IMG/VR virus record: IMGVR_UViG_3300023174_000007
Coordinates: 1-53,344 of that record
Reading direction: 5' to 3' (one strand)
DNA: 53,344 nt
Origin: a virus
Lineage: Duplodnaviria; Caudoviricetes
Under the pieces are notes generated by a model. The model worked only from the letters and a program-made list of their open reading frames with translations. It was not told the DNA's origin and made no database searches. Below are positions 1 to 53,344 of this stretch, in pieces. The translations under genes were made by a program, and so were the position numbers. Numbering within the stretch: position 1 is the first letter of the stretch; each line of letters opens with the position of its first letter.

Positions 1-127
1 TGATAGGCATCAAGGCAGACTTTAGCCATCAATGTTTTAGGGTCTATGCGCCCTTCTTCGTAATCTTTAGCAAGTAATTTAATGAGTTGGATGTCCATGT
101 TCTACTCCTATTCGGGACGTTGATTAT
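1..127. repeat. Terminal direct repeat, left copy (circular contig overlap)
   Basis: 1-127 is identical to 53218-53344. The 127-bp length matches a common assembler k-mer, and the repeat falls inside genes. Confidence 0.95.
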
Positions 128-329
128 CTAAAGCCTCGCCAACTGCGCGGTTCATGTCTTTGACAATCTCTACGCAACGAGCGTGTTCTTTTCGAGCATA
201 CTCTACAGCCACATACAACTCTATATTATGGGCAAATTGCAAAATATCAATCTCGTCTGCAAGCAGAGCGTCTTTGCGTGGCCTATCGCTTTGAAAAAAG
301 ATTTGTTTTACTGTTTCTTCGTTTAGCAT
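108..329 (-). CDS. Hypothetical protein
   Basis: 73-aa ORF with AAGGAG RBS, in the leftward operon. Confidence 0.75.
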   Translation of the reverse strand: MLNEETVKQIFFQSDRPRKDALLADEIDILQFAHNIELYVAVEYARKEHARCVEIVKDMNRAVGEALDNQRPE

Positions 330-338
330 TTTTACTCC

Positions 339-1124
339 TTATTTGTGTGAATTTTTAAGTTGCCAGAATTGTAATAGGTGTAGGAACATCTCCCAACCAC
401 GGTCAAGGTCTTCTGCACTCCACTCACGCACGACGATAAGGTCAGGTACGTTACGAGAGACAAAAATATTGGCACAACGGGCTTTGGGTATGCCTAAACC
501 GACTCGATAAGCTGAGAGTTGCATTAGATGCTCGTCGTATCCATCAACCTTTGAGGGGTCGGTAAACTCCTTGGTTTTGATGTCAACAACAACGCCTTCT
601 CCAACGCCTTCTCCGTCCCTAAAAAATAAATCGCACTTACCGCCAAAACCGAGGTCATGTGCGAAAGAACGCTCGGACACCCACTTGTGATAGCCAAAGT
701 GTTGGGTGATTGCTTGGTCGCAAGCGTTAACACTTTCTTGGTGTTTGCCTGTCGATTTGTTTTCATAGAAGCCTTGAATAGATGCATGGATGTCAGTTCC
801 CGCGTCCGCCGCAGAACGACCCTGTTCTTTTGAGTCGTTGATTATTCGGTCGATGTACTCTTTTTCAGGTTCGTCTGGGCGTCGGGGAAGGGTTAACGCG
901 GCAAGTAATACCTGTTGCTGAAGCCAATTGGTCAGCGCAGGCTTTGCCGCGACGTTTAGCACTGTCGTTACTGACGGTACTAAGTTCATTGTTCGTGCGT
1001 CTCTAAGGGTCGTGTTACGAGGTGAACCGTCCTTCTTAGATGGCACAGTGTATTGCGGTACACCGTCACGAGTGTACCAATGATTCGATTCGCTTGCGCG
1101 TACCGCTGGGGTTGTTATGGTCAT
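339..1124 (-). CDS. PD-(D/E)XK exonuclease (Cas4-like/lambda-exo-like phage recombination nuclease)
   Basis: PSVTTVL, GTDIH, E, GxxD, DIKT and QLSAY motifs in the expected order. Confidence 0.8.
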   Translation of the reverse strand: MTITTPAVRASESNHWYTRDGVPQYTVPSKKDGSPRNTTLRDARTMNLVPSVTTVLNVAAKPALTNWLQQQVLLAALTLPRRPDEPEKEYIDRIINDSKEQGRSAADAGTDIHASIQGFYENKSTGKHQESVNACDQAITQHFGYHKWVSERSFAHDLGFGGKCDLFFRDGEGVGEGVVVDIKTKEFTDPSKVDGYDEHLMQLSAYRVGLGIPKARCANIFVSRNVPDLIVVREWSAEDLDRGWEMFLHLLQFWQLKNSHK

Positions 1125-1131
1125 ATCACTC

Positions 1132-1602
1132 CTATTTGAATTTGTTAAGTTGCTGTTGATTCAAAGCGTATCCTATACCGTGGCCTAAATTTGTTTTGTT
1201 GGTTTCTGTAAATAATTTTTCTTTAGATGCCCAACCAATAATTTCTCCGCCAAAGTCATCAACAATTACCAAAACGTATCTATCGCATTGAGACTCTATT
1301 TTTTTTAAAGTAGCAAGCAATCGACCGTCTTTGTGCCTTGTTGTTTTGACATCAATGGTTTTGCCGTTATGTCCTACGAGGTCAGCCCCACCTTTTCTAA
1401 TCCCAACCGTTAAGTCTGGACAAAGGTTCAAAAACTTCGCCGCGCAAAACTCTCCAACCATTCCATCAATGTCAATTGCCCAAGTGTCTTGATTGCCCAT
1501 CTGTTGGTCTTTGACTTTGTGCATTGCTGTTGAGCGACGCATTACGCCAAGGTTCCTACAAATGAGCAATTCTGCTTCGCTTAGGTCAATTCGATTAGGC
1601 AT
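1132..1602 (-). CDS. Hypothetical protein, possible restriction-endonuclease-like fold
   Basis: GxxGE helix followed by AD-L...IDVKT, resembling a PD-(D/E)XK core. Confidence 0.45.
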   Translation of the reverse strand: MPNRIDLSEAELLICRNLGVMRRSTAMHKVKDQQMGNQDTWAIDIDGMVGEFCAAKFLNLCPDLTVGIRKGGADLVGHNGKTIDVKTTRHKDGRLLATLKKIESQCDRYVLVIVDDFGGEIIGWASKEKLFTETNKTNLGHGIGYALNQQQLNKFK

Positions 1603-2261
1603 CAGAAAGGGATGTCGTCGTCCATATCATTAATGCTACCTGTAGACGCTTTAACGGGCGCTGAAGCGCTTGAGTTGCCTCGTGCCTGCCACTCTGGCGA
1701 CTTTTGGATTTTCTCTCGTAAGCCGTTGCTAAAGCTGTCAAACAATACCATGTCAGGCTCATCAATTGAAAACATCTTCAAATCGTTGTGACCATCTGGC
1801 ATACCTGTTTTTTTAATGGCTGGAGGTACAGACAAAATTGCCGCTATGTTGGTGTACTCTTTCCCGTTGGCTCCCATAGCCTTGATGACTGAAATCATCG
1901 CCCAAGCACCAAGCACGTTCTTGAGTTCAAAGCCACGCAATTCCTCAGCAGTAAACTCACGTCCACGCCATGTTTGCAAGTCTTTGCGTAGGGTAGCCAT
2001 CTCACCCAATGAGAGCGTAAAGTTCTTACTGATAGACATTGGCTCGCCTTTGGCTGTGACTATGGGGTTACCACTGTCGTCTTCGCCATGCACTTCAAAT
2101 TGCACCATTACTTTGGGTAAGTGTTTTACTGTACCAAGGTAAGATGATTCTTGGGTTCCCAAGTCAATGACTCGATAGCACCGTGCAAGGTGCATTCCCT
2201 GTGGTACTGGTGTAAATTCTCCACCGCCGCCACCGCTTTCTTTCGCTATTAAAGCCATCAT
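1602..2261 (-). CDS. ssDNA-binding/replication protein (NGO0469-like phage family)
   Basis: HLARCYRVIDLGTQ N-terminal motif and SSB-type acidic tail MDDDIPF; lies near the exonuclease. Confidence 0.7.
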   Translation of the reverse strand: MMALIAKESGGGGGEFTPVPQGMHLARCYRVIDLGTQESSYLGTVKHLPKVMVQFEVHGEDDSGNPIVTAKGEPMSISKNFTLSLGEMATLRKDLQTWRGREFTAEELRGFELKNVLGAWAMISVIKAMGANGKEYTNIAAILSVPPAIKKTGMPDGHNDLKMFSIDEPDMVLFDSFSNGLREKIQKSPEWQARGNSSASAPVKASTGSINDMDDDIPF

Positions 2262-2443
2262 TCGCTCCTATTTAAGGTTAAAGTTTCTAAAACTACTGTA
2301 GGTCTCTTGGACAATCCGCACTCGTAGCGGATGATGTTCCAGTCCTCCTGTGTTGCAACACCTGTCTCGGCTCTTTCGAGCGCTTCCTCAAGTATTTGTT
2401 GCCTCTCCAACATCAATTGATGCATTTCATATTCTCTGTCCAT
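2258..2443 (-). CDS. Hypothetical protein, first gene of the leftward operon
   Basis: 61-aa ORF overlapping the next gene by ATGA; no HTH or peptidase motifs. Confidence 0.7.
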   Translation of the reverse strand: MDREYEMHQLMLERQQILEEALERAETGVATQEDWNIIRYECGLSKRPTVVLETLTLNRSE

Positions 2444-2469
2444 AAGTTCGCTTTCAAGTTAAACAGGTT

Positions 2470-2525
2470 GTAGTGTATCATGTTTAATCTCATGTTGCAC
2501 AATTATTTTTTCTAGTGTAATATCC
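2470..2525. promoter_or_regulatory. Overlapping divergent sigma70-type promoters with an operator-like box
   Basis: Rightward TTGCAC(2495-2500)-N17-TAATAT(2518-2523). Leftward GTGCAA-N17-TACACT with TG extension. Box TGTTTAATCTCATGTTGCAC at 2481-2500 resembles the boxes near 9215 and 11699. Confidence 0.55.
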
Positions 2526-2547
2526 AATTAACCATGAAAGGGATAAG

Positions 2548-2760
2548 ATGACACTTCAAGAGTTTTTTAAAGATAAACCAAGGGGAACAAAGATTGCGAT
2601 GGCTCGTAAATTGGGCGTTAGCAAGACATGGTTTTCATTGGTGGTAACAGGGCGAAAACTACCTAGCCCCGAACTAGCACGCGACATTGAGTTGCTTACA
2701 GGTAGGAAAGTGAAGAGGGCAGATTTACGACCCGATATTTTTGGAAAGACAGCGCGATGA
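2548..2760 (+). CDS. Cro/YdaS-like HTH transcriptional regulator
   Basis: 70 aa; AMARKLGVSKTWFSLVVTG helix-turn-helix, PSPELARDIE and LRPDIF C-terminal motif. Confidence 0.85.
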   Translation: MTLQEFFKDKPRGTKIAMARKLGVSKTWFSLVVTGRKLPSPELARDIELLTGRKVKRADLRPDIFGKTAR

Positions 2761-3413
2761 TATGGTATAAATTTCACATTGGTGACTATCTCACCCACAC
2801 GGTACATCTATCAGATGCAGAGGATTTGGCTTATCGTCGTCTGATGGATTTGTACTACATGAGCGAGAAAGAAATCCCACTCGATACCGAATCGGTTGCG
2901 AGAAAAATACGTCTAGATTTGGACATAACCGAATCGGTTTTGAATGAGTTCTTTGAAAAGACCGAAACAGGGTATTTTAACAATCGTTGCCATGTTGAAG
3001 TTACTAAATATCAACATCAAGTTGAGAATAATCGACAGCTTGGAAAGCGTGGTGGCAGGCCATCAAAAACCGAGTCGGTTATCGAATCGAAAGCGAATCA
3101 TAACCCTAACAGAAACAGAAACAGAAATATAAAAACCATATCGTCGCAAGCGACATCATCACGATTTGAGGAGTTTTGGAACAATTGGCCTACCTCAAAA
3201 CGAAAGGTCGCTAAAAACGCTTGTAAGGCAAAATGGGAGCGTCAAGCATTAGACCCCTTAACTGAAAAAATAAACGCCGTGGTGACCCTTCTAAAGGTCT
3301 CAGAACAGTGGATTTCTGGCTTTGAACCTTCACCTTTGACGTTTATTAATCAGAAGCGTTGGGAAGACGGCTCAACAACCGATTCGGTTTCGATTGGCAG
3401 GAGGGTGATATGA
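2757..3413 (+). CDS. YdaU/DUF1376-family replication initiator
   Basis: WYKFHIGDY...AYRRLMDLYY N-terminus, GKRGGRP linker, FEEFW..P...P.TFINQKRWED C-terminus; contains iteron-like repeats. Confidence 0.85.
   Translation: MIWYKFHIGDYLTHTVHLSDAEDLAYRRLMDLYYMSEKEIPLDTESVARKIRLDLDITESVLNEFFEKTETGYFNNRCHVEVTKYQHQVENNRQLGKRGGRPSKTESVIESKANHNPNRNRNRNIKTISSQATSSRFEEFWNNWPTSKRKVAKNACKAKWERQALDPLTEKINAVVTLLKVSEQWISGFEPSPLTFINQKRWEDGSTTDSVSIGRRVI
2886..3389. repeat. Iteron-like palindromes ACCGANTCGGT (putative replication origin)
   Basis: Copies at 2886-2896, 2927-2939, 3068-3080 and 3377-3389 inside the initiator gene, as for lambdoid origins. Confidence 0.65.
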
Positions 3414-3844
3414 CACCAGTCGAGCGTATGTTGGGTATGTTGACTAAGGTCAAAGGTCGCAATGGTTCTTGGACTGCTTGTTGTCCTGCGCATAACGACA
3501 AGGGGCCATCACTTGCCATTCGTGAAAATGAAGACGGTCGTATTCTGATTCACTGCTTTGCGGGTTGTGAGACGTTAAGTGTCGTGCAGGCTTTGGGTAT
3601 GGATTTATCAGACCTATTTCCGCCTGACGACAAGCGTAGTGAATATCCCGTTGATGGCAAGAAGAGTCTCAAGCCTGCGTTCTACGCAAGTGACTTGCTA
3701 AGAATTATTTCTTTTGAATGCTTAATTGTGTCGATTTGTGCTTACGACATGAGTGTTGGTAAAAATATTCAAGAGGGTGATAGGGAGCGCCTCAAGGTTG
3801 CTCATCAACGAATACAGGAGGCAATGAACTATGCAAACCTCTGA
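3410..3844 (+). CDS. Primase-type zinc-binding domain protein (CHC2-like, no catalytic domain)
   Basis: CCPAHND..PSL and HCFAGC motifs; ATG 3410 overlaps the upstream stop (ATGA). Confidence 0.75.
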   Translation: MTPVERMLGMLTKVKGRNGSWTACCPAHNDKGPSLAIRENEDGRILIHCFAGCETLSVVQALGMDLSDLFPPDDKRSEYPVDGKKSLKPAFYASDLLRIISFECLIVSICAYDMSVGKNIQEGDRERLKVAHQRIQEAMNYANL

Positions 3845-4832
3845 AATACAAAAACGTGCGCAGGAATTAGACGAGGCTCGTCGTATTCGTATCGTGCGAC
3901 CTAACGAAATAGATTTTGAGAAGTATCTCAAAGCCCATGACGTAGCACAAAAGGTCAAGGGTGCTAGTGAATTCTTAGATGAGATTGAAGCTGAGTTAGC
4001 CAGCCCAGTGGTAGAGGCGTCACAGACAATGCCTTGGCCAAAGACCCATGCAGGGTTTCGATTTCGTGCAGGTGAGGTAACGCTATACGCTGGTGGTAAC
4101 GGTGGCGGTAAGTCAATGGTTACAGGCCAGATTGCTATGGGTTTGATTAAGCAAAATCAGCGCGTAATGATTGCCTCGTTCGAGATGAAGCCTAAGCGTA
4201 CATTGTTTCGTATGCTTCGCCAATTTGCTGGTGAGAACATTGACTTCCCGCGTTACGCTGACAAGCACAAGTACCTATCTGCATTGATTAAGCGTATGCG
4301 AAATTTTGCTCACGCGAACCTATGGCTATATGACCAACAGGGAACTGTGACTGCACAGCAGGTCATTGCTGTATCACGTTACAGCGCAATCGAGTTAGAT
4401 GTACAGCATATTTTTATTGACTCATTGATGAAGTGCGTATCTGGCGAGGATGATTACAACGCACAGAAAGCATTTGTTGATGAGTTGACATCATTGGCGC
4501 GTGACCACAATGTCCATGTGCATTTGATTCACCATATTCGTAAGTTGGCAAGTGAAGAGATTAAGCCAAATAAAAATGACATTAAAGGCTCAGGCTCAAT
4601 CAGTGACCAAGTGGATAACGTCTTGATGGTATGGCGTAACAAGAAAAAAGAACACGATGCGCAGAATGGTTCTGTTGACCCAATGATTCCAGATGCCTAC
4701 CTCATGTGCGAGAAGCAACGTAACGGCGAGTCAGAGGATTGGTATTCGCTTTGGTATCTCAAAGACAGTCAGCAGTTTGTTGAGAACAATGATTCTGTGC
4801 CAATGTCGTTTGACAATGGAGGCGCATTTTGA
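3831..4832 (+). CDS. dnaB: DnaB/T7 gp4-like SF4 replicative helicase
   Basis: Walker A GGNGGGKS, SFEM, IFIDSL, HHIRK, KGSGSISDQVDNV, EKQRNGE. Confidence 0.9.
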   Translation: MQTSEIQKRAQELDEARRIRIVRPNEIDFEKYLKAHDVAQKVKGASEFLDEIEAELASPVVEASQTMPWPKTHAGFRFRAGEVTLYAGGNGGGKSMVTGQIAMGLIKQNQRVMIASFEMKPKRTLFRMLRQFAGENIDFPRYADKHKYLSALIKRMRNFAHANLWLYDQQGTVTAQQVIAVSRYSAIELDVQHIFIDSLMKCVSGEDDYNAQKAFVDELTSLARDHNVHVHLIHHIRKLASEEIKPNKNDIKGSGSISDQVDNVLMVWRNKKKEHDAQNGSVDPMIPDAYLMCEKQRNGESEDWYSLWYLKDSQQFVENNDSVPMSFDNGGAF

Positions 4833-5092
4833 CTGGCCTTATTTCGGGAAAGCGAGTTTGGAACGAGGGCGAGGGCGACGATGAATACAGGCATCGTTGT
4901 CTTGTTCGAGGAATTATTAAGATGCGAGTAAAAGACCGTCAAGAAGCGCACGTTTGGCTTTTTGGTGGAATGGGTAAAGATGGCAAGTATTTTAAAGGGT
5001 GGAATGCATTGCACCCTGATTCACGATTAATAGAGGACATAAAAGACCAATGGTCTAAGGGTAATCGTGGCAGTGATGGGGAATGGAAATGA
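4829..5092 (+). CDS. Hypothetical protein (start uncertain)
   Basis: ORF coupled to the helicase; EYRHRCLVR and QWSKGNRG motifs. Confidence 0.65.
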   Translation: MTGLISGKRVWNEGEGDDEYRHRCLVRGIIKMRVKDRQEAHVWLFGGMGKDGKYFKGWNALHPDSRLIEDIKDQWSKGNRGSDGEWK

Positions 5093-5748
5093 ACGACATG
5101 AAACAAGGGTTCTTGTTTGATTTTCCTGAAGTTCAAAAAAAGACATATAGGGCAATACGCCATGATGTTGTTCGGGAAAAGCAATCAGAAAATTCTATAG
5201 AGGTTCACCATCCTAATCAGAAAACTAAACAAATAGAATTTGTTATGAACAATTTAAATGTCCAACATGGACACGACATTCTTGAACTGTTTGCTGGCAG
5301 AGGTAATTTAACTAAAGTTTATGAACAATATGGAAATGTTACTGCTTGCGACCGTAAATATTTGCAAACTGGAGATAGTTTTTTGTTGTTTCATAAATTG
5401 ATATATGAAAAAAGAAAATTTACTGTTATTGATATTGACCCGTATGGATTTCCAAATAGGTTTTTCCCAGATGTTTATTTATTAATAGATGACGGAATTA
5501 TGTTTGCGACTATGCCAAAACCATATGTAAACATATTGAACGGTATTACGCAAACTCATTTAATTAGCTACTTTGGTGAGCCAAACCCAGACGAAAATAC
5601 GATTGTTGAAAAGTTTGTTGTTTGGGGATTATGTCATTGGAGACAAGTGGAATTAATTAATTCTATGGATTGTGACAGCGTTTGGCGATTTGCTTTTAGC
5701 GTTAAAAAAGTCAAAGCAACCGATTACACGGGAGTAAGAAATAGATGA
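5083..5748 (+). CDS. Class I SAM-dependent methyltransferase
   Basis: Motif I ILELFAGRG and motif IV-like IDIDPYG; AT-rich relative to its flanks. Confidence 0.75.
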   Translation: MEMNDMKQGFLFDFPEVQKKTYRAIRHDVVREKQSENSIEVHHPNQKTKQIEFVMNNLNVQHGHDILELFAGRGNLTKVYEQYGNVTACDRKYLQTGDSFLLFHKLIYEKRKFTVIDIDPYGFPNRFFPDVYLLIDDGIMFATMPKPYVNILNGITQTHLISYFGEPNPDENTIVEKFVVWGLCHWRQVELINSMDCDSVWRFAFSVKKVKATDYTGVRNR

Positions 5749-5775
5749 ACAACCAATCAACACAAAGGAATAAAA

Positions 5776-6123
5776 ATGATTGAACTAACACTGCCGTGGC
5801 CTCCTACGGTCAACACCTATTGGCGTAACTTTAACGGTCGAACCATTGTCAGTGCAAGGGGGCGCAGTTATCGCAAGGCTGTAGCTGACCAAGTCTTGAT
5901 TCAACACGCCGCCAAGCACATTGACTACGCGGTAAAGGTAGAGATTCAATGCTTTAGGCCAGACCGTCGACGCCGCGATTTAGATAATCTTTTGAAGGCA
6001 TTGCTTGACTCCATGACCTACGCTGGGGTTATGCAGGATGACGCTTTAATTGAAGACTTGCGGGTGTATTGGGCGGATGAGGTAGGGGGTATGGTAAAGA
6101 TAACCATAGAGGGTATTCTATGA
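5776..6123 (+). CDS. rusA: RusA Holliday junction resolvase
   Basis: LPWPPTVNTYWR, PDRRRRDLDNLLKALLDS and DD.LI motifs. Confidence 0.93.
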   Translation: MIELTLPWPPTVNTYWRNFNGRTIVSARGRSYRKAVADQVLIQHAAKHIDYAVKVEIQCFRPDRRRRDLDNLLKALLDSMTYAGVMQDDALIEDLRVYWADEVGGMVKITIEGIL

Positions 6124-6242
6124 ATTGGATTATTTCGTTGGTGGTTGTGTATTTTTTGTTTTCAGGGGAGCCGCCTTTGATTGACTTACTACATGACCGC
6201 GTTACGCATTACGTTGTTGAAAAAGAAAAGAGTCGTAAATGA
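6120..6242 (+). CDS. 40-aa membrane microprotein (not in ORF track)
   Basis: Hand translation MNWIISLVVVYFLFSGEPP...; ATGA overlaps at both ends. Confidence 0.6.
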   Translation: MNWIISLVVVYFLFSGEPPLIDLLHDRVTHYVVEKEKSRK

Positions 6243-6403
6243 AAACAGAACCAGAATTAATTGACATCTTTGCCATGTTTGCTTTGGATAGGCTAAAGCC
6301 AGTCAAGGGAATGTCAAAGATAGATGTTGCGTATGAGGCATATGAGCAGGCGCAGGCAATGATGGAGGTGCGAGAAGACTTTATTAACAAAAGGAATGAA
6401 TGA
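6239..6403 (+). CDS. 54-aa hypothetical protein (not in ORF track)
   Basis: MKTEPELIDIFAMFAL...AYEQAQAMMEVRE; resembles the DYFA...AY..AD.M..AR family at 7807-8261. Confidence 0.65.
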   Translation: MKTEPELIDIFAMFALDRLKPVKGMSKIDVAYEAYEQAQAMMEVREDFINKRNE

Positions 6404-6522
6404 TGGACGCTCTTTTAAATATTCTTGGTTTAATTTTTTTGGTGACTGGAATAATAACTTGGTTGTTTGTTTGTTTTGTAACGTGGTATTACTGGCTGTG
6501 TAAGCCGAATAAGGAGAAATAA
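6403..6522 (+). CDS. 39-aa membrane microprotein (not in ORF track)
   Basis: AAGGA RBS; MDALLNILGLIFLVTGIITWLFVCFVTWYYWLCK is one hydrophobic span. Confidence 0.6.
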   Translation: MDALLNILGLIFLVTGIITWLFVCFVTWYYWLCKPNKEK

Positions 6523-6657
6523 ATGTTTAATACATTTGGTGAATTTTTTTGGGCATTCATGGCAATGTCTGGTTTTATGTTTTGGATTTGTATGGTAGGT
6601 TTTATTGCAATGATAATTAAACGTAATCGCGCAAAAAGAAAGGCTTACTATGAGTGA
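6523..6657 (+). CDS. 44-aa membrane microprotein (not in ORF track)
   Basis: AAGGAG RBS; hydrophobic span followed by a basic KRNRAKRK tail. Confidence 0.65.
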   Translation: MFNTFGEFFWAFMAMSGFMFWICMVGFIAMIIKRNRAKRKAYYE

Positions 6658-6982
6658 AGATAGAAATCCGCATGATGCGGTAGATTACATCCTACTCAAT
6701 GGAAAGAAGTTTGCTAAAGCAAAAGCGGAGCGGCGCTATATTGAGGAGTACCGTAAATCGCTGAAGGCAATACTAATGAAGCGAAGTATGGAAAACGCCA
6801 TAGGGGCGCAAGAGCGCGAAGCATACGCGCATCCTGAGTATGTGCAACTACTTGAAGGGTTGCGTGAGGCCATCGAAGTAGAAGAAAAGTTGCATTGGGA
6901 TTTACTAGGCGCTCAAGCCCGTGTAGAAATCTGGCGTACTGAGCAGGCAAATAATAGAGCAGAAGGAAAGGCAACGCTATGA
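6650..6982 (+). CDS. Helical hypothetical phage protein
   Basis: 110-aa coiled ORF with AQEREAYAHPEY motif; coupled to its neighbours. Confidence 0.75.
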   Translation: MSEDRNPHDAVDYILLNGKKFAKAKAERRYIEEYRKSLKAILMKRSMENAIGAQEREAYAHPEYVQLLEGLREAIEVEEKLHWDLLGAQARVEIWRTEQANNRAEGKATL

Positions 6983-7242
6983 AAACAATTTTAATTTTAA
7001 TCGTAGGTTTATTGGTTGGGTGTTCAAGCCCAAGAGTAGTTGAAGTACCAATCTACACAACTCAGAACTTGGTGATGGATAGGAATATCCAACCACTGAC
7101 TCGCGGTGAGCAGATTGATGCCATCAAAGATTGCCAAGAGGTGGGTTTACGACCGCGTTTGGTGTATGGCAAGAGGTTAGTCAATGGTTATACCGCTGAG
7201 ACCGTCATTGACGTTATCTGCGCCAATAGATATGCGTTTTAA
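6979..7242 (+). CDS. Putative lipoprotein
   Basis: MKTILILIVGLLVGC: signal peptide with lipobox. Confidence 0.7.
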   Translation: MKTILILIVGLLVGCSSPRVVEVPIYTTQNLVMDRNIQPLTRGEQIDAIKDCQEVGLRPRLVYGKRLVNGYTAETVIDVICANRYAF

Positions 7243-7603
7243 TAATTTTCACTGGGGCATCGTCCACGGTCTGGCTTGGGTAGTTTGCTTGGCTGATGGA
7301 TGGGTGCTTCACAACCATGTATTGTTTGGTATGGCACTTTTTTTTATGTTTTATTCACTTTGGAGAATGATTATGAAGACACCAGAAGATGAGGAGTTTG
7401 AGCGTATTGCAAGGGAGCAGGAGGCCAGAGACGCTGAGGACTTGCGTAAGACTCAGCCTGTTGTATTGGGAGCCAGCATTCAATCTTTTAATGCTTGGGA
7501 GCATAGCCATCAACCAAACCAATATTCTATCGAGCGACGTGCATACCTTGCAGGGTTTGATGCAGGTCGACGTCAAGAGCGATTAAAAGAAATCAATGAC
7601 TGA
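7232..7603 (+). CDS. Hypothetical membrane protein
   Basis: ATG 7232; two hydrophobic segments, then a charged domain. Confidence 0.6.
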   Translation: MRFNNFHWGIVHGLAWVVCLADGWVLHNHVLFGMALFFMFYSLWRMIMKTPEDEEFERIAREQEARDAEDLRKTQPVVLGASIQSFNAWEHSHQPNQYSIERRAYLAGFDAGRRQERLKEIND

Positions 7604-7609
7604 AAAACT

Positions 7610-7810
7610 ATGAGAAAACAAATGCTTTGGTGCATTGCAATGTGGATTGTGTTCTGCGGGTTTCTTATTTATTTGACAGAACTTAGTCGCAAAGAGGAAG
7701 TTTATAAGCTGAACTGTGAATTATTGATGGGCGGCTGGCATCCTGACATACCAAAAGAATTTGCCAAATTTTGTGAAGAGGCTAAACGAACAATGAGGAG
7801 CGACAGATGA
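7610..7810 (+). CDS. Hypothetical membrane-anchored protein
   Basis: N-terminal TM segment; C...WHPDIP...C motif. Confidence 0.7.
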   Translation: MRKQMLWCIAMWIVFCGFLIYLTELSRKEEVYKLNCELLMGGWHPDIPKEFAKFCEEAKRTMRSDR

Positions 7811-8046
7811 AAGTATTTCCAAGCACAGAACCAATTTATGGGAACGATGTAATTGGTGTTAAAGAGAATAGCGGTATGGACTTGAGGGATTACATAGCAA
7901 CAAATGCAATGCAAGGGATGTTATCCAACCCTGAGTTTTTACAAGTAGTTACAAAAGAAGAAGTTAACGGAAGTGATTGTGCATCAAGAGTGGCAAAAGT
8001 ATCTTATAAATATGCAGATGCCATGATGAAGGCGAGGGAGCAATGA
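7807..8046 (+). CDS. Hypothetical protein, GMDLRDY family paralogue 1
   Basis: MKVFP...GMDLRDYIA...SYKYADAMMKARE. Confidence 0.8.
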   Translation: MKVFPSTEPIYGNDVIGVKENSGMDLRDYIATNAMQGMLSNPEFLQVVTKEEVNGSDCASRVAKVSYKYADAMMKAREQ

Positions 8047-8261
8047 AAGCATTTCCACAAAAATATCCAATTGATGCAAGTAACCCACATCATTGGAATC
8101 ATAATCCAGTAGATACAGGCATGGATTTGCGTGATTACTTTGCTATCCACTTTGCACAGTCACAAATTAATTTAATAAAAGATGAGCAGTTTGATGCGTT
8201 AGAAACATTTAAAACATCTTACAAACTGGCTGACATTATGCTGAAGGCGAGAGAGAAATGA
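8043..8261 (+). CDS. Hypothetical protein, GMDLRDY family paralogue 2
   Basis: MKAFP...GMDLRDYFA...SYKLADIMLKARE. Confidence 0.8.
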   Translation: MKAFPQKYPIDASNPHHWNHNPVDTGMDLRDYFAIHFAQSQINLIKDEQFDALETFKTSYKLADIMLKAREK

Positions 8262-8395
8262 AAGAGAAATACACATTTGGTTGGCATGACCCAAGAAGTT
8301 TGTATGGAGAACCTAAAATGGTTGAGGAAGATAAACCTAATGTACCTTTATGGTTTAGGTTAGTCGTTAAATTATTTTATTGGGGTAAGAAATGA
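8258..8395 (+). CDS. 45-aa hypothetical protein (not in ORF track)
   Basis: Fills the gap exactly, with ATGA overlaps at both ends. Confidence 0.6.
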   Translation: MKEKYTFGWHDPRSLYGEPKMVEEDKPNVPLWFRLVVKLFYWGKK

Positions 8396-8613
8396 GTGAA
8401 GAGTCGGGTATATCTTATAACGGTGTAACTTGTACAGTTAGTACATCACCTACTGAATTTAAAGTTACCATTGGCGAAGAGTTTGAAGGGTGGATTACTA
8501 ACAAAAAATTAACCATTGAAGGACTTACTGTAGGGCAACTAAACAAAGCATACCTATACGGAAGACTTGAGCGTTTTATTAACTCTGCATTAGAGAAAGC
8601 GAGTGAGAAATGA
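8392..8613 (+). CDS. Hypothetical protein
   Basis: Coupled ORF ending ALEKASEK. Confidence 0.7.
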   Translation: MSEESGISYNGVTCTVSTSPTEFKVTIGEEFEGWITNKKLTIEGLTVGQLNKAYLYGRLERFINSALEKASEK

Positions 8614-8808
8614 ATAAAGAAATTGTAATGAATCCTGACATATTACCTACGATGGAAGAATGGCGATTAATTTGTAAGATGGTTAAGCAACAACGTGAAT
8701 TAACTTATGAAGAAATATCAGATATTCGGGATAAACATTTAGCACCTAAAGATTGTAATATTTATACATTTGCAAAAGCAATCTTACAGAAAGCGAGTGA
8801 GAAATGAA
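8594..8808 (+). repeat. 21-bp direct repeat AGAAAGCGAGTGAGAAATGAA at gene junctions
   Basis: Exact copies at 8594-8614 and 8788-8808; variants at 8027-8047 and 8242-8262. Confidence 0.85.
8610..8807 (+). CDS. Hypothetical protein
   Basis: Coupled ORF ending FAKAILQKASEK. Confidence 0.7.
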   Translation: MNKEIVMNPDILPTMEEWRLICKMVKQQRELTYEEISDIRDKHLAPKDCNIYTFAKAILQKASEK

Positions 8809-8878
8809 CCAAAATATTTTTTGTAGCAAATGCCACAGAATACCTAGTCAATGTTGTTGTAAAGCCGAAAGTAAATGA
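8804..8878 (+). CDS. 24-aa Cys-rich microprotein (not in ORF track)
   Basis: MNQNIFCSKCHRIPSQCCCKAESK; ATGA overlaps at both ends. Confidence 0.5.
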   Translation: MNQNIFCSKCHRIPSQCCCKAESK

Positions 8879-9174
8879 CTACCAAAGCAGAGCGTAAGCA
8901 CATGAAGTCTGTAGCTGAACTAGGTTGTGCTGTATGCCGCAGAATGGGTTACGCGGGAACGCCTGCGGAATTACATCATCCGAGGCGATTGGCGGGGGGC
9001 TGGGGACGTTCTGACAACATGAGTGTTATACCGCTCTGTCCTGAGCATCATCGTGGCGCTACGGGCTTGCATGGCCTCGGAACCAAAGGGTTCCCTAAAC
9101 ACTATGGGTACGACGAGGCTGACTTGCTTAGTGATACGCATAAATTGTTAGGTGTTGCAGATGTACAACATTAG
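8875..9174 (+). CDS. Ref-like/HNH zinc-binding nuclease
   Basis: LGCAVC, ELHH, IPLCPEHH, GLH motifs. Confidence 0.75.
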   Translation: MTTKAERKHMKSVAELGCAVCRRMGYAGTPAELHHPRRLAGGWGRSDNMSVIPLCPEHHRGATGLHGLGTKGFPKHYGYDEADLLSDTHKLLGVADVQH

Positions 9175-9240
9175 GGTTTTCCTTAGAAAATAAATATAAA
9201 AAGATGTTGACATCGTTTAACTCGGTGTTAAACTAGCATC
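9172..9240 (+). promoter_or_regulatory. Sigma70-type promoter with palindromic operator in the spacer
   Basis: AT-rich UP-like tract; TTGACA(9207)-N16-TAAACT(9229) with TG extension; GTTTAAC-N5-GTTAAAC at 9215-9233. Confidence 0.75.
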
Positions 9241-9288
9241 ACTGACTAAGCAAATGTTGCAAAGCAGGTAACCAAACGAAAGCGAATT

Positions 9289-9582
9289 ATGAAACTAAAC
9301 GACATCGAATTAACTCAAGTAGATACACTCGGTAACCTATTGGCTCAAATCGCCGAATTAACAAAGCAAGCTGACGCTATCAAAGACGGCATCAAAGACA
9401 GCGCCAGCTTAGGTGGTGACAAGGTCATCGAAGGTAACCTCTTCAAGGCTACATACATTGAAAGTAATCGCTCTGTAGTTGACAACAAAGCATTGTTAGC
9501 TGAGTTGGGCGCAACAGCAGAACAGATTGCTCGACATACAAAGACTACTGCTGTGTTCAGCGTAAAAGTTACATCACGATAA
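9289..9582 (+). CDS. Hypothetical protein
   Basis: 97-aa ORF directly after the promoter; N-terminal coiled coil. Confidence 0.8.
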   Translation: MKLNDIELTQVDTLGNLLAQIAELTKQADAIKDGIKDSASLGGDKVIEGNLFKATYIESNRSVVDNKALLAELGATAEQIARHTKTTAVFSVKVTSR

Positions 9583-9587
9583 ATAAA

Positions 9588-9605
9588 TAGCCCCTTCGGG
9601 GGCTA
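9588..9605. terminator. Hairpin TAGCCCC-TTCG-GGGGCTA (minus-strand terminator or mRNA-stabilising stem)
   Basis: Perfect 7-bp stem with cUUCGg loop; U-rich tail only on the minus strand. Confidence 0.6.
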
Positions 9606-9628
9606 ACCAAAACGAAAGCGAATCGGTT

Positions 9629-9832
9629 ATGAAGACAATTAATTTATGGATTTACCAAGAGGACACAAACGTGTTCATGGGCGAGAGTTCTGAGTTGTGC
9701 ATCAACACAAATGTTCCAGAATTAAAAGATACACCAATCGAATTTTGGGCTAACTCTTACGAGGATGTTCTTAACCAAGTCAAGACATATGCCAAGGCCA
9801 AGTTTGGCTCTGGCGTTATCAAATTATATTAA
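9629..9832 (+). CDS. Hypothetical protein
   Basis: 67-aa ORF in the early cluster. Confidence 0.7.
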   Translation: MKTINLWIYQEDTNVFMGESSELCINTNVPELKDTPIEFWANSYEDVLNQVKTYAKAKFGSGVIKLY

Positions 9833-9846
9833 TACAAAGGAATAAA

Positions 9847-10065
9847 ATGAAAACTTATGCGTTTGTAGCTTTAAACAAAACAAGTTCATCTGAAATATTT
9901 TTAGGTGATTTTGCAAAAATGCCTACTTTAATTCAGGCCAACAAAGAATTAAAGATGCGCAAGATTGCTTCCAAAGTCATTGCAGTTTTGGAGTCTTCCC
10001 GCGATGCAGAGTTGCGCTATGAGTCTATGGCGTGGTATTTAAAACCAGTGCAGGAGGTGGCGTAA
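9847..10065 (+). CDS. Hypothetical protein
   Basis: 72-aa ORF with AAGGA RBS. Confidence 0.7.
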   Translation: MKTYAFVALNKTSSSEIFLGDFAKMPTLIQANKELKMRKIASKVIAVLESSRDAELRYESMAWYLKPVQEVA

Positions 10066-10307
10066 TGAGAAGTCTAAAAGCAAAGTATCCAGACCTTGCG
10101 ACTATGGATGGTTATGACGAGGCAATCATTGGTGTTGTAACCAGAATGGGCTTAGAAGTAATTTGCTACGACTTAGATAAGGTCATCAAGATATTAATGA
10201 AGCAAGGCATGGACGAGCAGGATGCTTGGGACTGGTATCAGTTCAACATGGTTGGCTCGTGGATAGGTGAGCAGACTCCAGTGTTCTTAGAGAGGATTAC
10301 AGAATGA
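10065..10307 (+). CDS. Hypothetical phage protein
   Basis: GGAGG RBS, ATG 10065; DGYDEAIIG...YD...FNMVGSWIGEQTPVF. Confidence 0.75.
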   Translation: MRSLKAKYPDLATMDGYDEAIIGVVTRMGLEVICYDLDKVIKILMKQGMDEQDAWDWYQFNMVGSWIGEQTPVFLERITE

Positions 10308-10624
10308 GCGACCATGTCATTACTAACAGCCTGAATGGCAAGTTTAAATGCGAGTTCTGCGGGACAGAAGAGGAGCCGCCCTTCATGCCTGCGCCAATCA
10401 ACGTAATCATTGATGCTATGGATTACTTCATTGACACGCATAAGAAGTGTAAGAGGCCACAACCAGAGGCCGCTATGTCTGAGTACATCAAAGGGTTTAA
10501 CAGCGGCTATCAGTTCGTATTGCACGAGATAGAGACGTATATCAAACAATACCCAGACAACAAGTTTGCCTTGCAGGAGTTGTTGGAACATCTTAGGATG
10601 GAGGACAAGCCTGATGCAACTTAA
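10304..10624 (+). CDS. Hypothetical zinc-binding protein
   Basis: CEFC...H..C motif. Confidence 0.65.
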   Translation: MSDHVITNSLNGKFKCEFCGTEEEPPFMPAPINVIIDAMDYFIDTHKKCKRPQPEAAMSEYIKGFNSGYQFVLHEIETYIKQYPDNKFALQELLEHLRMEDKPDAT

Positions 10625-11657
10625 ATCAACGGTTGAGTTGGATGACATTACGATTGAATGCGCCAAGTCGTTTGATTTTGAGTTTGATGGAAACAGTACG
10701 TTTGATGTTCCAATATTAAAAGCGCCGCCTGAATTTCAAATTGGTTTGATTGTTGGCCCGTCAGGCTCAGGCAAATCTACGTTGCTTGCTCAGTTTGGGG
10801 ATGAGCGCCAAATTGATTGGGTTACAAACAAGTCTATATGCTCTCATTTCAATAGCGCAGAAGAGGCCATGACGCGATTGGGTGCAGTTGGCCTAAACTC
10901 TGTGCCTGTATGGGTCAAACCATATCATGTGCTATCAACTGGTGAGCGTTTTCGTGCAGACCTTGCGCGTCGTTTAGTTGATGGCGCGGTGATTGACGAG
11001 TTTACGTCGGTGGTTGACCGTAACGTGGCAAAGTCATGTTCTTACGCTACATCAAGGTATGTTCGTAAAGAGGGACTCAAAAACATTGTGTTCGCTACCT
11101 GCCACTATGACATTGTTGAGTGGTTACAACCAGATTGGGTGTTTGACACAACGGTTGGCGTGCTGTCAACAAGGGGGGTAGAAAGGCGACCAACTATTGA
11201 GTTGGAACTCGTACCGTCTACCGTTGGGGCATGGGCGCTATTCAGCAAGCATCACTATCTCACAGCAAACATCAATCGCTCTGCACGCTGTTGGGTTGCC
11301 AAATGGGAAAATACAGCAATTGGATTTGCCGCTGTGATACCAATGCCAAGTGGAACCCTTCAGAACGCATGGAGAGGCCATAGGACGGTAGTGTTGCCTG
11401 AGTTCCAAGGGTTGGGTATGGGTGTTCGTATCTCGGACGCTATGGGCATGATGGTGAGGGCGGAGGGTGGTAGGTATTTCAGCAAGTCTTCGTCGCCGCG
11501 TTTGGGTGAATATCGCAACAACTCGCCATTGTGGAAACCTACTAGCAAAAACCAAAAAGTACGAGGGGACTCAAAGAGTCAAAAGAAATGGACAAACCAA
11601 AATTACAGGCTGTCTCATGCAGAAAGGTTGTGTTATAGCCACGAATTTGTGGGTTAG
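10614..11657 (+). CDS. ABC-type ATPase fused to a GNAT-like acetyltransferase
   Basis: Walker A GPSGSGKS, signature LSTGE, Walker B IDEFTS, H-loop ATCH; C-terminal acyl-CoA motif VLPEFQGLGMG. Confidence 0.85.
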   Translation: MQLKSTVELDDITIECAKSFDFEFDGNSTFDVPILKAPPEFQIGLIVGPSGSGKSTLLAQFGDERQIDWVTNKSICSHFNSAEEAMTRLGAVGLNSVPVWVKPYHVLSTGERFRADLARRLVDGAVIDEFTSVVDRNVAKSCSYATSRYVRKEGLKNIVFATCHYDIVEWLQPDWVFDTTVGVLSTRGVERRPTIELELVPSTVGAWALFSKHHYLTANINRSARCWVAKWENTAIGFAAVIPMPSGTLQNAWRGHRTVVLPEFQGLGMGVRISDAMGMMVRAEGGRYFSKSSSPRLGEYRNNSPLWKPTSKNQKVRGDSKSQKKWTNQNYRLSHAERLCYSHEFVG

Positions 11658-11725
11658 GGAAAGTACCTAGTAAATATTTTAATAAAAGTGTTGACATTGT
11701 TTAATCTGGTGTTAAATTGTAATCA
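11654..11725 (+). promoter_or_regulatory. Sigma70-type promoter, sister of the 9207 promoter
   Basis: TTGACA(11691)-N16-TAAATT(11713); spacer box GTTTAATCTGGTGTTAAAT; similar upstream TTAGGG motif and AT tract. Confidence 0.75.
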
Positions 11726-11766
11726 CTGGAGCAATTAAGCCCCAGCTAACAGCGAAGGAAATAAAA

Positions 11767-12006
11767 ATGGAACTAAATATCAAACACTACAGTTGTTTTT
11801 TAATCAGGTTTGGCAATGAGGGTGAAGTTGCCCAAAACTCTCGCGGTCAATTACAAAACTTGTTTGACCACTTATTTGGTCACGAGGACGAGGATAGCCT
11901 TGAGCGTTTACAAATCACTCCATGTCACTCTGATGGTAATCCATGTTATGTAAACGATGACAATTCTTTAGTCTGGTTTAACTCTGATTTAGCGGCAATC
12001 AATTAA
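11767..12006 (+). CDS. Hypothetical protein
   Basis: AAGGA RBS; first gene after the promoter. Confidence 0.7.
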   Translation: MELNIKHYSCFLIRFGNEGEVAQNSRGQLQNLFDHLFGHEDEDSLERLQITPCHSDGNPCYVNDDNSLVWFNSDLAAIN

Positions 12007-12049
12007 TCAAAACCGAATCAAAAGCGAATCGAAATCGAAAGGGAATCAA

Positions 12050-12295
12050 ATGGCTTACATAGCAAAAATAGAATCAAGAGTAGCAGGCATACCTTGCCTG
12101 ATTGGCGTATTTACCTTTGACAGCGTAGACGGTTGCCATAGCGCTGACAGCGACGTTGACTACTACGGGTACACCGAGTCTGATTGGGAAGTTCTAGACC
12201 GTCGTGGTCGCCCAGCAGGGTGGTTATCTAAGAAGTTGACTAGCAAAGAAACAGACCGCATTGAAACTGAAATCGTTGAATATTTTAATAATTAA
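12050..12295 (+). CDS. Hypothetical phage protein
   Basis: GIPCLIGV...DYYGY...VLDRRGRPA.WL motif. Confidence 0.75.
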   Translation: MAYIAKIESRVAGIPCLIGVFTFDSVDGCHSADSDVDYYGYTESDWEVLDRRGRPAGWLSKKLTSKETDRIETEIVEYFNN

Positions 12296-12305
12296 GGAAA
12301 ATACT

Positions 12306-12500
12306 ATGACAAACGAAATTGAAACAATCATTTATACAGAAGACAGTGTCCGCTTATCAGTCTCCGAGTGGGACGACGGCGGTGCATGGCTCCACTTGCA
12401 GGTCAAGGGTGGCAGTTCTAGTGCAATACTTACGCGAAAAGAGGCAGAACAGCTTATGGCTGGCCTGCAAGCCATCTTGGCGAAAGAGTTGACAGCATGA
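12306..12500 (+). CDS. Hypothetical protein
   Basis: AAGGA RBS, ATG 12306. Confidence 0.7.
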   Translation: MTNEIETIIYTEDSVRLSVSEWDDGGAWLHLQVKGGSSSAILTRKEAEQLMAGLQAILAKELTA

Positions 12501-12691
12501 ACATGGGCGACCTGATGAATCAGATGGAGGCCGAACTGCTCAAGCAGTTTAAGGCCATCGACCCAGTGCAGTTGGCCGAGGAGGAGCGCCAGCGCCAGAA
12601 ACAGCGCGAGTACGAAGCCAAACATACGGCCATCGAGACCGACGCAGACCGTGCCAACTCTGACGAGTACCCCGAGGAGGGTGAGGAATGA
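12497..12691 (+). CDS. Hypothetical acidic protein
   Basis: Coupled ORF with GC-rich codons. Confidence 0.65.
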   Translation: MNMGDLMNQMEAELLKQFKAIDPVQLAEEERQRQKQREYEAKHTAIETDADRANSDEYPEEGEE

Positions 12692-12855
12692 GAGAAGAAA
12701 CCTTGCTTCAGAAGATTGCAATTGTTATAATGTTTATAGCGGCATTACTTTTAATGGTATGGGTTCCTGACTTTACGTTGAGTCAAGAGGACTGCACTAA
12801 GCAAAGTAGTTACGCATATGTTGATAACCTTTGTAGCCAATCGAAAACGAATTGA
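12688..12855 (+). CDS. 55-aa membrane-anchored protein (not in ORF track)
   Basis: GAGG RBS, ATGA overlap, N-terminal TM segment and two Cys. Confidence 0.6.
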   Translation: MREETLLQKIAIVIMFIAALLLMVWVPDFTLSQEDCTKQSSYAYVDNLCSQSKTN

Positions 12856-12968
12856 AAGCGAATTAAAACCGAGTCGGTTTCCTTGCCGACACAAGCATTA
12901 AGATGGCGAACCTAAAGCGAATCGTTTACACTAATGACATTCGCTCACCTACATGGGGATTACGGGTT

Positions 12969-13574
12969 ATGCCAGAAACCATCAAGAAGCCTGCCAAGGC
13001 ATCCAAACCTACTAAGGCTAGTAAGCCTACAGTCACGCCCAAAAAAGGCATGGATGGCGTGAATATAGATACTGCGCACGCTAAAACACCTAAGCCAACA
13101 GGACGCCCAACAAAGTTCAACCAACAGACAGCAGACCTCATATGCATGATGCTAAGTGAGGGAATGAGCCTAAGACAAATACTAAAGGCTGATAAGGTAG
13201 GGAAGCTACCAGCGCAGAGTACGATTTACGAGTGGTTAATACGCCACCCTCTCTTTGCGGAGCAATACGCACGCGCCCGTGAGGAGCAGGCCGACACCAA
13301 CGCTGACGAAATTCTGGAGATTGCGGATGAGCATCCCCCTGAGTTTACTGATGACAAGGGTCGCACCCTTCTTGACCATACCTACATCGCTTGGCAGAAA
13401 CAACGCATTGAGGCTAGAAAGTGGACAGCTATGAAGCTGAAGCCTAAGAAGTACGGTGACCGCGTAGCGCTCGAAGGCGTAGAAGGCGGAGCCGCCATCA
13501 AGACCGAGGACACTAGCGCTAACAAGTTCCTTGAGGTTATTAAGAACATGGAGATGAACAAGCGTGCTGGCTGA
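12969..13574 (+). CDS. terS: Terminase small subunit (Sf6/P22-like)
   Basis: GRPTKF...ICMMLSEGMSLRQI...STIYEWL...YARARE...ARKWTAMKLKPKKYGD; directly upstream of terL. Confidence 0.88.
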   Translation: MPETIKKPAKASKPTKASKPTVTPKKGMDGVNIDTAHAKTPKPTGRPTKFNQQTADLICMMLSEGMSLRQILKADKVGKLPAQSTIYEWLIRHPLFAEQYARAREEQADTNADEILEIADEHPPEFTDDKGRTLLDHTYIAWQKQRIEARKWTAMKLKPKKYGDRVALEGVEGGAAIKTEDTSANKFLEVIKNMEMNKRAG

Positions 13575-14982
13575 GTTGCTCTCAGACCCAGATGTGCAGG
13601 CGGAGTTCAACGCTCAGGCCGACCATGACCGTATTGCCCAGATTGCTCATGCTACTTGGGTAGCGAGCGCCCACCGCTACCAAATACCGCCGCCCTTGGA
13701 GTATGACTATACTATATGGATGATGCTTGCTGGTCGAGGGGCAGGGAAAACCCGTAGTGCCGCCGAGGCTCTATGGTGGTGGGCATGGACTCACCCTGAA
13801 TCAAGGTGTTTAGTCCTCGCGCCCACATCGAACGATATTAAGTTCACCTGCTTCGAGGGACAGAGTGGATTACTCGCCTGCATCCCTAAAGACTTAGTGG
13901 TGGACTACAACAAGCAAGACCACCAGATTAAGTTATCCAACGGTTCTATCATTCGCGGTATCTCTGGCGACTCCTACGAGCGATTACGAGGCCCACAGTT
14001 CCACTTTGCTTGGTGCGATGAGTTAGCGGCCTTCCAATACCTTGGCTCTGGTGAGGCGTGGGATATGATGATGATGGGCTTACGTTTGGGTGACAAGCCG
14101 CGTGTCATTGTGACAACGACGCCGCGCCCGAAGGACTTGATACTCGACTTAGTAGGGCGCGAAGGTGAGGACGTGGTCATCGACCGCGCTAGTACCTACG
14201 AGAACGAGCAGAACCTAGCCTCATCCTTCAGACAGCAGTTAGAGCAGTACAAGGGTAGCAAGCTGTATCAGCAGGAGGTTATGGGGGAGATTGTTGACCT
14301 CGAAGACGGTAAGGTTGTCAGCCGCGATATGTTCAAACTGTACCCGCATGACAAACCATTCCCTAAGTTCGAGTTCATAGTCCAAAGCTATGACTGCGCC
14401 TTTAGCGATAAAGAGTACAACGACCCTACTGCTATGACAACGTGGGGCGTATTCAAGCCTATGGACGGGCCTATGTCTGTCCTTCTCATCGACTGTTGGG
14501 CTGAACACCTAACCTTCCCCTTACTCAAGCCTAAAGTGCTAGAGGAGTGGAGAGTCTCCTACGGCGAAGGGAAGGAGGCCAAACGCCCTGACCTTATCTT
14601 AGTCGAGGACAAGGCGGCGGGTATCTCCCTGATTCAAGAACTGCGAGCGGCTCACTTGCCCGTGCGAGGCTATAACCCCGGCAAAGCTGACAAGATGCAG
14701 AGGCTACAGATAACGGCATCCATCTTTGCAACTGGGCGTGTTTGGCTACCAGAGTCGAGCCAACGCAAGGGCTACGTCAAGGATTGGTGCGAAGGCTTCC
14801 TAAGCCAGATATGCTCCTTCCCAGACTCAACGCATGACGACTATGTCGATAGCGCAACACAAGCGATTCGCTTAATGAAGGACATGGGTTTCCTAGACAT
14901 AAACCCTGAGCCGAGATATGATGACGATGAAGACGAATATGCTTATACCCGCAAAGAGCGGGTCAACCCTTACGCGGTGTAA
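13564..14982 (+). CDS. terL: Terminase large subunit
   Basis: AGRGAGKT Walker A, LRGPQF..AWCDE Walker B, TTTP coupling motif, SYDCA and HDDYVDS nuclease motifs. Confidence 0.96.
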   Translation: MLAELLSDPDVQAEFNAQADHDRIAQIAHATWVASAHRYQIPPPLEYDYTIWMMLAGRGAGKTRSAAEALWWWAWTHPESRCLVLAPTSNDIKFTCFEGQSGLLACIPKDLVVDYNKQDHQIKLSNGSIIRGISGDSYERLRGPQFHFAWCDELAAFQYLGSGEAWDMMMMGLRLGDKPRVIVTTTPRPKDLILDLVGREGEDVVIDRASTYENEQNLASSFRQQLEQYKGSKLYQQEVMGEIVDLEDGKVVSRDMFKLYPHDKPFPKFEFIVQSYDCAFSDKEYNDPTAMTTWGVFKPMDGPMSVLLIDCWAEHLTFPLLKPKVLEEWRVSYGEGKEAKRPDLILVEDKAAGISLIQELRAAHLPVRGYNPGKADKMQRLQITASIFATGRVWLPESSQRKGYVKDWCEGFLSQICSFPDSTHDDYVDSATQAIRLMKDMGFLDINPEPRYDDDEDEYAYTRKERVNPYAV

Positions 14983-14984
14983 CT

Positions 14985-17900
14985 ATGGCAGACGCAAAGA
15001 AACTTGTAGGTGGTCTAGGTAAGGTAAGCCAACAACTGCTTGCCCCTAGTAAGGAACTAACAGCGGCTGAACGTGCTGAAGCTGGTCGTAAGGCGGCGGC
15101 TTTGATTCAATCCCAACCCCAAGTGAAGGCTTCCGAAGCCCTCGGTCAACTTATGGAAAAGGGTTTTAAGAAGACGACCACCACGCAGGCTGACCGCACT
15201 CGTGTAGGTAAAGGCAACATAGGCGGCGCACCCTTCTCGGCTATTAGTGAGGTCGACCCTAATTACGCTGACAAGGTTTGGGGCGTGTTCGATGAGGGAA
15301 CGGCTAGTCGATTGACTAACCTAACGTCACCTGATACCGCGTGGACAACGATGCTTGGCTCTGCAAACCAACTCAAGACAAACCCTATAGTGTTTGATAA
15401 GTTGAAACGTGGCTTTCTCGACTCCATGAAGCAAGGCAACCTATCTGACGAATTAGCTGGCAAGATTAACCATAACCTAGCGCTTACCTTTGGTGAGGGT
15501 GCTGACATCCGCGACCCTAAGATATGGAAGCAGGCCGATACGTTTGAGAAGCGTGCGGCTTTGGCTGACCTAATGATGGGTCTTGGTATCGCGCCCAGCA
15601 AAGGTGGTGTTGCTTTAGGTGGTGAGAAGAGCGGTAAGGGAGTTATCTTTCGCCCTAGCGACATCCTTAAGCGTGAGACTGAGCCTTACTTGCTTCATAC
15701 CGAACATGGTGGTGATGTGCCTACCTTTGCGGCTGGCCCACGACTGTTTCGCTTGGATAAGGAGACCGAGTTTAGGCCAGACCTACACCCGGGTTTTCCT
15801 ACCCTTATCAAAGGCAAGGACTTAGAGTACAACATGGCTCCAACGCCGACCGAGATATACCTTCCTACTTGGCACGCAGATTTTAAAAAGAACAATCCAG
15901 ATAGAAAAGCGCCGGGTTACTATGACCTTGCACTTGGCGTAAAGGGTGAAGGACTGCCAAGCCAAGAACTGAACGACGAATATATCAAGCATTTATTGCG
16001 CGAGGGATTCAAAGACGGTGGCAGTGTAGACATTGACGCCGCTGATGCACGCCTAGCCGCCGCAATTGAGAAGCGTATGGCTAAGGGTGGCTCAGTAGAC
16101 ATCGAGGCGGCAGACGCTCGATTAGAGGCCGCTATTAATGCTCGCATGGGAATGGCTGAAGGCGGAGCAACTGGCTTCAAGAAGATTGAGTTCATGGCGG
16201 ATGGCGGTAAGTTAGTCAAAGGGCTGGGCAAGATTGGCAAGAAGTTGTTGGCTGATGATGTATTGCCACAAGTAGAGCGTGAGGCTAATCTAAATAAGAT
16301 GTTGTCCGAAAGCAAGGTTAAAGATAAGTTGTTTCACGGCACAACAAAAGACGTTAAGAAGTTTGACCAAAGTCAAGCAGGAAAGAAGACGGGCAATCTG
16401 ACCACTGCGTTAGGTACTTTTTTAAGCGATAACCCCAAAGAGGCAAGTAGATACGCAACAGACTGGGGCGCGGAAGGCGGAAATGTAATGCCTGTCTTTG
16501 CGCAAATTAAAAACCCATATGAAATGCCTTACAGAGAGTTTGATAATTTAGCAATGGGTGCTTGGAATAGAAGAATGAAAGACCCAGACTATGACCCTAA
16601 GTCAGTAGTTAAAGTAGGCGATATGGATGCACAAAGACGTGCCGCTGAAGCCGTAAATAAACATGAGGCTGACGCATTACAAGATGTAATGAATAGGCGT
16701 GAGGAACTCATGTCACAAGGTTACGACTCCGTCATGGTAAAAATTGGCGGCAACAATGAAATAATAGTTTTTGACCCAACCAAGATAAAGTCTGCTACAG
16801 GTAATCGTGGCACTTACGACATGACTGACCCAGACATCAACAAAGCAGAAGGCGGCGGAGCCTTCAAGCGATTAGAGTTCACTGAAGAGGATAGCCCAGT
16901 ACAGGTAGGACTGCACGCCAACAAGCAAGGCGATATGTCTAACTCTGGCGTTATTGCCAATCTTGACATGAAGGGCGCTGGTCGTCTAGGTGTTGGAACT
17001 AACATTAGTTCGCGGGGTAACGAGATGAACCCAGCAACAATGCTGAATTATTCCAACAACGTCGGTGACCTTGGCCTTAATGCTAACGTAATGAAACCGT
17101 CAAATGCTCGTGACGATATGCTGATGACTAACGTCATGGCATCGTATCCCGTTGGTGAAGGGCGCGTGACCGCAGGAATGCACGGCTCTCGTAGGGATGG
17201 AACGCATCAAGTCAACGCTCACTCGTTAGGCTATAACGCCCCTGTTGGTGGCGGTAACCTTAACCTGAACGTAACAAAGCCAAGACAAGGCTCTGCTATG
17301 GTTGGCGCTCAGTACCAAAGACCGTTTGCAGAAGGCGGACAGGCTGAGTTCAAGAAACTAGAGTTCATGGCTGATGGTGGCAAACTAGTTAAGGGTGCAA
17401 CCAACGTAATGAAGAAGCTGTTGGCTCCCCAAGATGACGCGCTCAAGCTGGCTCAAGAACGCGCCGCTCTACCAGTATCTCAGGGCGGCCTAGGATTGCC
17501 TACCAATAACACGCCAGAGCAACGAGCCAAGGCTATGGGCTTTGATAGGGATACTTATCACGGTTCTTTTAAAGACATCAAGAAACTTGACCCAAGCATT
17601 GGTTCAACTGAATCCCATGCAGGTAAAGGTATTTACTCAACCGACTCAGCAGAAGATGCAAGTCGCAACTATGCCAGCATCTATGGTGCAGACCCGCAAG
17701 CCAGAATCGAGCGTGGCTTTGATGCGGCAAATAAATCTATGCGCAAGACGCATAGTCGAATGAGGGACGAAGTGTTAAGCCCATTGCAACAAGAAGTTAT
17801 TTTAAGAAATACTATCGACGCAGACAATCTTGGCGTTGTATACCCGTTAAAAGTTCGTTCGGACAAGTCAATTCATTTGGATAAGCCAGAAGCCGATGAA

Positions 17901-19670
17901 CTTATGGTTGGCCCATTTCAGCGTTATGACGAAGCGTCTGATTACTTTGAAGATACGCCGCATACGCCAAAGTTTAAAGAAGCATTGGAAGAATTCCACC
18001 GCCGAGGTGGAGATGCAAACCCAATCTATGAACTTGTGCAAGATTACGATACGTCATTGCCTGCAAGTGAGTTGTTCAGAGTAATAAAAAAAGTAGGTGA
18101 TGAAGGTGGCTTGTACGATAATTTCCAAGGCGAACCACTTTCTGGAGGTGTAGCGGCTGGTGACTTTATGAAACACTTTGGCGTTGATGAAATTAGGCAT
18201 ACGCCTCAGTTTATGAATCAAGAGTTAAATATTGGAAACGAACATACCATAAGCCTTGACCCAGACAATGTGCGTTCACGCTTTGCGGCATTTGACCCAT
18301 TTCGTAAGTCAGCGGCAATTGCGGCATCTATGGGTGTTGCGGCTCCTGACTTGTTAGCAAAAGAAAAAGAAAAAAAGAAGTCTGACGGCGGTAAGATTGT
18401 TGGTGGCCTTGGCAAGATAGCTAAGAAGTTATTGGAAGAGCCAAGAATCCAAACAATTGAAGCGCCTTCTATCATTATTCCTAGCAAACTCAGCAATGTA
18501 AAAGAGATGGCTCGAAAACGTGAAGGTGAGTATGGCGCAAGGCGAGTAGAACGCGCGTCTGACGAGATACCTAATTTAGAAAAGATGTATCAAGAGGATG
18601 CGCTTAGGCGTGCCTTTATTGGTGGTGACAATGCTAGAGCGTTAATGACTATGAATCCTGCGGACTTTGAAAATTATGCCGCACCTCTAGATTTAAAAAC
18701 AAGTATTGGCCCTAAGATGGCAGAGTATGCCAAGCAAGGTGACATTACAAAAGATACTGTACCAACTGATGAGTTTATAAAATATCTTCGTAGCTTGCAA
18801 GATGGGTTTGAAGATATACCAATGCTTACAATAAACAAAGAAGAGTCTGGCTTGCCATTAGTACCTTTTATTACTGGACACGAAGGGCGTCATCGTAGTC
18901 GAGCCTTGGCCGAGTCAGGTCAACCTACAAGTTTAATTCAATTATATCCACGCGCTGAGTTAAGAGAGCCTTTCCCACGTCGTTCTCAAGAAGAGTATAT
19001 TGACGCAATTAGAAAAGAGATGGAAATGACAGGCAATATGGTGCGACCAGAAGTATATTTGCACAATATATTGGAAAAAAATGTAAAACGCGACCCAATT
19101 AAATTGCCAGACCTATACGCAGATGGTGGCGCGGCATTTAAGACGCTCCAATTTAAAGATGCCCAACACTTTGACGGTGGCGGTATTGCCTTCCCTGAGA
19201 TGACTCCTATGACGGAAGGCTCACGTCGTGAGCCACTGCTGACAGAAAAAGATTGGGAGAACATCAAGCGCAACGCTCCAGAGGTCTATGAGTGGGCAAA
19301 GCAAAACGTCAAGGACGAAGCCAGTCAACTTAAATCTGCACGAGGGGTAAAAGACTTTGCTCTTCGCACTGGCGCTCAATACCTTGGTGGTATTCCTGAC
19401 TTATTGAACTTAGGATTGATGGGGGTTGACGCCCTTGCTGATACCAATCTGTCGTCCGAAAAGCCTTGGTTTGGTAGTGAGCAATACATTGATGCCATGC
19501 GTAAGGTAGGTATGGTTGGGGAGAATGAGTTCCCTATAGCCGAGACTGTTGCTGGAGTTCTTATGCCAGCAGGATTAATTAAGAAGGGTATCAAGAAGAT
19601 TAGTGGAGCAAAGCCTGCTAAACAAGAACCCAAAAAACGACAAGGCGGATTGTCCGCAATGGCAAGATAA
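14985..19670 (+). CDS. Large polyvalent multidomain protein (two ART-like, one beta-barrel-like, one ParB-like domain) separated by repeated xxxGG linkers
   Basis: LFHGT/YHGS..G(T/I)(F/Y)..D...AS.YA ART-like cores; GHEGRHR ParB-like motif; about 11 (M/F/Y/K)xxGG motifs. Confidence 0.7.
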   Translation: MADAKKLVGGLGKVSQQLLAPSKELTAAERAEAGRKAAALIQSQPQVKASEALGQLMEKGFKKTTTTQADRTRVGKGNIGGAPFSAISEVDPNYADKVWGVFDEGTASRLTNLTSPDTAWTTMLGSANQLKTNPIVFDKLKRGFLDSMKQGNLSDELAGKINHNLALTFGEGADIRDPKIWKQADTFEKRAALADLMMGLGIAPSKGGVALGGEKSGKGVIFRPSDILKRETEPYLLHTEHGGDVPTFAAGPRLFRLDKETEFRPDLHPGFPTLIKGKDLEYNMAPTPTEIYLPTWHADFKKNNPDRKAPGYYDLALGVKGEGLPSQELNDEYIKHLLREGFKDGGSVDIDAADARLAAAIEKRMAKGGSVDIEAADARLEAAINARMGMAEGGATGFKKIEFMADGGKLVKGLGKIGKKLLADDVLPQVEREANLNKMLSESKVKDKLFHGTTKDVKKFDQSQAGKKTGNLTTALGTFLSDNPKEASRYATDWGAEGGNVMPVFAQIKNPYEMPYREFDNLAMGAWNRRMKDPDYDPKSVVKVGDMDAQRRAAEAVNKHEADALQDVMNRREELMSQGYDSVMVKIGGNNEIIVFDPTKIKSATGNRGTYDMTDPDINKAEGGGAFKRLEFTEEDSPVQVGLHANKQGDMSNSGVIANLDMKGAGRLGVGTNISSRGNEMNPATMLNYSNNVGDLGLNANVMKPSNARDDMLMTNVMASYPVGEGRVTAGMHGSRRDGTHQVNAHSLGYNAPVGGGNLNLNVTKPRQGSAMVGAQYQRPFAEGGQAEFKKLEFMADGGKLVKGATNVMKKLLAPQDDALKLAQERAALPVSQGGLGLPTNNTPEQRAKAMGFDRDTYHGSFKDIKKLDPSIGSTESHAGKGIYSTDSAEDASRNYASIYGADPQARIERGFDAANKSMRKTHSRMRDEVLSPLQQEVILRNTIDADNLGVVYPLKVRSDKSIHLDKPEADELMVGPFQRYDEASDYFEDTPHTPKFKEALEEFHRRGGDANPIYELVQDYDTSLPASELFRVIKKVGDEGGLYDNFQGEPLSGGVAAGDFMKHFGVDEIRHTPQFMNQELNIGNEHTISLDPDNVRSRFAAFDPFRKSAAIAASMGVAAPDLLAKEKEKKKSDGGKIVGGLGKIAKKLLEEPRIQTIEAPSIIIPSKLSNVKEMARKREGEYGARRVERASDEIPNLEKMYQEDALRRAFIGGDNARALMTMNPADFENYAAPLDLKTSIGPKMAEYAKQGDITKDTVPTDEFIKYLRSLQDGFEDIPMLTINKEESGLPLVPFITGHEGRHRSRALAESGQPTSLIQLYPRAELREPFPRRSQEEYIDAIRKEMEMTGNMVRPEVYLHNILEKNVKRDPIKLPDLYADGGAAFKTLQFKDAQHFDGGGIAFPEMTPMTEGSRREPLLTEKDWENIKRNAPEVYEWAKQNVKDEASQLKSARGVKDFALRTGAQYLGGIPDLLNLGLMGVDALADTNLSSEKPWFGSEQYIDAMRKVGMVGENEFPIAETVAGVLMPAGLIKKGIKKISGAKPAKQEPKKRQGGLSAMAR

Positions 19671-19680
19671 GGATTAACAC

Positions 19681-22194
19681 ATGGCAACAGATTACCCGAT
19701 TAGCCCTGACGAAGACCGCTTCATTGAGGGTATACGCATGACTGACGAGGGGGGTGCAGAGGTGGATATGCTCCCCGGCGAAGAACCTGAAGTTGAAGAG
19801 TTGCCTGACGGTTCCGCAGTAGTCAAGTTACAAGACTTCAAAGGCCCAACCGAAGACGAAGATTTCTACGTTAATTTAGCTGAAGAAGTTGTCAGCATTA
19901 ATGACTTAGAAAACTTAGCTACGCGTTATATTGACCTTATTGACAACGACCGCCAAGCACGCAAGAAGCGTGATAAGCAATATGAAGAGGGTTTGCGTAG
20001 GACAGGTATGGGCGATGATGCGCCGGGCGGCGCTCAGTTCCTCGGAGCCTCCAAAGTAGTACACCCAATGATGGCAGAGGCTTGTGTAGACTTTGCTTCG
20101 CGTGCTATTAAGGAGATGTTTCCACCAGATGGCCCAGCCAAGACCAAAATTCTAGGCGATGTAACGGATGAAAAGACAGAGGTTGCCGAGCGTAAGCGTG
20201 ATTACATGAATTGGCAGTTGACCGAACAGATTGAAGAGTTTAGGGACGAGCAGGAGCAAATGCTGACCCAATTGCCCTTGGGTGGTTCACAGTTTATGAA
20301 GCTGTGGTACGACGATAAGAAGCGTAGACCTTGCGCCGAATTCGTTGCCATTGACAACATCCTGCTCCCCTTTGCATCTGCTAATTTTTACACCTCACAG
20401 CGTGTAACAGAACAACAGGACATCAGCGAGTGGGAATTTAAACAACGTATTGACCGTGGTCTATACCGCGACATCAACTTTATTCGCACTACGTCCGAAC
20501 CAGAGCAGACTGCGTCTGAGAAAGCCAACGCCAAGATTGAGGGCAAGCAGTTTGAGGATGGCGAAGACGGCTTGCGTCGCGTGTATCACATATACACATG
20601 GCTTGACTTAGAAGACGACGAGCGTACTAACGGTGATAACGCACCTTATATCCTAATGATTGACGACCTAGACCGTAAAGTCTTAGGTTTGTATCGTAAT
20701 TGGGAAGAAGGCGACGACACCCTAACCAAGTTGGATTGGATGGTTGAGTTTAAATTCATCCCTTGGCGAGGCGCATATGCTATTGGGCTACCTCATCTCA
20801 TCGGTGGTCTTTCTGCCGCCGCTACGGGGTCATTAAGAGCCTTGTTGGACACTGCGCACGTCAACAACTCCCTAACCATGTTGAAGTTGAAGGGTGCAAA
20901 GGTCTCAGGACAATCCGACCAAATTGAAATCACGCAGGTAACTGAGATTGAAGGCGGAATAGGCGTAGACGACATCCGCAAGATTGCCATGCCTATGCCA
21001 TTTAACCCACCTTCGCCAGTATTGTTTGACTTACTAGGGTTCCTAACGACTCAAGCCAAGGGCGTAGTAACTACTGCTGAAGAAAAGATTGCTAACGCTA
21101 ACTCCAATATGCCTGTAGGCACGACTCAGGCGTTAATTGAGCAAGGCGCGGTGGTATTTTCTGCTATTCACTCACGTTTGCATGATAGTCAACGTCGTGT
21201 ATTGCATATTCTTGGACGTATTAATCGTTGGCACTTAGATGAGCAACGTAAAGGCGATATTGTTGCCGAGTTGCCTATTAAGCGTGAAGATTTTCGTCGT
21301 AACAGCGACGTGGTTCCAGTCTCTGACCCACATATCTTCTCTGAGACACAGCGTGTTGCCCAAATGCAATCTGTCATGCAACTTTCTGCACAGTTTCCTG
21401 CCATCTTTGACCAACGTGCGGTTGTGAGTCGAATGCTCAAACAACTTAAAATACCAAACGTCAACGAGTTAATGCCTAATACGGGTAAACCCGCAGAGTT
21501 AAATGCGGCAGATGAGAATAGCGCAATGGCGTTAGGCAAGCCAGCATTTGCTTACCCACGTCAAGACCATTTGGCACATATCCAAACCCATTTGACGTTT
21601 GCTCTTGACCCTACACTAGGCTCAAACAGACTTATTGCGCCGAAGTTCATCCCGCAGGTTATGGAACATATCAAGCAACACATGATGCTTTGGTATACCC
21701 AACAGGTACAGGGCTACGTCTTGGCGGCTGGTGATGTCAAACTAGGCAAGTACGAGGACAGCAAGATTGCTAAAGAAATTGACCGCGCTATTGCGGTAGC
21801 GTCTGACCACGTTAGTTTGGACTCTGCGCAAGTATTCCAAGGCGTGTTGCCTGCGTTAGAGCAATTGGGTCAACTCATGCAACAGTTCAAACCACCACCA
21901 CCGCCATTGGAAGGCGAGGCTCAGGCGGTATTGCAAGCGTCTATGGCAGAGACACAACGTCGTACCGCCGCAGACCAAGCTAAGTTGGCGCTCGATACGC
22001 AGAAGTTCCAAGCCGAAATGGCAAAAGACCAATCAGAGCAAGAGTCCAAGATTGCTATGAATGCCGAAAACAATTTAACCACTGAACGTATTAAGACCGC
22101 AGAATTGACCGTAGATGAGGTCAAGCTACGGCAGGAGCAGGAGAAAACTGCAATTGCTTTAAATAGACAAACCCAACGTAACTTAGGAGAATGA
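19681..22194 (+). CDS. Portal protein (P22-like, long C-terminal coiled coil)
   Basis: 837 aa near terL; HPMMAEACVDF..RA..E.FP..GP motif; Q/A-rich helical tail. Confidence 0.88.
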   Translation: MATDYPISPDEDRFIEGIRMTDEGGAEVDMLPGEEPEVEELPDGSAVVKLQDFKGPTEDEDFYVNLAEEVVSINDLENLATRYIDLIDNDRQARKKRDKQYEEGLRRTGMGDDAPGGAQFLGASKVVHPMMAEACVDFASRAIKEMFPPDGPAKTKILGDVTDEKTEVAERKRDYMNWQLTEQIEEFRDEQEQMLTQLPLGGSQFMKLWYDDKKRRPCAEFVAIDNILLPFASANFYTSQRVTEQQDISEWEFKQRIDRGLYRDINFIRTTSEPEQTASEKANAKIEGKQFEDGEDGLRRVYHIYTWLDLEDDERTNGDNAPYILMIDDLDRKVLGLYRNWEEGDDTLTKLDWMVEFKFIPWRGAYAIGLPHLIGGLSAAATGSLRALLDTAHVNNSLTMLKLKGAKVSGQSDQIEITQVTEIEGGIGVDDIRKIAMPMPFNPPSPVLFDLLGFLTTQAKGVVTTAEEKIANANSNMPVGTTQALIEQGAVVFSAIHSRLHDSQRRVLHILGRINRWHLDEQRKGDIVAELPIKREDFRRNSDVVPVSDPHIFSETQRVAQMQSVMQLSAQFPAIFDQRAVVSRMLKQLKIPNVNELMPNTGKPAELNAADENSAMALGKPAFAYPRQDHLAHIQTHLTFALDPTLGSNRLIAPKFIPQVMEHIKQHMMLWYTQQVQGYVLAAGDVKLGKYEDSKIAKEIDRAIAVASDHVSLDSAQVFQGVLPALEQLGQLMQQFKPPPPPLEGEAQAVLQASMAETQRRTAADQAKLALDTQKFQAEMAKDQSEQESKIAMNAENNLTTERIKTAELTVDEVKLRQEQEKTAIALNRQTQRNLGE

Positions 22195-22195
22195 A

Positions 22196-22375
22196 ATGGC
22201 TACAACTGATAAAGAGCAAATGTCTGAAGAGACAAACCAACACCATCGCATGGCCTCTGGCGCATGGATTACGGGATGCGAATTAAAAGAGACTTCAAAA
22301 GCGACTATGCCAGAAGCTAACAGCGACCACGGGAATTTCTCCCAACCCAAGGGTGTTGATAAGTCCAACGCATGA
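22196..22375 (+). CDS. 59-aa hypothetical protein (not in ORF track)
   Basis: AGGAG RBS; MATTDKEQ...DKSNA; ATGA overlap with the next gene. Confidence 0.6.
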   Translation: MATTDKEQMSEETNQHHRMASGAWITGCELKETSKATMPEANSDHGNFSQPKGVDKSNA

Positions 22376-22557
22376 AGTTACTTTCCGACTTTATTAGCGC
22401 TGTAGAAGCGCGTCAGGCTGAGATTGCAAAAGGGTTAGCGCATGGAAATGCGTCTGACTACTATGCATACCAACGTCTAGTCGGAGAAAACTTAGGACTT
22501 GAGGCATCCCTTGAGATTCTTAACCACCTTTTGAAAGAAGATGAAGATGACAGATAG
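22372..22557 (+). CDS. Small head-module protein
   Basis: LAHG.A.DY..YQRLVG...GL motif, typical between portal and GroES genes. Confidence 0.7.
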   Translation: MKLLSDFISAVEARQAEIAKGLAHGNASDYYAYQRLVGENLGLEASLEILNHLLKEDEDDR

Positions 22558-22969
22558 CACGGTAGCGGGTAATGCCGCTGATTTAGAGGAAGCCTTTCCT
22601 CTTGTAGACCCCGGTGCGATTCCCCTTGGTGCAAGAGTATTAGTACAGTTGCGCAAAGCCAAGAAACGAATGACCGAATCGGGGATTATCCTGCCTGAAG
22701 AGACTCGCGACACTGAACGGGCGCAAAATCCCGTTGCCAAAGTGGTAGCGATGGGGCCATTAGCGTTTAAAAAACGCGACACAATGGAACCTTGGGTTGA
22801 GGGCATATGGTGCAAAGAAGGTGACTACCTTCGCGTACCTAAATGGACTGGCGACCGATGGGTAGTAGCGCATGGAGACGACGAAAACGTCGAATTTATG
22901 GTGCTAAATGACCACGAAGTGATTGCCAGAATTACTGGAAATCCACTTGAAGTGAGGGCATTCGTATGA
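22541..22969 (+). CDS. groES: GroES/Cpn10-like co-chaperonin
   Basis: PLGARVLV, TESGIILP mobile loop, VVAMGP, GD.L, LNDHEVIA. Confidence 0.85.
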   Translation: MKMTDSTVAGNAADLEEAFPLVDPGAIPLGARVLVQLRKAKKRMTESGIILPEETRDTERAQNPVAKVVAMGPLAFKKRDTMEPWVEGIWCKEGDYLRVPKWTGDRWVVAHGDDENVEFMVLNDHEVIARITGNPLEVRAFV

Positions 22970-23931
22970 GTACCGAACAAGAACAAGAAGTAATCGTTAT
23001 TCAGGAAGAAAAAGACGGTTCAGCAACCATTGAATTGCCTGCAAGCATCCCTTCCCCTGAAGGAAATGATGAACAAGGCTCTGATGAGGCAGATGAACGC
23101 GCTCGTGAGAAAGAAATGGTCGTTGGTGGTGTTGTAGATGAGGCCGCAGAGGCTCTTCGTGAGCAAAAGCGCCTTAAACGCACGCGTCGCAAGGAGTACC
23201 ACAAGCAAGTTTCGACTGAAAAAGACGTTAAGTTAACCCTTCTAGAGCGTCAGAACCAACAATTGCTTGAAAGATTGTCTGTTTTAGAGCGTAAGTCCCA
23301 CGGTAGTGACCTTGCACGCTTAGATAAGGCAATTGAAGACCAAGATAATCGCATTTTGTTTGCAAAACAGAAGATTTCTGAGGCAACACGCACTGGCAAC
23401 GGTGAATTGCTGACTTCTGCGCAAGAAATGTGGTTTGAAGCACGTCGTCAGTCTGAGGCTTTGGCAAACTTGAAGAAACGCGCTGTTGCCCCACAGGCAC
23501 AACGTACTATTCAGGCTCCAGACCCACAGTTGCAACGTCATGCTAATAATTGGATGGCAAACAACCCGTGGTATGACCCAAATGGGAAAGACCCCGACTC
23601 TAGACGCGCTCTTAATGAAGATTCAATACTTGCAGAAGAGGGTTATGACCCCAAAACTGCTGAATATTGGGAAGAACTTGACAAGCGCTTGCAAAGAGTA
23701 GTACCTCATAGGTATAATGAAGATGCAGACGAGAGACCTCGCTCAAGACCGCGAAATGCAGTGACGAGTTCAGGCCGCGAATTTGCATCGAATAATGGCA
23801 GAGGTAATTCATTTACCTTGTCACCTGACCAAGTCAGGGCTATGAAAGATGCAGGTATGTGGGATGACGCTGAGAAACGAGCGAAGATGATTCGACGCTA
23901 CGCCTTAGAAGCACGCAACAATAACGGTTAA
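22966..23931 (+). CDS. Putative capsid scaffolding protein
   Basis: Acidic N-terminus, long coiled coil, W...NPWY motif, upstream of the capsid genes. Confidence 0.65.
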   Translation: MSTEQEQEVIVIQEEKDGSATIELPASIPSPEGNDEQGSDEADERAREKEMVVGGVVDEAAEALREQKRLKRTRRKEYHKQVSTEKDVKLTLLERQNQQLLERLSVLERKSHGSDLARLDKAIEDQDNRILFAKQKISEATRTGNGELLTSAQEMWFEARRQSEALANLKKRAVAPQAQRTIQAPDPQLQRHANNWMANNPWYDPNGKDPDSRRALNEDSILAEEGYDPKTAEYWEELDKRLQRVVPHRYNEDADERPRSRPRNAVTSSGREFASNNGRGNSFTLSPDQVRAMKDAGMWDDAEKRAKMIRRYALEARNNNG

Positions 23932-23942
23932 GGAGTAATAAA

Positions 23943-24482
23943 ATGGATTCTCGTTTAAAGAAAAATTTGAATGCTGGAGACCGCGATAATCGCGGAAGTC
24001 GCGACACGATTCGCGAGGCTCCAGAGGACAAAATGGTGTCGTCTGATGAGCGTACTCAAATGTGGAAAGACGAATGGACACAAAGCGCATTACCCGCTGT
24101 TCCTGATATGACGGGATGGCACGTTTGCTGGTTGTCGACAACTAACAGTTATGACAGCATTGATAAACGGATTCGATTGGGGTACGTTCCCGTGAAAGCG
24201 GATGAGTTACCTGCCATGAGAAATAACCGTGTAAAGGCTGGAGAACATGAAGGTTATATCTCGTGCAATGAAATGTTACTTTACAAAATTCCTATGGAAT
24301 TGTATCAAAAAGTAATGGCTCATTTTCACCACGAAGCACCGCAGGAAGAAGCGAACAAAATTCGCCTTCAAGCAGAGCAAAACGTGGGACGTGATAGTCG
24401 AGGCAGAAGTCTCGGTCAGATAGAAGGCGAAGGGCTTATTGATATGGATAAACCACTTCCTGCGCCGCATTTTGCGGGGTAG
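23943..24482 (+). CDS. Head-module hypothetical protein
   Basis: AAGGAG RBS; LP..P...GWH.CW...GY.PV...LLYKIP. Confidence 0.7.
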   Translation: MDSRLKKNLNAGDRDNRGSRDTIREAPEDKMVSSDERTQMWKDEWTQSALPAVPDMTGWHVCWLSTTNSYDSIDKRIRLGYVPVKADELPAMRNNRVKAGEHEGYISCNEMLLYKIPMELYQKVMAHFHHEAPQEEANKIRLQAEQNVGRDSRGRSLGQIEGEGLIDMDKPLPAPHFAG

Positions 24483-24510
24483 GGTTCTTAACGAAACAAA
24501 GGAGTAGACT

Positions 24511-25083
24511 ATGTCTTCAACTAATGCTCCGTTCGGTATGCGTCCATCTTTCCATCCTTCTGGATTGGATAGAGCGGTTGCTTTGCCCAACGGTATTGCC
24601 TCTGGTTACAGCACTGGCATTTTAAAAGGCCAGCCTGTAGCCCTTAACACAAGCGGTAACATCATCGCGGCTACGGCAGGTAGTGCCTACCAAGGTGCTT
24701 TTGCTGGTCACGAGTTCACCGACACTACTGGTCGTCGTCTTGTATCAAACCAATGGGTTGCAAGTACTGCATACCAAACTGGTTCTGAAGTGACTTACTA
24801 CTATTCTGACCCTAATATTGTTTACGATATTCAGGCAGATGGCAGTTTGGCACAAACCTCTATTGGAGACCAAGCAAACTTTACGAACATTACTGCTGGT
24901 TCAACAACCACTGGTTTGTCGCAATGCACAATCTCTACCTCGTTGGCAGGTTCTAGTGCTGTTGGTGATATGCGTATCATCGGCCTCACACCTGCTGTTG
25001 ACAACGCTTGGGGCGATGCTTACACGGTAGTGCAAGTACAAGTCTCGCGTAGTCAATTCGTCGCAACTATTAACGCCATTTAA
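24511..25083 (+). CDS. Putative capsid decoration/minor capsid protein
   Basis: PFGMRP start, beta-rich, DPNIVYDIQAD; immediately before the major capsid gene. Confidence 0.6.
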   Translation: MSSTNAPFGMRPSFHPSGLDRAVALPNGIASGYSTGILKGQPVALNTSGNIIAATAGSAYQGAFAGHEFTDTTGRRLVSNQWVASTAYQTGSEVTYYYSDPNIVYDIQADGSLAQTSIGDQANFTNITAGSTTTGLSQCTISTSLAGSSAVGDMRIIGLTPAVDNAWGDAYTVVQVQVSRSQFVATINAI

Positions 25084-25094
25084 GGAGTCCAATC

Positions 25095-26009
25095 ATGGCC
25101 GCACCAATGCGCAGTACGGACTTTAGAAGCATCGTTGAACCAATTCTCAATGAGTGCTTCGATGGAGTCTATGACCAACGTGTCGATGAATGGTCACGAG
25201 TTTTTCGTGAACAAGAAGGCATTCCACGCAATTACCACGAAGAACCAGTCCTTTATGGATTTGGAGCCGCACCTCAACTGCCTGACGGAACTCCTGTTTC
25301 GTATCAGCAGGGTGGTGTACTCTTCTTACAACGCTATGTGTACAACGTGTTTGGCCTTGCCTTCGCGTTAACCAAAGTGTTGGTTGAAGATGGCGACCAT
25401 ATTCGTATCGGTCAGGTTTATGCACGTCACTTGGCACAGTCTTTGATTGAAACCAAAGAAACTTTGTCAGCAAACGTGTTGAATCGTGCGTTCAACTCAA
25501 GCTACCCCGGCGGTGACGGTGTAGCACTAAACAGTGCTTCTCATCCTATCGTGAATGGCACTTTCAGCAACTTGTTAACTACAGCCGCAAACTTGAGCCA
25601 AACATCTCTCGAACAGATATTGATTCAGATTCGTCAAGCTGTGGACAACAACGGTAAGAAGATTCGTCTAGTTCCACGTCAGTTAGTAGTGGCTCCCGGC
25701 AACATCTTCCAAGCTGAAGTATTGTTGAAATCAGTTCTTCGCGCTGGTACAGGCAACAACGACGTCAACCCAATCAAGTCAATTGGCTTGCTTGACGAAG
25801 GCGCGGCTGTTCTGTCTCGTTTGACTTCACCTACAGCATTTTGGGTGCAGACAGATGCTCCAGAAGGCATGAAGTTGCTGATGCGTCGTAAGTTGGAAAA
25901 GACAATGGAAGGCGATTTTGAAACTGATTCGATGCGCTATAAAGCTACAGAGCGTTATCAAGTTGGCTTCACTGACCCACGCGCCCTTTTCGGCACACCC
26001 GGCGTTTAA
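25095..26009 (+). CDS. Major capsid protein (HK97 fold, Mu gpT-like)
   Basis: 304 aa; GDGVAL.S.SHP, P..LVV.P and RYKATERY..GFTDPR..FG.PG motifs; followed by a terminator. Confidence 0.88.
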   Translation: MAAPMRSTDFRSIVEPILNECFDGVYDQRVDEWSRVFREQEGIPRNYHEEPVLYGFGAAPQLPDGTPVSYQQGGVLFLQRYVYNVFGLAFALTKVLVEDGDHIRIGQVYARHLAQSLIETKETLSANVLNRAFNSSYPGGDGVALNSASHPIVNGTFSNLLTTAANLSQTSLEQILIQIRQAVDNNGKKIRLVPRQLVVAPGNIFQAEVLLKSVLRAGTGNNDVNPIKSIGLLDEGAAVLSRLTSPTAFWVQTDAPEGMKLLMRRKLEKTMEGDFETDSMRYKATERYQVGFTDPRALFGTPGV

Positions 26010-26016
26010 AGTAAGC

Positions 26017-26049
26017 AGGGGCGGGAATAAAACCCTGCCCCTTTTTTTG
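26017..26049 (+). terminator. Rho-independent terminator
   Basis: AGGGGCGGG...CCTGCCCCT stem followed by a T tract. Confidence 0.8.
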
Positions 26050-26087
26050 TAATTTGTATTTGTCAAACTTTTCAAGGAGCAGACAAA

Positions 26088-27065
26088 ATGCCACAATTTT
26101 CAGATGACCTTTTTCTAGGTTCCGCTATTACCTATCAAGGTGCGGACACCTACCCTGCTGTTGCAACTTTTACTGGTTCAATTTCTACCACTACATTAAC
26201 AGTCACCGCCATGCTTTCTGGTGACAATATTGCGGTGGGTATGTTTTTAGATAGTTCAACTTCACTCACCAATGGCACTTACATCACCGCTTTTGGCACA
26301 GGTACTGGCGGTACAGGTACTTACACCGTAAGCGCCTCACAAACGGTAGCAAGCGCCACCATCATTGGTTCTGGTAATGCTTTGTTGCAAAACCCATCCC
26401 CAATGAGTACAGGCGTTGGCCCACTAGGTCGTGTTTATATTTGGGACGTTGTGCCACAAGCAAAATTAACAACTAATATTGTTGCCGCCGTCATCACAAC
26501 TGCTACCACGCTTACGCTTGCCGCAGGTGCTGGTGTTACATCTGCCACGATTACAGGCGGTGGTACAGGCTTGCAACTTGACTGCCCTCGCGCGGTTTCT
26601 ACAACCACAGGTGCTGGTACTCCAACTTCTGTCAACATTACTGTTTCTGGTTATGACTACTACGGTCAAGCCATGAGCGAGGTAATTGCAACAGGAACAG
26701 TGGCGTCTACTACTGTCAGTGGTAAAAAAGCCTTTTACCAAATTGCTAGTGTTGTCTCTTCTGGCGCAAGCGTGGTAACCGTTGCGGTAGGTACAACCGA
26801 CATCTTGGGTGCGCCACTGCGCATCACTGATAGAGGCTACGTCACCCGTGCGGGCTGGGACAATACTTTGGCTGAAGATGCTGGCACCATGACTGTTGCC
26901 GCTACCTTGACGGCTACCACCACAACTGGTGATGTCAGGGGTACTTATTTGCCTTCCTCAGCGGCAGATGGCATCAAACGTCTTGTGATGGGAATAGCCC
27001 TGCCAGCGATTGCGGCAGGCCCGAATGCAACTCGTATTGGCGCTCTTGGCGTCACCCAAGCATAA
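26088..27065 (+). CDS. Virion structural protein (Thr/Gly/Ala-rich)
   Basis: Beta-rich composition; [12 protein letters not shown] motif; located after the capsid gene. Confidence 0.65.
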
Positions 27066-27075
27066 GGAGCGCGAC

Positions 27076-28296
27076 ATGGGACAATTTAAACCAATGGTCA
27101 AGATGATGACCACTGAGCCTACAGTTGAGTTAAAACTCAAAAAAGGCGGTCACGTCAATATGAAAAAAGGCGGTATGGCTGAAGGTGGTCATAAGAAGAT
27201 GGCTATGGGTGGTGGTGCTTTGGACATGATGTCAGGAACTCCTGCTTTGGTGGGTCGTCCTGCTGTTAATGCTCCTGTTCGCGCCCCCGGCAAACCTTCA
27301 ATGGCTTCACGTCGTAAGGCAATGATGGCTAAACCTGCAATGAAATCTGCAATGCCTGCCGCAATGCCTCCAATGAAAAAAGGTGGCAAAGCAGAAGGTG
27401 GCGAGTCCAAAAAGACGCATATGACTGAGATGTCAAAGATGAAGGGTCTTGAAAAAGAACTAAAGTCTCACGAGTCCAAGCCTGCAAGCAAAGGACATAA
27501 AGGTCTAAAAACTGGTGGTGTTGCTCTTGGTAACGCTGGTGGCTACAAAAAAGGTGGCATGGCTACAGGTGGCGTAAAACTAGGCAATGCTGGTGGCTTC
27601 AAAGACGGTGGTATGTCTATGGTTGAAAAGGGCGGGAAGATGGTTCCTGACTTTGCGGCTGATGGCAAAGGCAAGATGAAAATGGGCGGAATGGCTACTG
27701 GTGGTGTCAAGTTGGGTAATGCTGGAGGCTTTAAAATGGGGGGTAAATCTTCAAAAAAAGCCTACGCGGCGGGGGGAACTGTTAATTCAGGCAAACCCGT
27801 CGCGATGCCACAAGGCGCTAAAAAGCCTTCGCAACCTGTAAGCATCAATCAATTGTCTGGTACTTTCAAAAGGGGTGGAAAAGTTACCCTTGCTGAAGGT
27901 AACTTGATGAAAGCATTCGGTAGAGAAAATGCTTCAGCCATGAAGTCGGCTAAAGCAAAATCTAACGAGGTCTACAGCAAGTATGGCAATATGAAGATGG
28001 CTGGTGGTGGTTCAACTTCTGACAAAGAGATGGATGTATCAAACGGCGCGTATGACGCTCACTATGCTCGTGAAAAGGCAGAGAATGAGGCAGACCGCAA
28101 GATGATGACTGATGCTCTGATGTTCTTGCCACGCCAAGCTAAGAAGGTTTATGCAAGCCTAACTGGTCAAGGCGCTGTAAGTGATAAAGAGAAATCAATG
28201 TCTCCTTCTATGAGAGGTCAAGGTTCTGTTACAGAAACTGAAAAATCTATAACAGTATCCCCAGCAGGTAAAAAACGCGGTGGACGTGCTTGTTAA
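27076..28296 (+). CDS. Basic low-complexity protein with about 18 xxxGG repeats
   Basis: AAGGAG RBS, ATG 27076; MKKGG, MAEGG, YKKGG, FKDGG, MATGG and others. Confidence 0.8.
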   Translation: MGQFKPMVKMMTTEPTVELKLKKGGHVNMKKGGMAEGGHKKMAMGGGALDMMSGTPALVGRPAVNAPVRAPGKPSMASRRKAMMAKPAMKSAMPAAMPPMKKGGKAEGGESKKTHMTEMSKMKGLEKELKSHESKPASKGHKGLKTGGVALGNAGGYKKGGMATGGVKLGNAGGFKDGGMSMVEKGGKMVPDFAADGKGKMKMGGMATGGVKLGNAGGFKMGGKSSKKAYAAGGTVNSGKPVAMPQGAKKPSQPVSINQLSGTFKRGGKVTLAEGNLMKAFGRENASAMKSAKAKSNEVYSKYGNMKMAGGGSTSDKEMDVSNGAYDAHYAREKAENEADRKMMTDALMFLPRQAKKVYASLTGQGAVSDKEKSMSPSMRGQGSVTETEKSITVSPAGKKRGGRAC

Positions 28297-28301
28297 AAAT
28301 T

Positions 28302-28327
28302 AGTGGGGGGTTCGCCCCCTGCTTTTA
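28302..28327 (+). terminator. Rho-independent terminator
   Basis: AGTGGGGGG-TTCG-CCCCCTGCT followed by TTT. Confidence 0.7.
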
Positions 28328-28340
28328 ATTGGAGAAATGA

Positions 28341-28760
28341 ATGACTATTACGGCTACATCCCAAACATTATTTGATGGCGAAAGAGTCGCCATTATGAAG
28401 TTTTATGCATCAATGAGTACGACTGAAAATGAATCTGCGGTTGCAAAAGTAACTCCTTCAGCACTTTTGCCATCCAATGCAGGCGGTGCTTGTGATGGCG
28501 TAACCATTTTAAAATGCACGGCAATGACGCATGGCTTAGAAGTTCAAATGAATTGGAAAGCAAGTACACCAGTTGTTATTGAAATTATTCCGCCAAATAC
28601 AAATTACACCCAAGACTATTCAGGTTTTGGTGGTTTGTGGAACAACGCAGGTACTGGTAAAGATGGCGTCATTACTTTTACAACTTTAGATGGTAGTGCT
28701 GGAGATGCATACACAGTCATCTTGGAAATGCAAAAACATTACGTTAACCCAGTGACATAA
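28341..28760 (+). CDS. Putative virion protein
   Basis: GGAG RBS; DYSGFGGL.NNAG.G..G.I.FTT...GD.YTVILE..K. Confidence 0.65.
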   Translation: MTITATSQTLFDGERVAIMKFYASMSTTENESAVAKVTPSALLPSNAGGACDGVTILKCTAMTHGLEVQMNWKASTPVVIEIIPPNTNYTQDYSGFGGLWNNAGTGKDGVITFTTLDGSAGDAYTVILEMQKHYVNPVT

Positions 28761-28762
28761 TC

Positions 28763-29071
28763 ATGCCAAGCAAATCACCAGCCCAACACAAATTGATGGC
28801 GGCGGTTGCGCACAATCCTGACTTTGCAAAAAAAGTTGGCATTCCCACCAAGGTAGGAAAAGAGTTTGTACAGGCAGATAAAAAGAAAATGGCTGATGGT
28901 GGTAACGTCAACGAAGCTGGTAACTACACTAAACCTGAACTTAGAAAGCGTATTGTTTCTCAAGTAAAGTCTCAAGCTGTGCAAGGTACTGGAGCAGGTC
29001 AGTGGTCTGCTCGAAAGGCTCAGTTGGTTGCCAAGAAGTACAAAGATGCAGGTGGTGGTTATCGTGATTAA
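28763..29071 (+). CDS. Small basic protein (two modules joined by MADGG)
   Basis: MPSKSPAQHKLMAAVAHNP module + MADGG + NYTKP.LR...GQWSARKAQL module. Confidence 0.75.
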   Translation: MPSKSPAQHKLMAAVAHNPDFAKKVGIPTKVGKEFVQADKKKMADGGNVNEAGNYTKPELRKRIVSQVKSQAVQGTGAGQWSARKAQLVAKKYKDAGGGYRD

Positions 29072-29303
29072 AAAGCCGCAACAATCATTGAAGGATTGGG
29101 GCGACCAAAAATGGAGAACTAAAAGTGGAAAACCGTCTAGTAAAACAGGTGAAAGATACCTTCCAGAGTCTGCAATTAAAAGCCTTAGCCCTGCTGAATA
29201 TGCTTCAACGACCAAAGCAAAAAGAGAAGGAAAAGCCGCAGGAAAACAATTTGTAGCGCAACCCAAAAAAATTGCACAGAAAACAGCTAAATATAGGTTT
29301 TAA
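29064..29303 (+). CDS. Small basic protein (DUF5872-like)
   Basis: GTG 29064; SLKDW..QKWRT.SGKPS..TGERYLP...GKQFV.QP. Confidence 0.7.
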   Translation: MIKKPQQSLKDWGDQKWRTKSGKPSSKTGERYLPESAIKSLSPAEYASTTKAKREGKAAGKQFVAQPKKIAQKTAKYRF

Positions 29304-29305
29304 TT

Positions 29306-29560
29306 ATGTCAAAAAAGACTCCTTCTCTTGCTATTGGTCGTGGTGAAAAGTTGTCTGTTGAAAAAGGTGCTGGATTAACAGCAAAAGGTCGTGCAAAATA
29401 CAATAGAGAAACTGGAAGTCATTTAAAGGCTCCACAACCACAAGGTGGAGCAAGAAAAGATTCGTTTTGTGCAAGAATGGCAGGTGTTGTAGAGAATGCA
29501 AAGGGTGATGCTCCAAGAGCAAAGGCATCACTGAGGCGTTGGAAATGCTCTGGTTGGTAA
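29306..29560 (+). CDS. Small basic protein (DUF6321-like)
   Basis: GLTAKGR..YN..TGS.LKAP...SFCARM...SLRRW.C. Confidence 0.7.
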   Translation: MSKKTPSLAIGRGEKLSVEKGAGLTAKGRAKYNRETGSHLKAPQPQGGARKDSFCARMAGVVENAKGDAPRAKASLRRWKCSGW

Positions 29561-29569
29561 AGGATAGAC

Positions 29570-30640
29570 ATGGCGTACTCTGACACCTATGGACAAACAT
29601 ACAACGTACAGACGTTGATTGACCACGGCGCTCGTCGATGCGGCAAGTTGGCTGAAGAACTAACCTCCGAGCAAGTTTTGACTTCGCGTCAATCGCTAGG
29701 GTTCCTTCTTTCTAACCTCATTAATCGAGGTATTCAATATTGGTGTATCAGCAAAGAGGTTATAGGGCTGTCTGCGGACAAATACCGCTATACCCTACCT
29801 AGTGGTGCTGTTGACACTTTAAACGTCTTATATCGCACATTAAATCGCCCAGTAGGGGCATATACGTCTTCTGCTGGCGGTACGATTGCAAATCTATACG
29901 ATGGCGACGTCGATACTTATACGCAACAAACTTCTGCAAATGGTAACTTTACGGTCAATTTTGGCACAACAAACCCCATCTATGCGGGTTCTATTGGATT
30001 TTTACCTTATATTGCTAATAATGGGTCTGCAACGTGGAATATTGCACTGCAATACTCGATGGATGGCACGACTTATTACGATTTAGAGAACCTTGGGGCA
30101 ATTGCTGTTAAGGACAACACATGGGTATGGACAGACATAGACCCCGGTCAAAACGTCCCCTTCTATCGAATTAAAGCCTCAAGTGGCACTACTTTAGCTT
30201 TGCGTGAGTGGTACATAGGTAATAACAGCACCGAAGTAATGATGTCTCGCTTAAATCGCGATGACTACACCAATTTACCAAATAAGAACTTTACGGCAAA
30301 CCAACCCTTCCAATTTTGGTTTGACCGCACAATTCCAACCCCAACCATCTATTTGTGGCCTACACCAAGCAATCCTTTTGTACAAATGACTGTATGGTAT
30401 TCCACGCAAATTATGGATGTTGGTGCTTTAACAGATGAGTTACAGATACCTCAGCGTTGGTATGAGGCTGTTATTTTCATGCTGGCTCATAGGATGAGCC
30501 TCGAACTCCCGCAAGTTGCTATGGATAGAGTGAACTATCTAGAAAAGATGGCGGATAAGTATTTATACGAAGCAGAGCAGGAAGAGCGCGACAAGTCGCC
30601 GATTTACTTTGCCCCTAATATTTCAGTTTACACAAGATAA
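29570..30640 (+). CDS. Head-tail adaptor-like structural protein with an inserted beta domain
   Basis: A.RRCG...SL..LLS...NRG...W N-terminus; LWP.P and P.RW C-terminus; central NLYDGDVDT insert. Confidence 0.6.
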   Translation: MAYSDTYGQTYNVQTLIDHGARRCGKLAEELTSEQVLTSRQSLGFLLSNLINRGIQYWCISKEVIGLSADKYRYTLPSGAVDTLNVLYRTLNRPVGAYTSSAGGTIANLYDGDVDTYTQQTSANGNFTVNFGTTNPIYAGSIGFLPYIANNGSATWNIALQYSMDGTTYYDLENLGAIAVKDNTWVWTDIDPGQNVPFYRIKASSGTTLALREWYIGNNSTEVMMSRLNRDDYTNLPNKNFTANQPFQFWFDRTIPTPTIYLWPTPSNPFVQMTVWYSTQIMDVGALTDELQIPQRWYEAVIFMLAHRMSLELPQVAMDRVNYLEKMADKYLYEAEQEERDKSPIYFAPNISVYTR

Positions 30641-30999
30641 TGCCTATTTTTCTTGACACCGAGGGACTCACTTCACTTGCAATCGCGGTATGCGATAGGT
30701 GCAAGATGAAGCGTACCTATGTGGACTTGAGGCCAGATGGAAACAGCCCCGGCCTTCGCGTATGCGGACAAGGCTGTTGGGATACCCTAGACCCCTACCG
30801 TTTGGCGGCACGGAAAACCGAAAGGATTAACCTTCGGTTTGCACGCCCTGATGTGAGTGTTGCGGCTAACGATAACTTCTTAATGACTGGCGGAACAAGC
30901 GAGTTCCAAATTTCGACCGAACAAAATACTCAAACTCCTACTAACACAGGGAATAAGGACACTATTGCGCCTAATCCCCCAAACAATACGAGTACATAA
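30640..30999 (+). CDS. Hypothetical protein with a Cys4 zinc-binding motif
   Basis: AVCDRC...GLRVC...CWD. Confidence 0.7.
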   Translation: MPIFLDTEGLTSLAIAVCDRCKMKRTYVDLRPDGNSPGLRVCGQGCWDTLDPYRLAARKTERINLRFARPDVSVAANDNFLMTGGTSEFQISTEQNTQTPTNTGNKDTIAPNPPNNTST

Positions 31000-33030
31000 A
31001 TGTCCGCACAAGTCACCATACTACAACTCCCAGCGGCAGGTGCTATTACAGGCGCAGAGGCTGTTCCTATTGTCCAAAATGGCGTAACAGTGCAGACGAC
31101 GACGAGTGCAATTGCCGCCGCTCCGTCGCAGGTTTACACCTATTTGACAGTTTCCCAAACACCTCAGCTTCCTAATAGTCGCTATGTTGGCGTGACAAAT
31201 GGTTTAGTGATTACAGACGGTGGCGCTCAAGGACTCTTCAATATAAGCACTACAGGCGCTTTATTGTCTTTAGTGAACTCTGGTACTGGCTTTCAGGTAA
31301 AAACGTCTTCTACAGTTATTACCAATCGTTCTATAGCCGTTTCTGGTGCTGGTATTGCAATTACCAATGGAACTGGTATATCTGGTAACCCAACCATCGC
31401 TTTAGATGGTCAAGTATTGAACTTGGCAAACCTCAGCGCTAATGGTTTGATGACCATTTCTTCTGGTGGCGCTATTAGCGCGGTGACTCTTTTAGGCACA
31501 GCCAATCAAGTTACGGTCGCTAACGGTAACGGCGTGAGCGGTGTACCAACAATTTCTTTAGCAGACAATCCTATTTTGGGTGGTACTGCTAGTCTTACTT
31601 TACCTATTGGAGCGACTGGAAGTCGTCCAGTAGCGCCAGTCAATGGCATGATTCGATACAACTCAACAACGGCTCGTTTTGAGGGATACCAAGGTGGGGC
31701 ATGGGTTTCTTTAGGTTCTGGTGATGGAACTATCTCGGTTGTTACTGGAACTGCTGACCAAATAACAGTTACTAATGGAACTACGGCTCCAGTCATTAGT
31801 TTGGCTTCTAACCCAATAGTGCCGGGTACTGGTAGCATTGCCTTCCCAGCAGGAACAACAGGGCAGAGAAGTCTAGGCCCAATTAATGGAATGTTCCGCT
31901 ATAACACGACTACAGCAACCTTTGAGGGCTATGCTAATGGTGCATGGGGTTCAGTTATTACGGGTTCTGGCGTTACTTCTGTTGGAACTGGAACTGGACT
32001 TACTGGTGGCCCAATCACCTCTACAGGTACGATTTCAATTGATACGACCGTTGTTGCCACTTTAACTGGTACACAAACGCTAACAAACAAAACAATCAGC
32101 GGTTCAAGCAACACATTGACCAACATTGCCAATGCAAGCCTTACTAATAGTTCTGTGACCTACAACGGTATTACGGTTGCTTTAGGTGCTTCTGGGACTA
32201 TTACTGCTACAGCAACCAATGCATTGACTATTGGCACAGGTTTGACTGGCACTTCATACAATGGCTCAACCGCCGTGACGATTGCCATAGACTCTACCGT
32301 GGCAACATTAACAGGCACTCAGACTTTAACCAATAAAACTCTTACTAGCCCTATTCTAACAACTCCTGCGTTAGGAACTCCTGCGTCAGGTGTGATGACT
32401 AATGTTACTGGTTTGCCTTTAACAACAGGCGTAACTGGAACTTTACCAATTGCCAATGGCGGCACGAACGGAACGGCAACACCAACATCTAACGGAGTTG
32501 TATACGGGACTGGGACGACGATTGCTTATACGGCGGCTGGGACTACGGGACAAGTATTAACAGCTACTACAAGCGGCGCACCGACTTGGGCATCCCCAGC
32601 AACAAGTGGTACGGTCACATCAGTTAGTTTTACTGGTGGTATTATTACTGTTGCTACTGCAACCACAACCCCAGCGTTCACAGTTGCTGGAACAAGCGGT
32701 GGAATACCCTACTTTACAAGCACAAGCACTTGGGCAACATCTGCACTCTTGGCGGCAAATGCTTTAATGATTGGTGGCGGCGCTGGAGTTGCACCAAGTA
32801 CCGTGACTACTGGGACAGGCGTTGTAACGGCTCTAGGAGTCAATACAGGCACGGCAGGGGCATTCGTAGTAAATGGCGGCGTATTAGGTACACCAAGCAG
32901 TGGTACGGTCACAAATTTAACAGGTACTGCATCAATTAATATTAATGGTACTGTTGGTGCTACAACGCCTACAACAGGAAACTTTACAACAGTCACTGCC
33001 ACTACAGGCATTTTTGGAGGAACATTCTAA
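31000..33030 (+). CDS. Tail fibre protein
   Basis: Thr/Gly-rich; duplicated P.G.T..R....NGM.RYN.TT..FEGY..GAW and [13 protein letters not shown] repeats. Confidence 0.8.
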
Positions 33031-35699
33031 TGTCACAAGCAGGCTATACGCCCTTATCTCTCTACTACAGCACCACTGCGGCGGCTGTACCAACTGCTGG
33101 TAACTTAGCAAACGGTGAGTTGGCTATCAACATTACCGATGGAAAGTTGTACTATAAAAGCAATGCTGGAACTGTTACATTATTGGCCTCAACTTCAGGC
33201 GCATCAGGTGATGTAGTTGGCCCAGCAAGTGCTACGGATAACGCCCTAGCAAGGTTTGATTTAACAACAGGCAAACTAATACAGAACTCAGTTGGCATAT
33301 TGAGTGATGCAGGTATTCTGACAGGCTTGACAGGGTTGACATCATCAGGCTCGATTACATTCTCTAGTCTAACAAGTGGTCGTGTTCCATACGCAACAAC
33401 CGCAGGTCTACTAACAGACTCAGCCAACTTAACTTTTAATGGTACTACCTTAACTGCTAATGACTTTACTGATTCCTCTTTAACATCGGGTCGTGTAACC
33501 TACGCAGGTGCAAGCGGTAACTTGGTGGACTCAGCCAACCTTTTATACTCTGGTACTGACTTAACTGTTTATGGTCTTACTGTTGGTCGTGGTGCAGGTG
33601 CTGTGTCTACCAATACTGCGGTGGGTTTTAACACTATTTCGGGTTCGAATACTGGCGCAAATAATACGGCTGTTGGTTGGGAGGCTTTAAAGGTAAACAC
33701 TTCTGGCGCACAGAATGTTGCAATTGGGCGGTCTGCGCTTGCGGCAAATCTTGCGGGTACAGGTAACAGTGCATTAGGAGTTGGCGCTCTTTCGGTAAAT
33801 CAAAGCGGTTCATACAACACCGCTATTGGCGGTGACGCTCTTTTAGGTAATATCTCAGCATCTAATAACACAGCAGTAGGTTATCAAGCGGCTTATTCTA
33901 ACACTACTGGCACAGAAAACGTAGCGCTTGGGGAAAGCGCATTTCGCACTAATACAACTGGTTCATATAACACGGTTGCTGGTAAAAACTCCATGTATTT
34001 CAATACAACAGGTAGTTATAATGCTGCTTTTGGTAAAGATGCTTTAGCAAACAACACCACCGCCTCATACAATACTGCAGTAGGTCAGCAAGCAATGAGT
34101 GCCAACACTACTGGATTTAACTCTACTGCTGTTGGCTATAGAGCATTAGCGGCACAAACTACAACAAACTCCAATACCGCAGTTGGTTATGTGTCCATGA
34201 CTTCTACCACAAGTGGCTATGCAAATTCCGCATTTGGTGCTGACTCATTAGCAATAAACACTACTGGGTTTTTTAATGGTGCTTTTGGTCAAGCGGCATT
34301 GTATCAAAACACAACTGGAGCGTATAACACTGCTGTTGGTGCATCAGCATTATTCTCAAACACTACCGCCTCTGGTAACACAGCAGTAGGTTTTCGGGCA
34401 GGGTATTCAACTACAGGCGCACAGAATACTTGGATGGGTTCTGATACAGGCTATTCTAATACATCTGGCGTACAAAACACAGGACTTGGATTACAGGCGC
34501 TTTATTTAAACACCTCCGCCTCTAACAACACAGCAGTAGGTTATCAGGCGGCTTATACAAATACAACTGGTATAAATCTTGTGGCAATAGGTTGGGGCGC
34601 CCTTTACTCTAATTCTACCGCTAATAATAATACGGCTGTTGGGTTTGGTGCTATGTACTATAACACTACAGGCACATCAAACACTGGTTTAGGTTTACAG
34701 ACTTTATATAATAATGGTACTGGTATTAATAATACAGCAGTAGGTCTTCAGACAATGTATACAAACACTAGTGGAAATTACTGTACTGCCGTAGGTTACA
34801 AAGCCTTATATACAAATAATGCTGATGGGAATACTGGAATTGGTCATCAGGCAGGGACAAGTAATACATCTGGTATACAAAATACATTTGTTGGTAGTCA
34901 ATGTGCCGTTCCAAATACAACTGGCTCATATAATTCAGCATTAGGTGGAAATGCTTTTGCAACAAATACAACAGGTTCTTCCAATACAGCAATGGGGTAT
35001 GGCGCACTTAATTCAAACACCAGTGCTAGTGCCAATACTTGTATAGGTTATCAAGCAGGTACGTCTGGCAATGGCGGTTCATTCGGTGGTAATGTTATGG
35101 TTGGATATAGTGCTGGACAAGCCGCAACCACTGGAGATTCAAATGTTTTGCTTGGCACTCAGGCTGGCTACTATACTGGTAGTGGAGGTGCAAATATAAC
35201 TACTGGCGCAGGTAATATGATTGTAGGCGCCTACGCTACTGTAGGTACTGCAACAGACAATTATTCTTTTGTTGTTGGGTATGCAGCAGTTGGTAAAGGT
35301 ACTAGTACAGGGTTTATTAGTCCAAACTCTGGCGGTAGTGTTTATCAAGGTAACAACTCTGCAACTTGGGCTATTACTTCTGACCAAAGACTCAAGAAAA
35401 ACATTGTAGACAACAACATAGGTCTAGATAAGATTACGCAGATTCAAGTGCGTAACTTTGAGTATCGTCTGCCTACAGAAGTTACAGATTTACCACAAAA
35501 TCAAGCAATTAAAAAAGAAGGTGTTCAACTTGGTGTTATTGCCCAAGAACTTCAACAAGTATTGCCTGAGTGCGTTAAGACTGAATCAACTGGGGTAATG
35601 TCTGTTGACTCGGACAACTTAACTTGGTACATGATTAACGCAATAAAAGAGTTAAAAGCAGAAGTAGATTCACTTAAACAACAACTTGCATCTAGATAG
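33030..35699 (+). CDS. Tail fibre/receptor-binding protein with NTAVG repeats and a C-terminal S74-type intramolecular chaperone
   Basis: GELAIN.TDGKLYYK; many N(T/S)A(V/F)G..AL 14-aa repeats; TSDQRLKKNI...GVIAQEL...AIKELK. Confidence 0.88.
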   Translation: MSQAGYTPLSLYYSTTAAAVPTAGNLANGELAINITDGKLYYKSNAGTVTLLASTSGASGDVVGPASATDNALARFDLTTGKLIQNSVGILSDAGILTGLTGLTSSGSITFSSLTSGRVPYATTAGLLTDSANLTFNGTTLTANDFTDSSLTSGRVTYAGASGNLVDSANLLYSGTDLTVYGLTVGRGAGAVSTNTAVGFNTISGSNTGANNTAVGWEALKVNTSGAQNVAIGRSALAANLAGTGNSALGVGALSVNQSGSYNTAIGGDALLGNISASNNTAVGYQAAYSNTTGTENVALGESAFRTNTTGSYNTVAGKNSMYFNTTGSYNAAFGKDALANNTTASYNTAVGQQAMSANTTGFNSTAVGYRALAAQTTTNSNTAVGYVSMTSTTSGYANSAFGADSLAINTTGFFNGAFGQAALYQNTTGAYNTAVGASALFSNTTASGNTAVGFRAGYSTTGAQNTWMGSDTGYSNTSGVQNTGLGLQALYLNTSASNNTAVGYQAAYTNTTGINLVAIGWGALYSNSTANNNTAVGFGAMYYNTTGTSNTGLGLQTLYNNGTGINNTAVGLQTMYTNTSGNYCTAVGYKALYTNNADGNTGIGHQAGTSNTSGIQNTFVGSQCAVPNTTGSYNSALGGNAFATNTTGSSNTAMGYGALNSNTSASANTCIGYQAGTSGNGGSFGGNVMVGYSAGQAATTGDSNVLLGTQAGYYTGSGGANITTGAGNMIVGAYATVGTATDNYSFVVGYAAVGKGTSTGFISPNSGGSVYQGNNSATWAITSDQRLKKNIVDNNIGLDKITQIQVRNFEYRLPTEVTDLPQNQAIKKEGVQLGVIAQELQQVLPECVKTESTGVMSVDSDNLTWYMINAIKELKAEVDSLKQQLASR

Positions 35700-35709
35700 G
35701 AGAATTAAA

Positions 35710-44309: not shown

Positions 44310-46028
44310 ATGAGCGCAGTATTTGAAGCTGTTGCAGATGTTGTTGAGACCGTATTTGACGCCGTTGGTGATGTGGTTGAAGTTGTCAGTGACGTTGTTG
44401 AAACGGTTGTTGAAACAGTTTCAACTGTTGTTGAGGCGGTCATTGAAGACCCTTTGCCAGTGTTGCTATCTGTTGCGGGAAGTTATATTGGTATTCCTCC
44501 TTATGTCACTATGGCGGCACTTACGGCGGCTCGTGGTGGTGACCTTGAAGACATTGCTTTGTCAGCGGGTATGGCTTATATTGGCGGAGAGATTGCGCCG
44601 AGCATTTCAAGTTCTATTTCCTCAACTGTGTCTTCATCATTTATTGAGGCTGGATTTAATGAAACATTTACCGAGGTTGCTAGTAATTCAATTAGCAAGG
44701 GTTTAGTTAATGGAACTATGGCTGAAATAAAAGGCGGTAGTTTTGAAGATGGTTTTGCTGGTGGATTTGTTGGCGGTATGGTACAAGGCGGTGTTGGAGA
44801 AGTTGCTAGTTTTGTAAAAGACGATGTAATTGACTTAGCTATGGAAAATGGCTTGGATTTAAAAGACGCAACGTCCGTATACAATGCCAGCGTAAAAGCG
44901 GTCTCTGCTGGAGTTACTTCTGAGGTAACTGGTAAAAATGACTTTGTAACATCATTTACAAATAGCGCTATTGGTTCTGGTATTGACTCTGGCGCTCGTT
45001 CATTAAACGTGACAATTGATGAGCAGTTTAAAACTGCCGCAACCGATTGGAACGAAAAAGATAAAGAAGGAACTCCTATTGATGTAGCCGTAACTGGCGC
45101 AGGGATTCCAAATGACGTAGTTTCTCAAGTGCAGGTCTCTGATATTGGCGTTGACGCTACTGCTGATACCAACATGGTTCAAACAAAGCCAGATAGCACT
45201 ATTGATACTGCAAACGTATTGGCTGATACTGTTGCGAATAGAACTAATAATGTTGCTTCTGTTGGCGAAACAGCCGCATCAGACATTTCTGTATTGCCTG
45301 AAACAGTATTAGCAAGCGCTCCAACGGCAGAGACTGTAACTGATTTTGCTGATACAACTGTAGCACCTACAAGTATTGAAGAAATTTTAGCTAACACGGC
45401 TAATCAAACTAAAGATGTTCCTGAAAACTTAGTTGATATTGCCAGCACATTACCATCAAGCACAGAAGCTGTTGCAGAGCCTGTCGGTGGATTGACAACG
45501 GTTGCTCAGTCTCCTTCAATAGAGCCTAAAGGTGGTTTGACAACTATAGCTGAGTCAACTGCTCCAGTAGTTGATATGGGGGACGTAGCTAAAACAGCGG
45601 CTGTGTCTGAAGCCCCTGTATCTGAAAATTTATTGACCGCTGGATTGGTTCAAGAACCACCCGTAGGTGGCCTAACTACCGTTGCGCAAGAAACGCCTCA
45701 AGACAAGATGGCAAGTTCAATGGGCTTTAAACCTACAGACATAACTAAACCAGTAGTAGCAAGTGTTGGCAGTTTGCTTAAACAACAATTTAATAAAGCA
45801 AAAAGCCCTGCATCTCGCACTCCTGCTCGTCCTACTGGCGGATTGCAAATGGCTAGTGCGGTTACTAAAAAACCAACAGCACCTCCAGCAAAAATGGATG
45901 TGTCAAAGTTAATTCCAATACAAAAAGCAACTACAACGGCTCCAGCTAAAACATTAGCTAGTAACGCAAAATTAAGCCCTGTGACTAACATTGCAGGTCT
46001 CACCTCATTGCTGAAAAAGACAGGATAA
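44310..46028 (+). CDS. Putative ejection/internal virion protein
   Basis: Acidic amphipathic Val-rich N-terminal repeat, Gly/Ala hydrophobic helices, low-complexity tail with GGL repeats. Confidence 0.55.
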   Translation: MSAVFEAVADVVETVFDAVGDVVEVVSDVVETVVETVSTVVEAVIEDPLPVLLSVAGSYIGIPPYVTMAALTAARGGDLEDIALSAGMAYIGGEIAPSISSSISSTVSSSFIEAGFNETFTEVASNSISKGLVNGTMAEIKGGSFEDGFAGGFVGGMVQGGVGEVASFVKDDVIDLAMENGLDLKDATSVYNASVKAVSAGVTSEVTGKNDFVTSFTNSAIGSGIDSGARSLNVTIDEQFKTAATDWNEKDKEGTPIDVAVTGAGIPNDVVSQVQVSDIGVDATADTNMVQTKPDSTIDTANVLADTVANRTNNVASVGETAASDISVLPETVLASAPTAETVTDFADTTVAPTSIEEILANTANQTKDVPENLVDIASTLPSSTEAVAEPVGGLTTVAQSPSIEPKGGLTTIAESTAPVVDMGDVAKTAAVSEAPVSENLLTAGLVQEPPVGGLTTVAQETPQDKMASSMGFKPTDITKPVVASVGSLLKQQFNKAKSPASRTPARPTGGLQMASAVTKKPTAPPAKMDVSKLIPIQKATTTAPAKTLASNAKLSPVTNIAGLTSLLKKTG

Positions 46029-46031
46029 GAC

Positions 46032-48602
46032 ATGGCTATTTTACAAAAACGCAAATCAAGTAGACAGCTTCCTGAAGCAAGGGGAATTCAACGCTCACCA
46101 CTAGATAGCGTTATTCGTGGCGGTGATAACGCTCCATCTATTTCTGGTGGTCGTCCCTCATCAATCACTTCAGGCGGTGGCTTTGAAACTTCTAATCCTT
46201 TGACTTCCTCTACTAAGCGTCCTTTTACTTCAACGGTAACTAATCCTACACCATCATTGACATCAAAGACTTCTTCGGTTCCTAAAACTTCTTTGACTCC
46301 ACGAACAACTTTAACTACTAAACCTGCAACGACTAAGCCAACAATTACAACTAAAACTCCTACTACCCCTGCGACTAAAACAACGCCAGTTAATGTTAAT
46401 ACAAGGCCAACAATTTCAAAGTCTACTGGAACTAATAATTCCATAACTAGTAAAGTGCTAAATGCAGGTACAGGCGCAATTATTGGTGCTGGTACAAAAT
46501 TATTATTTGACAAGGTTTCTGGTAAACCTGTTGTTACACCTCCTTCTGGCGGCACAAAAACTCCTGCTGGCGGAACAACAAAACCTGCGGGTGGTGGAAG
46601 CACGCCAAATATTAGTAGACCCAAGACGCCTACTAGCACAATAAACCCAGTAACTAAGTTGCCAACAGGTACTGGGTTTGGAGATGACAAAGAAGAATTT
46701 ACAACAGACTCATTAGGTAATACTTATAAGACTATGCCTGATGGTACGTCTGTGCTTTATCGCGCCGCAGAGGTTGATGAAGATGTTGAAGCAACTACGC
46801 CAACTGGTGGAGGAACTCGCAGTATTGGTGGAACTGACACAACTGTTGCAAATACAGATATGCAGTATTACCAAGACGATGCAGGCAACATCTACACAAT
46901 GAACGAAGATGGTAGCTATGCTTTGTTTGCTGACGTAAATCAATCTGAAAATGACGCTAATACCGCTTTTGCTGACAATACTTATATTGACCCTGATACC
47001 AATCAAGTTTGGACTTTAGCTGAGAATGGTGAATGGTCAACAGTTGGTGAGTCCCTACCGAATGATGATAACGATATAAGTTCAAGAATCGGGCCTAAAT
47101 TTGATACTAATTATTTAGCGGATAACAATGAATTTCCTAATGAAAATGATTATTTATTAGCAGACACTAATGGCTTCACCTACGATAATGGAGACGACTA
47201 TGAAGTCAAGCGCGGAGGACTAATTACTATGATGAAAAACGGTGGGCTTCCACATTTTGAAGAAGGCGGCGTAACGCAATATCACGACGACGGCTCTTAC
47301 ACTATTACATACGATGACGGCTCAACAGTAACTTATGATTCTGATGGCGACCAATATAGCACTTCGGTTCCAGATGAAGACCCAGTAACAGGAGTATTTA
47401 CGCCTAAGAAAGTAACAATAGCGCCGGGATATAGTACAGGTAAATACGACCCTAAAAATAAAATTTATTCAAGCAGTAAACTAGGTTCAGAGTGGCCTGC
47501 TGGTTTTATGGCTAATGGTGATGGTACTGCCACAATGGTTAACGATGACGGCTCTACAATGACCGTTGACGCTGAAATGAACCCTGTATACACAACTAAC
47601 GCAACTGATAGAACTGAAACAAGCAGGTCTTTTACTGATGAACTTGGTAATTTAATTAATAAAGGCACAGGTCTTGGTAAGAGTGCTTTGGATAGTATTA
47701 CTGGTGCATTGGGTACTACCGCAGGCGCGGCTGGTGCTGGTGCTTTGATTGCATCATTGCTTGGTAGTGACTTTAGTGGTGGTTCTGGTTCACAAAACCA
47801 AGGCGTTGATATGTCTAAGGTTGGTGTTATTAACCCACGCACAACAGACTTTGGGATTGGCCCAACTAAATTTGTTGGTTATGAAGACTACGGTACAGGC
47901 GGTGGGGACTACACGCCTAATGCGGAATTGTTGACTAACCTAAATGCGCCGGGCTACAACCCTGTTAACGAAGGTGACTACGGCTACGAAGAAGTTCCTG
48001 AAGAAAGAACTCCTCAAATGGCTTCAGGTGGTTTGTCTTCAATGTCAAGCCCAGTTGCGTCTTACTACACGTTTGGTCAACCTGCGGACATTTTGGCAAA
48101 CTTAGGTATGCGCCCACAGCCGCCAATGAATCCGCCTGAAATGATGACTCAAGTTGGTCAACAACTACCACCTCAGCAAGCGCAACAGCAAAGATTGCCA
48201 CAACAAGCGCCTCCTATGGCTCCACAACAGATGTCGCCTCAAATGCCACAGCAAGGCATAATGCCACAACAGCAAGGTATGCCTCCCCCAATGCGTAAGG
48301 GTGGATTGCTTCACATTTCTAATGTGCCAATGGTAGAAGGTCGTATGGATTTCCGTAACGGCTCTGCTGTACATGGAGAAGGCGATGGACAGTCAGACGA
48401 CATTCCTGCTATGTTAGCTGATGGTGAATATGTAATTGACTCTGAGACTGTGGCACAAATTGGCAACGGTTCAACTAAGGCTGGCGCACAGGCTTTGGAT
48501 AAATTTCGCGAGAGTATCCGCGCCCACAAGCGTTCTGCCCCCGTAAATAAAATCCCACCAAAAACAAAGGTGTTGACCTCATACCTTAAAGGAGTAAAAT
48601 AA
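46032..48602 (+). CDS. Putative ejection/internal virion protein with a C-terminal GxGDGxSDxIPAML domain
   Basis: T/P/K-rich, D-rich hairpin repeats, Q/P-rich segment, xxxGG motifs, GEGDGQSDDIPAMLADGEYVI. Confidence 0.6.
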   Translation: MAILQKRKSSRQLPEARGIQRSPLDSVIRGGDNAPSISGGRPSSITSGGGFETSNPLTSSTKRPFTSTVTNPTPSLTSKTSSVPKTSLTPRTTLTTKPATTKPTITTKTPTTPATKTTPVNVNTRPTISKSTGTNNSITSKVLNAGTGAIIGAGTKLLFDKVSGKPVVTPPSGGTKTPAGGTTKPAGGGSTPNISRPKTPTSTINPVTKLPTGTGFGDDKEEFTTDSLGNTYKTMPDGTSVLYRAAEVDEDVEATTPTGGGTRSIGGTDTTVANTDMQYYQDDAGNIYTMNEDGSYALFADVNQSENDANTAFADNTYIDPDTNQVWTLAENGEWSTVGESLPNDDNDISSRIGPKFDTNYLADNNEFPNENDYLLADTNGFTYDNGDDYEVKRGGLITMMKNGGLPHFEEGGVTQYHDDGSYTITYDDGSTVTYDSDGDQYSTSVPDEDPVTGVFTPKKVTIAPGYSTGKYDPKNKIYSSSKLGSEWPAGFMANGDGTATMVNDDGSTMTVDAEMNPVYTTNATDRTETSRSFTDELGNLINKGTGLGKSALDSITGALGTTAGAAGAGALIASLLGSDFSGGSGSQNQGVDMSKVGVINPRTTDFGIGPTKFVGYEDYGTGGGDYTPNAELLTNLNAPGYNPVNEGDYGYEEVPEERTPQMASGGLSSMSSPVASYYTFGQPADILANLGMRPQPPMNPPEMMTQVGQQLPPQQAQQQRLPQQAPPMAPQQMSPQMPQQGIMPQQQGMPPPMRKGGLLHISNVPMVEGRMDFRNGSAVHGEGDGQSDDIPAMLADGEYVIDSETVAQIGNGSTKAGAQALDKFRESIRAHKRSAPVNKIPPKTKVLTSYLKGVK

Positions 48603-49597
48603 TGGCTGGCTTATTTCAGGGTGACCCACTACCCGCGATTACCAAGACAACGGAAGCCCAACAGACGGCTCCAGAATTTTATACAAATTATTTACAAGAC
48701 ATAGCAAACCTTGGACAGAACGCTGTTCAACAAGGCGGTGTAGCTGGCTTTAGCCCACTACAACAGCAAGCCTTCCAAATGGCTCCAGACGTTGCTTTTG
48801 CTGGTGCTGGGTCTATGGGTGCATCTTCTCAATTACTCGGTCAGGCGGGTGCTACAACCGTTCCTGATGTCATTGCTGACTACATGAATCCCTACACCTC
48901 AAGCGTGGTGGATGAGATGGGTCGTTTGACTAATCGAAATGTGCAGGAAAACATTCTCCCTAATCTTGGTGCGGCGGCTATTGGCTCTGGTCAATTTGGC
49001 TCACGTCGTCAACAACAAGTTACTGGTAACGCTTTGCGTGACATCCAAGCCGACTTATCTGGTAAGCAAATGCAAGCGCTTCAGCAAGGTTATACACAGG
49101 CTGGCACGCAGGCTCAAACCGATTTATCTCGCGCATTATCTGCTGGTCAGGCCTTTGAGAATCTAGGTCAAGCACAGCAGGGGATGGGCGTAGCAGGTCT
49201 AAAGACTATGTCGGACTATGGCGCTCAACAGCAGGCTCAAGGCCAACGACTACTTGATTACCCAATGGCTCAGACTCAGCAATTTGCCAAGTTAATGCAG
49301 GGCTATCAAATGCCTATGGGGACAACTACACAAACAACTGGCTCAGAGGGTTACTCCAATAGTCCCTTGTCTCAGATTGCTGGCTTGGGTTCTTTAGTTG
49401 CTTCTTTGTTTCCAAACACAAGTGTTGCGGACGCACAAAAAGCTTATTACGACAGAGGCGGCAAGCCTGTTGCAGAGGGCGGTTCTATTAAAAAGACTGG
49501 TTTTCGTATGGCTGATGGCGGAATGGCTCCAACAGGTGCAGAATTCCATGATGGTAGCGGAAACTTTTACGATGCCGATGGCTACTTAGTGAGGTAA
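48602..49597 (+). CDS. DNA ejection/pilot-like protein
   Basis: Q/G/A-rich; VAGFSPLQQQA, YMNPY...V, GQFGSRR, SPLSQIAGLG. Confidence 0.65.
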   Translation: MAGLFQGDPLPAITKTTEAQQTAPEFYTNYLQDIANLGQNAVQQGGVAGFSPLQQQAFQMAPDVAFAGAGSMGASSQLLGQAGATTVPDVIADYMNPYTSSVVDEMGRLTNRNVQENILPNLGAAAIGSGQFGSRRQQQVTGNALRDIQADLSGKQMQALQQGYTQAGTQAQTDLSRALSAGQAFENLGQAQQGMGVAGLKTMSDYGAQQQAQGQRLLDYPMAQTQQFAKLMQGYQMPMGTTTQTTGSEGYSNSPLSQIAGLGSLVASLFPNTSVADAQKAYYDRGGKPVAEGGSIKKTGFRMADGGMAPTGAEFHDGSGNFYDADGYLVR

Positions 49598-49600
49598 TAA

Positions 49601-51358
49601 ATGGCAACTCCAATACAAGGTGGTTTAGGTCAAGCATCCGCAAAACCTCCAGCACAGGCGGCTAATTTTGATACTGATGCTGTACAAGCAGAGAATTTAG
49701 AAAGCCAATTGAAACCGACTGGCTTAAAAGATAAGGTGGTTGATGACCTTGGTGACCAACGCGAAGCGTTAAACAATGCACTATTGCGTATGCGTGAAAG
49801 TTTAGATGCGCGTAAAAATAGGATGTTTGACCCTGTCTTAATGCAAACCGCCGCAGGCTTCTTAAAACCAACTAAGACGGGTTCTTTTGGCGAGTCATTA
49901 GGCAGTGCCGCAGAAAATGCTGGAGCCGCCGCAGAACGTCAATTAATAACTGATGCAGAAAATCAAAAACTAGAACTAGAACTTTTAGGAAGAGAGCAAG
50001 AGTTTCGTCAACAGTTAGGTGGCGACACATTGATGAGCGCACTGTTGGGTGGGCAAAAGACTGCTGGCGCACCGCCTCCCGCTGGCGCACCAAGTGGTGC
50101 AGTAAAAGTTGCTGGCACAGCGCCCTCAGTTGATTTGACAACCCAATCAGGTCAACAGCAGGTTGTAGCGGATGTCCGCGACGGTCGAATTAAAGTTACT
50201 GACGAAATATTGGCTATTGCAAGTCGCGTTGCTCCCAAAATGCTTCCTTTCCTCCAAGAGATGCGCAAGTCTCAAGGTGAAGAAGAGAAGAATAGGATTG
50301 AAAGAGAAAAATTAGAAAAAACTACTCGTAAAGTTGTTCCTCGTGGATTACGCACTGAGCGTGAAATGAATATAGGAGAATACAACCAATACTTAGCCGC
50401 AATTAATCAGTATCAAACAGATGGCGATGAGCAGAAATTGCTTAATTTCTACGATAAATTTGGTTGGCTTGAGTCCGAACAGGCTCGTGGTCGTAAGATT
50501 GCAAAAGAAGGCGAGCCTTCTGTTATTAGCCCAGCAAAGACACAGTCTGAAATGGATGCTGAAAAAGAAACAGCAACTAAGACTGCGTCTGGTCGTGCTG
50601 AGGCCGCTGAGAAATTGGCAACAAGACTTGGAGTACAAGCTGAGGCGGCATTTGAAAATACAAACATTGCTAAAGACATGATTGGCTATGCCAAGAACAA
50701 TCCGCTTGTGTTTGATTTGATGAACAGACCCGGCCTTGGTAACGCTATTGCTCGTGCCATTCAAGAGGGCGTCAATGTTGGTAATTTCAGCATTAATTTG
50801 CCTGTTGGAATTATTAAACAGTACGAACTTAGTTCAAATGATTTGACCGCGTTGCAGATGTTTATGCAGAAGAGCGCACAGTTGCAGTCGCGTGGTAGAC
50901 AGTTGAATAGAACGCCGGGAGAGGGTTCAACCTCCGACTACGAAACAAAACTACTTGGCGGTATCTATGCGTTACCGTCCGACAGCCAACGCGCTATCAT
51001 CTTGAAGTCAGACGCCCTTATCATGCAGGGTATGTTTGACGAAGAGCGCTTTAAGTTGTGGAACAAAAAGAGCAAAGAGTCTGGCTATAATTACAACGAT
51101 TTTCTTATTGACGACGACTATAAAGAACTTAAAGCAAACTATCGTAAAAAACTTGACGCTGTACGCGAAGAGAATATGGATTTACTTTCTCCTAAAAAGA
51201 AAGATAAGAATCCTCCTGCAAACCCTTCAAATGCTCCTGCAAATCCACCTGCAAACACTCCTGCAACTAAGTTGCCTCCTAATGATTCTTCAGTACCGCC
51301 GGGGTATATTAAAGACCCCAAAACTGGCGTAATTCGTAAGAAACGCGAGGGCGAATAA
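49601..51358 (+). CDS. DNA ejection protein (P22 gp20-like position)
   Basis: Helical; GFL.PT.TG.FGESLG and GEGSTSDYE motifs. Confidence 0.55.
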   Translation: MATPIQGGLGQASAKPPAQAANFDTDAVQAENLESQLKPTGLKDKVVDDLGDQREALNNALLRMRESLDARKNRMFDPVLMQTAAGFLKPTKTGSFGESLGSAAENAGAAAERQLITDAENQKLELELLGREQEFRQQLGGDTLMSALLGGQKTAGAPPPAGAPSGAVKVAGTAPSVDLTTQSGQQQVVADVRDGRIKVTDEILAIASRVAPKMLPFLQEMRKSQGEEEKNRIEREKLEKTTRKVVPRGLRTEREMNIGEYNQYLAAINQYQTDGDEQKLLNFYDKFGWLESEQARGRKIAKEGEPSVISPAKTQSEMDAEKETATKTASGRAEAAEKLATRLGVQAEAAFENTNIAKDMIGYAKNNPLVFDLMNRPGLGNAIARAIQEGVNVGNFSINLPVGIIKQYELSSNDLTALQMFMQKSAQLQSRGRQLNRTPGEGSTSDYETKLLGGIYALPSDSQRAIILKSDALIMQGMFDEERFKLWNKKSKESGYNYNDFLIDDDYKELKANYRKKLDAVREENMDLLSPKKKDKNPPANPSNAPANPPANTPATKLPPNDSSVPPGYIKDPKTGVIRKKREGE

Positions 51359-51359
51359 T

Positions 51360-53072
51360 ATGGCAAATGACCATGTAAAGATGTTTATTGAAGAGTATTC
51401 ACCAATTGCTGTACAAGTAAGCAAGCAAACTGGTATTGCTCCTTCAGTTCTTTTGGCTCAGTGGGGTATGGAGTCTAACTATGGACGTAGTCCTGTCGGT
51501 CATTTTAACTTTGGTAACGTCAAGGATATGTCTGGCACAGGCACTGAGGCCACTGACAATAAAACAAAGTCTAAAGACAAGTATGTTAACTTTGAAAGCC
51601 CAGAGGCTTTTGGGGATTACTACGCTCACATGATGCGTCGTCTATATCCGCAAACTTTAAACTCTGGTACAGATATAACCAAATATGCAGAAGGTTTACG
51701 CAATGGCGTAAAAGGTTCTTACGCTGAAGATGAGAACTATGAGAAGGCTATTCGTGGCGCACATCAAATAACTTCTAACCTATATAAAAACCCAGAAATC
51801 CCAGAGGTAAAAGAACCAAGCGTTTTTGAAAACTATGAGTCTGAGTCATCTAAATTTAAAAAAAATCAAGAGGAAATAGACCGTAACAAAGAAACAAAAA
51901 CAGAAGAAACTCAAGGCGGACTAAACGCTCCTGATGCTGGGGCAGTTATTGGTGCTGGAGTTAATGCGCTTTTGCCTGCATTTACTGACCCAAGAATATC
52001 TCCAAAGGTTGACACAGGTAGAGCAGAAGAAGCCAGCCTTACCGCCCAAGACAAAATAGAACTAGCGCGTGCTAATTTACAAAAAGCCGCACCGCAAGGT
52101 ATTGAAAATCTTAATGACCTATATAACCAAAGCCAAAACGAATTAAATCGTATTAAAAACGAGCAAGCATTGCTTGAAGCTAGGCTTAAAGGGATACCTA
52201 ATCCATCGCCCCCAACAGAAGTTTCGCCAGACCAAGTACAGGTTGAGTCTAGAAAGATTGCTGGCGCTGGTGCGCCTTATAACACCGTACAGGCTATGGC
52301 TAGTGAGCGCGTTCCATACAACGTAGCAAATCAAGCTATTGATATGACTCGCGGTGAAGGACATGGAAGAGGCGCTCACGACATTATTGACTTGTTCAAC
52401 AAAGGTAAAGCACGAGCCGAAAATATAGGGTTGCAAGACTTTACGTTGACGGGAGAAAAAGGCCCCGGCGAACTCTATCTACCCCCAGAAATAGCAGACC
52501 CAAGAAACGAAGAAATTGCACAGCGTAACGAGGCCAACAGAAATCAACAGGCCATCCTCGCACAGCAACAAGAGCAAGAACGCGCAAGACTTCAGGCTGA
52601 GTTAGACCGCATTCGTCAAGAACGTGCGGCTCAGGGAAGTCAACACAACATTATTACTTCGCAAGTAAAGAGCGCGGCTCCTCTACAAAGAGCGCTTACT
52701 AAAGCCGAGACTGATGCAGAAATTGCTAAACGTAAACTAGAACGTGGTCAACAACAACCTAACGCCGCAGGGCGCGTGCTTGAAGGTGCTGGCGTGGCCT
52801 CTACTAGGGTAGGTGCATTACCCCGCGCAGTTATAGGTGGTGGTGCTGGATACGTTGGCGTAATGAGTTATCAAGAAGCCTTGGCACGTTATAAAGCTGG
52901 CGACACTAGCGAAGCCGTTTTAAAGGCTTTAGAGGCTGGCGCGGCTACAGCGGCTATGGTTCCCCCAGCAGGTAAGGCGGCGACCAAGGTGCGCGGTGCT
53001 GGCGTAATTGGTGGGCTAGGTTTAGGTGCTTATGAGTTAGGAAAACGCCTGCTGAGACCACCAGAAGAATAA
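51360..53072 (+). CDS. Virion-associated peptidoglycan hydrolase (GH73/FlgJ-like N-terminus) ejection protein
   Basis: LAQWGMESNYG, NFGNVK, F.S.E, YAED.NY; coiled coil and hydrophobic C-terminus. Confidence 0.8.
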   Translation: MANDHVKMFIEEYSPIAVQVSKQTGIAPSVLLAQWGMESNYGRSPVGHFNFGNVKDMSGTGTEATDNKTKSKDKYVNFESPEAFGDYYAHMMRRLYPQTLNSGTDITKYAEGLRNGVKGSYAEDENYEKAIRGAHQITSNLYKNPEIPEVKEPSVFENYESESSKFKKNQEEIDRNKETKTEETQGGLNAPDAGAVIGAGVNALLPAFTDPRISPKVDTGRAEEASLTAQDKIELARANLQKAAPQGIENLNDLYNQSQNELNRIKNEQALLEARLKGIPNPSPPTEVSPDQVQVESRKIAGAGAPYNTVQAMASERVPYNVANQAIDMTRGEGHGRGAHDIIDLFNKGKARAENIGLQDFTLTGEKGPGELYLPPEIADPRNEEIAQRNEANRNQQAILAQQQEQERARLQAELDRIRQERAAQGSQHNIITSQVKSAAPLQRALTKAETDAEIAKRKLERGQQQPNAAGRVLEGAGVASTRVGALPRAVIGGGAGYVGVMSYQEALARYKAGDTSEAVLKALEAGAATAAMVPPAGKAATKVRGAGVIGGLGLGAYELGKRLLRPPEE

Positions 53073-53103
53073 ATTTCGAGGAGCAGTTGCCACTCTCCTT
53101 TTT

Positions 53104-53131
53104 GCCCCCCTTAATCGGGGGGGCTTTTTTT
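53104..53131 (+). terminator. Rho-independent terminator at the convergence of late and early operons
   Basis: GCCCCCCT-TAATC-GGGGGGGC followed by T7. Confidence 0.85.
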
Positions 53132-53315
53132 AGGCAGTCCCAGCAGTAAAATGAAGCAAGACGTGGTTATTAAAATTTGCCTTATCTGCTTGTTGGACAC
53201 CCTCATCAAACCCCTGCTGATAGGCATCAAGGCAGACTTTAGCCATCAATGTTTTAGGGTCTATGCGCCCTTCTTCGTAATCTTTAGCAAGTAATTTAAT
53301 GAGTTGGATGTCCAT
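53130..53315 (-). CDS. Hypothetical protein (last gene of the leftward operon; 5' part duplicated at 1-98)
   Basis: AGGAG RBS, 61 aa, continues the operon across the circular junction. Confidence 0.7.
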   Translation of the reverse strand: MDIQLIKLLAKDYEEGRIDPKTLMAKVCLDAYQQGFDEGVQQADKANFNNHVLLHFTAGTA

Positions 53316-53344
53316 GTTCTACTCCTATTCGGGACGTTGATTAT
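53218..53344. repeat. Terminal direct repeat, right copy
   Basis: Identical to 1-127. Confidence 0.95.

Follow-up and report, generated by a model that had tools for sequence, protein, structure and literature searches.

What is encoded between the large terminase and portal genes of this phage, and what is the role of the short motifs that recur along the product? The window, a stretch of 53,344 nucleotides, is a complete 53-kb phage record with direct terminal repeats. A preliminary description of its sequence had read the protein as an array of effector modules delivered by the virion, each with its own tag, released by cleavage at xxxGG motifs or by internal translation starts. Here we compare this proposal with the domains of the protein, its relatives and the other late proteins of the phage. 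All features given below lie on the plus strand.

Position of the gene

The gene P0001 (14985..19670) is an uninterrupted ORF with a product of 1561 aa. It directly follows terL (13564..14982; Terminase_6N and 6C matches), its start being coupled to the terL stop at 14982, and it ends 10 bases before the 837-aa portal ORF (19681..22194; portal PHROG match, E 1.9e-22). The placement between terL and portal, as first described, is thereby borne out. Among 22 related loci, terL is found upstream in 20 and portal downstream in 15; in the remainder the contig end is reached or further cargo ORFs follow. Caulobacter phage RW has terL, portal, a GroES-like gene, the capsid gene (77% identity) and tail genes in common with the present phage and carries no gene in its terL–portal slot. 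Given this empty slot, the gene is accessory as judged by genome comparison. In a related lineage (L018) the slot is split into three ORFs of 497, 520 and 938 aa, a comparison by which modules can exist as separate proteins.

Seams, spacers and leaders

Eleven xxxGG motifs are found along the protein: FKDGG (16008), MAKGG (16077), MAEGG (16152), MADGG (16194), KAEGG (16842), FAEGG (17325), MADGG (17367), KSDGG (18378), YADGG (19116), HFDGG (19167) and KRQGG (19635). All 11 lie where they had been reported, with KRQGG at exactly 19635 instead of near 19638. The four FK(K/R/T)(I/L)(E/Q)F spacers (aa 398, 627, 789 and 1385) and the four cationic amphipathic leaders (aa 6, 409, 800 and 1137) of that description are likewise present. 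The word at the seams consists of a hydrophobic residue, A or K, and x-G-G, and is often doubled around the six-residue spacer FKK(L/I)(E/Q)F. A second xxxGG directly follows only three of the four spacers, FKRLEF (aa 627) being succeeded by neither xxxGG nor a leader. The leader is a cationic amphipathic stretch of 17 residues that opens most units of the chain.

Comparison with shuffled sequences confirmed that this array lies far above chance. Gly-Gly dipeptides number 29 where 15.2 are expected from composition. The pattern [MFYK][AKS][DEK]GG occurs nine times (mean 0.13 and maximum 3 in 2000 shuffles), the spacer pattern four times (shuffle mean 0.004, maximum 1), and there are 37 pairs of 14-mers with at least nine identities as against none in each of 30 shuffles. 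A leader HMM, whose training set partly consists of these same four leaders, gives four matches of 17.3–25.1 bits in the six-frame translation of the whole window, all in the polyvalent ORF, and the next match scores 3.7 bits. Assuming a helix, the leaders have hydrophobic moments of 0.52–0.75, values reached by at most 1.3% of shuffles, and their net charge is +2 to +5.

The protein opens with a leader (aa 5–21; 14997..15047) that keeps the register of the internal leaders, lacks Gly-Gly and has a pLDDT below 50. It is followed by a conserved terminal domain (aa 25–341; 15057..16007) and by a seam array (aa 342–407; 16008..16205), composed of FKDGG, a repeated peptide of about 20 aa, MAEGG, the spacer FKKIEF and MADGG; one copy of the duplicated peptide stands behind each of two xxxGG motifs. 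The predicted structure shows no order in the leader and the seam (pLDDT below 50 at residues 1–11, 15–17 and 343–348), which lie beside a well-folded domain with a pLDDT of 90.

Domains and cargo modules

Behind leader 1 (aa 408–424; 16206..16256), which is supported by the leader HMM and its hydrophobic moment, lies an ART-PolyVal ADP-ribosyltransferase domain (PF18760, aa 448–610; 16326..16814), with 98.8 bits against a gathering cut-off of 31.2 (E 6.1e-28). This domain places the 1561-aa protein among the polyvalent proteins as defined by Iyer, Burroughs, Anand, de Souza and Aravind (2017; PMC5512222). A seam without leader (aa 620–632; 16842..16880; KAEGGG and FKRLEF) separates it from a Gly/Asn-rich module (aa 633–780; 16881..17324), which has no match in Pfam and recurs as a unit in two relatives (L007 and L021, 76% identity). 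At this boundary the proposal that each module has its own tag fails, while most modules do carry a leader. Seam 2 (aa 781–798; 17325..17378; FAEGG, FKKLEF, MADGG) and leader 2 (aa 799–815; 17379..17429; leader HMM) introduce a second, diverged ART-like module (aa ~830–1125; 17472..18359). It aligns to the first ART with a pairwise E of 8e-6 over 55 aa; alone, it stays below the PF18760 cut-off, and its only Pfam match is a weak one to DUF3990, also below cut-off. Seam 3 together with leader 3 (aa 1132–1152; 18378..18440) has KSDGG, no Met and no spacer.

The next module (aa 1153–1377; 18441..19115) shows an invariant G-H-E-G-R-H-R stretch. An assignment to ParB_N (PF02195), suggested by this stretch, was rejected, as none of seven aligned members matches at E up to 0.01. 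Where relatives do match ParB_N, it is in a different module of about 160 aa. Another module, with an HDFYGH stretch, occurs in 13 of the retrieved relatives; it matches nothing in the window and no sequence in the PDB. Seam 4 (aa 1378–1399; 19116..19181; YADGG, FKTLQF, HFDGGG) lacks a leader and leads into the conserved C-terminal domain (aa 1400–1561; 19182..19667), which has a conserved tail that ends with KKRxGG plus six residues. The two windows of highest hydrophobicity in the protein fall in this domain, and neither reaches transmembrane grade.

The conserved N-domain recurs in 449 representative proteins, in which it sits N-terminally, C-terminally or internally. Its predicted fold is confident (pLDDT 90.4) and is without a clear solved relative. 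Foldseek against the PDB returned nothing at E up to 0.001; a PUA-like fold (ASCH, EVE or YTH) was considered, but the best structural match, PH1033 (Z 6.1, 128 aligned residues, rmsd 3.7), and the YTH domains (Z 4 to 5.6) are all below the level that the tool regards as meaningful. No MuF (SPP1 gp7-like), portal-fusion or other known head-anchor domain was detected in the protein with Pfam at E up to 1.

Two marks of the polyvalent class are found. At least two disparate domains are present, namely one firm ART-PolyVal domain, the diverged ART-like module and four unrelated modules with no family assigned, and the protein is phage-encoded near head and packaging genes, as its terL–portal position here and in related loci indicates. 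The cargo domains of relatives include ART-PolyVal, ParB_N, GDSL lipase, PcfJ and LPD23. The description of the modules as effector cargo agrees with these families and with the ART-PolyVal module; within the present protein it is supported for that one module.

Exchange of modules among relatives

Leaders were found in 77 of 121 close relatives, 240 in total. Internal ends of BLAST similarity blocks lie within 25 aa of a leader for 30% of starts and 44% of ends, compared with 10% of random positions, and the peaks at leaders become sharper when only blocks of at least 70% identity are considered. The 306 leader-bounded segments fall into 103 strict clusters, and 65 different module orders are seen among 75 leader-bearing proteins. 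The N-domain cluster, with 51 members, has 25 distinct right-hand neighbours, and a module with 14 members is flanked by 11 neighbours on either side. In related phages the slot, the seams and at least one of the two terminal domains are retained, while the units between them are swapped, added or dropped. The comparison of homologues that the preliminary description had called for thus upholds a modular array with motif-bounded swaps, and these alignments make it very probable that modules are exchanged at the seams. In more distant representatives only 4 of 124 carry a leader by the HMM. Some of these 124 have variant joints, in which an amphipathic helix again comes after Gly-Gly, with other sequences. 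By this sampling, the modelled leader is a feature of a sub-clade.

Conservation at the peptide level

Junctions 1 and 2 have the same residue at 23 of 35 codons, and only 12 of those 23 codons are identical. When the leaders of the gene are compared in pairs, 9 to 14 codons give the same residue, and 1 to 8 of these are identical. Since the leaders differ at most synonymous sites, it is the peptide and not the DNA that is conserved. At the codon level this shows that seam and leader have been kept by selection on the peptide rather than by recent copying of DNA. Apart from Gly-Gly, the internal leaders copy the N-terminus of the protein itself, and the junction MADGGKLV mirrors the true start MADAKKLV in register. 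Gly-Gly occupies positions −2 and −1 in 109 of 157 internal leaders and residues 4–5 in only one of 102 true MA[DE] N-termini. Lys is at +1 in 95% of 152 internal leaders, a position at which the search pattern itself demanded K or R.

Seam motif in other late proteins

The seam motif occurs 32 times in the phage, in 5 of 70 ORFs, while 200 within-ORF shuffles give 8.9 ± 3.1 copies with a maximum of 21. A Lys/Met/Gly-rich late protein (27076..28296) contains 15 copies and ends with KKRGG plus three residues. Its motifs recur at intervals of 5 to 8 residues, an unusual spacing for cut sites that counts against cleavage. Homologues are present in three of five related records, including both of the near-complete ones, in phages that also have the polyvalent gene, and the motifs are conserved in them. 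One MADGG is found in a 102-aa late ORF (28763..29071). Two presumed ejection proteins of 856 and 331 aa (46032..49597), assigned by a match to the DNA ejection protein family phrog_4287 (E 1.5e-4), have three and two seam motifs, respectively, and the 331-aa protein ends with VAEGG...MADGG. Phage RW lacks the Lys/Met/Gly-rich protein, and only two seam motifs were found in ten of its late proteins. As the head genes are common to both phages and seam motifs are nearly absent from RW, a seam-specific protease among the core head proteins is unlikely.

No peptidase domain was found in the 1561-aa protein (Pfam, E up to 1), no peptidase family in the Pfam lists of 120 listed relatives, and no protease among the roughly 45 ORFs of the window that were compared with Pfam or PHROGs. 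Between the portal and capsid genes no ORF matches a protease family; ORFs of 179 and 190 aa there have no assigned function.

Proposed mechanism and alternatives

The protein is a polyvalent chain of effector modules, most likely carried in the head of this podovirus-like phage and delivered with the DNA. The conserved terminal domains may hold the chain in the head or steer its exit. As further late proteins of the phage carry the motif too, the seams would be recognised by something acting in trans. They would most likely be processing sites, so that each unit is freed with a leader at its new N-terminus, mirroring the chain's own N-terminus in having the leader without Gly-Gly; the freed leader helix could serve as a tag for exit, membrane or DNA contact. 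Taken as a whole, we regard a head-carried effector chain with exchangeable units and possibly processed seams as the fairly probable reading. Head packaging and delivery, suggested by the gene position and by published inference for the protein class, is by itself also rather likely. That the seams are cut we propose tentatively, at somewhat below an even chance.

It is possible, if rather unlikely, that the seams are uncut hinges in a chain that is packed and delivered whole, Gly-Gly flexibility allowing the domains to unfold and thread singly through portal and tail, while the cationic amphipathic helices bind to DNA inside the head or, once outside, to the host membrane. The negative protease search, the charge and amphipathicity of the leaders and the predicted disorder of seams and leaders beside a folded domain agree with such hinges, and PMC5512222 notes transfer without processing for the virion RNA polymerase of N4 and for some polyvalent proteins of plasmids. 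A hinge is needed only inside the chain, so true N-termini without Gly-Gly are explained as well. A plain hinge would also look like Gly-Gly followed by a helix, which counts against cleavage. However, hinges have no need for a conserved hydrophobic-A/K-x-G-G word, a conserved +1 Lys or an FKKLEF spacer, and they leave unexplained the same word in other late proteins and the short tails behind the final Gly-Gly.

It is improbable that the protein stays out of the virion and acts late as a cytoplasmic multi-enzyme in the already infected cell, its terminal domains serving another role. Packaging is deduced from gene position and class, the protein has no recognisable head anchor in Pfam, and the N-domain lacks a solved relative, all of which would fit. 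Against this, the terL–portal slot is constant, the start is coupled to the terL stop, the seam motif is common to the presumed ejection proteins, and the domains are typical of a class delivered with DNA on the inference published in PMC5512222.

Separate translation of modules from the Met of MADGG, the other release route first suggested, is weakened to the point of being very unlikely. An ATG precedes two of the three internal leaders, the copied register of the true start would suit initiation, and 75 of 157 internal leaders have Met at −5; yet the other 82 lack it, and junction 3 has none. At both MADGG ATGs the sole Shine–Dalgarno-like match is a 3-nt GAG, too close at 3 bases upstream. 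Of the 55 Met codons in frame within the gene, 28 do at least as well, whereas a match of 4 nt or longer precedes 21 of 36 real starts. Equally hard to credit is a role of the seams as DNA only, as footholds for homologous recombination in cassette exchange: modules do exchange there, but the leaders differ at most synonymous sites with the peptide conserved, and variant seams keep the layout in other sequences.

Comparison with known systems

The overall concept is not new, being the polyvalent protein idea developed for phages and conjugative elements in the main text of PMC5512222. As described there, polyvalent proteins combine many unrelated enzymatic domains per phage polypeptide with extensive mosaicism and a head-gene context, and DNA-coupled delivery with possible processing was proposed; class-marker domains are ART-PolyVal here and PcfJ, LPD23 and ParB_N in relatives. 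The processing proposed there relies on zincin-like peptidases that are domains of the same polypeptide, whereas none was found in the 1561-aa protein; this frequent but non-obligatory domain is absent here by Pfam and from the Pfam lists of the 120 listed relatives. The MuF- and portal-fused phage effectors treated in PMC5512222 likewise tie effector domains to a portal-adjacent head protein, but the present protein has no MuF or portal domain in Pfam and its N-domain has a different fold. The words "linker" and "amphipathic" do not occur in the main text of PMC5512222, so the grammar of seam, spacer and leader, and its use on other virion proteins, seems to be undescribed there. New here are the module exchange at seams, the peptide-level conservation of leaders, the seam motif in other late proteins, the split slot in a related lineage and a folded N-domain without clear solved relative.

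In eukaryotic viruses, Gly-Gly-directed polyprotein processing is carried out by the adenovirus protease, ASFV pS273R and coronavirus PLpro. There the Gly-Gly words punctuate structural or core precursors; the likeness to the present seams, at which cleavage is putative, is an analogy only, and proteases of clans CE and CA were not found in the present phage. In phage T4, Alt and the internal proteins carry a capsid targeting sequence that is cut by the prohead protease gp21. As in our proposal, these proteins, an ADP-ribosyltransferase among them, enter the head by means of a short tag at the N-terminus, are trimmed at a stereotyped site and pass into the host with the DNA. In T4 each protein has its own gene and a single tag, the cut site is L/I-x-E and the protease is known, whereas in the present phage the protease was not found, the motif ends with Gly-Gly and the units are chained. 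In the MARTX toxins of Vibrio, conserved ends flank a variable array of effector modules, which are reshuffled from strain to strain and set free by cleavage of the linkers between them. These toxins are secreted by bacteria and contain a cysteine protease domain of their own, which cuts after Leu. No such domain was found here and the delivery route differs, but conserved ends with shuffled modules between them are common to both.

Locus and protein class

The gene studied here is a plus-strand ORF (14985..19670) encoding a protein of 1561 aa. It belongs to a complete virus record of 53,344 bp with direct terminal repeats, starts two bases past the stop codon of the large terminase gene terL (13564-14982, Terminase_6N and 6C) and ends 10 bases upstream of the portal gene (19681-22194, portal PHROG, E 1.9e-22). 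Downstream lie a GroES-like (Cpn10) gene (22541-22969) between the portal and scaffold-like genes, a gene for a 321-aa charged protein of scaffold-like appearance and two small ORFs in the portal-to-capsid region. These are followed by the capsid gene (25095-26009), the genes for an SU10-type adaptor, tail fibre and lysis, and a block of presumed ejection proteins (44310-53072). A PDB sequence search with the 321-aa protein gave chance-level matches only.

A Pfam search identifies ART-PolyVal (PF18760) at residues 448-610 of the 1561-aa protein (E 6.1e-28). A second module (residues ~830-1125) carries the opening motifs of this first ART module (pairwise E 8e-6) and by itself reaches no Pfam cut-off. 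The Gly/Asn-rich module at residues 633-780 belongs to no Pfam family, and no family was found for the module at residues 1153-1377, which contains an invariant GHEGRHR stretch, or for the conserved N- and C-terminal domains. A ParB identity of the GHEGRHR module was rejected: a search with seven aligned members gave no ParB_N match at E up to 0.01, and relatives that do match ParB_N do so through another module. In PDB searches by sequence, the whole protein has no match, and the module at residues 1132-1382 and the C-terminal domain have chance-level matches only. The Gly/Asn-rich module (16881-17324) looks strand-like and ends in QYQRPF immediately upstream of an FAEGG word.

A word-index search for relatives gave 356 matches at E up to 0.001. 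Among the 120 matches listed, the relatives are 860 to 2393 aa long and carry ART-PolyVal, ParB_N, GDSL lipase, PcfJ, LPD23 and DUF7178 domains. By its domain set and architecture, the 1561-aa protein is a polyvalent protein, a known class that Iyer et al. 2017 (PMC5512222) predicted from sequence. There, polyvalent proteins are inferred to enter the host along with the DNA.

Seams and leaders

The polyvalent protein is made of exchangeable units, with a conserved seam and leader at their joints. A seam consists of xxxGG words, often doubled around a six-residue spacer, and a leader is a stretch of 17 residues. The 11 xxxGG motifs, four FK(K/R/T)(I/L)(E/Q)F spacers and four leaders of the preliminary description were all found where it had placed them, with one leader at the true N-terminus and three internal ones at residues 409, 800 and 1137. 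The seam pattern has nine occurrences, where 2000 shuffles average 0.13, and the spacer pattern four, where they average 0.004. Pairs of 14-mers with at least nine identities number 37, compared with none in 30 shuffles. On a six-frame translation of the window, a leader HMM finds exactly four leader sites (17 to 25 bits) and the next best match scores 3.7 bits. Seams, spacers and leaders are therefore not due to chance. The leaders are cationic, and amphipathic if helical. No transmembrane-grade segment is present in the 1561-aa protein (best 19-residue Kyte-Doolittle mean 1.23).

Seam and leader are conserved as a peptide and are under peptide-level selection. The junctions before the first and second internal leaders have the same residue at 23 of 35 codons, with an identical codon at only 12 of those, and in the other leader pairs 9 to 14 codons agree in residue, of which 1 to 8 are identical. 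The internal junction MADGGKLVKG is in register with the true N-terminus MADAKKLVGG. Gly-Gly is found at positions -2 and -1 of 109 of 157 internal leaders, whereas only one of 102 fetched proteins starting with MA[DE] has it at residues 4-5, and it is thus specific to internal joints. A cut site and a hinge would both explain this restriction. The stretch upstream of 152 internal leaders reads M (46%), A (64%), D (62%), G (68%), G (98%), and an FKKLEF spacer stands ahead of about a third of them. In more distant relatives the seam sequences differ and the layout is kept: a pair of Gly-Gly words precedes an amphipathic stretch rich in Lys.

Module exchange among relatives

The analyses of modules, i.e. 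the segments between seams, cover 121 family proteins out of the 356 matches. At least one leader was detected in 77 of the 121, with 240 leaders in total. The preliminary description had proposed that module boundaries coincide with the motifs, and this is borne out: 30% of internal BLAST-block starts and 44% of ends fall within 25 aa of a leader, against 10% at random, counts that represent non-independent events because the proteins are related. Among blocks of at least 70% identity, which are likewise not independent of each other, starts are most frequent at -5 to -1 from the leader, and ends at +15 to +24.

Cutting at the leaders gave 306 segments, which fall into 103 clusters under strict thresholds; these were used since looser single-linkage clustering lumped most modules together. 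Among the 75 proteins that have an internal leader, 65 different architectures occur. The cluster of the N-terminal domain has 25 different right-hand neighbours, and a module with 14 members, located at position 1, 2 or 5, has 11 neighbours on the left and 11 on the right. Close relatives of the 1561-aa protein are about 90% identical to it or more over residues 1-400 and 1127-1561, with the middle replaced.

In the related locus L018, the slot between terL and portal (L018:4421-10298) is split into three ORFs of 497, 520 and 938 aa with overlapping stop and start codons. The 520-aa ORF contains the N-terminal domain, the 938-aa ORF contains ART and other domains, and all three retain xxxGG words as well as a short tail that is conserved. 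Modules can stand alone, as they do here. The 497-aa ORF gave chance-level matches only in a PDB sequence search. Stand-alone modules initiated at a leader were sought among shorter proteins and set aside, as the search gave mostly contig-edge fragments.

Terminal domains

The conserved N-terminal domain (residues 25-341) is not tied to one position. Its profile matches 449 representative proteins at E up to 0.001 and 351 at E up to 1e-30, and in these proteins of 213 to 2500 aa the domain is located at the N-end, the C-end or internally. In one lineage of related loci (L009-L012) it is C-terminal and adjoins the portal gene, and some proteins with the same seams and C-terminal domain have a different N-module. 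With an alignment of 41 sequences including diverse representatives, the domain is modelled at a pLDDT of 90.4 and a pTM of 0.83, while an alignment of 16 sequences gave a pLDDT of only 42. The leader and the first seam remain below 50 in the model.

Foldseek found no solved relative of this model. An independent structure aligner places it nearest to PUA-like folds (PH1033, YTH, ASCH, EVE) with a helical insert, at a best Z of 6.1 that is possibly meaningless. The profile has chance-level matches only among PDB sequences, and the ESM Atlas offers no informative neighbour (best 0.80). A viral model library contains 16 matches, all uncharacterised proteins of uncultured phages, some of which are fused to PcfJ-like or lysozyme-like domains.

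The C-terminal domain (residues 1400-1561) shows 57 to 72% identity across seven loci by tblastn and ends in a conserved KKRxGG followed by six residues. Several relatives have recurrent short C-terminal tails after the last Gly-Gly, e.g. ERLL/ERPL and DAM..EL...KK.

The seam motif in other late proteins

The motif hydrophobic-[AKS]-x-G-G is found 32 times in the window, in 5 of 70 ORFs, compared with 8.9 +/- 3.1 copies (maximum 21) in within-ORF shuffles. Ten copies are in the polyvalent protein, 15 in a Lys/Met/Gly-rich late protein (27076-28296), three and two in two presumed ejection proteins, and two, which may be chance, in a Gly-rich fibre protein. A 102-aa late ORF, which had been dropped by ORF selection, has one MADGG. 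The Lys/Met/Gly-rich protein has a conserved N-terminus and a KKRGG tail, and its motifs are conserved anchors amid otherwise variable sequence. Homologues are present in three of five related records that bear a polyvalent gene, including both near-complete ones, and each terminates in K(K/R)(R/Q)GG plus three to four residues.

The nearest cultured relatives of the virus are Caulobacter phages RW, KcrB, RLK and GB2A, with a portal 49.6% identical. Phage RW shares the head and tail core (capsid protein 77% identical); its terL and portal genes have no gene between them, the Lys/Met/Gly-rich protein is absent, and 10 late proteins contain two motif copies. In this small genome sample, the comparison points to a putative seam reader that would act in trans and belong to the accessory set or to the host. 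A tblastn search of the phage GenBank collection with the whole 1561-aa protein returned two weak ART matches only, so the collection holds no cultured relative of the polyvalent gene.

Processing at the seams

Packaging, delivery and processing of the polyvalent protein are steps that we infer. Processing at the seams is tentatively favoured, at somewhat less than even confidence, because the word is stereotyped at the residues beside the proposed cut, is internal only, is common to other virion proteins and often precedes short terminal tails. Alternatively, the seams may be hinges between domains, a slightly less likely reading which is kept alive by the missing protease and by the tight spacing of the motifs in the Lys/Met/Gly-rich protein. 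No peptidase domain was detected in the 1561-aa protein, in the Pfam lists of the 120 listed relatives or among the roughly 45 ORFs scanned. Thirteen fetched relatives contain a module with an HDFYGH stretch, which L018 encodes as an ORF of its own and of which the window has no copy. Release by internal starts at MADGG, which the preliminary description had also suggested, has no support. Junction 3 lacks a Met, and the only Shine-Dalgarno-like match of both MADGG ATGs is a GAG of 3 nt at too short a distance, as at 28 of 55 in-frame Met codons, in comparison with a match of at least 4 nt at 21 of 36 real starts.

In a wider and rather unlikely form of the processing view, hydrophobic-A/K-x-Gly-Gly would serve the whole phage as a processing code, and a phage or host activity yet to be recognised would read it. 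A cut after Gly-Gly would then free each module, its new N-terminus being in every case the same cationic amphipathic helix, and this helix could serve as a self-contained tag for tail exit or for docking to the host membrane. The Lys/Met/Gly-rich core protein and the ejection proteins would be trimmed by the same code. Any domain placed between two seams could thus be loaded, freed and delivered, a plug-and-play format for head-delivered effectors.

We found no paper on such seams and no experimental work on the loading, cutting or delivery of polyvalent proteins. Neither 'linker' nor 'amphipathic' is used in the main text of PMC5512222, whose supplements may list the family studied here. Our analysis adds to the known class a leader that repeats the true N-terminus, the occurrence of the motif in further virion proteins, a confident model of the N-terminal domain and a relative with the chain split into genes. 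With a short stereotyped seam and leader at which modules have been exchanged many times, the family offers a clear handle on how polyvalent proteins are loaded, cut and delivered, and the last three of these additions are further handles. Should the seams turn out to be signals for processing or loading, they would account for the assembly and renewal of the injected anti-defence arsenals of phages and would provide a simple format for packing proteins of choice into phage heads. Should they be hinges only, the family is still a well-documented example of its class.

Other genes of the record

At 42478-43865, just before the ejection-protein block, a ketosynthase-like gene (Ketoacyl-synt_C, E 5e-15) lies directly downstream of a 93-aa ORF, which has a very weak phosphopantetheine-attachment match (E 0.09). 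A link between the ketosynthase gene and the seams was dropped, as the gene is missing in all five related records, two of them near complete. A 179-aa ORF has no informative neighbour in the ESM Atlas, with unnamed viral clusters only.

Within the ejection block, two presumed ejection proteins of 572 and 856 aa contain recurrent GGL(S/T)x(M/V/I) words (46032-48602) similar to the C-terminal tail of the polyvalent protein. The 856-aa protein has a counterpart in phage RW over its last ~80 aa only, and in both phages an M-x-x-G-G word precedes this region. A 570-aa protein (51360-53072) with an N-terminal glucosaminidase domain is probably an ejected wall-degrading protein; its C-terminus appeared leader-like by eye, and the leader HMM has no match there, which leaves a resemblance only. 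The GroES-like gene is common to phage RW (49% identity). An HNH endonuclease with an AP2-like domain (35686-36219) is encoded between the tail fibre and lysis genes, and at 10566-11657 ABC-type ATPase motifs are fused to a GNAT acetyltransferase-like C-terminus.
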